From positions 1 to 32,000 of the forward strand of contig NZ_MPKA01000058.1 of the NCBI RefSeq assembly GCF_001945605.1: a stretch of DNA of 32,000 nucleotides. The letters are read 5' to 3'. The number at the start of each line of letters is the position of its first letter. The stretch's first letter is position 1. The notes beneath the pieces were generated by a model. The model was given only the letters and a program-made list of their open reading frames with translations. It did not search any database and was not told the origin of the DNA. Source of the stretch: Dubosiella newyorkensis. GTDB taxonomy: Bacteria > Bacillota_I > Bacilli_A > Erysipelotrichales > Erysipelotrichaceae. The position numbers and the translations under genes are program-made. Positions 1 through 32,000 of this stretch are shown here, one piece after another.

Positions 1-251
1 GGATACGAACATCCTCCTGTCAAATATTCCTCAATCGCTTGTATTTTGAATTCTTTTGAATAGGATTGATTTCTTGGTTTCTCCAGAAAAGCTTCAGCAT
101 CCGACTTTTGAAATTGTTTTACCCATTTCATTACAGTGTTTGGATTAAGATTTAAATCTTTTCCAATCGTGACGGATCCTTCTCCTTTATTTAAATAGCG
201 CTCAACAACAGATAATTTAAAATCTATAGTGTATTTTGATTTTCTTCCCAT
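1..251 (-). CDS. IS3-family (IS150-like) transposase OrfA, HTH domain, N-terminal fragment (runs off the window)
   Basis: My hand translation of the reverse strand from the ATG at 251-249 gives MGRKSKYTIDFKLSVVERYLNKGEGSVTIGKDLNLNPNTVMKWVKQFQKSDAEAFLEKPRNQSYSKEFKIQAIEEYLTGGCSY. This is the typical IS3 OrfA pattern. It is absent from the ORF track because it is truncated. Confidence 0.7.
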   Translation of the reverse strand, partial: MGRKSKYTIDFKLSVVERYLNKGEGSVTIGKDLNLNPNTVMKWVKQFQKSDAEAFLEKPRNQSYSKEFKIQAIEEYLTGGCSY

Positions 252-320
252 ATAAAAAGCCCCCTAATAGGACCTCCAAATTTAGTTGTTTGGCGTGTCT
301 ACTATTAGGGGAGCTTATCA
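1..320 (-). mobile_element. Terminal ~320 bp of an IS3-family insertion sequence; the element continues past the window start
   Basis: Contains the 5' part of an OrfA-type transposase gene. On the minus strand, the region upstream of its ATG reads TGATAAGCTCCCCTAATAGTAGACAC..., starting at 320. This resembles the TG-initiated terminal inverted repeats of Firmicute IS3 elements. A 10-bp inverted repeat (cccctaatag / ctattagggg) lies inside it. Only one GATC in 320 bp, unlike the flanking DNA. Confidence 0.55.
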
Positions 321-334
321 ATGTTTCCTGTCTT

Positions 335-961
335 TTATTTTGATTCAGTGATCTTGATCGATTCGATCACAGGCTGTTCCTTTTCAGGGATCGTGCCGTT
401 GTTGTCGGTTGGCTTCGCATCCGAGGCGATCTTGTCGACCACATCCATCCCCTCGATCACATGCCCGAAGGCCGCATAGTCTCCATCTAAAAATGGATCA
501 TCCGCGTCGCAAATAAAGAATTGCGAGCTCGCGCTATCGGGATCGTTGGAGCGAGCCATCGAAATCGTGCCTCGCGTGTGCGAAAGTTCGTTTTCGACAC
601 CATTGCTTTTGAACTCGCCTTTGATTGTTTGATCCGATCCGCCAGTCCCATTTCCGTTTGGATCGCCGCCCTGGATCATGAACCCTTGCATGATCCGATG
701 GAATGTCAAGCCATCATAGAAACCCTCATTGGCTAGTTGAATAAAATTGTCGCAAGTGATCGGCGCTTGAGAAGGATCTAGCTGGACTTTGATCGTTCCA
801 TAGTCTTTGACTTTAATATCCGCCACATAGCTTTGGTTTGGATCGATCTTCAATGCCGCTTTTTCTTCCGACGACGCTTTTGAAGCGCAGCCAACAAGAA
901 AGAAGGCTACAAGCATACAAGCGACTAACGAGAATTTATAAAGAATGTTTTTCTGTTTCAT
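335..961 (-). CDS. Cyclophilin-type peptidyl-prolyl cis-trans isomerase, lipoprotein
   Basis: 208 aa. Signal peptide with lipobox FLVGC. Cyclophilin motifs FHRIMQGFMIQGGD and SMARSNDPDSASSQFFI. Confidence 0.9.
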   Translation of the reverse strand: MKQKNILYKFSLVACMLVAFFLVGCASKASSEEKAALKIDPNQSYVADIKVKDYGTIKVQLDPSQAPITCDNFIQLANEGFYDGLTFHRIMQGFMIQGGDPNGNGTGGSDQTIKGEFKSNGVENELSHTRGTISMARSNDPDSASSQFFICDADDPFLDGDYAAFGHVIEGMDVVDKIASDAKPTDNNGTIPEKEQPVIESIKITESK

Positions 962-1060
962 AATAATCTCCTTGTGTACATTTTATCGAAGCATTTTGAA
1001 TAATCAACCCTTTTAATTCCACACAATTCATTGGATAATAGAAGCAATAGGAGGAATTAA

Positions 1061-2494
<1,434 letters not shown>

Positions 2495-2953
2495 GTGAGT
2501 ATTGAATCAAGATTAAAAGAACTTGGGATCGAGCTTCCCGAAATGGCTGCGCCCAAAGGAAGCTATATTCCAGTTCAAAAAGCAGGTCATTTATTATTTT
2601 TAAGCGGACAGCTTCCAACAAAAAACAACGCCTTGATCTATACAGGCCACGTAGGAAGCGAAGTCAGTCTAGAAGAGGCGAGTCAAGCCGCCAAACTTTG
2701 CATGATCAACTCGTTAGCGGCACTCAAAGCGAGTCTAGGCGATCTGGAACGAGTCAAAAAGATCGTCAAGCTTCAAAGCTTTGTCAACAGCGCACCAGAC
2801 TTTACCCAACAACATGTCGTTACTAATGGAGCCAGCGACTTCTTGCAAGAAGTTTTTGGCGACAAGGGAAGACACGCAAGAACAGCTGTCGCGGTTCCCG
2901 AGCTTCCATTAGGTTCTCCAATCGAGATCGAAATGATCGTTGAGATCGATTGA
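2495..2953 (+). CDS. RidA/YjgF/L-PSP family protein
   Basis: 152 aa with a GTG start directly after the bgl stop codon. C-terminal motif ARTAVAVPELPLGSPIEIEMIVEI is typical of the RidA family. Confidence 0.85.
   Translation: MSIESRLKELGIELPEMAAPKGSYIPVQKAGHLLFLSGQLPTKNNALIYTGHVGSEVSLEEASQAAKLCMINSLAALKASLGDLERVKKIVKLQSFVNSAPDFTQQHVVTNGASDFLQEVFGDKGRHARTAVAVPELPLGSPIEIEMIVEID
2826..2953 (+). repeat. Direct repeat copy 1 (intact ridA 3' end); copy 2 is at 4270-4398
   Basis: By-eye alignment of about 128 nt shows roughly 90% identity, for example ggcgacaagggaagaca and ccaatcgagatcgaaatgatcgttgagatcga. Confidence 0.85.
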
Positions 2954-3014
2954 TGCACTCTTTTGATCGTCACTTGAGTGATAAAGAATGCATTTTTAAT
3001 GATCACGCTATATG

Positions 3015-3051
3015 GCGGCAGAGTATAAAAAACTCTGTCGCTTTTCTTTTT
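3015..3051 (+). terminator. Rho-independent terminator after ridA
   Basis: Stem gcggcagag / ctctgtcgc with one mismatch, followed by ttttcttttt. Confidence 0.6.
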
Positions 3052-3194
3052 GATCCGTTGTGATGATGTTCCAATTACTCAATTGTAATCTCTCTTTATT
3101 GTGCAAGAATAGAGAGGAAAGAATAAAAGAATAAATCTATAATAAAAGTGTATTCATTGAAATACAGTATAGTCTATGTGATTAAGGAGGTCTT

Positions 3195-4046
3195 ATGGAA
3201 TGGATTGAACGATTAAATCAAAGCATGAATTATATTGAGGAACATTTGACAGATGAAATTGACTATGATCAGCTTGCTCGAATAGCTTGCTGTTCTACGT
3301 ACCATTATCAAAGAATGTTTACCTATATGGCGGGAATCACTTTGGCAGAGTATATCCGAAGAAGAAAAATGTCTTTAGCAGCGGTGGATTTGCAGGGTGG
3401 AGAGGCAAAGATTATTGATGTTGCACAAAAATACGGTTACCGTTCTCCGACTGCATTTAACAGAGCGTTCCAGTCTTTTCATGGGATCGCCCCCTCGTCC
3501 GTGAAAGACGAGGGAATTTCCGTGAAATCATTTTCTCCCATTGTGTTTAGAATGAGTATAAAAGGAGCGACAGAAATGGATTATAGAATTGAAACAAAAG
3601 AATCTTTCCGCATTATTGGTGTATCTGCACCACTTGAAAAGGAAATCGAAAACAACTTTATGGTAGTCCCAAAGATGTGGGAGGATGCCGCTAAAAATCA
3701 AACAATACAGAAATTGGCAACAATGATGGACTCGTCGCCTAAAGGACTTTTAGGCGTGAGTGTCTGCAACGATGTGGAACAATGGAAATATTTTATTGCG
3801 GTTTCCAGTACAAAAGCGAGCGATGAGTTTGAAGAATACATCGTACCTGCATCAACTTGGGCGATATTTTCTGGAACAGGTACAAATCAATCTATCCAGG
3901 AATTGGAGCAGCGGATCATAACCGAGTGGTTACCTACATCTGGATATGAATATGCCAACGCGCCCGATATTGAGGTTTATTTAAATCCAGACCCGCAAAA
4001 CGCTAAGTATGAAGTATGGATCCCAGTGTCAAAAAAGAATTACTAA
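3195..4046 (+). CDS. AraC-family transcriptional regulator with C-terminal GyrI-like effector-binding domain
   Basis: 283 aa. N-terminal AraC HTH (IACCSTYHYQRMF, YGYRSPTAFNRAFQSFHGIAP). C-terminal GyrI-like region (FRIIGV..., WKYFIAV, PDIEVY). RBS aaggagg. Uses ATT Ile codons and is GATC-poor, unlike its neighbours. Confidence 0.85.
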   Translation: MEWIERLNQSMNYIEEHLTDEIDYDQLARIACCSTYHYQRMFTYMAGITLAEYIRRRKMSLAAVDLQGGEAKIIDVAQKYGYRSPTAFNRAFQSFHGIAPSSVKDEGISVKSFSPIVFRMSIKGATEMDYRIETKESFRIIGVSAPLEKEIENNFMVVPKMWEDAAKNQTIQKLATMMDSSPKGLLGVSVCNDVEQWKYFIAVSSTKASDEFEEYIVPASTWAIFSGTGTNQSIQELEQRIITEWLPTSGYEYANAPDIEVYLNPDPQNAKYEVWIPVSKKNY

Positions 4047-4200
4047 GTGCCTCATGGATTTAAATCCTGAGAAGCACAAAGGCGACCCAATAAAGAAGAT
4101 AGAGCGAATACAGTTCAATTTTTTAGGAAATGACAAAATGAATAAGAATCTTAAAAACAAAGATTTTTAGACCACAAATCAGCTATATCCATGATCGCGT

Positions 4201-4398
4201 CTCAAAGATAGTGGACCACTCCATCAGCTTACAAGGGTCTACTAGTATCGACGATAGCATGTCGTGTCCAATAGAGCCAGTGACTTTTTACAAGAAGTCT
4301 TTGGCGACAAGGGAAGACATGCGAGAACAGCTCTCGCGGTTCCCGAGCTTCCATTAGGATCTCCAATCGAGATCGAAATGATCGTTGAGATCGACTAA
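4201..4398 (+). pseudogene. Decayed remnant of a ridA 3' end, duplicate of 2826-2953
   Basis: Frame ending at TAA 4396-4398 translates to VVSNRASDFLQEVFGDKGRHARTALAVPELPLGSPIEIEMIVEID. The intact gene reads VVTNGASDFLQEVFGDKGRHARTAVAVPELPLGSPIEIEMIVEID. Upstream of 4261 the similarity degrades and in-frame stops appear (tag at 4243 and 4255). Confidence 0.8.
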
Positions 4399-4402
4399 TT
4401 TC

Positions 4403-4445
4403 AAAAAAAAGAGAAGTGGATTAAAAATAAAAGATCCTGCTTCTC
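4403..4445 (-). terminator. Terminator hairpin (bidirectional) downstream of the 444-aa gene
   Basis: Arms gagaag..ggat / atcc..cttctc. Flanked by A8 on the plus strand (U8 for minus-strand transcripts) and by tttt on the other side. Confidence 0.6.
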
Positions 4446-4454
4446 TTTTATTTG

Positions 4455-5789
4455 TTATAAAATGTAGAATTTATGATGATCGACCAAAAATTTCCAATTC
4501 AAAGTCTTCGTATCGTTTCCAAATAAAACAAGGACATGATCTCCATCGATCTTTTGAATCACACCTTCTCCAAACGATTCATGAACGATTTTCATATTAA
4601 TTTTAGGCTTTAAGGAGGCAGGAGAACGCTCTTCCATACCTTTTTCTTTTTGAAGAGATGAAAAAGAATACTTTTCCCAATATTCTTTTTCCACTTTTTT
4701 TAAAGCTAGATAATATTTCCCGTGGACAGATTTCAAGCGTGCAAGCATTGTTTTCATTTCATAATCGCTTACGCTAGCGACTGGCGAATTGAAGAGCAGC
4801 TTGCTTTCGTATAAACTAAATCGATCGTTCTCATACCAAGAATCAGGAAGAAAATAGTGGAATTCCTTATAAGAGAAAAAGTAGATGTAGGTTTCTTTCG
4901 AGTTGATATCTTCAAAAACAGTTCCTGGTTCATAAAGAAAGGAAATCTTTTCAGGAATTATATTTTCCTCATTTATTTCTTTGATCAACAAGCTTTTTGT
5001 GATTTTCTTTATCACTTTCTGAATGGAACCTATAATTTCATTGACTTCGTTTTTCTGCATGATCGAAAACAAAAAGATCTCATTCTCCTCATAAAACTTC
5101 GGGTCCGATGGATCGATCCAAAAATGGTGCTTGCGAAACGAAATCATGATGGATAGATCAGTCGTTCTTTTATGACACATCAAAAACACTTCATTCTTTC
5201 CACCTGATAATTTCTTGTAAAAGAAACACAACTGACCCGTTTTATTTTTCACAAGATCGCCCACTTCGAAACCAGGATTGGAATGAAAAGTAAAATACTG
5301 TTGATAAAAATGTTGATGCTTTTGACACAAGATACGCCGATCGATCGCGTGCTCCCATTGCTTAGGCAATTTTGAATCAAAGTAGAGAACATGATCTTCC
5401 GGAATATATACGGACGGGAAAAACAAAATATAAGAATCTTTAACGACTCCGTTTGAACCATACAAGTTTTTACAAAACATTTTTTTATCAAAAGGATACT
5501 TTTTATGACTTGTACTCATCGGGTATCCCCAAAATCCATCTTCTCCCACCTTTACAACAAGATAAGGGCGTTTTTCATGTCCAGAAGGAATCCATCGAAG
5601 ATCCTCCTCTTCAACAGGCATTGTACAGAACCATATCTCACGAGGTTCATACTGTCTCGAGGGTCGTTTCTTTGTAGCGTTCGATTGCTCAGTGTTAGAA
5701 GAGAAGAGAGCGAAAAATTGAAAAAGCTTAGTTTGAAGCCAACGAATTATATTCATATTTTTATTATATAGAAATGTAAAAAAAGCCAC
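4455..5789 (-). CDS. Hypothetical multidomain protein: N-terminal MazF/PemK-like domain, unknown middle region, C-terminal PcrA/UvrD-type Tudor-like motif
   Basis: REIWFCTMP...SGHEKRPYLVVKV...YPMSTSHKKYPFDK parallels E. coli MazF GDLIWVDF...GHRPAVVLS...VPCTTQSKGYPFEV. The C-terminus IVHESFGEGVIQKIDGDHVLVLFGNDTKTLNWKFL resembles the helicase C-terminal xHxxFGxGxV motif. The start is uncertain. The ATG at 5789 lies inside the gltD terminator, and the alternative ATG at 5756 has no RBS. AT-rich relative to neighbours. Confidence 0.55.
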   Translation of the reverse strand: MAFFTFLYNKNMNIIRWLQTKLFQFFALFSSNTEQSNATKKRPSRQYEPREIWFCTMPVEEEDLRWIPSGHEKRPYLVVKVGEDGFWGYPMSTSHKKYPFDKKMFCKNLYGSNGVVKDSYILFFPSVYIPEDHVLYFDSKLPKQWEHAIDRRILCQKHQHFYQQYFTFHSNPGFEVGDLVKNKTGQLCFFYKKLSGGKNEVFLMCHKRTTDLSIMISFRKHHFWIDPSDPKFYEENEIFLFSIMQKNEVNEIIGSIQKVIKKITKSLLIKEINEENIIPEKISFLYEPGTVFEDINSKETYIYFFSYKEFHYFLPDSWYENDRFSLYESKLLFNSPVASVSDYEMKTMLARLKSVHGKYYLALKKVEKEYWEKYSFSSLQKEKGMEERSPASLKPKINMKIVHESFGEGVIQKIDGDHVLVLFGNDTKTLNWKFLVDHHKFYIL

Positions 5790-5811
5790 AAATCCTTTTG
5801 GATCGATGGCT
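5778..5811 (-). terminator. Rho-independent terminator of the glnN-asnB-gltBD unit
   Basis: Minus-strand RNA AGCCAUCGAUCC-AAAA-GGAUUUGUGGCU pairs at 11 of 12 positions including G-U, followed by U7. It starts 8 nt after the gltD stop. Confidence 0.7.
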
Positions 5812-5818
5812 AAACTTA

Positions 5819-7285
5819 CTATTTATATCCTTCTAAATTGGAGTATCCCATCAAGTATTGATCGATCTCTTTTGCGCATTCGATCCCTTCGTGGATCGCC
5901 CAAACCACAAGAGATTGACCCCTTCTTGCATCTCCTGCCGCGAACAAAGGCAGCTCCTCATCCACTTGATAATGCAAAGGAAGCGTTTTGATCGTATTTC
6001 TTGGCGTCACTTCCAAATCAAAGCTTTCCTTTAAAGAATCTTCGATCCCGACAAAGCCTGCTGCGACTAAGAGCACATCACAAGGAAGGACTTGTTCGCT
6101 TCCTTCGATCTTTTCAGGACCATGAGGACCCATTTTGACATTGCAAATATGGACTTGGCAAATATGCCCATCCATCACATCGATCGATTCCACAGTTGTA
6201 TTGTAAAGTCTAGGATCGCTTCCTTGCACATACGCGACTTCTTCTTGTCCATAATCGGTCTTCAAGACATTAGGCCATTCAGGCCAAGGATTAGAATCTA
6301 GCCTCTCTTTAGGAGGTTCTGGCATCATTTCTAATTGGGTGATATTTGTCGCACCTAAACGAACAGCTGTTCCGCAACAGTCATTTCCCGTATCTCCACC
6401 ACCTACGATCACGATCGCTTTGTTTTGAAGATCACATAAAGGAAGCTGGAGCTGTAAGCTTTTTGTCACCTCACTCAAGAAATCGACCGCATAGTAAACG
6501 CCATCGACTTCATCGATCGCCTCGAGGATCGATCTTGGCTTTTTAGCGCCCGCGCATAAAGCGATCGCGTCAAATTCCTCGAGCAATTCAGAACAGCTGA
6601 CCGTTTTGCCAACCTCCGTATTGGTAAAGAATTCGATCCCTTCCTGCTTCATGAGCTGGATCCTTCGATTCACGATCATTTTTTCCAGCTTCATGTTGGG
6701 GATCCCGTACATGAGAAGACCTCCAGGCGTATCCTCTCGTTCATACACACGAACGATATGACCTCTTTGATTGAGCGTATGCGCAAGAGCAAGACCGCTC
6801 GGACCAGAACCGATGATGGCGACCTTTTTTGAAGAGCGCACAGTCGGGATCTTCGGTTTCATCAACCCCTCATCAAAAGCGGATTCAATAATAAATTTCT
6901 CATTATCGTGAATGCACACAGGAAGCCCCTCCAAGCCATTCAAGCAGGCTTTCTCGCACAGAGCAGGGCATACGCGACCAGTAAATTCAGGAAATGGATT
7001 GGTCTTCAATAATCGATTTAGAGCATAGGCGATATTATCTTGATAGATTTCCTCGTTCCATTCTGGAACGAGGTTGTGCAATGGACATCCTGTCACTCGA
7101 CCTTTGAGCTCGATCGCGGATTGGCAAAACGGAACGCCGCAATTCATGCATCTAGCCGCTTGTTCTTTTCGAACGGCCTCATCTTGATCTATATACAACT
7201 CTTCAAAATCATAGATGCGCTCTGAAACCGAGCGTTTCCCATTTTCTTTTCGTTCAAATTCTAAAAATCCCGTTGGTTTTCCCAT
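5819..7285 (-). CDS. gltD: Glutamate synthase (NADPH) small subunit
   Basis: 488 aa. Fe-S motifs CMNCGVPFCQ and CPALCEKAC. Dinucleotide fold VAIIGSGPSGLA. Sits 11 nt after the large subunit, with an AGGAGG RBS. Confidence 0.95.
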   Translation of the reverse strand: MGKPTGFLEFERKENGKRSVSERIYDFEELYIDQDEAVRKEQAARCMNCGVPFCQSAIELKGRVTGCPLHNLVPEWNEEIYQDNIAYALNRLLKTNPFPEFTGRVCPALCEKACLNGLEGLPVCIHDNEKFIIESAFDEGLMKPKIPTVRSSKKVAIIGSGPSGLALAHTLNQRGHIVRVYEREDTPGGLLMYGIPNMKLEKMIVNRRIQLMKQEGIEFFTNTEVGKTVSCSELLEEFDAIALCAGAKKPRSILEAIDEVDGVYYAVDFLSEVTKSLQLQLPLCDLQNKAIVIVGGGDTGNDCCGTAVRLGATNITQLEMMPEPPKERLDSNPWPEWPNVLKTDYGQEEVAYVQGSDPRLYNTTVESIDVMDGHICQVHICNVKMGPHGPEKIEGSEQVLPCDVLLVAAGFVGIEDSLKESFDLEVTPRNTIKTLPLHYQVDEELPLFAAGDARRGQSLVVWAIHEGIECAKEIDQYLMGYSNLEGYK

Positions 7286-7296
7286 TCTATGACCTC

Positions 7297-10200
7297 CTAT
7301 GCATGGATCGAGCGGAATGCCTTGAGTTCCGCCTCATCTTGATCGAAACCTTGATCGATCAGCGATTTGATCTCGTTTTTGATCTTTTTATAATCTCTTG
7401 GAATGATCTTTTTAAAATGCGGCAGCGCTTCATCAAAATGTGATAAAAGCTCTTTCGCTTTTTTTGAATGTGTCGCTTCGTAATGCTCCTTCAATAAGCT
7501 GTAGATCGCTTCTACATCTTGTTTATGTGAGACGTTTTCCATGTCGACCAGCTCATCGTTGAGGCGTTCATATAAATCGTGTTCAACATCATAAATGTAG
7601 GCGATTCCTCCCGACATACCGGCAGCCACATTTTTTCCAGTGCGGCCTAAGATCAAAACGGTTCCTCCAGTCATATATTCTAACGCGTGATCTCCACATC
7701 CTTCTACGACGGCTGTCGCACCAGAATTTCTTACACAGAATCTTTCGCCCGCTTTTCCTTGAATCAACGCTTTTCCTTCTGTTGCTCCATAAAGAGCCAC
7801 ATTGCCGATGATCACGTTTTGATCGGCCTCAAAAGGAGAAGATGGATCGACAGAAACGATGAGCTTTCCACCCGACAATCCTTTTCCAAAGTAGTCGTTG
7901 GCATCCCCGACAAGATCAAAAGTAACACCTTTAGGAAGGAAAGCGCCAAAGCTTTGGCCGCCCACACCTTCTAAATGCAACGTGAACGTGTCTTCCTCTA
8001 ACGTGTTTTGATATTTACGAGTGACCATGGAGCCAAATTCCGTACCAAAGGCGCGATCCAAAGAACTGATCTTCAAACGCTCCTGGTGAGGGATTGGATT
8101 GGAGAGCATGAATGGTTTGAAAGCTGGATAAACATCCACCATATCGAGCCGTTCATCCAATTTAAAATCAAAGAATGTTTTTTCGCCCGAAGACAAGTAG
8201 ACAGGCTTCTTGATCATTTCTTTTAACCGAGCGATATGCAAATTTTCCTCATCCTCTTCGCGGATCTGCAAGCATTCACTATGACCAACCATCTCATCGA
8301 GTGTCCTAAAGCCAAGCGAAGCCATGATCTCCCGAAGCTCTTGAGCGATAAATTCCATAAAGTGTACGATATATTCAGGCTTTCCTTTGAACCGTTTGCG
8401 CAATTCCTTATTTTGGGTCGCGATCCCGAATGGGCAAGTATCCAAATTACATACCCGCATCATCCGACATCCCATCGTAACAAGAGGAGCTGTTGCGAAA
8501 CCAAATTCTTCCGCTCCAAGAAGAGCGGCGATCGCCACGTCGCGACCTGTCATGAGCTTTCCATCTGTCTCCACGTACACACGATCACGCAAATTGTTTT
8601 CTACAAGCGCATGATGCGTTTCGATCACGCCAAGTTCCCAAGGAAGACCTGCATGATGGATCGAGCTTTGCGGAGCGGCCCCCGTTCCTCCATCGTGCCC
8701 CGAAATCAAGATGACTTGAGTGCCCGCTTTCGCCACGCCGCAAGCGATCGTTCCAACCCCCGATTCGGACACGAGCTTGACAGAAATACGCGCTTGATCG
8801 TTCGCGCATTTTAAATCATAGATCAGCTGCGCGAGATCTTCGATCGAATAAATATCGTGATGAGGAGGAGGAGAAATCAGTGTGACGCCAGGCGTCGAGC
8901 AGCGCGTTTTTGCGATCCAAGGATACACTTTATTTCCTGGTAGATGTCCTCCTTCGCCAGGTTTTGCGCCTTGCGCCATCTTGATTTGAATTTCTTTGGC
9001 AGAAACAAGGTATTCGCTCGTCACCCCAAAACGACCTGAAGCGACTTGTTTGATCGCGCTGTTTTTATTCGTGTATAGACGTTCCTTTTCTTCGCCGCCT
9101 TCTCCAGAATTCGATTTTCCGCCAATCGAATTCATCGCGATCGCCATGCATTCATGCGCTTCTTGAGAGATCGAGCCATACGACATCGCACCCGTCTTAA
9201 AACGTTTTACGATCGATTCGACACTTTCGACTTCTTCGATGTCGATCGCTTCTCTTTCATAAACAAAATCCATACAAGAACGAAGCGTATGCGGATGATG
9301 TTCTGCGTTGAGACGAGAAGAGTATTCCTTGAAAAGCGAATAGTCGTTTTCCCAACAAGATCTTTGAAGCAGAACGATCGATTTAGGATCGTAAAGATGA
9401 TCTTCTTTATCTGGTCCGCTTCTTAGCTTATGGAAGCCGATCGAATCGAGCGAGGCGTCCGTGCCTAAACCAAGTGGATCGAAGGCATGGTCGTGATGAT
9501 AGATGATATCGCGTTCCATTTCCTCTAATCCAACGCCACCAATGCGGGAAACCGTATTCGTGAAATATGTATCGATCACTTCTTTACCAATACCGATCGC
9601 TTCAAAGATCTGTGCCCCCTGATATGATTGAAGCGTAGAAATTCCCATTTTGGCTGCGATCTTTACGATTCCCATCAAGATCGCTTCATTGTAGTCTGCG
9701 ATCGCTTTCGATGGTTCTTTATCGAGTATATCTAGATCAATCATTTCCTCGATACATTCATGAGCTAAATATGGGTGGATGGCACTCGCTCCATAGCCTA
9801 ACAAGCAAGCGAAATCATGAACGCGCTTTGGTTCGCCGCTTTCGACGATCATCGAGATCGCTGTTTTCTTTTTCGTCTTGATCAAATGTTGTTCAAGAGC
9901 GGAAACCGCTAAAAGGGAAGGGATCGCCATGCGGCTTTCATCAACGCCGCGATCCGATAAGATCAAGATATTGGCGCCTTGCCGATATGCTCGATCCGCT
10001 TCTACGAATAAGTGCTCGATCGCATCCTTTAAAGGCATCCCACGATAGAAGAGAGTCGATAAGACATATGGTTTGAAGCCTTCCTTATCGAGATTTTTGA
10101 TCTTATCCATATCTTGACTATCTAAGATCGGATGCTCGATTTCAAGAACGCGACAGTTTTCTTTAACATCCTCTAACAAGTTTCCGTCGGAACCAATATA

Positions 10201-11769
10201 TACAGTTGTATCCGTCACGACTTCTTCACGTAAAGAATCGATCGGTGGATTGGTGACTTGTGCGAACAATTGCTTAAAATATTGGAATAGATTCGGATGA
10301 AGCTTGCTGAATGGCGCTAATGGAATATCGGTTCCCATGCTCGCGATCGGTTCTTTATGCATCTTGGCCATTGGCAAGATCTGCTCTTTCATATCTTCAT
10401 ACGTATATCCAAAATATTTATAAAGACGATCTCGTTGCTCCTGGGTATGGATCCGGGTTTTTTTGTCTGGCGCTGAAAGACTTTTTAAATGGAGAAGAGA
10501 TTGGTGGAGCCATTCTCCATAAGGATGCATTTTCGCATACTTTGCTTTGAGCGCTTCATCTTCGATCAAGCCAGCGCCTTTCGTATCGATCACCAACATC
10601 TTGCCAGGCTCTAATCGTGATTTTTCCACGATTTGATCGGCAGGAAGGTCTAAGACACCCACTTCGGAAGACAAGATCAAGGTGTTGTCTTTCGTTATAT
10701 AGTAACGCGCAGGACGGAGCCCATTTCGATCGAGCTGAGCGCCCACGATCTCGCCATCCGAAAAAAGGATCGCGGCAGGACCATCCCAAGGCTCCATCAT
10801 GGTCGCGTAATAATGATAGAAATCGTATTTGTCTTTCGACATATTTGTATGTTTATAGGGTTCAGGAACAAGGATCATGAGCGCTTTGACAAGATCCATA
10901 CCATTCATCATCAAAAATTCAAGCGTATTGTCCAGACGCGCGGAATCGGATCCAGTCACATCCATCACGGGAAGGATCTCTTGAAAATTGGATTCAATAA
11001 GCGAAGAATGCATGCTTTCTTCTCGCGCCATCATCCTGTTTTCATTGCCTTGGATCGTATTGATCTCGCCATTATGGGCGATCAAACGATTTGGATGGGC
11101 TCTTTTCCAGGAAGGTGTCGTATTGGTCGAAAAACGGGAATGGACGATCCCGATCGCGCTTTGATAGTTTGTATCTTGCAGGTCGTCATAAAAAGCACGC
11201 AACTGATCGACCAAGAACATGCCTTTGTAGACGATCGTTCGACTCGATAAAGAAGCCACATACGTATCTTTGGCGCACTTTTCGAATTCGCGGCGCACTA
11301 AATAGAGCTGACGGTCGAAATCGAGACCTTTTTCGATCGAATCAGGCCGTTCAATGAATCCTTGATAGATCAAGGGCATGCATTCTAAAGCCGCTTCGCC
11401 TAAGATCTCTGGATGGCACGGCACTTTACGCCAGCCTAAAAAGCGCAACCCTTTTTTCGCGACGATCGTTTCGAAGAGCTTCATCGATTGGGCGCTTTCT
11501 AGTGTGGAGTTTGGAAAAAAGAACATGCCCACACCATAATCGCCTTCTTCTTTTAAATCGAGGGGAAGTCGGGAAAAGAAGGAATGAGAGATTTGTAGCA
11601 AGATCCCGACACCATCGCCTACTTTACCGCTCGCATCTTTTCCAGCTCGATGTTCAAGCTTTTCTACGATCTGTAAAGATTGATCGACGATCGAATAACT
11701 TTTGATCCCATTCATTTGAACGACGGCGCCAATTCCGCAAGCATCGTGTTCGTGATTCAAATAATGCAT
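7297..11769 (-). CDS. gltB: Glutamate synthase large subunit
   Basis: 1490 aa. N-terminal Ntn amidotransferase CGIGAVV. FMN/3Fe-4S region (CNLDTCPFGIATQ). C-terminal GXGXG beta-helix domain. Confidence 0.97.
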   Translation of the reverse strand: MHYLNHEHDACGIGAVVQMNGIKSYSIVDQSLQIVEKLEHRAGKDASGKVGDGVGILLQISHSFFSRLPLDLKEEGDYGVGMFFFPNSTLESAQSMKLFETIVAKKGLRFLGWRKVPCHPEILGEAALECMPLIYQGFIERPDSIEKGLDFDRQLYLVRREFEKCAKDTYVASLSSRTIVYKGMFLVDQLRAFYDDLQDTNYQSAIGIVHSRFSTNTTPSWKRAHPNRLIAHNGEINTIQGNENRMMAREESMHSSLIESNFQEILPVMDVTGSDSARLDNTLEFLMMNGMDLVKALMILVPEPYKHTNMSKDKYDFYHYYATMMEPWDGPAAILFSDGEIVGAQLDRNGLRPARYYITKDNTLILSSEVGVLDLPADQIVEKSRLEPGKMLVIDTKGAGLIEDEALKAKYAKMHPYGEWLHQSLLHLKSLSAPDKKTRIHTQEQRDRLYKYFGYTYEDMKEQILPMAKMHKEPIASMGTDIPLAPFSKLHPNLFQYFKQLFAQVTNPPIDSLREEVVTDTTVYIGSDGNLLEDVKENCRVLEIEHPILDSQDMDKIKNLDKEGFKPYVLSTLFYRGMPLKDAIEHLFVEADRAYRQGANILILSDRGVDESRMAIPSLLAVSALEQHLIKTKKKTAISMIVESGEPKRVHDFACLLGYGASAIHPYLAHECIEEMIDLDILDKEPSKAIADYNEAILMGIVKIAAKMGISTLQSYQGAQIFEAIGIGKEVIDTYFTNTVSRIGGVGLEEMERDIIYHHDHAFDPLGLGTDASLDSIGFHKLRSGPDKEDHLYDPKSIVLLQRSCWENDYSLFKEYSSRLNAEHHPHTLRSCMDFVYEREAIDIEEVESVESIVKRFKTGAMSYGSISQEAHECMAIAMNSIGGKSNSGEGGEEKERLYTNKNSAIKQVASGRFGVTSEYLVSAKEIQIKMAQGAKPGEGGHLPGNKVYPWIAKTRCSTPGVTLISPPPHHDIYSIEDLAQLIYDLKCANDQARISVKLVSESGVGTIACGVAKAGTQVILISGHDGGTGAAPQSSIHHAGLPWELGVIETHHALVENNLRDRVYVETDGKLMTGRDVAIAALLGAEEFGFATAPLVTMGCRMMRVCNLDTCPFGIATQNKELRKRFKGKPEYIVHFMEFIAQELREIMASLGFRTLDEMVGHSECLQIREEDEENLHIARLKEMIKKPVYLSSGEKTFFDFKLDERLDMVDVYPAFKPFMLSNPIPHQERLKISSLDRAFGTEFGSMVTRKYQNTLEEDTFTLHLEGVGGQSFGAFLPKGVTFDLVGDANDYFGKGLSGGKLIVSVDPSSPFEADQNVIIGNVALYGATEGKALIQGKAGERFCVRNSGATAVVEGCGDHALEYMTGGTVLILGRTGKNVAAGMSGGIAYIYDVEHDLYERLNDELVDMENVSHKQDVEAIYSLLKEHYEATHSKKAKELLSHFDEALPHFKKIIPRDYKKIKNEIKSLIDQGFDQDEAELKAFRSIHA

Positions 11770-11780
11770 AGACTTCCTCC

Positions 11781-13364
11781 TTAAATTCCACTATCTCCAT
11801 AGTTCGATAAATAGCGAGCGCTCGGATCGCTCACTTGACAACCTTCCCAATTTTGATTTGGGAGCCAGAAATCTTTGACCATCTCGTCTTGGCCAGGATA
11901 GTATTTTTCAAAAAGCTCGCGATACAGCAGCGACTCCTTCGTGTATGGCGTTGCGTGCTTGTATTGCTTTCTTTTCTCTTCGTATTCTTCATCGCTGTAG
12001 AATGCTTCTGCGAAATGCTTGATCGAATCGGCCATAGAATGTCCGACGGCATCCGAGAACGCGGCTTTTTCACGCATCAAGATCGAATACGGCAACAAGT
12101 CGTCGCCTTCAAACGCGTGACGAAGTAAATATTTTCCTTTATTGTACGTATTGATTTTTTTTGCCGGATCGATATGCATGACATAATCGACAAAGTCGAG
12201 ATCCCCAAAAGGAACACGCGCTTCCATAGAATGGGAAGCGATGCATCGATCCGCCCGCAAAACATCATACATGTGGATCTCGCGCATCCGTTTTTCCGCT
12301 TCTTTTTGGAACGCTTGCGCGCTAGGAGCGAAATCCGTATATTTGTATCCAAACATTTCATCGGAAATCTCCCCGGTCAATAAAACACGGACATCGCTCA
12401 TTTCGTGGATCTTTTTGCAGATAAGATACATTCCAATGCTCGCGCGAATCGTCGTGATGTCATAGGTCCCTAACGCTTGAATGACTTCTTCAAGGGAAGA
12501 GAGGACATCGTGTTCGTCGATGATGATCTCATGATGATTGCTTTGTATATATTCAGCAACTTCTTTGGCGTATTTTAAGTCGATCGCATCCTGATCCATT
12601 CCGATCGCGTAGGTTTCGATCGGCTTGCTGCTTTTGGATTGAGCGATCGCGCAAACAAGCGATGAATCCAGCCCGCCAGAAAGAAGATAGCCGATAGGCG
12701 CGTCGGAATCTAACCGTTTTTCCACACCAGCGATCAACTTGTCGTGAATGTTTTTCGCGATCGTTTCCAGATCGTCATCGAGATACGAATCGACCTGGCT
12801 GACATCCTTATAACAAATGAATTCCCCGTCTTTATAATAATGACCTGGAGGGAAGGGCAAGATCTTTTCGCAAAGAGCCACTAGGTTTTTAGGCTCGGAA
12901 GCAAACACGATCGAGCCGTTTTGCGTATAGCCATAATAGAGTGGCCGAATGCCGATCGGATCGCGAGCCGCGATCAACTCGTTGCTCTTTCCATCATATA
13001 GGACTAACGCATATTCCGCGTCGAGCATCGAGAACATCTTGCATCCGTATTCTTGATAGAGCGGCAGCAAGATCTCGCAATCCGATTCGGAACCGAACGT
13101 ATATCCAAGCTGGATCAGCTTTTCTTTGAGCGGCTTGAAGCCATAGATCTCACCATTGCATACGATTTTAGAGCGATTCAAGCTGAACGGCTGCATTCCT
13201 TCGGGGTGAAGACCCATGATCGCTAATCGTTGGAACGCGATCCAGCCATGATCCGTTTTTTCGATGCGCATCGCATCGGGCCCGCGGGATGTCGTAGGCA
13301 TGAACGCTTGTTCAATTTGTTTTTGAGTGATTGTTTGATCGGTTGTCACGAAAATCGTACACAT
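11781..13364 (-). CDS. asnB: Asparagine synthase (glutamine-hydrolysing)
   Basis: 527 aa. Cys2 nucleophile (MCTIF), PP-loop SGGLDSS. AGGAGG RBS at 13372-13377. Confidence 0.93.
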   Translation of the reverse strand: MCTIFVTTDQTITQKQIEQAFMPTTSRGPDAMRIEKTDHGWIAFQRLAIMGLHPEGMQPFSLNRSKIVCNGEIYGFKPLKEKLIQLGYTFGSESDCEILLPLYQEYGCKMFSMLDAEYALVLYDGKSNELIAARDPIGIRPLYYGYTQNGSIVFASEPKNLVALCEKILPFPPGHYYKDGEFICYKDVSQVDSYLDDDLETIAKNIHDKLIAGVEKRLDSDAPIGYLLSGGLDSSLVCAIAQSKSSKPIETYAIGMDQDAIDLKYAKEVAEYIQSNHHEIIIDEHDVLSSLEEVIQALGTYDITTIRASIGMYLICKKIHEMSDVRVLLTGEISDEMFGYKYTDFAPSAQAFQKEAEKRMREIHMYDVLRADRCIASHSMEARVPFGDLDFVDYVMHIDPAKKINTYNKGKYLLRHAFEGDDLLPYSILMREKAAFSDAVGHSMADSIKHFAEAFYSDEEYEEKRKQYKHATPYTKESLLYRELFEKYYPGQDEMVKDFWLPNQNWEGCQVSDPSARYLSNYGDSGI

Positions 13365-13377
13365 AATTATACCTCCT

Positions 13378-13408
13378 GAAAAATTGGACCGACAGGATCC
13401 TGTCGGTC
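13378..13408 (-). terminator. Hairpin plus U-tract between glnN and asnB (intra-operon terminator or attenuator)
   Basis: Perfect palindrome gaccgacaggatcctgtcggtc (13387-13408). On the minus strand it is followed by CAAUUUUUC, which abuts the asnB RBS. Confidence 0.6.
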
Positions 13409-13416
13409 TTTAATTG

Positions 13417-15510
13417 TTAGATGATCCCAAAGAGGAGTTTTCCATACGTTGGGAATGGCCAATATTCACTGCCTGTGAGCATTTCAAGTTTATCGCATGG
13501 CTTTCTTAGAGCATCCATGGCTGGGATGATACGATCACGGACATAGGCAGCGGCAAGTTCAAAGTTATCGATCGCATGCAGCTTATCGAGATCGCTTTGC
13601 AGGGTAAGGAGCGCTTCATTTGCTTGTTCAAGCTCATTGGATATGGCTTCTAGCGTGCTCGCTTCATAACCAACTGGAAGCGATTGCGATACGCTTGCCT
13701 TCAACAAGATCGTGTCGGCTAATTCCTTTTCAAAGCGGATGATCGAAGGCAAGATTTGTTTTTTCGCCATATCGACCATCGTCAGCGCTTCGATATTCAA
13801 GATCTTTGTATATTCTTCCATCATGATCTCGTAGCGTGAAAGGATCTCGTCTTTGCTTAAGACGCCTTGGCGTTCAAAGAGTTCGATATTTTCTGGCAAG
13901 ATGCTGTAAGGAAGCGCGTCAACGGTTGTTTTTAGATTGAGAAGGCCACGCGCTTTTGCTTCCTCGATCCAAGAATCATCGTACCCATTTCCATTAAAGA
14001 TGATTCGTTTATGATTTCTAAGTGTTTCTTGGATCAGTTGATGCAATGTGGTATCGAAATCTTCGGCGTTTTCTAAAATATCCGCATATTCTTGAAGCGC
14101 ATCGGCGATGACGGTGTTCAGCATGATATTTGGCTGTGCAACAGACAGAGCGGAACCAGGCATTCTGAATTCAAATTTATTGCCTGTAAACGCGAATGGG
14201 GAAGTTCGGTTACGGTCGGTCGTGTCTTTTTGGAAATTTGGCAACACGCTCGCGCCGATCCTCATATATTCGTGCTCGCCTTCAATATATGGTGTATCGT
14301 TTTCAATCGATTCTAAGATCGAAGTCAGCTCATCACCTAAGAAGATCGAAATGATCGCAGGAGGTGCTTCGTTGGCACCTAAACGGTGGTCGTTTCCAGC
14401 CGTTGCGACCGAAAGACGAAGCAGGTCTTGGTGTTCGTCGACAGCTTTGATTATAGCTGCTAGCATGAGCAAGAATTGCGCGTTTTCGCTTGGTGTTTCT
14501 CCTGGTTCCAGTAAGTTGATCCCTGTATCTGTGGAAATGGACCAGTTGTTGTGCTTGCCGCTTCCGTTGATGCCTTCAAATGGCTTTTCGTGAAGCAAAG
14601 CGACAAGACCGTGTTTTTTAGCGACTCTCTGGATGATTTCCATTGTTAGTTGGTTATGATCGACTGCGATGTTCGTTGTTGAAAAGACAGGAGCGAGTTC
14701 GTGTTGTGCTGGAGCGACTTCGTTGTGTTCTGTCTTGGCGCTGATCCCAAGTTTCCATAGCTCTTCGTTCAGCTCGTTCATGAATTTTTGCACGCGGGAT
14801 TTGATCGTTCCAAAGTAATGGTCTTCCATTTCTTGGTTTTTTGGAGCCATCGCGCCAAAGAGCGTTCGACCTGTATAGATCAAGTCTTTGCGTTGTTCAT
14901 AATACTCTTTATCGACCAAGAAATATTCTTGTTCTGGACCAAGGGTCGTCTTGATGCTTTTGACATCGTCGTGCCCAAAAAGCTTTACGATGCGAAGCGC
15001 TTGCTTGTTGATCGCTTCCATCGATCGAAGTAGCGGCGTCTTTTTGTCGAGAGCGAAACCTGTATAGGAACAGAAGGCTGTAGGAATGCAAAGAACGCCA
15101 TCTTTGATAAAGGCATAGCTTGTTGGATCCCAAGCTGTATATCCTCTAGCTTCGAATGTGGCTCTCAGTCCGCCATTCGGGAAGCTAGACGCGTCTGGTT
15201 CACCTTTGATGAGCTCTTTTCCAGAAAAAGACATGATGACCGTTCCATCGTTTCGTGGTTCGATGAAGCTATCGTGCTTTTCAGCGGTCACACCTGTCAT
15301 TGGCTGGAACCAGTGGGTAAAGTGGGTCGCGCCCTTTTCGATTGCCCAAACTTTCATCGCGTGAGCGACTGCGTTGGCGATCTTGATATTGAGCGGTTTT
15401 CCATCTTGGATCGTCTTTTCTAATTCTTTGAATGTTTCTTTCGGTAAGCGTTCTTTCATCGTCTTTTCGTTAAAGACGTTCGTTCCGTACATTTCTGAAA
15501 CTTTATCCAT
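13417..15510 (-). CDS. glnN: Glutamine synthetase type III (copy 1)
   Basis: 697 aa, the length typical of GS-III. Motifs [69 protein letters not shown]. Confidence 0.93.
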
Positions 15511-15533
15511 AGTGATTCTCCTTCTTATTCAAC

Positions 15534-15592
15534 AAAAAAAAGCAAAGGCCTAGTATCCACCCTTGAAAAAGGGATGTTTACGACGCCTTTGC
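15534..15592 (-). terminator. Leader terminator (attenuator) between the glnN promoter and the glnN start codon
   Basis: Minus-strand RNA has GCAAAGGC...(43 nt)...GCCUUUGC followed by U8. It ends 23 nt before the glnN ATG, inside the roughly 90-nt leader. Confidence 0.6.
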
Positions 15593-15595
15593 CGT
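15580..15595 (-). promoter_or_regulatory. Candidate ANTAR-type hexaloop hairpin overlapping the 5' arm of the leader terminator
   Basis: Minus-strand ACGGC-AAAGGC-GUCGU forms a 5-bp stem (one G-U) with a hexaloop carrying A at position 1 and G at position 4. It uses the GCAAAGGC bases the terminator needs. I could not find a convincing second hexaloop hairpin. Confidence 0.3.
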
Positions 15596-15607
15596 TGATC
15601 TGGTTCT

Positions 15608-15635
15608 ATTATAACGAGATATATATTCTTGTCAA
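15608..15635 (-). promoter_or_regulatory. Sigma-A-type promoter for glnN
   Basis: On the minus strand: TTGACA (15635-15630), 16-nt spacer, TATAAT (15613-15608). Confidence 0.55.
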
Positions 15636-15636
15636 T

Positions 15637-15651
15637 AATTTTCTGAAAAAA
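15637..15651. promoter_or_regulatory. CodY-box-like element
   Basis: AATTTTCTGAAAAAA matches the CodY consensus AATTTTCWGAAAATT at 13 of 15 positions. It lies immediately upstream of the glnN -35 element. Confidence 0.3.
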
Positions 15652-15652
15652 G

Positions 15653-15669
15653 ATGAAAAATATTTTCAT
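15653..15669. promoter_or_regulatory. Perfect 7-3-7 palindrome, candidate operator
   Basis: ATGAAAA-ATA-TTTTCAT sits between the divergent promoters, 3 nt upstream of the -35 of the GS-like gene. Confidence 0.3.
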
Positions 15670-15672
15670 TGT

Positions 15673-15701
15673 TTGAAAGAAGATCCGTCATTGCGTATAA
15701 T
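15673..15701 (+). promoter_or_regulatory. Sigma-A-type promoter for the GS-like/ANTAR/ybaK operon
   Basis: TTGAAA (15673-15678), 17-nt spacer, TATAAT (15696-15701). RBS aggag at 15712-15716. Confidence 0.55.
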
Positions 15702-15723
15702 TAGAAAGATACAGGAGATTTTT

Positions 15724-16902
15724 ATGGATACGATAGATGAATTATTGAGTTTTCTCGAAGAAGAGGATGTCCGCTTTATTCGGTTGACCTTTTATGATAT
15801 GTATGGCGTTCAAAAGAATATCTCGATCTTGCCAGATCTGCTTCCTCGCGCATTGCAGGAGGGGATCGCGATCGATACGTTTGCGATCCCTTCGCTGAGT
15901 GCTCGATCGGGAAATACGTTATATTTAAAGCCAGATCCAAAAACGATGAGCGTATTGCCATGGCGTTCTAATGAAGGCAATGTGATTTCTTTGATCTGCT
16001 CGATCTATGAAGCGGATGGCTCGCCATGTGCATACGATGGAAGAAGAATGCTTCAAGAAACGCTGAAGGAGGCGGTTCAGAGCGACTTGTTTTTGAACTT
16101 GTCGACTCAATTCGAGTTTTATTTGTTTTTGCAGGATGAAATGGGAAACGATACCCATCGTCCTCTCGATTATGCTTCTTTTATGGACGTCGCTCCTGAA
16201 GATAAAGGGGAAAATATACGCCGGGATATTTGTTTGACGCTCTCTGAAATGGGCTTGCAGCCTCAGGCAAGCTATCATCAGGCGGGTTTCGGGCAAAATG
16301 AGATCGACTTTCACAGTTCCTCTCCGCTTCAAGCCGCGGATGAGGCGATGATCTTTAAATGGGTCGTCAAGATCTTGGCCAACGCGAATGGATTGTTCGC
16401 TGATTTTTCGCCCAAGCCTTTAGAAAATGGTCCGGGAAACGGAATGCATATCAAATTCTCGTTTTCGAAGCATGAAAACAGGAAAAAGATCGAATCGTTC
16501 ATCGCGGGGATCCTACAGCATATTCGCGCAATGACTTTGTTTTTAAATCCGATCAACGCCTCTTATGCGCGTTTTGGCAAAGAGAAAGCGCCTGACCATA
16601 TCACATGGTCTTACGAGTTTCCATATGAGCTCATTCATATCGATCCGAAAAACAAACATATCTTTGAGCTCCGCTCTCCGGATCCGCAATGCAATCCATA
16701 TTTATGCTTTTCATTATTGATCAAGGCCGGTATGGATGGGATCGCTCAAGATCTCGTCTTGGAAAGGCCGCTTGGGGCGACTTGTGATCTTGGGACGATC
16801 CAACGGCTTCCTAAAAACAAGGAAGAGGCGTATGCTTGCGCGATCAACGATCAATGGCTCCTTTCCATCGTGCCTCGCGAATTGATCGAGCTGTATCGAT
16901 AA
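15724..16902 (+). CDS. Glutamine synthetase type I-like protein, short (392 aa), with degenerate catalytic motifs
   Basis: GS beta-grasp plus catalytic-domain similarity (VRFIRLTFYDMYG, GNGMHIKFS, ELRSPDPQCNPYL). I moved the start to the ATG at 15724, because the track start at 15574 would overlap both promoters. Canonical EPEFF reads TQFEFY, HHEVA reads YHQAG, and NRSxxIRIP reads FPYELIHID. Confidence 0.85.
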   Translation: MDTIDELLSFLEEEDVRFIRLTFYDMYGVQKNISILPDLLPRALQEGIAIDTFAIPSLSARSGNTLYLKPDPKTMSVLPWRSNEGNVISLICSIYEADGSPCAYDGRRMLQETLKEAVQSDLFLNLSTQFEFYLFLQDEMGNDTHRPLDYASFMDVAPEDKGENIRRDICLTLSEMGLQPQASYHQAGFGQNEIDFHSSSPLQAADEAMIFKWVVKILANANGLFADFSPKPLENGPGNGMHIKFSFSKHENRKKIESFIAGILQHIRAMTLFLNPINASYARFGKEKAPDHITWSYEFPYELIHIDPKNKHIFELRSPDPQCNPYLCFSLLIKAGMDGIAQDLVLERPLGATCDLGTIQRLPKNKEEAYACAINDQWLLSIVPRELIELYR

Positions 16903-16907
16903 TCGGT

Positions 16908-17489
16908 ATGAAAGAAAAGAAAAAAGTCATGATCATCGGAAAGATCAAAGAGAAGGCTCCGTATAAAGAGCTTTTTCCCTCTTCGATCTATGCGCCATTG
17001 ACGATCTATGAAAGTGTTGTCGAAGCTAAACACAAGCTAGCTTCTGAGCATTTCGATCTCATTTGGATCCAGGGATTGCTTCAAGTACAGCAAGCTAAAG
17101 AGATCGCGATGGTCTACAATACGATGGTCCTTTTGTTTGTTAAAGCGACGATCTATGATCAAGTTGCCTATCAAATGCGGGATGCACGCGTTTTCGTATT
17201 CTCGTTCCCGATTTCTCGATCGACAATGAGCCAAGTCGTCTCGATGGTGGAACAATTCAGCGAAAAGACAAAAACGTTAGAACGAAAGCTTTTCCTTGCA
17301 CAGAAAAAGTTGAAAGATATCAAGATCATCGATCGCTGCAAGATGGAATTGATGCACTATTTTCATTGGAACGAAGATAAGGCACATCATTATATGGAAA
17401 AATGCGCAATGGATCAAGGCGTTTCAAAGTTGCAGATCGCGCATACGATCCTAGCGAAACTCGAATTAAAAAAGGAAGCGAATGCATGA
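16908..17489 (+). CDS. ANTAR-domain RNA-binding antiterminator with a pseudo-receiver N-terminal domain
   Basis: 193 aa from the ATG at 16908, 6 nt after the GS-like stop. Coiled-coil linker, then ANTAR helices IIDRCKMELMHYFHWNEDKAHHYMEKCAMDQGVSKLQIAHTIL. The receiver-like N-terminus lacks the acidic pair (VMIIGK). FDLIWIQG replaces the usual DLxxxD phospho-acceptor context. Confidence 0.85.
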   Translation: MKEKKKVMIIGKIKEKAPYKELFPSSIYAPLTIYESVVEAKHKLASEHFDLIWIQGLLQVQQAKEIAMVYNTMVLLFVKATIYDQVAYQMRDARVFVFSFPISRSTMSQVVSMVEQFSEKTKTLERKLFLAQKKLKDIKIIDRCKMELMHYFHWNEDKAHHYMEKCAMDQGVSKLQIAHTILAKLELKKEANA

Positions 17490-17974
17490 AAAAACAAAAA
17501 ACGAACGCGATGCGAATACTAGAATCCAACAAGATCCCTTATATAGAGCATGAATACGAGCATCGTAAAGACGATCCAGTCGATGGGATCCATGTTGCGC
17601 AAACGATCGGAGAACCTGTAGAACGTGTCTATAAAACATTAGTATGTACGGGAAGCGATAAAGACAATTATGTTTTCATGATCCCGGTCGATCAAGAGCT
17701 GGATCTAAAAAAATGCGCCAAGGCAGCACATCTCAAACATATCGAAATGCTCCCTCTTAAAGATCTTACGAAGACCACCGGATATATTCGTGGAGGATGT
17801 TCGCCTTTAGGAATGAAGAAAGTCTTCAAGACATGGATCCAAGAGGACGCGATGCTTTATGACACGATCTTTTTTTCAGGAGGAAAGATCGGTCTACAAA
17901 TCGAGGCAAACGCCAACGATCTATCGAAGGTGATCGATATTGAATTTGCCGATCTGATCAAAAGCGCAAACTAG
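17486..17974 (+). CDS. ybaK: Cys-tRNA(Pro)/Cys-tRNA(Cys) deacylase, YbaK family
   Basis: 162 aa from the ATG at 17486, which forms an ATGA overlap with the ANTAR stop. N-terminus MKKQKTNAMRILESNKIPY and GYIRGGCSPLG are typical of YbaK. Confidence 0.9.
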   Translation: MKKQKTNAMRILESNKIPYIEHEYEHRKDDPVDGIHVAQTIGEPVERVYKTLVCTGSDKDNYVFMIPVDQELDLKKCAKAAHLKHIEMLPLKDLTKTTGYIRGGCSPLGMKKVFKTWIQEDAMLYDTIFFSGGKIGLQIEANANDLSKVIDIEFADLIKSAN

Positions 17975-17995
17975 GGACCACTTGGTCCTTTTTTT
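17975..17995 (+). terminator. Rho-independent terminator after ybaK
   Basis: GGACCA-CU-UGGUCC followed by U7. Confidence 0.75.
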
Positions 17996-18041
17996 AAGCT
18001 TGTTTCTCGAATCGCGCGATCGACAATGCTAGAATCATAAT

Positions 18042-18485
18042 ATGAAAAAATTGAGCTGGGTCATCGTTTATAGCTTTATGTTTGGCTTTTTGTTCTTTAT
18101 GATCATCGCTTCTCTCGTTTCAAATCGTATGGAGCCTGCCGCTGTAGTCTGCAATGATTATTTTGTGGAGTTCGACGGTTTGATCTATGATCAGATTCCA
18201 TATTCCAATATACGCTCGATCGATTATATTCGAAATGGAGAGATTCGAAGAAGCGGTAAACTCGATGGTCTTGAATATAAAAACTATGTATGTGGGCATA
18301 CAAAAGTTATAGGCTATGGAAAATGTGATGTTTTTTATTATATTTCCAATCCGAACTTTATCGTTTTGAAGACCAAGGATAAAACGATCCTTTATAACGA
18401 AAAGAGCGCTACAGAGACAGAAAAAATGTTTGACGAGATCTCAGCTCATATTCCAAAACGATCGGAGGAATCAAAAAATGAATGA
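18042..18485 (+). CDS. Hypothetical membrane-anchored protein
   Basis: 147 aa with one N-terminal TM helix (VIVYSFMFGFLFFMIIASLV). I recognise no motif. Its stop overlaps the downstream GH13 start by 8 nt. Confidence 0.6.
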   Translation: MKKLSWVIVYSFMFGFLFFMIIASLVSNRMEPAAVVCNDYFVEFDGLIYDQIPYSNIRSIDYIRNGEIRRSGKLDGLEYKNYVCGHTKVIGYGKCDVFYYISNPNFIVLKTKDKTILYNEKSATETEKMFDEISAHIPKRSEESKNE

Positions 18486-19788
18486 ACCATGGTACAACAA
18501 AAGTGTTTTTTATCAAATTTATCCATTAGGGGCTACAGGCGCTCCCTATGAAAATGATCATCAAGAAGTGCATCGTCTTCTACAATTGGAGGAGTGGATC
18601 CCCAATTTAAAAAAGCTAGGGATCGATTGCATTCTTTTGAATCCTGTCTTTGATTCAACATCGCATGGGTATGATACGATCGATTATAAAAAAGTCGATC
18701 CTCGTCTAGGGGACAACGCAGATTTGAGCCACTACGTATCGCTATGTCACAAGAAGGGGATGCGCGTCATTCTCGATAGTGTGTTCAATCATGTAGGAAG
18801 AGAGTTTCCTCCTTTTTTAGATGTGCTCAAGAATAGGGAAGCCTCAAAATACTTGAACTGGTTTCACATTGACATGAATCAAAACAACAGCTATGACGAT
18901 CATTTATCTTATTTAGATTGGGAGGGGAATTCCAATCTTGTCAAGTTGAATCTAAAAAATCCAGAGGTCAAAAACTATTTGTTCGATGTCGTCAAGTTCT
19001 GGGTCGATACATTCGATATCGATGGTCTGCGCTTGGATGTGGCGTATTGTTTGGATCCAGATTTTCTAAAAGAACTGCATACGTTCGCGAAAAGCTTGAA
19101 ACCGGATTTCTTCTTGTTAGGAGAAACGCTGCATGGCGATTATAACCAATGGGTCAACGAACAAATGCTCGATTCTTGTACGAATTACGAGTGCTATAAG
19201 GGATTGTATTCGAGCTTCAACACTCGAAACTTCTTTGAGATCCTATACTCGTTCAATCGGCAATTCGGCAATGAGCAATGGTGCCTTTATAAAGGAAAGC
19301 ATTTATTCAATTTTGTCGATAACCATGATGTTGAGCGGATTGCTTCGATCTTAGATGTAAAGGCCAATTTGCCGCTGATTTATACGATGCTCTTTACGAT
19401 GCCGGGTATTCCTTGCCTGTATTATGGAAGCGAATGGGGAATCGAAGGGAAAAAAGGCAATATGGATCGGGACATTCGTCCAAATATCGAGTCGTTGAAA
19501 TGGAACGCTTTGACAGACCGTATCCAAAAACTGATCGAGATCCATCATGATCATTCGGCTTTGATCGATGGCGATTATTCCCAGATCGCCTTGACGAATA
19601 CCGCGTGTATCTATCAAAGAAAGAATGCCGAGGAGACGATTTGGTGCTGTATCAACTTGGATGAAAATCCGGTCGATCTTCCTGTCAATGTCGATCAAAA
19701 TATGGAAGAGCTTCTCAGCAATGAAAAAGAGAAGATCGAAAATACAGTGCATTTGGGATCGCAATCCGCAAAAGTTTTGCTTTTTTAA
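18478..19788 (+). CDS. GH13 alpha-amylase-family glycoside hydrolase
   Basis: 436 aa from the ATG at 18478 (RBS ggagg at 18465-18469). All four GH13 regions are present: VILDSVFNHVG, GLRLDVAY, LLGETLHG, FVDNHDVER. No signal peptide. Confidence 0.9.
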   Translation: MNEPWYNKSVFYQIYPLGATGAPYENDHQEVHRLLQLEEWIPNLKKLGIDCILLNPVFDSTSHGYDTIDYKKVDPRLGDNADLSHYVSLCHKKGMRVILDSVFNHVGREFPPFLDVLKNREASKYLNWFHIDMNQNNSYDDHLSYLDWEGNSNLVKLNLKNPEVKNYLFDVVKFWVDTFDIDGLRLDVAYCLDPDFLKELHTFAKSLKPDFFLLGETLHGDYNQWVNEQMLDSCTNYECYKGLYSSFNTRNFFEILYSFNRQFGNEQWCLYKGKHLFNFVDNHDVERIASILDVKANLPLIYTMLFTMPGIPCLYYGSEWGIEGKKGNMDRDIRPNIESLKWNALTDRIQKLIEIHHDHSALIDGDYSQIALTNTACIYQRKNAEETIWCCINLDENPVDLPVNVDQNMEELLSNEKEKIENTVHLGSQSAKVLLF

Positions 19789-19808
19789 TTGCATTTGTAC
19801 TTATTAAT

Positions 19809-19829
19809 GAGGGATTCCCCTCTTTTTTT
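19809..19829 (+). terminator. Rho-independent terminator after the GH13 gene
   Basis: GAGGG-AUUC-CCCUC followed by U7. Confidence 0.75.
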
Positions 19830-19984
19830 AATTTCTATAAAAATATAACTGATATAAATGTGAAATGCACATAAAGTTTGTAAAATCAAGGGATATGCTT
19901 TACAAACTGAGATCCTTCCTGTAAAGTTTGGACTTGTGAATTCGAAGTACGAATTCGGACTAAAAAACAGGAGGAAATCTAAGG

Positions 19985-20941
19985 ATGAAAAATATTTCAA
20001 AAGTAGGATTGGCCACTGCATTACTCATGTCCCTTCAACTTTTCACACCTGTCATGGCTGCTGAGAAACAAGACGGCCTCGGGATCGGAAAAGCGATGGA
20101 ATATTATAAAGTTGAATTAAATAATGAAAACTCGCTTCATGCTGTGGTCAGCGAAGCCTTTAACAAAGATATTGAACAATTTGAAAAGAAAGAAACGGAA
20201 AAAGGAATCCAATTTGTATCGGATTCAATCATCATCGATGTCAATGGTGTCGATCTAGAGCAAGAAGGATTCCAAATGGTAAAGATGGCGATGACAACGA
20301 AAAAGAAAGAACTCTCGCCGCTCTTGCCAGCGAGCGCGAAACCGCTTGCCCAAAATGAAGATATCGTCAACATCAAAAAAGCATTGATCGAGATCAAAGA
20401 TGAGCAAACTCCAGAGCTCACAGTTCCTGAAACGCTAAAGACACAAGAAAACCAAGAAATCAATATCGATTCTTTGATCGAAGCAACGGATAATTCTGGA
20501 GACGTCGATGTTCAAATCGATGGGGAAGTCAACTACGCTATCCCTGGAATCTATACTCTGAATGTGCAAGCAAAAGATGCCAGCGGGAACATAACTCAAA
20601 AAACAATCCAAGTCGATGTTGAAAAAGACGACTTTTATGATCGCATCGCGCAAGCGGCCAAAGCGCAGCTTGGGGTTTATCAAGATTGCACGATGCTTGT
20701 GACAAACGCTTTAAAAGCGGTTGGGATCAATTTCCACGGTTGGCCAGAAGAGTATTTATCGCTTGGTGATTTGACTAATGATCCAGTTCCTGGAGACATT
20801 GTCGTCTATTCGGGTCATGTTGGACTTTATATTGGAGATGGACAAGTCGTTCATGGCGGTTGGAATGGAAACCAAACCGTGATTGCATCGGTGGAATGCG
20901 ATAAACCTTTGATCGGGTTCGTTCACGTTCGTAAACCATAA
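19985..20941 (+). CDS. Secreted NlpC/P60-family cell-wall peptidase with an Ig-like middle domain
   Basis: 318 aa. Signal peptide ending PVMAAE. Ig-like segment GEVNYAIPGIYTLNVQAKDASGNITQKTIQV. NlpC/P60 catalytic Cys context YQDCTMLV and His context YSGHVGLYIG. Confidence 0.85.
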   Translation: MKNISKVGLATALLMSLQLFTPVMAAEKQDGLGIGKAMEYYKVELNNENSLHAVVSEAFNKDIEQFEKKETEKGIQFVSDSIIIDVNGVDLEQEGFQMVKMAMTTKKKELSPLLPASAKPLAQNEDIVNIKKALIEIKDEQTPELTVPETLKTQENQEINIDSLIEATDNSGDVDVQIDGEVNYAIPGIYTLNVQAKDASGNITQKTIQVDVEKDDFYDRIAQAAKAQLGVYQDCTMLVTNALKAVGINFHGWPEEYLSLGDLTNDPVPGDIVVYSGHVGLYIGDGQVVHGGWNGNQTVIASVECDKPLIGFVHVRKP

Positions 20942-20952
20942 TATTTCATCAA

Positions 20953-20978
20953 GACTCTCTTATAGGGAGTCTTTTTTT
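20953..20978 (+). terminator. Rho-independent terminator after the NlpC/P60 gene
   Basis: GACUCUC-UUAUA-GGGAGUC followed by U7. Confidence 0.75.
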
Positions 20979-20981
20979 ACG

Positions 20982-21015
20982 AAAAAAAGAGGATCCATTA
21001 TGAAGGTGGTCCTCT
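20982..21015 (-). terminator. Terminator for the convergent lipoprotein gene
   Basis: Minus-strand AGAGGACC...GGAUCCUCU (one bulge) followed by U7. Confidence 0.55.
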
Positions 21016-21036
21016 TTTTCACAAAATATATAGAAT

Positions 21037-21525
21037 CTAGTCGTCTTTTTCAGAACCGATCGCATCTTGTGTTGCTGCGAGCATTGGTCGGATATCAAGA
21101 TCTACGACATCTTTCAACTCTGGATTGGTTGGTTTTCCGTTTTCGTCAACTGTAACGGCATCAACACCGTTTTCCTTGATGAAGTTTTCTACATATTCGA
21201 CTTGATCAAGCCAATCTGTATCGATGCTCATTTGTGTGTCTTTGTCTGGTCCATAGAGCTGTTCGAGTTCAGTGATCGCGTTTCCATCTTGATCGACGAA
21301 TTCCATCATCACATCCGAAAGCTGATCGCCATCTTTAACGATCGTAGCGTTGACAGTTCCTCCATTATCATAGACAGCAGTGCCTTTAAGCTCTTTCTTT
21401 TCCGTTGTTGTTTCCGTTGTTTTGTCCTCTTTGGCACTATCGTCTTTTGGGGTTTCTGTGCTTGAATTTGCGCAGCCCGCCAATAAAAGTAAGGAGAGAG
21501 CGGTTAAAGTTAATTTTTTGTTCAT
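21037..21525 (-). CDS. Lipoprotein, paralog B of a tandem pair (possible divergent FMN-binding-like domain)
   Basis: 162 aa with lipobox LLAGC. Shares W..QV.Y.E.FI..NGVDAV..D..G with the upstream paralog. RBS aggagg with 8-nt spacing. Confidence 0.75.
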   Translation of the reverse strand: MNKKLTLTALSLLLLAGCANSSTETPKDDSAKEDKTTETTTEKKELKGTAVYDNGGTVNATIVKDGDQLSDVMMEFVDQDGNAITELEQLYGPDKDTQMSIDTDWLDQVEYVENFIKENGVDAVTVDENGKPTNPELKDVVDLDIRPMLAATQDAIGSEKDD

Positions 21526-21589
21526 GGTGTAAGCCTCCTATAACCCTAATTCTAAACGGAGTTGAACGAATTTCAATGTTGATGCTCAT

Positions 21590-21614
21590 AAAAAAAAGGC
21601 TGATTTCTCAGCCT
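21590..21614 (-). terminator. Rho-independent terminator between the two lipoprotein genes
   Basis: Minus-strand GGCUGAGAAAUCAGCC followed by U8. Confidence 0.75.
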
Positions 21615-21628
21615 CGTTCATTGTAAAT

Positions 21629-22093
21629 TTATTTCGCGTCTGCTTCTTTGACAGCTTCCATGATGTCAGTCAAATTGATCGTGCATCCAGATTTTAGATC
21701 TTCATCTTCTGCATAACCATCTTTGTCCAATTTAACTGCGTCAACACCGTTGTCGATGATGAATTGTTCAAGATATTTTACTTGTTCATACCATTCTTTA
21801 CCGATGCTAGAAGCTTCTTTCATTTTATAGTCATCGCCAAGTTCTTTTTTAGAAGAACCGTCTTTGATCTGGTCGATCGTGATCGAAGTGATCTTTCCGT
21901 TTTCTTTTTCGATATCCGCTTTTGTAACATTACCATCTGCATCTGTTACTTCTGCAGAGGATTGTGCTCCACCAGCTTCATCTGTAGTTGTGTTTACAGA
22001 TTCATCTGTTGTTTCTTCTTTTTTTGTATCGTTACTTGCGCATCCTGCCAACAAGAACAAAGACAACGTGCCTAAAATGAGTTTCTTATTCAT
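21629..22093 (-). CDS. Lipoprotein, paralog A (possible FMN-binding-like domain)
   Basis: Start moved to the second ATG (22093), which gives 8-nt spacing from AGGAGG. Lipobox LLAGC. C-terminal DLKSGCTINLTDIMEAVKEA resembles the D-x-x-S-G-A-T end of FMN_bind domains. Confidence 0.75.
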   Translation of the reverse strand: MNKKLILGTLSLFLLAGCASNDTKKEETTDESVNTTTDEAGGAQSSAEVTDADGNVTKADIEKENGKITSITIDQIKDGSSKKELGDDYKMKEASSIGKEWYEQVKYLEQFIIDNGVDAVKLDKDGYAEDEDLKSGCTINLTDIMEAVKEADAK

Positions 22094-22152
22094 TCTCATT
22101 ACCTCCTACGCACCTATTGTACTATAAAAATAGATGAATACAAATATTTAAC

Positions 22153-24237
22153 TCAAAAAGACTTAAAAAGCATATCATTATAATCCGGAAGTGGCCAATC
22201 CGATTTGCTTACATTCTTTTCGATCAGATCCGTCAGCCTACGGATCGTCTCCATGAGCGGAAGCAGTTCATCGCAAGCGAAGCGAGCCATGATTTTTTCA
22301 TTTTCTAGTGGGGTCTCGATCAATCGTTCAAGTGTTCCGACGTGTTCGGAAACGATCTCAAGCGGTTCGTTGATCTGTTTCAGGATCTTTTCTTCCATAG
22401 GCGCTTGGATGCCGCATGCCTTTTTTGTTTGGATGATTTGAGCAAGTTTCGCCTCGTAATCAAAGATCGCCGGCAATATTTCTTTTCGAAGCATGTAAAC
22501 CATGGTCTTGGCTTCGATGATGATCACTTGATAATAGTTCAACAGCAAGATATTCTCTCTTGCATAAAGCTCTTGCGGAGAATAGACATTATGTTTTTCA
22601 AAAAGAGAAAGATTTTTTGGATCTGTATAGTGAGGCAGAGCATCCGCTGTGCTTTTTAATTCAAGAAGGCCGCGCCGCTTAGCTTCCTCTTTCCAAGAAT
22701 CGCTGTATCCGTTTCCAGAAAAACAAATCCGATTGTGTTCTTTTAAAGTCCGTCGAATGATCTGGATCAGCGCTTCCGTTCTTTTGTGTTCTGGATAGCA
22801 CTCCAGCTCGGTTGAAAACTGATCGAATTCTTCCGCTACGATGGTATTCAAGATCGTATTCGGGCACGATATGTTCAAATTCGAGCCAAGCATCCGAAAC
22901 TCGAACTTATTTCCCGTAAAAGCGAATGGAGAGGTGCGGTTGCGGTCCGTCGAGTCTTTAGCTAAGCTAGGGAGCACTTGAAGACCGAGCTCCAATTTCT
23001 TATCGATCTGATCCACATATTCGCTGCCTTCTTCGATCGCCTTCAAGATCGCTGTGAGCTCTTCGCCTAAGTAGATCGAAATGATCGCTGGCGGAGCTTC
23101 ATTGCCTCCTAAGCGGTGATCGTTGCCAGCGCTCGCCACAGAAATACGAAGAAGGTCTTGATATTCGTCGACCGCTTTGATGATCGCAGTAAGGACCGTT
23201 AAAAAGCGGATGTTATCTTGTGGCGAATCGCCAGGTTCTAGCATGTTTTCACCCTCATCGGTCGAGAACGACCAGTTGTTGTGCTTGCCGCTTCCGTTGA
23301 TCCCATCAAAAGGTTTTTCATGAAGCAGGCAAACAAAACCATGATGCTTCGCACATTTTTGAAGCACTTCCATCGTTAGCTGGTTTTGGTCGTTGGCTAA
23401 ATTCGTAGACGTATAGACAGGAGCGATCTCGAATTGACAAGGAGCGACTTCCTTATGTTCGGTTTTAGCGAATACGCCTAGCTTCCATAATTCCTCATCG
23501 ACTTCTTCCATGAACGCTTTGACTCTTTCATCAATATTGCCGAAATAATGGTCGTCGAGTTCTTGTCCTTTAACTGGCGCGCAGCCAAAGAGCGTACGTC
23601 CTGTCACCATTAGATCGATCCGTTGCTTATACATCTTTTCATCGATCAGGAAATACTCTTGTTCTGGGCCGACTGTGATGTTGATCTTCTTGACGTTATA
23701 GCCCATTAAATCGAATAAGCGGATCGCGGAATCATTGAGGGCCTCGATCGAGCGGAGAAGAGGTGTTTTTTTATCCAACGCGCTTCCATCGTAAGAACAG
23801 AATAAAGTCGGGATATACAATGTTTTATCTTTGACAAACGCGTAGCTCGTCGGATCCCATGCCGTATATCCTCTCGCTTCAAATGTCGCGCGAAGACCCC
23901 CGGAAGGGAAGGAGGAAGCGTCCGGTTCGCCTTTGATCAGTTCTTTTCCGCGAAAATCAGAAAGGATCGAATTTTCTCCTGTCGGATTGATGAAGGCGTC
24001 ATGTTTTTCAGCGGTGATCCCTGTCATTGGCTGAAACCAATGGGTATAATGGGTGGCGCCTTTTTCCATCGCCCAGTCTTTCATCGCGTTGGCGACCACA
24101 TCGGCGATCTCGGCAGGAAGAGGCTCTCCATATTCCATGACTTGATTAAGCTTTTTAAAGACAGAATTTGGTAAATACTTCTGCATTTCGTGTTTCGAGA
24201 AGACGTTGCACGCAAAATATTCATCCACAGTTTTCAT
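22153..24237 (-). CDS. glnN: Glutamine synthetase type III (copy 2)
   Basis: Shares the GS-III motifs of copy 1, with roughly 60% identity by eye. I chose the ATG at 24237 over the track's TTG at 24243. Lies 23 nt after the pyrG stop, with no terminator or promoter between them. Confidence 0.92.
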   Translation of the reverse strand: MKTVDEYFACNVFSKHEMQKYLPNSVFKKLNQVMEYGEPLPAEIADVVANAMKDWAMEKGATHYTHWFQPMTGITAEKHDAFINPTGENSILSDFRGKELIKGEPDASSFPSGGLRATFEARGYTAWDPTSYAFVKDKTLYIPTLFCSYDGSALDKKTPLLRSIEALNDSAIRLFDLMGYNVKKINITVGPEQEYFLIDEKMYKQRIDLMVTGRTLFGCAPVKGQELDDHYFGNIDERVKAFMEEVDEELWKLGVFAKTEHKEVAPCQFEIAPVYTSTNLANDQNQLTMEVLQKCAKHHGFVCLLHEKPFDGINGSGKHNNWSFSTDEGENMLEPGDSPQDNIRFLTVLTAIIKAVDEYQDLLRISVASAGNDHRLGGNEAPPAIISIYLGEELTAILKAIEEGSEYVDQIDKKLELGLQVLPSLAKDSTDRNRTSPFAFTGNKFEFRMLGSNLNISCPNTILNTIVAEEFDQFSTELECYPEHKRTEALIQIIRRTLKEHNRICFSGNGYSDSWKEEAKRRGLLELKSTADALPHYTDPKNLSLFEKHNVYSPQELYARENILLLNYYQVIIIEAKTMVYMLRKEILPAIFDYEAKLAQIIQTKKACGIQAPMEEKILKQINEPLEIVSEHVGTLERLIETPLENEKIMARFACDELLPLMETIRRLTDLIEKNVSKSDWPLPDYNDMLFKSF

Positions 24238-24260
24238 TGCCAAAATTTCCTTTCTTCTTT

Positions 24261-25886
24261 TTATTGATCGGCGTTTTCTTTTTCTTTTTTATATTGAATG
24301 CTGTTTTCGATCAAACCGACGAATAATGGGTGAGCGCGGTTTGGTCGCGATTTGAATTCAGGATGGTATTGCACACCTACATAAAATGGATGATCTTTAT
24401 ATTCGATCGCTTCTACGAGCTGCTTGTCTGGAGAATTACCGGTGATCATCATTCCATTTTGCTCAAATTCAGCGCGGTATAAATTGTTGAATTCATAACG
24501 ATGACGATGTCTTTCTTCGATCAAGTCTTTCTCGTAGTATTTGGAAAGCATAGAATTTGGATGGATCGCGCACGGATAGGCGCCTAAGCGCATCGTTCCG
24601 CCTTTTTTGATCGTATCGCTTTGGTCTTCCATAAAATCGATGATCGTATGCGTGCTTTTTGGATCGAATTCATAACTGTTCGCATCTGCATAGCCAAGCG
24701 CATCCCTGGCAAAGGCGATCGCCGCGATCTGCATCCCTAAACAAATCCCTAAATAAGGGATCTGATGGTGTTTGGCGTAGTTGGCGACCTTGATCATTCC
24801 TTCGACGCCGCGGCCTCCAAAGCCGCCAGGCAAGATAATGCCATCGACTCCTTCAAATACGACATCGAGATCTTGGTCTTCCAATGTTTCAGAATCGACC
24901 CAGCAAATATCGACTTTGGTCTCGAATTGGAATCCAGCGTGATAGAGCGCTTCCGAAACGGAGAGATAGGCATCGTGAAGTTGCACATATTTTCCCACTA
25001 ATGCGATCGTGACGCTTTCTTTCGAGTTGTGGATATGCTCGACCATGTTTTTCCAATTCTCAAGATCAGGTTTACGGACTTCTAGATCGAGTTTTTCGCA
25101 AACGATATCCGCCATTCTTTGTTCTTCGAGCATCAAAGGAACTTCGTATAATGAATCGAGAGTCGTGTTTTCGATCACACAGTCTTTTTCAACGTTACAA
25201 AATAAAGAGATCTTATCGAGAACAGATTGCGGGATCTTCTCATCGCAGCGCGCGATGATCATATCTGGATTGATCCCATGCGATTGCAGCTCTTTGACAG
25301 AATGCTGGGTTGGTTTTGATTTGTATTCCTTGCTTCCTGAAATATAAGGGATATATGTCACATGCAAAAACAAACAATTGTTTCGGCCGACTTCAAGGGG
25401 AACTTGTCGGATCGATTCTAGAAAAGGCAAGGATTCCATATCGCCAGTCGTTCCTCCGATCTCGGTGATGACGACATCCGCTTGCGCGTGTTTTCCAGCT
25501 TGGATGACGAAATTACGGATCTCGTTGGTCACATGCGGAATGACTTGAACTGTTTCACCTAAATATTTGCCTTCACGTTCTTTATTGATTACATTCCAAT
25601 AGACTTTTCCAGTCGTTAAGTTGGAATATGTATGCAGATTTTCATCGATAAACCGTTCATAGTGGCCTAAATCAAGATCGGCTTCCAATCCATCGTCGGT
25701 CACGAACACTTCACCATGTTGATAAGGAGACATCGTGCCAGGATCGACATTGATATATGGATCGAGCTTTTGCGAAGTCACCTTATAGCCTCTTGCTTTT
25801 AAAAGGCGGCCTAAAGAAGCGGCGCTGATCCCTTTTCCAAGACCAGAGACGACGCCTCCAGTTACGAAGATGTATTTTGTATTCAT
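24261..25886 (-). CDS. pyrG: CTP synthase
   Basis: 541 aa. N-terminus [16 protein letters not shown]. GATase domain GICLGMQ and HRHRYEFN. Confidence 0.97.
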
Positions 25887-25909
25887 ATTCTATACCTACC
25901 TATGAAAAC

Positions 25910-25938
25910 ATTTTAGAGGTTCACTATTTGTCTGTCAA
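25910..25938 (-). promoter_or_regulatory. Candidate sigma-A promoter for pyrG(-glnN copy 2)
   Basis: On the minus strand: TTGACA (25938-25933), 17-nt spacer, TAAAAT (25915-25910). Confidence 0.45.
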
Positions 25939-26009
25939 AAAGTTTTCAGAACTTTTTCATTTCCATTTCTGCGATATGATAGAATAAGAAGAAATGATTG
26001 GAGGCTTCC

Positions 26010-27185
26010 ATGTTCCATATACCTAAAACATTGAAAGAAAAAGAAAACTTATACCGAAGACTGCTTTTGTTCGCGGTCGGGTTATTCATGCTCGTTCTCT
26101 ATTTTGAAAAGATTTTATGGATCGTTTCGATCATCGTCAATATATGCATGCCTTTTATTATCGGAGGAGCGATCGCTTTTATTTGGAATACGATCGCTAA
26201 TAATTTGATCAATTTTTATTCTCTTATATCCCATCGGTCGGAAAACAAAGTGATCCGCTTTATCGCCAATATATTGTCGATCATGGTGTTCGTGCTCTTG
26301 TTGGCTTTGTTTTTATTTTTGATCATGCCTAGAGTGATCTCTTCTTTTCAAACGCTGCTTTCCCTTATGCCGCAAACGATCCATAATATCTATCATTGGG
26401 CTTATTATGCGTCAAAACCGATCCCTTATGTCCATCAATGGCTGCGCACGATCAACGCCGATCCAGGGAATATATCGCAAGTGCTCGAAAGTTTGTTTTC
26501 GTGGGTGATTTCGGGAAGCGCGAACGATATTATCGGAAATGTCTATTCTGTTCTGACCAACACGTTCAGTCTGCTTTTTTCTACTCTTGTTTCGATCATG
26601 TTCGCTGTGATCGTCTTGTTCAATAAGCAAACGGTCGTCAAAGAGGGCTTTTATTTAATGCGCGCGTATCTTTCGAATAAGCGTTATGCGAAAACAGTCC
26701 ATATCTTGAGCTTGATCCGCAATACGTTCACTTCCTATATTGGTGGGACTTGTACCGAATGCATTATTTTAGCGACGCTCGTAATGTTTTTCGCTTCGCT
26801 ATTCCAGATCCCTTTCGCGTTTTTGGCTGGGATTCTTGTAGGGATCGGCGCGCTCATTCCAATGTTTGGCGCTTTGGCGGCCGCGATCATCGCCGCTCTG
26901 CTGATCGCTGTTGATACCCCGATCGAAGGACTATACTTCATTATTTTATTTATCTGCATCCAGCAAGTGGAAGGGAATTTTATTTATCCAAATGTCGTAG
27001 GGAAATCGGTAGGCATCCCACCTATTTATGTGATGATCGCTGTGACTCTAGGGGCGAATGTCGCGGGTATTTTAGGAATGGTGTTTTTTATTCCGATCTT
27101 TTCGTGTCTCTATCAATTGATCAAGGAGGACGCGAGCAAGCGAATCGAGATCAAAGATAAAAAAGAAGGCGTATTCGATGAATAG
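26010..27185 (+). CDS. AI-2E family (PerM/YdiK-like) transporter
   Basis: Multi-TM protein with PFIIGGAIAFIWN and QQVEGNFIYPNVVGKSVGIPP motifs. ATG at 26010 with RBS ggagg at 26000-26004. Confidence 0.88.
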   Translation: MFHIPKTLKEKENLYRRLLLFAVGLFMLVLYFEKILWIVSIIVNICMPFIIGGAIAFIWNTIANNLINFYSLISHRSENKVIRFIANILSIMVFVLLLALFLFLIMPRVISSFQTLLSLMPQTIHNIYHWAYYASKPIPYVHQWLRTINADPGNISQVLESLFSWVISGSANDIIGNVYSVLTNTFSLLFSTLVSIMFAVIVLFNKQTVVKEGFYLMRAYLSNKRYAKTVHILSLIRNTFTSYIGGTCTECIILATLVMFFASLFQIPFAFLAGILVGIGALIPMFGALAAAIIAALLIAVDTPIEGLYFIILFICIQQVEGNFIYPNVVGKSVGIPPIYVMIAVTLGANVAGILGMVFFIPIFSCLYQLIKEDASKRIEIKDKKEGVFDE

Positions 27186-28125
27186 GAGCGCACTATGTAT
27201 CCGGATGTTGATGTATTTGGCGAGCCATTCTCGTGTTAAGATCGATGAATTGGCCGATTTTCTTGATACAAAACCTCGAAATATCCGCGCTTTTAAAGAG
27301 GAACTGGAAACCGCGGGCTATCAAATCGAACACAAAACGGGAAGATATGGTGGATATTCCTTAAAAGAATCGACATTTCTTCCTTCGCTTGCCCTCAGTG
27401 TCGAAGAAAGGAAAGCTCTTGAACAAGCGGAACGGTTTTTAAAAGCGCATCCAGAATTCGCGTACGGAAAAGAGTATACGAACGCTTTTATCAAGATCGC
27501 GAATCAAGACCGGATCGATTCGCAACAGAACTCGTTTTACAAATCGGATCATCGCCTTCCTCTTTCTCTTTTTCAGCAAACGCATGTCAAGATCATCGAG
27601 GAAGCGATCGAACAAAAGAAACTCGTCGAGATCGTTTATCAAGGACGGAAAGATTCGTTTCCTAAAACGAGAACGATCGAACCTTACGCGCTGATCAATC
27701 AGCGGGAAAAGAATTATGTGCTGGCTTATGATCGGGAAAAGGACGATTATCGTTATTTCCGCTTTTCAGATAAAAGGTGGCTTTCATGTGCTTTGCTTGC
27801 GACTCATTTTTTAGCTAGGGATGACGTTCCTTATCATAAAGAGGTGGGCGAAGAAGAAGAGGCTCTTGTCACGCTAGCGATCAATCGCGATTCGATCCGC
27901 TTTTTTTTAGAAGAATATTGGGGAGAAGAGATGCAGATCGTCCAAGAGACGCCGTCTCAATTGTTTTATTCTTTTAAAACCCCAAGCACGCGTCAGCTTT
28001 TGAACCGAATCTTTGCGATGCGAGGAAGCGTTCATCTTGTGGCTCCAAAAGAGCTTGTCGATTCCTTTCGTGCTCAGCTCAAAGAGCTTCTATGCTATAA
28101 TAATAAGAACGATCAAATAAAGTAG
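27178..28125 (+). CDS. WYL-domain transcriptional regulator (N-terminal HTH, central WYL, C-terminal extension; YafY/CapW/BrxR/PafBC-like architecture)
   Basis: HTH LMYLASHSRVKIDELADFLDTKPRNIRAFKEELETAGYQI. WYL domain LVEIVYQGRKDSFPKTRTIEPYALINQREKNYVLAYDREKDDYRYFRFS. The start overlaps the AI-2E stop by 8 nt. Confidence 0.85.
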   Translation: MNRSALCIRMLMYLASHSRVKIDELADFLDTKPRNIRAFKEELETAGYQIEHKTGRYGGYSLKESTFLPSLALSVEERKALEQAERFLKAHPEFAYGKEYTNAFIKIANQDRIDSQQNSFYKSDHRLPLSLFQQTHVKIIEEAIEQKKLVEIVYQGRKDSFPKTRTIEPYALINQREKNYVLAYDREKDDYRYFRFSDKRWLSCALLATHFLARDDVPYHKEVGEEEEALVTLAINRDSIRFFLEEYWGEEMQIVQETPSQLFYSFKTPSTRQLLNRIFAMRGSVHLVAPKELVDSFRAQLKELLCYNNKNDQIK

Positions 28126-28134
28126 GTGATATCT

Positions 28135-29631
28135 ATGCTGCATGTCAGCGACTTGATCCACGCAAAACGTTGTGAACGTTTTGCTTATAATTGTCGATAC
28201 GAAAAAATCGAACATGAACCTTTTTATCATCTTAAAACGCCGTATTCCCACTTATGGAGCGCTTATTTAAATATAGAGGATGTTGGTTCGGGAAAGGTAG
28301 GAGATTCGAATGAGAAGACTTTTCAACTTCTTGCCAAGCATAAAGTCCTCAAGAACGCCCGGTTCTCCTACAAAGAACTAAGAACGAAGATCCCTGTCTT
28401 GATCCAAGAAGAAGATGGAATTGTTTTGATCTATCCTTTTTTAAGCGCGAATCCAAAAGAGAGCGAAGCACTCAGGATCAAGATCGATACGCTTATTTTA
28501 GAAGAAGCGGGTTTGAAGATCAAAGCGATCAAAGCGTTATCCTTGAATAAAGAGTATTGCCGGAAGGATGCGCTCGATCTGAATGAACTCTTTGTTTTGA
28601 GCGATCATTTATTCAATCGGCGCAACAAGCCAAGCAAGCCGATCTTAGAGCTTATCGATCAGATCGAAGTCGATCTAGATCTTGAGATCGACCTTCTTGA
28701 CACGCTTTTTTCCTCTTCGGCGCCTAGCGTCGTTCATTCGCGCATCTGCACCCAAGGAAGAAAGTGCTCGTATTATGATTTATGCTTTCAAGAAGAAGAA
28801 AAGGAGCCGAACGATTCGATCTTGTTTTTGTCGACTTCGCAAAACAAGCTAGAGGCTTATGAAAGGGGAGTCACGCAAATCAAGGAGCTCGACCCTTCCT
28901 TGCTGGAGGGCTTTCCTCTTCAATACGCTCAATATATGGCTTCGAAAATGAATCGGACGTTCATCGATGGATTGGCGCTGCAAACATGGTTGTCGAAGAT
29001 CGAGTATCCGATTTCGTATCTAGATTTTGAATGGGACACTTTTCCGATCCCTCCTTACCAAAATATGCATCCTTTCGATGTCTTGTGTTTTCAATATTCT
29101 TTGCATATTGAAAGAAAAAACGGAACGTTAGGACATGTTGATTTTTTTGGAACAGGAGATTGCCGCAAAGATTTTATCGAATCGTTGATCGAAAATGTTC
29201 CAAAAGAAGGAACGATTTTAGTCTACAATATGGATGGTGCTGAGAAGCTGCGACTGATCCAGTTGAGCGAACAATTTCCTGAGTACGAAAAGGATCTGAT
29301 GGCGATCTGCGAGCGGATGATCGATCTGAGCAAGCCTTTTGAGCAAGGGATCTACTACGACAGCCGCATGCGTGGACATTATTCTTTGAAAAATTTGCTT
29401 CCTGTTTTTCGTGCTGATTATACGTATGAGGATCTCGATATTCAAAACGGGATGAGCGCTGTATATGCGTATCGAAATTATGAAAAAAGCAGCGCGAGCG
29501 AACAGGCGGATATCCAACATGCGATCCGGGTCTATTGTATGATGGACACTTATGCTGAATATGTCATTTTTCATGGCCTGCAGCATCAACTTGAACAATA
29601 TCAAAAACAAATCATGAAAAGCGAGGATTGA
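28135..29631 (+). CDS. DUF2779-family protein: N-terminal Cas4/RecB-like region with 1+3 Cys cluster, C-terminal RNase-H-like (3'-5' exonuclease fold) region
   Basis: C-terminal YLDFEWDTFPIPPY...FQYSLH...LVYNMDGAEKLRL...MIDL...GHYSLKNLLPV...YCMMDTYAEY matches my memory of the DUF2779 consensus. N-terminal KRCERF plus ICTQGRKCSYYDLC. ATG at 28135 with GGTGA RBS; an alternative GTG at 28126 abuts the WYL stop. Confidence 0.75.
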   Translation: MLHVSDLIHAKRCERFAYNCRYEKIEHEPFYHLKTPYSHLWSAYLNIEDVGSGKVGDSNEKTFQLLAKHKVLKNARFSYKELRTKIPVLIQEEDGIVLIYPFLSANPKESEALRIKIDTLILEEAGLKIKAIKALSLNKEYCRKDALDLNELFVLSDHLFNRRNKPSKPILELIDQIEVDLDLEIDLLDTLFSSSAPSVVHSRICTQGRKCSYYDLCFQEEEKEPNDSILFLSTSQNKLEAYERGVTQIKELDPSLLEGFPLQYAQYMASKMNRTFIDGLALQTWLSKIEYPISYLDFEWDTFPIPPYQNMHPFDVLCFQYSLHIERKNGTLGHVDFFGTGDCRKDFIESLIENVPKEGTILVYNMDGAEKLRLIQLSEQFPEYEKDLMAICERMIDLSKPFEQGIYYDSRMRGHYSLKNLLPVFRADYTYEDLDIQNGMSAVYAYRNYEKSSASEQADIQHAIRVYCMMDTYAEYVIFHGLQHQLEQYQKQIMKSED

Positions 29632-29633
29632 TC

Positions 29634-30611
29634 ATGCCAAATATTATTACGCATTCTTTATTTGCTCAGGAGCTATTAAATAGCTTGGACGCAAAATGGC
29701 TGAATGAGCGAGAGCATCTTTACACGATCGGAAGCAATGGTCCCGATTTTCTCTTTTTTTCTGGTCTTGAGCCAAAAGCTTTATTCTCGAACCGTGAGCA
29801 GGAAAATGTGCTCCGAGCGATCGGAGGCAAGCTTCATAAAGGAAATGTCAACGCCTTTTATGCAAGCGCTCTCGATTCGATCTCGAAAGAAAGCGATCCA
29901 AGCATCAAGCTCGATATGATGGCTTATGTTTGTGGTCATTTATGTCATTGGGCATTGGATTCGACAGTACATCCTTATGTTTATTACCGAACAGGGAAAG
30001 GACATCTTCAAAACAATTTCAACCACCACCGCATGGAATCGGTGCTGGATTCGATCATATTGAAAGTCAAGAAAAACACCACGATCAAGGATTTTTATAC
30101 GCCTGCGATCGCGAATTGTTCCTTGTCAGAATCTAGAGCGATCGCTAGAGTCTATATTCCTGCGATCACCTCGATCTTCAATACAAAAATCGAACCCCAT
30201 ATGATCAAAGAAACACTCGACAATTGGCATTTTATTCAAAAGGCGGAATATGATCCTAGCGGCCATAAGTTGAGTTCACTGAAAAAGATAGAAAAGGGGC
30301 TTCGGAAAAAGAATATGGCTAGTGGTCTGATCGTTCCAAATGTTCCGGAAGATAATTATGATGTGTGCAATCTGCTGCATAGAGCTTGGAGTCATCCTTG
30401 CGATGCTTCTTTAGTTTATACAAAATCTTTTTTTGATTTGTATGAGGAAGCGATGAAGAAAGCTTTGGATGCGATCGCTCTCTTTCTAAAAGCGGTGCAA
30501 GATCCGAAAAACAAAGAGGAGTTTTTAGAGTTTTTAGGGGATCGCAACTATAATACAGGAATAAAGAATCCACCAGAAATGAAAAATTTCGATGTATGCG
30601 ATTTCTTTTAG
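29634..30611 (+). CDS. Zinc-dependent phospholipase C / P1-nuclease-superfamily protein, cytoplasmic (no signal peptide)
   Basis: N-terminal IITHSLFAQ and GSNGPDF. HWALDSTVHP compares with HYFGDIDTPYHP of C. perfringens alpha-toxin, and HHRMES with HSKYEN. ATG at 29634 with RBS gagga; the ORF overlaps the DUF2779 stop. Confidence 0.65.
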   Translation: MPNIITHSLFAQELLNSLDAKWLNEREHLYTIGSNGPDFLFFSGLEPKALFSNREQENVLRAIGGKLHKGNVNAFYASALDSISKESDPSIKLDMMAYVCGHLCHWALDSTVHPYVYYRTGKGHLQNNFNHHRMESVLDSIILKVKKNTTIKDFYTPAIANCSLSESRAIARVYIPAITSIFNTKIEPHMIKETLDNWHFIQKAEYDPSGHKLSSLKKIEKGLRKKNMASGLIVPNVPEDNYDVCNLLHRAWSHPCDASLVYTKSFFDLYEEAMKKALDAIALFLKAVQDPKNKEEFLEFLGDRNYNTGIKNPPEMKNFDVCDFF

Positions 30612-30633
30612 AGCGTGTAAACGCTCTTTTTTT
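30610..30633 (+). terminator. Rho-independent terminator ending the AI-2E/WYL/DUF2779/PLC-like operon
   Basis: AGAGCG-UGUAAA-CGCUCU followed by U6, overlapping the stop codon. Confidence 0.8.
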
Positions 30634-30710
30634 CTTGAAACTTTTACTATAGACCGATGAAACAATTTTCAGTATAATGATTTGGTAACACAAAAAAGAG
30701 AGGTGACTTG

Positions 30711-31550
30711 ATGTATACAATTTTAAAAAAAGAGATCTTGAATCCTACAGTCACAAAAATGGTGATTCAAGCTCCCAATGTCGCTAAAAGAGCGAAAGCA
30801 GGCCAATTCATCATTCTTCGTGTCGATGAGCAAGGGGAAAGGATCCCTCTTACGATCGCGGATGCCGATCCTGAAACTGGAGAAGTGAGTATCATTTACC
30901 AAATCGTTGGAAAAACGACGATGGCTTTAAATCAAAAACAAGAAGGCGAAGCTCTTCAAGATTTTGTAGGACCACTTGGTCAGCCTAGCGAGATCGAAGG
31001 CGAGAGAGTTTGTGTGATTGGTGGCGGAGTCGGATGTGCCATTGCCTATCCGACCGCGAAAGCGTTCCATCATGCGGGCAGTGAAGTGAGCACGATCGTC
31101 GGTTTTAGAAACCAAGATCTCGTGATCTTGGAAGACGAGTTCAAAGAAGTATCCGATCACTATTATTTAATGTCGGATGATGGAAGTGTTGGGGAAAAAG
31201 GTCTTGTGACCAACAAGCTGGAAGAGTTGATCCAAAATGGGGTTCAATTTGACAAAGTGATCGCGATCGGTCCTGTGATCATGATGAAGTTTGTTTGCGA
31301 AGTCACAAAAAAGTACAACATTCCTACCGTTGTTTCAATGAATCCGATCATGATCGATGGAACAGGCATGTGCGGAGGCTGTCGCTTGAAGGTAGGCGAT
31401 GAAATCAAGTTCGCTTGTGTCGATGGTCCTGATTTTGATGGTCATCTTGTTGATTTTGACGAAGCGATGTCTCGGAATCGCGCGTATGCCTCTTTCGAGA
31501 AGCATGAACGTGATGAATTTTGTAATCTTTTGAATCAGGAGGTTCATTAA
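30711..31550 (+). CDS. nfnA: Sulfide/dihydroorotate-dehydrogenase-like FAD/NAD-binding protein (NfnA-type ferredoxin-NADP oxidoreductase subunit)
   Basis: 279 aa from the ATG at 30711. FAD motif RIPLTIAD, NAD motif VIGGGVGCA, C-terminal 2Fe-2S Cys cluster GMCGGCRL...FACVDGP. Confidence 0.8.
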   Translation: MYTILKKEILNPTVTKMVIQAPNVAKRAKAGQFIILRVDEQGERIPLTIADADPETGEVSIIYQIVGKTTMALNQKQEGEALQDFVGPLGQPSEIEGERVCVIGGGVGCAIAYPTAKAFHHAGSEVSTIVGFRNQDLVILEDEFKEVSDHYYLMSDDGSVGEKGLVTNKLEELIQNGVQFDKVIAIGPVIMMKFVCEVTKKYNIPTVVSMNPIMIDGTGMCGGCRLKVGDEIKFACVDGPDFDGHLVDFDEAMSRNRAYASFEKHERDEFCNLLNQEVH

Positions 31551-31551
31551 T

Positions 31552-32000
31552 ATGCCAAATATGTCTCCAAAAAAAGTCGAGATGCCCGTTCAAGAACCAG
31601 AGGTGCGGATCCAGAACTTCGAAGAAGTCGCGATCGGGTATACACCAGAAATGGCGAAAGAAGAAGCAGAACGCTGTCTTCATTGCGCTCACAAGCCATG
31701 TGTGCAAGGATGTCCGGTCAATGTCAATATTCCTGATTTCATCCAACAAGTCAAAGAAGGGGATCTTGAGGAAGCGTATCGTATTATCTCCTTAACTTCT
31801 TCTTTGCCTGCGGTTTGCGGACGTGTATGTCCTCAAGAGAGCCAATGTGAAAAATATTGTGTTCGGGGCATCAAGACAGAAGCGGTCGCGATCGGACGTT
31901 TAGAGCGCTTCGTGGCGGATACGCATCGAAAAGAAAATGACGCGCCTTTAGAGCGTCCTATTTCCAATGGTCATAAGGTCGCTGTCGTAGGTGCTGGGCC
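31552..32000 (+). CDS. nfnB: GltD-like NADPH-dependent oxidoreductase (NfnB-type), N-terminal part, runs off the window
   Basis: My hand translation from the ATG at 31552 gives MPNMSPKKVEMPVQEPEVRIQNFEEV...CLHCAHKPCVQGCPVNVNIPDF...CGRVCPQESQCEKYC...HKVAVVGAGP. It starts 1 nt after the nfnA stop. Confidence 0.85.
   Translation, partial: MPNMSPKKVEMPVQEPEVRIQNFEEVAIGYTPEMAKEEAERCLHCAHKPCVQGCPVNVNIPDFIQQVKEGDLEEAYRIISLTSSLPAVCGRVCPQESQCEKYCVRGIKTEAVAIGRLERFVADTHRKENDAPLERPISNGHKVAVVGAG

Follow-up and report, generated by a model that had tools for sequence, protein, structure and literature searches.

How nitrogen status is sensed in Clostridia and related gut Firmicutes has been unclear ever since NitR, a proposed antiterminator of GS/GOGAT transcripts (PMC6316151, PMC4676874, PMC9888227), was named, and a review describes clostridial nitrogen sensing as "not fully understood" (PMC6316151). 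A locus of Dubosiella newyorkensis poses this question in a particular form. It contains a gene encoding a protein that resembles type I glutamine synthetase (GS), directly followed by an ANTAR antiterminator gene, and facing glnN, which encodes a type III GS (GSIII). What does this GS-like protein do? We analyzed the locus within a window of 32,000 nucleotides (contig NZ_MPKA01000058.1, positions 1 to 32,000), i.e. the whole stretch of DNA under study. The reading that we favor, and to which we assign a probability of roughly 60%, is that a GS-derived sensor, probably of 2-oxoglutarate (2-OG), gates a NitR-type antiterminator.

The GS-like gene (15724..16902, forward strand) encodes a GS-I-alpha-like protein of 392 aa, a predicted non-catalytic sensor as judged from Pfam, NCBIfam, residue alignments, AF2 and 2-OG site mapping. 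Its start agrees with that of its homologues. A longer version, a 442-aa ORF starting at 15574, was discarded as an artefact. The protein matches the Pfam families Gln-synt_N (51 bits) and Gln-synt_C (200 bits), and, with 227 bits, stays below the 429-bit cut-off of the GlnA equivalog TIGR00653. Its AF2 model (pTM 0.90) superposes on GSI-alpha structures with a TM score of 0.92, and the fold neighbours of this model include the GS-GlnR and GS-TnrA complexes.

The preliminary description of this DNA had presented a GS-I-like protein with changed catalytic positions, which is upheld by residue-level alignments to solved GS (Salmonella numbering is used throughout for catalytic residues). GPEPEFF has become STQFEFY (E129Q, with E131 kept), EASHHEV has become QASYHQA (E207Q, H210Y, and E212Q), NGSGMH has become PGNGMH, and SxxNRSxxIRIP has become SYEFPYELIHID (R339P and R344H). 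All the substitutions previously listed were recovered, although the change to PGNGMH proved to be family-wide and not specific to Dubosiella. The Glu327 flap, a change that had not been listed, is one residue shorter and has a Lys at the position of E327, and this alteration is also family-wide. Four of the six metal ligands (E129, E131, E212, E220, H269, and E357) are kept, E129 and E212 being replaced by Gln, and both nucleotide-phosphate arginines (R339 and R344) are missing. The losses at these four positions are restricted to the Dubosiella clade. Still present are E131, E220, H269, R321, E357, and R359. Judging by the residues lost, the Dubosiella protein is apparently a catalytically dead copy of GS.

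Loss of catalysis could also mark a functionless, decaying glnA remnant. Considering that dS is saturated, constraint was judged from dN and ORF integrity only. The dN between the GS-like gene and its relative L001 is 0.30, and intact ORFs of nearly equal length (390-404 aa) are found in six diverged lineages, which argues that the gene is under constraint. Although the protein evolves faster than GSIII (65% vs 86% amino acid identity to L001), these intact ORFs and the invariance of many non-catalytic residues make decay hardly credible.

The ANTAR gene (16908..17489, forward strand) follows after a spacer of 5 nt, rather than the 6 nt given earlier. It encodes a protein of 193 aa, composed of a pseudo-receiver, a coiled-coil helix, and an ANTAR three-helix domain, the latter scoring 43.4 bits against PF03861 (cut-off 27.3). 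In the AF2 model (pLDDT 89), the receiver consists of five beta/alpha units and is followed by a long helix (residues 104-152) and the three-helix ANTAR domain; the closest folds are EutV-RNA (6ww6, TM 0.67), Rv1626, and AmiR (TM 0.61). In a profile alignment to Rv1626 and EutV, the acidic pocket is replaced by G11-K12 and the phospho-Asp by Q55, in line with the earlier account of a pseudo-receiver with no acidic pocket and a Gln in place of the phospho-acceptor. The window protein has no match to Pfam Response_reg, which is matched in 49/77 relatives. Across all 77, the phospho-Asp position is occupied by Asn or Gln in 68 and by Asp in a single one. The ANTAR receiver is predicted not to be phosphorylatable.

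The two genes belong to a forward unit. A promoter-like site (TTGAAA-17-TATAAT, 15673..15701, forward strand) precedes the GS-like gene, leaving a leader of ∼15-20 nt that contains no attenuator. The start of ybaK (17486..17974, forward strand), which encodes a Cys-tRNA(Pro) deacylase, overlaps the ANTAR stop (ATGA) and ybaK is thus probably co-transcribed with the ANTAR gene. The ANTAR-ybaK arrangement is also found in L001, and a terminator-like site (17973-17990) lies after ybaK.

The co-occurrence of GS-like and ANTAR genes, which had been raised in the preliminary description, is borne out in relatives. In 76/77 loci from Clostridia and Erysipelotrichia the ORF 3' of the GS-like gene is an ANTAR gene, and in the same 77-locus comparison no other candidate partner is conserved beside the ANTAR genes. 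By gene order, the pair is a conserved two-gene unit that is widespread in Clostridia. Among 81 representatives (50% clusters carrying the one-residue flap deletion), at least three of 10 core catalytic residues are lost in 61, as counted from divergent metagenomic sequences that were aligned automatically. The GS-like partner seems to have lost catalytic residues many times over, and catalysis to be dispensable within the family. The pairing is seen in each of the five degenerate representatives whose contigs reach far enough (P0134, P0138, P0144, P0157, and P0170), where the ANTAR gene is next downstream and the neighbours are glnN/amtB-glnK, GOGAT, pyrG, asnB, or carAB. The contigs of another degenerate representative, P0159, and of the canonical P0213 are too short for this comparison, and the downstream ORF of P0137 is cut at the contig end.

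Most family members retain the catalytic residues, including all metal ligands and arginines, so that the label of pseudoenzyme would fit particular lineages only. Members with a complete catalytic set may be real enzymes, and their co-location with ANTAR genes mere co-regulation. Extended to the window protein, this line of thought makes it a GS of weak activity or some other gamma-glutamyl ligase, which neighbours the ANTAR gene because both belong to a nitrogen regulon, with the ANTAR protein being controlled otherwise. Indeed, a canonical 445-aa GS (P0197) also adjoins an ANTAR gene, and the GlnA of Clostridium saccharobutylicum is an active GS. On the other hand, the window protein is devoid of two metal ligands and of both phosphate-binding arginines, and the pairing persists in heavily degenerate members. 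Moreover, the ANTAR receiver offers no phosphorylation site through which it could be controlled, and no partner other than the GS-like gene is conserved at its side. We regard an enzyme with an incidental neighbour as quite improbable.

The presumed target of the pair lies on the opposite strand. glnN (13417..15510, reverse strand) is preceded by a promoter-like site (15608..15635, reverse strand) identical to the consensus TTGACA-16-TATAAT at 12/12 positions. At the start of its leader, a candidate ANTAR-binding hairpin (ACGGC-AAAGGC-GUCGU, 15580..15595, reverse strand) has an A1 and a G4 in its hexaloop. Although left out when the covariance model was built, it is the top match of this model in the window (21.2 bits, E 3e-4). 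In 85 homologous leaders, the stems are 92.7% paired, vs 72% in shuffled and 38-53% in slid controls, and they covary, with GC/AU/CG and AU/UA pair types alternating. The leader also contains an intrinsic terminator (15533..15593, reverse strand; MFE -29.2 kcal/mol, z -3.65), whose 5' arm GGCAAAGGC (15593-15585) shares nucleotides with both stem and loop of the AAAGGC hairpin, and whose 3' arm GCCUUUGCC (15549-15541) is followed by a U8 tract (15540-15533). The two structures are predicted to be mutually exclusive. The same hairpin-terminator design recurs in relatives, where the genes 3' of the motif encode GSIII (30), GOGAT (19), the GS-like protein (15), GDH (4), and others.

Several other candidates were set aside. 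The second-best match of the covariance model (21732-21759, 14.3 bits) lies within a lipoprotein coding sequence, and matches to a loose motif pattern elsewhere in the window are in coding regions. Rfam, at gathering thresholds, has no match in the whole window, the intergenic region giving only chance-level matches. The target RNA of ANTAR proteins was reportedly defined by Ramesh in 2012 as a dual-hairpin motif, and EutV requires two hairpins. A strict dual-hairpin scan of the window has the glnN leader as its sole intergenic match. A possible second hexaloop hairpin (UUC-AAGGGU-GGA, 15556..15567, reverse strand) is an uncertain candidate that relatives do not conserve, and no conserved second hexaloop was found across 71 leaders. 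A dual-hairpin motif is thus not claimed for glnN.

Downstream of glnN, on the same strand, are asnB (11781-13364), gltB (7297-11769), and gltD (5819-7285). The gap between glnN and asnB is 52 nt and has no promoter-like site, which makes a glnN-asnB-gltBD unit plausible, and asnB, gltB, and gltD are probably co-transcribed with glnN. A GC-rich hairpin with a weak U tract within this gap (13387..13408, reverse strand), directly followed by the asnB ribosome-binding site, may partly terminate transcription or serve as a stabiliser. The earlier proposal that the ANTAR protein acts on the divergent glnN has thus gained a hexaloop hairpin that competes with a terminator in the leader, its extension to asnB-gltBD being plausible. 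The window does contain two GSIII genes, as previously described, i.e. glnN and a second gene at 22153-24243. That glnN is the gene most often found beside the pair and most often preceded by the leader motif would also suit a GS-like protein acting directly on the GSIII enzymes, as an inhibitory or scaffolding subunit, rather than on the ANTAR protein. However, GSI and GSIII differ in assembly, and it would be left unexplained why the GS-like gene is invariably coupled in an operon to the gene of an ANTAR protein with a pseudo-receiver, which makes direct action on GSIII very improbable.

If the GS-like protein is a sensor, its ligand might be read from the sites that it has conserved. In methanogen GS, 2-OG binds an inter-subunit allosteric site, and this drives the oligomer to assemble and its conformation to change greatly. 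This site consists in Methanosarcina mazei GS of F24, R26, R87, R172', R173', and S189' (PMC11957540). These residues align at constant offset to F18, R20, R81, R166, R167, and S183 of the GS-like protein, all six being present, and within the PDB the family profile matches M. mazei GS best. None of the six varies within the Dubosiella clade, and they are conserved in 79-80/80 loci. In 60 degenerate representatives they are retained in 82-100% of sequences, ranking 6-78 among 392 columns, vs 25-77% for catalytic residues. Moreover, Bacillus-type GS has a blocking Glu at position 34 in MtGS numbering (PMC10799026), and the family has Ser or Ala at this position, with S34 in the window protein. 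The best-conserved ligand site of the family is thus, by alignment, the allosteric 2-OG site. However, R166, R167, and S183 are also found conserved in bacterial GS that is insensitive to 2-OG, so that position 34 and R81 alone are discriminating, and the site residues could be kept just for oligomer assembly.

The preliminary description had favored glutamine, glutamate, or ATP as the sensed ligand, sites for which are less well conserved than that for 2-OG. A related possibility is that glutamine, glutamate, or a nucleotide is sensed at the remnant active site, much as B. subtilis GS under feedback inhibition signals to TnrA and GlnR, the 2-OG site serving assembly only. It is consistent with the six active-site residues that the window protein still has, with the GS-GlnR and GS-TnrA complexes being among the nearest folds, and with the loss pattern in the 81 representatives: E131 and R321, which hold the substrate amino-acid backbone, are lost in 18 and 15, vs 45-50 for E129, H269, and R339. 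However, N264, S53, and the Glu327 flap are altered across the whole family, and degenerate members conserve the active site far less than the 2-OG site. In addition, the equivalent of Arg62, which is required for glutamine feedback inhibition, is missing (Ala in the window protein and Asp in the family consensus), and feedback of the Bacillus subtilis style was rejected on this ground. We consider sensing at the remnant active site unlikely.

The mechanism that we propose for the GS-derived 2-OG sensor is as follows. The GS-like and ANTAR proteins would form a sensor-effector pair of the AmiC-AmiR/NasS-NasT type, in which the sensor is a GS-fold protein whose catalysis was presumably lost in the Dubosiella lineage. 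Under plentiful nitrogen, the GS-like protein would keep the ANTAR protein inactive, and under scarce nitrogen it would release it, the signal most likely being 2-OG at the inter-subunit allosteric site. The free, non-phosphorylatable ANTAR protein would then bind the AAAGGC hexaloop hairpin, block the overlapping terminator, and allow transcription of glnN, probably together with asnB-gltBD. Glutamine synthesis itself would be left to the two GSIII. Binding between the two proteins, the identity of the ligand, and the sign of regulation are what we infer here. The sign is based on a 2017 study by Rydzak, in which deletion of the type I GS of Clostridium thermocellum reportedly raised nitrogen assimilation.

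A more general version, which we advance tentatively and hold to be less probable than not, is that this large GS-derived family, with its many pseudoenzymes, might be a cytoplasmic 2-OG receptor of Clostridia and Erysipelotrichia. Assembly or conformational change driven by 2-OG would free the ANTAR protein, and lead to read-through before glnN, gltB, gdh, asnB, and pyrG. If true, the pair would be a master nitrogen switch of these gut Firmicutes, in place of NtrBC, GlnR/TnrA, or PII-based control, and the family would represent a natural series in which an enzyme becomes a dedicated sensor and the intermediate stages still exist. The model is testable and has named parts, i.e. a GS-like sensor, a six-residue candidate ligand site, an ANTAR effector, an AAAGGC hairpin-terminator, and a proposed regulon (the five genes above). 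It may also account for the reported rise, and not fall, of nitrogen assimilation in C. thermocellum once a "glutamine synthetase" was deleted.

How does this compare with known systems? The module is the already named clostridial glnA-nitR arrangement, and the C. thermocellum neighbourhood is alike (PMC6316151, PMC4676874, PMC9888227). In both C. saccharobutylicum NCP262 and C. thermocellum (Clo1313_2031/2030), a GS-I gene is followed by an ANTAR gene, near GOGAT and glnN, and deleting the type I GS of C. thermocellum is reported, in a title cited by two papers, to "deregulate nitrogen metabolism" (PMC9888227, PMC5887222). In these species GlnA is treated as an enzyme, whereas the Dubosiella protein has lost catalytic residues and the attenuator precedes glnN, not the GS-like gene. 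A full-text literature search found no paper on a complex between GS and an ANTAR protein, or on a GS pseudoenzyme acting as a sensor.

B. subtilis GS, with TnrA and GlnR, is a GSI-alpha nitrogen sensor that acts by protein contact, and the Dubosiella protein is proposed to be analogous. However, B. subtilis GS is a working enzyme with glutamine feedback via Arg62 and DNA-binding MerR-type partners, whereas in Dubosiella Arg62 is absent and the predicted partner is RNA-binding. M. mazei GlnA1 and M. thermolithotrophicus GS are 2-OG-activated GSI-alpha, and Dubosiella conserves all six 2-OG residues, but the methanogen proteins are active enzymes, with GlnK1 and sP26 as partners, and to our knowledge they have not been linked to ANTAR proteins. 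EutV of the Enterococcus faecalis EutV-EutW system is the closest ANTAR fold, and its RNA hexaloops also have A1 and G4, but it is a phosphorylated response regulator acting on two hairpins, whereas the Dubosiella protein has no phospho-Asp and its target one conserved hairpin. In AmiC-AmiR (Pseudomonas aeruginosa) and NasS-NasT (Paracoccus), the gene of a pseudo-receiver ANTAR protein lies next to that of the ligand-binding partner by which the protein is sequestered, an adjacency seen here from the genes, and the target is a hairpin-terminator leader, as at Dubosiella glnN. AmiC and NasS have a periplasmic-binding-protein fold, whereas the Dubosiella partner has the fold of GS, which in GS proper forms a dodecamer.

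The gene at 15724-16902 (+) encodes a 392-aa protein with the fold of a type I-α glutamine synthetase (GS-like), 100% identical to a D. newyorkensis (Erysipelotrichaceae) entry annotated as "glutamine synthetase family protein". It is followed by the ANTAR gene (16908-17489, +), which encodes a 193-aa RNA-binding antiterminator, and by ybaK (17486-17974, +), encoding a Cys-tRNA(Pro) deacylase, whose start overlaps the ANTAR stop codon. The same overlap is seen in Firmicutes bacterium M10-2 (L001 7757-8242), and the gene order suggests that ybaK is a third, conserved member of this operon. Divergently oriented are glnN (type III GS, GSIII; 13417-15510, −), asnB (11781-13364, −), gltB (7297-11769, −), and gltD (5819-7285, −). 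The 52-nt glnN-asnB gap contains a GC-rich 9-10 bp hairpin (13387-13408) with a weak U tract, immediately followed by the asnB ribosome-binding site; this hairpin may set the ratio of glnN to asnB-gltBD. The 444-aa ORF 3' of gltD (4455-5789, −) has no family match in Pfam or NCBIfam.

The GS-like protein contains both GS domains, with a score (227 bits) below the 429-bit GlnA equivalog cut-off. Residue-level alignment to solved GSI-α structures confirmed the degenerate catalytic positions proposed in the preliminary description. E129Q, E207Q, H210Y, E212Q, N264P, S266N, R339P, and R344H (Salmonella numbering) are changed, and the Glu327 flap has lost one residue and carries Lys in place of the Glu, whereas E131, E220, H269, R321, E357, and R359 are retained. 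Because two metal ligands and two phosphate-binding arginines are missing, ATP-dependent catalysis is very unlikely according to established GS enzymology. The fold is predicted to be preserved, the AF2 model (pTM 0.90) superposing on GSI-α at a TM score of 0.92. That the gene is a pseudogene was ruled out, since dN relative to L001 is 0.30 at saturated dS and ORF length is kept in six lineages; the corresponding dN values of the ANTAR gene and GSIII are 0.36 and 0.11, respectively.

At least 579 relatives of the GS-like gene turned up when one genome per species was scanned, and 80 loci were retained from these. In nearly all of these, an ORF of ∼195 aa lies 5-60 nt 3' of the GS-like gene, and 76 of 77 such downstream ORFs are ANTAR proteins. 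The hosts are Lachnospiraceae, Oscillospiraceae, Ruminococcus, Christensenellales, and Erysipelotrichaceae. The pair is thus a conserved module and not a local oddity. The metal ligands and arginines are largely preserved across the 80 loci, the changes common to the whole family being N264 to P/S/A, S266N, S53A, and the altered flap. The Dubosiella clade (the window, L001, and homologues P0002-P0005) additionally shows E129Q and E212Q, and its R339 and R344 are lost or replaced; in the intermediates P0007, P0068, and P0020 only E207/H210/E212 are changed. Among 81 representatives of 50%-identity clusters (flap deletion, ≥380 aa), 61 lack at least three of ten core catalytic residues. Judged by these alignments, catalytic decay is lineage-specific at the genome loci and frequent in the family. 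All five degenerate members with enough contig (P0134, P0138, P0144, P0157, and P0170) have an ANTAR gene next 3', in the neighborhood of glnN-amtB/glnK, GOGAT, pyrG, asnB, or carAB. Since the intact 439-aa P0136 and the canonical 445-aa GS P0197 also have an ANTAR neighbor, the link spans working to dead enzymes; catalysis by the GS-derived partner is dispensable. Two very large proteins among the representatives, P0127 (4424 aa) with 11 and P0179 (2757 aa) with 6 GS-like stretches (about 27-28% identity), could consist of tandem GS repeats in a single chain or be artefacts of assembly.

The ANTAR protein scores above the Pfam threshold and is predicted to consist of a receiver, a 49-residue helix, and an ANTAR domain, the nearest folds being EutV-RNA, Rv1626, and AmiR. 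Alignment with Rv1626 and EutV, both true receivers, bore out the proposed pseudo-receiver: G11-K12 replace the acidic pocket and Q55 replaces the phospho-Asp. In the relatives (77 loci) the phospho-Asp position is N in 61, Q in 7, and D in 1. A strongly conserved (V/I)IN(T/A)PLxD(E/D)xG loop occupies the former phospho-acceptor site, and the T87 position is K or R. This signature has been lost in the Dubosiella clade, which reads IWIQGLLQVQQA. If the loop is a docking surface, it was remodelled in the lineage that also lost GS catalysis.

The glnN leader begins after a perfect TTGACA-16-TATAAT promoter and contains a strong terminator (−29.2 kcal/mol, z −3.65) with U8 behind it. The 5' arm of this terminator shares sequence with ACGGC-AAAGGC-GUCGU, a small hairpin. 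ANTAR proteins require A1 and G4 in the hexaloop (PMC3369931), and both are present. In a simple pattern search, the 80 loci yielded ∼90 such elements accompanied by terminators, and the window a single one. Pairing in the stem reaches 92.7% of cells, vs. 72% for shuffles and 38-53% for slid controls, and GC, AU, and CG pairs alternate at positions unconstrained by the pattern; the stem covaries. With a covariance model from which the window and L001 had been left out, the glnN leader is the top-scoring site of the window (21.2 bits, E 3e-4). The motif is followed by GSIII in 30 cases, the GOGAT large subunit in 19, the GS-like gene in 15, amidotransferases in 7, and GDH in 4, with pyrG and carA as single cases. 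No AAAGGC-type leader precedes the GS-like operon in Dubosiella. The second glnN of the window (22153-24243, −), directly 3' of pyrG, belongs to a unit (22153-25886, −) that has a separate promoter-like site (25938-25910) and lacks an AAAGGC leader; two small adjacent lipoprotein-like ORFs follow this glnN (21037-22099, −). In other genomes pyrG often lies 3' of the ANTAR gene and can bear the motif (L081 5832-5859); the pyrG-GS link recurs, but its wiring differs.

Between the divergent promoters, a CodY-box-like sequence, AATTTTCTGAAAAAA (15637-15651, +; 13/15 matches to AATTTTCWGAAAATT), adjoins the glnN −35. It is the only match in the window (chance expectation 0.58), and a similar ATTTTCTGAAAAATT occupies the same place in L001 (about 5933-5947) despite divergence elsewhere in the spacer. 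The box could add DNA-level control as a second layer at both promoters. A perfect 7-bp inverted repeat, ATGAAAA-ATA-TTTTCAT (15653-15669), also lies in the interval between them, just upstream of the GS-like operon −35, and could be an operator.

2-Oxoglutarate (2-OG) is the classical nitrogen-limitation signal. The best PDB match of the family profile is Methanosarcina mazei GS, and F18, R20, R81, R166, R167, and S183 of the GS-like protein align, ungapped, on its six 2-OG residues. They do not vary within the Dubosiella clade, and each occurs in 79-80 of 80 loci. Their retention across 60 catalytically degenerate representatives is 82-100%, compared with 25-77% for catalytic residues, and they rank 6, 14, 17, 18, 32, and 78 of 392 columns in conservation. 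This points to 2-OG as the signal, and the ligand is probably 2-OG rather than glutamine, glutamate, or ATP, as had been proposed; the Arg62 required for B. subtilis-style glutamine feedback is also absent. By analogy with AmiC-AmiR and NasS-NasT, the GS-like protein would sequester the ANTAR protein and, once bound to its probable ligand 2-OG, should release it, whereupon nitrogen-assimilation genes would rise. Such release would fit, because these genes must rise at high 2-OG. In the 2017 work of Rydzak, deletion of type I GS in C. thermocellum is reported to have raised nitrogen genes despite high glutamine, the same direction as release by 2-OG.

How do these features compare with known systems? 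In M. mazei GlnA1, which has all six residues in common with the GS-like protein, 2-OG is held between subunits by F24, R26, and R87 of one protomer and R172', R173', and S189' of its neighbor; binding makes the dodecamer assemble and its conformation change markedly (PMC11957540). M. thermolithotrophicus GS uses equivalent residues, whereas in Bacillus-type GS, Glu at position 34 blocks the site and Arg88 is missing (PMC10799026). The GS-like family has Ser or Ala at position 34; in P. polymyxa GS the two discriminating positions are occupied by Glu and Val. The classical ANTAR target has two hairpins, but no second conserved hairpin was found in the relatives' leaders. Several glnN leaders carry two tandem AAAGGC hairpin-terminator units (L032 911-982, L061 672-738, L062 2301-2365, and L069 5788-5838, − strand), which may replace it. 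We found no description of a GS-ANTAR complex in the papers or PDB entries searched. The gene arrangement is already named glnA-nitR in Clostridium saccharobutylicum (PMC6316151) and is present in C. thermocellum as Clo1313_2031/2030, adjoining GOGAT and glnN (PMC4676874, PMC9888227). The idea of a sensor-gated ANTAR protein is partly supported, by the conserved pair and the hairpin-terminator in the divergent glnN leader, and is refined as to the probable signal. The Dubosiella system is a variant of the glnA-nitR module and of the sensor/pseudo-receiver-ANTAR kind, for which AmiC-AmiR and NasS-NasT, where the partner sequesters the ANTAR protein, would be the model.

Follow-up and report, generated by a model that had tools for sequence, protein, structure and literature searches.

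A conserved gene cluster of a WYL regulator, a DUF2779 protein and a PLC-like protein in the Erysipelotrichaceae: a candidate DNA-maintenance operon

In Dubosiella newyorkensis, the genes for a WYL-domain regulator, a DUF2779 protein and a cytoplasmic phospholipase C (PLC)-like protein form a genuine three-gene operon, which is chromosomal and vertically inherited across the gut-dwelling Erysipelotrichaceae. We propose, at roughly even odds (about 0.5), that this is an ssDNA-responsive operon for DNA 3'-end processing or maintenance, of the DNA-damage type and not for abortive-infection defence. Because it has been inherited vertically across the whole family, it would represent an uncharacterised DNA-maintenance module instead of a mobile anti-phage island. 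The initial annotation of the 32,000-nt stretch analysed here (the window) had offered both a defence role and a DNA-damage or repair role, of which the latter is the better reading. Its domain calls, the coupled cluster and a plausible control by the WYL protein have stood, whereas the defence island and the toxic effectors held in check by a repressor have not.

In the window, genes for an AI-2E family permease, the WYL regulator, the DUF2779 protein and the Zn-PLC-like protein run head to tail, all on the plus strand, and our reading of ORFs and junctions bears out that they overlap or abut. The permease gene (25998..27185) and the WYL gene (27178..28125) overlap by 8 nt (ATGAATAG), and after the WYL stop codon TAG (28123-28125) come GTG (28126) and ATG (28135). 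Both junctions are as first described. The third one is not: the TGA of DUF2779 (29629-29631) had been taken to overlap the next ORF. Gene starts were corrected from alignments of homologues plus independent gene calls on contigs of the same species, which place the PLC-like start at ATG 29634 (325 aa, with an invariant N-terminus MPN), so that the junction is a 2-nt spacer. DUF2779 starts, by the same evidence, at ATG 28135 (498 aa), with AGGTGA 7 nt upstream. GATC occurs at 16.3 per kb, 4.35 times expectation, equally in the cluster and its flanks, in line with the GATC-rich host signature that had been noticed. Nor were RM, Cas, integrase or transposase genes found anywhere in the 32 kb, as had been stated of the close vicinity for the first three. 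The cluster is surrounded by nitrogen-assimilation genes, with the CTP synthase gene pyrG adjoining.

Pfam profile searches support the domain calls for all four proteins. The permease is a clear AI-2E_transport protein (PF01594, 131.7 bits, E 4e-38), and its gene is present at 31 of the 80 Erysipelotrichaceae loci. It had been counted as a member of a four-gene unit, a view that the relatives contradict: in Faecalicoccus a terminator and a promoter lie between the permease and WYL genes, and in Holdemanella an ankyrin-like gene that has a palindrome and a promoter to itself. The AI-2E gene is thus a neighbour outside the conserved module, translationally fused to the cluster in the window lineage only.

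Ahead of the four co-oriented genes, the only stretch without coding sequence is the divergent pyrG/AI-2E intergenic region (25887..25997), in which a sequence read and an inverted-repeat search revealed an extended -10-like element (TGATAGAAT) and a palindrome, AAAAAGTT-N5-AACTTTTT, at 25937-25957. The minus strand carries a strong promoter-like site at 25938-25910, assigned to pyrG. We infer that this region also serves as the operon promoter. Dubosiella-like relatives do not conserve the palindrome at 25937-25957. A different one, ACAT-N5-ATGT, is found 27-111 nt upstream of the first cluster gene in 36 of 64 loci (background 0.7%) and is absent from the window; its conservation in most genera fits a candidate operator. 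Within the unit, the claim that there is no internal terminator is only approximately right, as the DUF2779 ORF contains, 27 nt from its start, a perfect 10-bp hairpin whose U tail is poor (28162..28184; -11.4 kcal/mol, z -3.5); it is lineage-specific, being not conserved among 76 homologous DUF2779 genes. The strong terminator proposed at the end of the transcription unit is real (30610..30634): a 7-bp stem with four G-C pairs (30610-30627) precedes the T run TTTTTTTCTT (-10.5 kcal/mol, z -2.7), and a promoter-like site of the next gene follows at 30650-30678. Overall, counts of terminator-like and promoter-like sites between 24 and 32 kb are not above those in shuffles.

Our survey of synteny covered 80 Erysipelotrichaceae genomes. 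DUF2779 has WYL upstream of it in 65 of 76 loci and the PLC-like gene directly downstream in 49 of 77 (median junction -8 nt); the latter is displaced but within 6 kb in ten more and missing from the 6-kb flank in 18. All three genes occur together in 42 of 74 loci, and 39 of 47 DUF2779-to-PLC junctions fall between -16 and +4 nt. Absence of synteny in related genomes would have spoken against a module; the trio is instead conserved, co-oriented and tightly coupled there. Across genera the cluster occupies a fixed position in a housekeeping block, with glnA3/pyrG on one side and pyrK-like/gltD/efp/cmk/der on the other. In Breznakia the trio is intact despite entirely different flanks. Identities of the cluster proteins drop with genus-level divergence like those of the housekeeping flanks, but faster. 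The closest, Dubosiella-like relatives have lost WYL and kept DUF2779 and the PLC-like gene. Upstream, most relatives have a small ankyrin-like gene as well as the ACAT-N5-ATGT palindrome, neither of which is present in the window.

The regulator (315 aa) is a wHTH-WYL-WCX transcription factor. Its WYL domain scores 54 bits in Pfam (cut-off 21.8), confirming the original call, and an Rrf2-like HTH covers aa 3-64 (E 2e-6), whereas the WCX match (E 0.002) stays below the cut-off. A generic WYL model of PADLOC spans aa 6-292 (E 7.5e-28), and searches against PDB sequences gave weak matches to PafBC, BrxR, DriD and CapW. It is plausibly a ligand-sensing regulator that controls DUF2779 and the PLC-like gene. 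WYL factors have been reported to sense ssDNA (PMC11662680, PMC10693628, PMC11804915, PMC12041258); on the other hand, one senses c-di-GMP (PMC11880434), which counts against an ssDNA cue. In the window lineage the regulatory layer looks derived or decaying, because it lacks both the ACAT-N5-ATGT palindrome and an ankyrin-like first gene and because the WYL gene, here joined to the AI-2E transcription unit, is unusually divergent (8 of 51 highly conserved positions deviate, including N32K in the HTH) and has been lost in sister lineages.

The DUF2779 call was confirmed by Pfam (PF11074, 126.8 bits), and published work predicts the family to combine a 3'-5' exonuclease with a PD-(D/E)XK domain in one protein (PMC3985635) and describes it as DEDD-like with a His-to-Tyr change (PMC13621843). 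The two halves differ in their state. Alignments, Foldseek and the AF2 model (pLDDT 95.4) delimit an N-terminal Cas4-like domain (aa 1-235; 28135..28839), matching Cas4 (4r5q) with a probability of 0.89. Its PD-(D/E)XK residues are replaced (D by P87, ExK by Y100/F102, QxxY by D118/L120), while four Fe-S cysteines of Cas4/AddB type are retained (C13, C205, C211 and C217), the Cys cluster being weakly matched by Cas4b of PADLOC. A motif census covered 253 family sequences: 163, among them all close relatives, have none of the three Cas4-like motifs and 64 carry all three; the four cysteines are present in 155 of 164 window-type sequences and in nearly all others listed. The Cas4-like half is therefore predicted to be catalytically dead in the window subfamily, and the idea of a double nuclease does not hold. 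We infer that this half is now a DNA-end or DNA-structure binding module. The C-terminal domain (aa ~285-498; 28987..29631), an RNase H-fold DEDDy 3'-5' exonuclease, appears intact: D297, E299, E370, D397, Y467 and D471 are invariant in an alignment of 28 sequences, and the full DEEDYD pattern, tabulated for the 164 window-type sequences of the census, occurs in 163 of them and, except for P0334, in the other listed sequences. Foldseek matched the model to exonuclease domains of family-B polymerases with probabilities of 0.97-1.0.

The PLC-like protein (29634..30611), all-alpha and devoid of a signal peptide or membrane segment, exceeds the cut-off of PF00882 (Zn_dep_PLPC; 34.3 bits versus 26.8), a model that matches each of the 37 aligned members of its family. 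Invariant are M1, P2, N3, H7, D38, H68, H105, D109, H113, H131, H132, E135 and D139. The PLC/P1 fold that had been assigned is, however, only partly corroborated. Foldseek matched the confident AF2 model (pLDDT 94.8) to none of the solved structures of PLC or P1, a search of PDB sequences gave no match even at E 10, and neither did an hhalign comparison of the family profile with a B. cereus PLC sequence, leaving the Pfam HMM as the sole basis of this putative assignment.

On these grounds we suggest the following mechanism. The WYL regulator would sense ssDNA or a related nucleic-acid cue and raise expression of the operon, an idea based on analogy to CapW, DriD, PafBC and SiwR, in each of which the WYL domain binds single-stranded DNA. 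Immediately after this transcription factor, two translationally coupled enzymes are encoded: the DUF2779 exonuclease, which would trim DNA 3' ends, and the cytoplasmic PLC-like protein, which presumably belongs to the superfamily of Zn-dependent PLC/P1 phosphoesterases and has a full conserved His/Asp/Glu complement; it might strip blocking 3' phosphate or phosphodiester groups or cut single-stranded flaps. A role of this kind agrees with the literature on DUF2779 in Mycoplasma: the best HHpred match of the homologue MMSYN1_0389, quasi-essential in JCVI-syn3.0, is the mitomycin-repair exonuclease MrfB (PMC13621843), and a DUF2779 mutant of Mycoplasma bovis is tabled among selected transposon mutants, together with those of DnaB, HolA, RecD, GdpP and NrnA (PMC7373297).

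In an anti-phage or anti-plasmid system, which we hold to be improbable, the WYL protein would repress exonuclease and lipase/nuclease effectors until infection yields ssDNA; once released, they would attack the membrane or break down DNA of the invader or the host. CBASS, BREX and other systems are indeed under WYL regulators of like architecture (PMC9122588, PMC11662680), generic PADLOC WYL models match the regulator, and the JCVI-syn3.0 paper puts the DUF2779 family under "immunity connections" for its Cas4 homology (PMC13621843). On plasmids, distant DUF2779 homologues whose Cas4 domain is of the active type are found next to AAA ATPases, a dGTPase and NERD proteins, in neighbourhoods that look like defence islands, with a WYL gene 3.5 kb from DUF2779 in Selenomonas pSRC1. 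A mobile, repressor-gated abortive-infection system is nevertheless unlikely, because the locus is fixed in a housekeeping block in many genera, shares the GATC signature of the host and has no RM, Cas, integrase or transposase gene in the 32 kb of the window, because, apart from the weak Cas4b match, neither enzyme matches any PADLOC model, and because no phage homologue of DUF2779 was found and the PLC-like protein's "phage" matches come from metagenomic records that carry no annotation (the one full-length match examined is a bacterial fragment). Moreover, the predicted loss of the Cas4-like nuclease site speaks against effectors of this kind, and toxic effectors are hard to reconcile with several close lineages that keep both enzymes without any WYL gene.

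Another possibility, rather unlikely in our view, is a mixed operon in which WYL and DUF2779 are the functional pair and the PLC-like protein, co-transcribed solely via inherited gene order, acts on lipid, teichoic-acid or envelope phosphodiesters. The Pfam family is named for phospholipase C, and the gene is absent from or displaced in the 6-kb flank at the loci counted above; displaced copies within the Erysipelotrichaceae have a SpoIID/PG-binding gene on one side and a dipeptidase gene on the other. Outside the family the homologues stand alone, twice in cell-envelope contexts; for example, the one in Leptospira precedes PBP1A, bactofilin and an M23 peptidase. Yet most adjacent junctions overlap or leave a gap of at most 4 nt across genera at ~45% protein identity, the DUF2779/PLC-like pair outlasts both the loss of WYL and the complete change of flanks in Breznakia, and the protein combines an invariant MPN N-terminus with the lack of export or membrane signals. 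Doubtful, too, is a pair of constitutively expressed housekeeping nucleases that would turn over nucleic acids or salvage nucleotides, with WYL as a dispensable fine-tuner. MMSYN1_0389 is quasi-essential in JCVI-syn3.0, a minimal Mycoplasma cell, when grown without phage or added DNA damage (PMC13621843), and the DUF2779 mutant of M. bovis shares its table with those of the c-di-AMP phosphodiesterase GdpP and the nanoRNase NrnA (PMC7373297). The loss of WYL in close relatives and the setting among nitrogen-assimilation genes beside pyrG would also agree with such a pair. However, a dedicated conserved regulator and palindrome in most genera argue for conditional expression, and functional orthology of the Mycoplasma proteins is uncertain because they are of an active-Cas4, two-cysteine type.

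Among known systems, defence operons such as those of CBASS and BREX are repressed by the wHTH-WYL-WCX proteins CapW and BrxR. The window regulator shares their three-domain architecture, size (~300 aa) and position directly upstream of its cargo, as well as, in most relatives, a palindromic site in the promoter region. Its similarity to their PDB sequences is marginal (E 0.05-0.2), and, unlike theirs, its cargo is no recognised defence system, the locus lies outside a variable island and the regulator can be lost with the cargo kept. Cas4/AddB-type Fe-S PD-(D/E)XK nucleases share with DUF2779 the arrangement of one N-terminal and three C-terminal cysteines and, for Cas4, the fold-level match, but the window protein has D, ExK and QxxY all replaced, lacks a CRISPR context and is fused to an exonuclease. 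The PF00882 match above the curated cut-off links the PLC-like protein to the trinuclear-zinc phosphoesterases B. cereus PC-PLC, Clostridium alpha-toxin and S1/P1 nucleases, and the order of its invariant His, Asp and Glu residues resembles that of their zinc ligands; it differs in being cytoplasmic, without signal or propeptide, and ~80 residues longer.

Other counterparts are the Mollicutes DUF2779 proteins MMSYN1_0389 and Mbov_0804, which are Cas4-like and DEDD nuclease fusions of the same Pfam family, two-domain layout and DEDDy-type residues, likewise chromosomal and in the related Mollicutes/Erysipelotrichales lineage. In the Mycoplasma protein the catalytic D/E/K residues remain, with only two of the four cysteines, whereas the window subfamily shows the reverse. 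Finally, SiwR/msmeg_1357-56 of Mycobacterium smegmatis, DriD/didA of Caulobacter and the PafBC regulon are chromosomal systems in which ssDNA-sensing WYL factors induce DNA-damage genes. These are activators from Actinobacteria and Alphaproteobacteria with weak sequence similarity to the window protein, and the genes under their control (DinB/YfiT-like, DidA) are unrelated; as in these systems, however, the window WYL gene adjoins putative metalloenzyme/nuclease genes in a chromosomal setting instead of a mobile element, and PafBC is its best match among PDB sequences (E 1e-6).

The cluster at 27178-30611 (+) is a putative WYL-controlled nuclease or metalloenzyme operon with several undescribed features, namely a predicted dead Cas4 Fe-S domain, a PLC-like partner, an ankyrin-like gene present in most relatives and a candidate operator. 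An ORF scan placed the AI-2E permease gene (25998-27185, +), the WYL gene (27178-28125, +), the DUF2779 gene (28126/28135-29631, +) and the PLC-like gene (29628/29634-30611, +) as the initial annotation had them, co-oriented and in this order. The 8-nt overlap proposed between the AI-2E and WYL genes could be read at the junction as ATGAATAG, and at the WYL/DUF2779 junction the TAG is indeed followed directly by GTG, with an ATG 9 nt further on. Homologue alignments, together with independent gene calls on three same-species contigs, assign the DUF2779 start to ATG 28135 (MLHVSD...), preceded by AGGTGA 7 nt upstream, and the PLC-like start to ATG 29634, which yields the invariant N-terminus MPNIITH. 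TGA 29629-29631 thus ends the DUF2779 gene as proposed, but the supposed overlap with the PLC-like ORF does not hold: given the start at ATG 29634, this junction is a 2-nt spacer. The strong terminator predicted at the end of the operon was recovered at 30610-30627 plus a T run (-10.5 kcal/mol, z -2.7). Counts of promoter-like and terminator-like elements in the region showed no excess over shuffles.

A perfect 10-bp inverted repeat (GCAAAACGTT-GTG-AACGTTTTGC, 28162-28184) lies 27 nt into the DUF2779 ORF and spans the Cys13 codon. The hairpin (-11.4 kcal/mol, z -3.5) matches the operon terminator in stability, with a poor U tail. It was set aside as an attenuator because no conservation was found among 76 homologous genes.

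Full-length relatives of the DUF2779 protein number in the hundreds, and those with names all belong to the Erysipelotrichaceae (Dubosiella, Floccifex, Holdemanella, Catenisphaera, Longicatena and Amedibacillus). A pattern scan with one genome per species yielded 426 genomes with a relative. The synteny survey, done by tblastn with seven proteins of the window, covers the best-scoring 80 of these 426 loci, which are apparently all of Erysipelotrichaceae type, although three records are titled as other taxa. The WYL gene lies upstream on the same strand in 65/76 evaluable loci, and the PLC-like gene is found directly downstream of DUF2779 in 49/77 loci and within 6 kb in 10 additional ones. Whether WYL and PLC-like genes co-occur with DUF2779 had been raised as a question for such a survey; they do, all three being together in 42/74 loci. 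The DUF2779-to-PLC junctions are tight (39/47 at -16 to +4 nt, median -8), and the gap from WYL to DUF2779 has a median of 27 nt. On the left, glnA3/pyrG flank the cluster in 36 loci, and on the right a pyrK-like gene does so in 30; in at least 36 of the 80 loci the cluster sits within a conserved housekeeping block. On a 54-kb same-species contig gltD-like, efp, cmk, der, gpsA and hup carry this block further. Breznakia has wholly different flanks, yet there too the ankyrin-like, WYL, DUF2779 and PLC-like genes remain together. Median identities to the window proteins are 76-80% for GlnA3, PyrG and the PyrK-like protein, 45% for DUF2779, 46% for the PLC-like protein and 31% for WYL, so the cluster diverges with the genus as its housekeeping flanks do, but faster, the WYL gene fastest of all.

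The AI-2E gene lies outside this conserved unit. It was found in only 31 of the 80 loci by tblastn; in Faecalicoccus a terminator hairpin and a TACAAT promoter separate it from the WYL gene, and in Holdemanella and related genera the two are kept apart by a gene for 112 aa that has a promoter of its own. Their fusion by an 8-nt overlap, as seen in the window, is specific to its lineage. Directly 5' of the WYL gene, 40/76 loci carry an ankyrin-like ORF of about 112 aa (for example L006:4655-4993, L035:4651-4989 and L042:4645-5025, plus 37 other loci), whose product matches Ank_2 at E 8e-5, is 50-80% identical across genera and is far more conserved than the WYL protein. The ancestral operon probably began with this gene. 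A tblastn search for a copy in the window found none.

In related loci a palindrome ACAT-N5-ATGT, mostly ACATAAATAATGT, is located 27-111 nt 5' of the first cluster gene, be it the ankyrin-like or the WYL gene (in L006, for instance, at about 4599-4611). Exact matches occur in 36/64 loci against a background of 0.7% per 130 nt, and matches with at most one mismatch in 45/64 loci against 9%. At many of these loci a TTGACA -35-like hexamer coincides in part with its left half. Such an arrangement fits the operator expected of an autoregulated wHTH-WYL-WCX factor, and we propose the palindrome as a candidate WYL operator. Near the window's cluster it is absent, the only two matches in the window being distant and inside other genes. 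Since the local palindrome at 25937-25957, in turn, was not conserved when sought in relatives, no operator is assigned in the window.

Pfam HMMs support the domain calls of the initial annotation for WYL, DUF2779 and Zn_dep_PLPC, as well as AI-2E_transport (E 4e-38); an NCBIfam search of the cluster proteins added nothing specific. In the regulator, the WYL domain (PF13280, aa 136-197) scores 54 bits against a cut-off of 21.8. An N-terminal HTH of Rrf2 type (aa 3-64, E 2e-6) reaches 28.5 bits, slightly below the cut-off of 30, and the WCX domain PF25583 is sub-threshold at 18.9 bits (cut-off 23.9, E 0.002), with precomputed PF25583 matches present in several WYL homologues. The PADLOC WYL model covers aa 6-292 (E 7.5e-28). 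By these matches the protein is predicted to be of the wHTH-WYL type represented by CapW, BrxR, DriD and PafBC, with a WYL domain and an N-terminal winged HTH.

It keeps 43/51 positions conserved in at least 80% of 63 homologues. The eight departures are N32K, E38A, K41E, E171A, M201W, D214R, F217V and Y308N, and N32K affects an HTH asparagine that is 100% conserved in the other homologues. Among the 12 matches listed by a word-index search, the closest non-conspecific WYL relative is only 33% identical; the corresponding values are 68% for DUF2779 and 67% for the PLC-like protein. Judged from sequence comparison, this suggests changed or relaxed constraint on the WYL protein, in a clade whose sister lineages lost the gene. 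Dubosiella-like genomes (DUF2779 58-61% identical) contain AI-2E, DUF2779 and PLC-like genes without a WYL gene, and another relative with a 61% identical DUF2779 has WYL, DUF2779 and PLC-like genes in a different left context. In this clade, then, the regulatory layer is labile: WYL is absent or divergent, the window lacks the ankyrin-like gene and the palindrome, and both enzymes are kept. In one Dubosiella-like relative we also observed an aminoglycoside N-acetyltransferase-family gene (PF02522; L091:7414-8229) between the PLC-like and pyrK-like genes.

The DUF2779 protein matches PF11074, a family of the RNase H-like clade F.17, with 126.8 bits, and an exhaustive profile search (E up to 0.001) put the family at 6,631 clusters at 50% identity. 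Its AF2 model is confident (pLDDT 95.4), and Foldseek relates it to family-B DNA polymerase exonuclease domains (probability 0.97-1.0) and to the Cas4 Pcal_0546 (probability 0.89), with weak E-values in both cases. The exonuclease residues D297, E299, E370, D397, Y467 and D471, which comprise the DEDD-type acids and the Y-x3-D motif, are invariant in an alignment of 28 sequences (A5), and C13, C205, C211 and C217 are invariant in a second DUF2779 alignment (A3). We took a census of 253 full-length DUF2779 sequences, in which the exonuclease and cysteine patterns were tabulated only for the 164 window-type sequences: the full exonuclease pattern is present in 163/164 and the four cysteines in 155/164. 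The other listed sequences have the exonuclease pattern too, with one exception, and nearly all of them likewise have the cysteines.

The motifs D, ExK and QxxY of the N-terminal PD-(D/E)XK (DUF83/Cas4-like) domain are said to be conserved family-wide (PMC13621843). Distant members, 20 representatives of which were aligned with the window protein, have canonical ...VDIL..., ...YEVKSS... and A.Q.YVL motifs. In the window protein and every one of its Erysipelotrichaceae relatives the motif positions read P87, Y100/F102 and D118/L120, and there is a 13-residue insertion. All three motifs are absent in 163 of the 253 census sequences (window plus 162 relatives) and all three are present in 64 distant ones. 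With the Cas4-like motifs gone and the cysteines and exonuclease residues kept, the protein is thus predicted to be an exonuclease with a single active site and a putative Fe-S pseudo-nuclease domain.

Two distant DUF2779 genes whose PD-(D/E)XK motif is intact were found in plasmid gene rows. In the row on the Aliarcobacter plasmid pM830MA (L081) the neighbours are a dGTPase and several AAA ATPases, SbcC-like ones among them; in that on Selenomonas pSRC1 (L083) they are an AAA ATPase, a metallophosphoesterase and a NERD protein, and a WYL gene occurs at a distance of 3.5 kb. Both rows may be uncharacterised defence islands.

The PLC-like protein matches PF00882 (Zn_dep_PLPC) with 34.3 bits against a curated cut-off of 26.8, and all 37 of 37 aligned relatives match this model too. 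Its AF2 model (pLDDT 94.8) is confident and near-wholly helical. The zinc ligands of PLC/P1 enzymes are His, Asp, His, His, Asp, His, His and Glu or Asp, plus the N-terminus. Invariant in the PLC-like alignment (A2) are H7, D38, H68, H105, D109, H113, H131/H132, E135/D139 and the N-terminus MPN, a set that we take, by order and spacing, to resemble the trinuclear-zinc PLC/P1 ligands. The fold search suggested by the initial annotation was informative for DUF2779 (polymerase B exonuclease, Cas4) but not for this protein: sequence and Foldseek searches of the PDB returned no solved PLC or S1/P1 structure, the Foldseek matches being noise. Foldseek against viral structures gave one giant-virus protein only, with an uninformative name, and hhalign of A2 against an approximate B. 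cereus PLC sequence produced no alignment. Profile searches of PDB sequences with A2, A3, A4 and A5 gave nothing usable, even at E 10. Excluding the window protein, 16/37 PLC-like relatives match PF07659 DUF1599 weakly (best E 7e-4), which is described as 'nucleotide modification associated domain 1'; a Lactobacillus phage protein annotated in this way is among the Foldseek matches at noise level.

Outside the Erysipelotrichaceae, PLC-like homologues stand alone, in Peptoclostridium, in Leptospira and on one mislabelled 'phage' contig. The Leptospira homologue adjoins PBP1A, bactofilin and M23 genes, and displaced copies within the Erysipelotrichaceae have a SpoIID/PG-binding gene on one side and a dipeptidase gene on the other. 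So tight a translational coupling to DUF2779 speaks for a shared role of the two proteins, and the contexts outside the Erysipelotrichaceae give a hint of a cell-envelope link. Among the 'phage' matches checked, the only full-length one was that contig (L090, GenBank MT835668.1, 'UNVERIFIED: Bacteriophage sp.'), which encodes a PcrA/UvrD helicase, PspA, a HAD hydrolase and a class I aminoacyl-tRNA synthetase besides the PLC-like protein; it was rejected as a phage and is a bacterial chromosomal fragment.

In calling the cluster a candidate surveillance or defence module, the initial annotation was right about the module, which is real and WYL-linked by synteny and domains, but that the cluster is an anti-phage defence system is not supported. 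Although its WYL regulator is of a type controlling defence systems, only generic WYL accessory models of PADLOC-DB 2.0 match and neither enzyme matches a defence model (DUF2779 against Cas4b gives E 0.003-0.01 over 34 residues, the PLC-like protein none). Distant active-type DUF2779 genes do occur on Arcobacter, Helicobacter and Selenomonas plasmids with AAA ATPases, a dGTPase and NERD proteins, but here the locus has its fixed place within a housekeeping block rather than in a variable island, and no phage homologue of DUF2779 was found when sought. The claimed lack of RM, Cas and integrase genes nearby extends to the whole 32 kb, which contains no transposase gene either and consists of nitrogen-assimilation and other core functions; 5819-24243 is a dense nitrogen-assimilation neighbourhood with the large and small GOGAT subunits, asparagine synthase, two type III glutamine synthetases, one of type I and an ANTAR regulator. 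The host GATC-rich signature, too, was borne out, the excess being equal in the cluster (14.8-21 per kb) and its flanks (17.4-17.8 per kb). The window has 522 sites spread evenly over genes, or 16.3 per kb against 3.75 expected (4.35-fold); TCGA is 2.8-fold over-represented, and GTAC, CCGG, ACGT and TTAA occur at 0.3-0.4 of their expected frequency. This oligonucleotide signature is genome-wide.

Moreover, Dubosiella-like genomes retain DUF2779 and PLC-like genes after loss of WYL, and the Mollicutes homologue MMSYN1_0389 is required for normal growth in pure culture. Taken together, the fixed locus, the composition, the lack of defence or phage matches, the WYL loss and the growth requirement make a resident function in nucleic-acid maintenance or repair the preferred reading. 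The published WYL factors CapW, DriD, PafBC and SiwR sense ssDNA (PMC11662680, PMC10693628, PMC11804915, PMC12041258), which makes an ssDNA-responsive operon with a 3'-5' exonuclease mechanistically coherent. In a maintenance or repair function, the PLC-like zinc enzyme might conceivably clean 3' ends.

A bolder proposal, unlikely at about one chance in four, is a family-wide, chromosomally fixed, ssDNA-triggered pathway of DNA-end surveillance of an undescribed kind. The pseudo-nuclease Cas4 Fe-S domain would recognise DNA ends or aberrant structures, the DEDDy exonuclease tethered to it would work with a cytoplasmic trinuclear-zinc enzyme of PLC/P1 type as a 3'-end-cleaning machine, and an ankyrin-like adaptor would be added in most genera. 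If so, the genomic context would provide the first lead to the function of DUF2779 proteins, among them MMSYN1_0389, whose gene is quasi-essential but functionally unassigned in the minimal cell JCVI-syn3.0 (PMC13621843).

Distribution, context and composition all speak for a resident housekeeping or repair module, which is of value mainly because it gives the uncharacterised DUF2779 family a genomic context. Three testable clues absent from the papers searched are a WYL regulator dedicated to the cluster and accompanied by a conserved candidate operator, a predicted Zn phosphoesterase as a translationally coupled and seemingly obligate partner, and a natural separation-of-function variant with an apparently dead Cas4-like site and retained Fe-S cysteines and exonuclease site. 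For defence-island mining the cluster advises caution: a WYL gene followed by nucleases is insufficient to call a defence system.

The Foldseek placement of the window DUF2779 protein agrees with both published assignments, in which PF11074 belongs to a 3'-5' exonuclease clade fused to a PD-(D/E)XK domain (Majorek et al. 2014, PMC3985635) and MMSYN1_0389 has a Cas4-like and a DEDD domain, the latter with a His-to-Tyr change, MrfB being its best match (2026, PMC13621843). The Mycoplasma DUF2779 protein shows the opposite pattern to ours, keeping D/E/K and only two cysteines, whereas the window type keeps four cysteines and loses D/E/K. With Cas4 nucleases the window domain has the four Fe-S-type cysteines in common, but the PD-(D/E)XK residues of Cas4 are absent from it.
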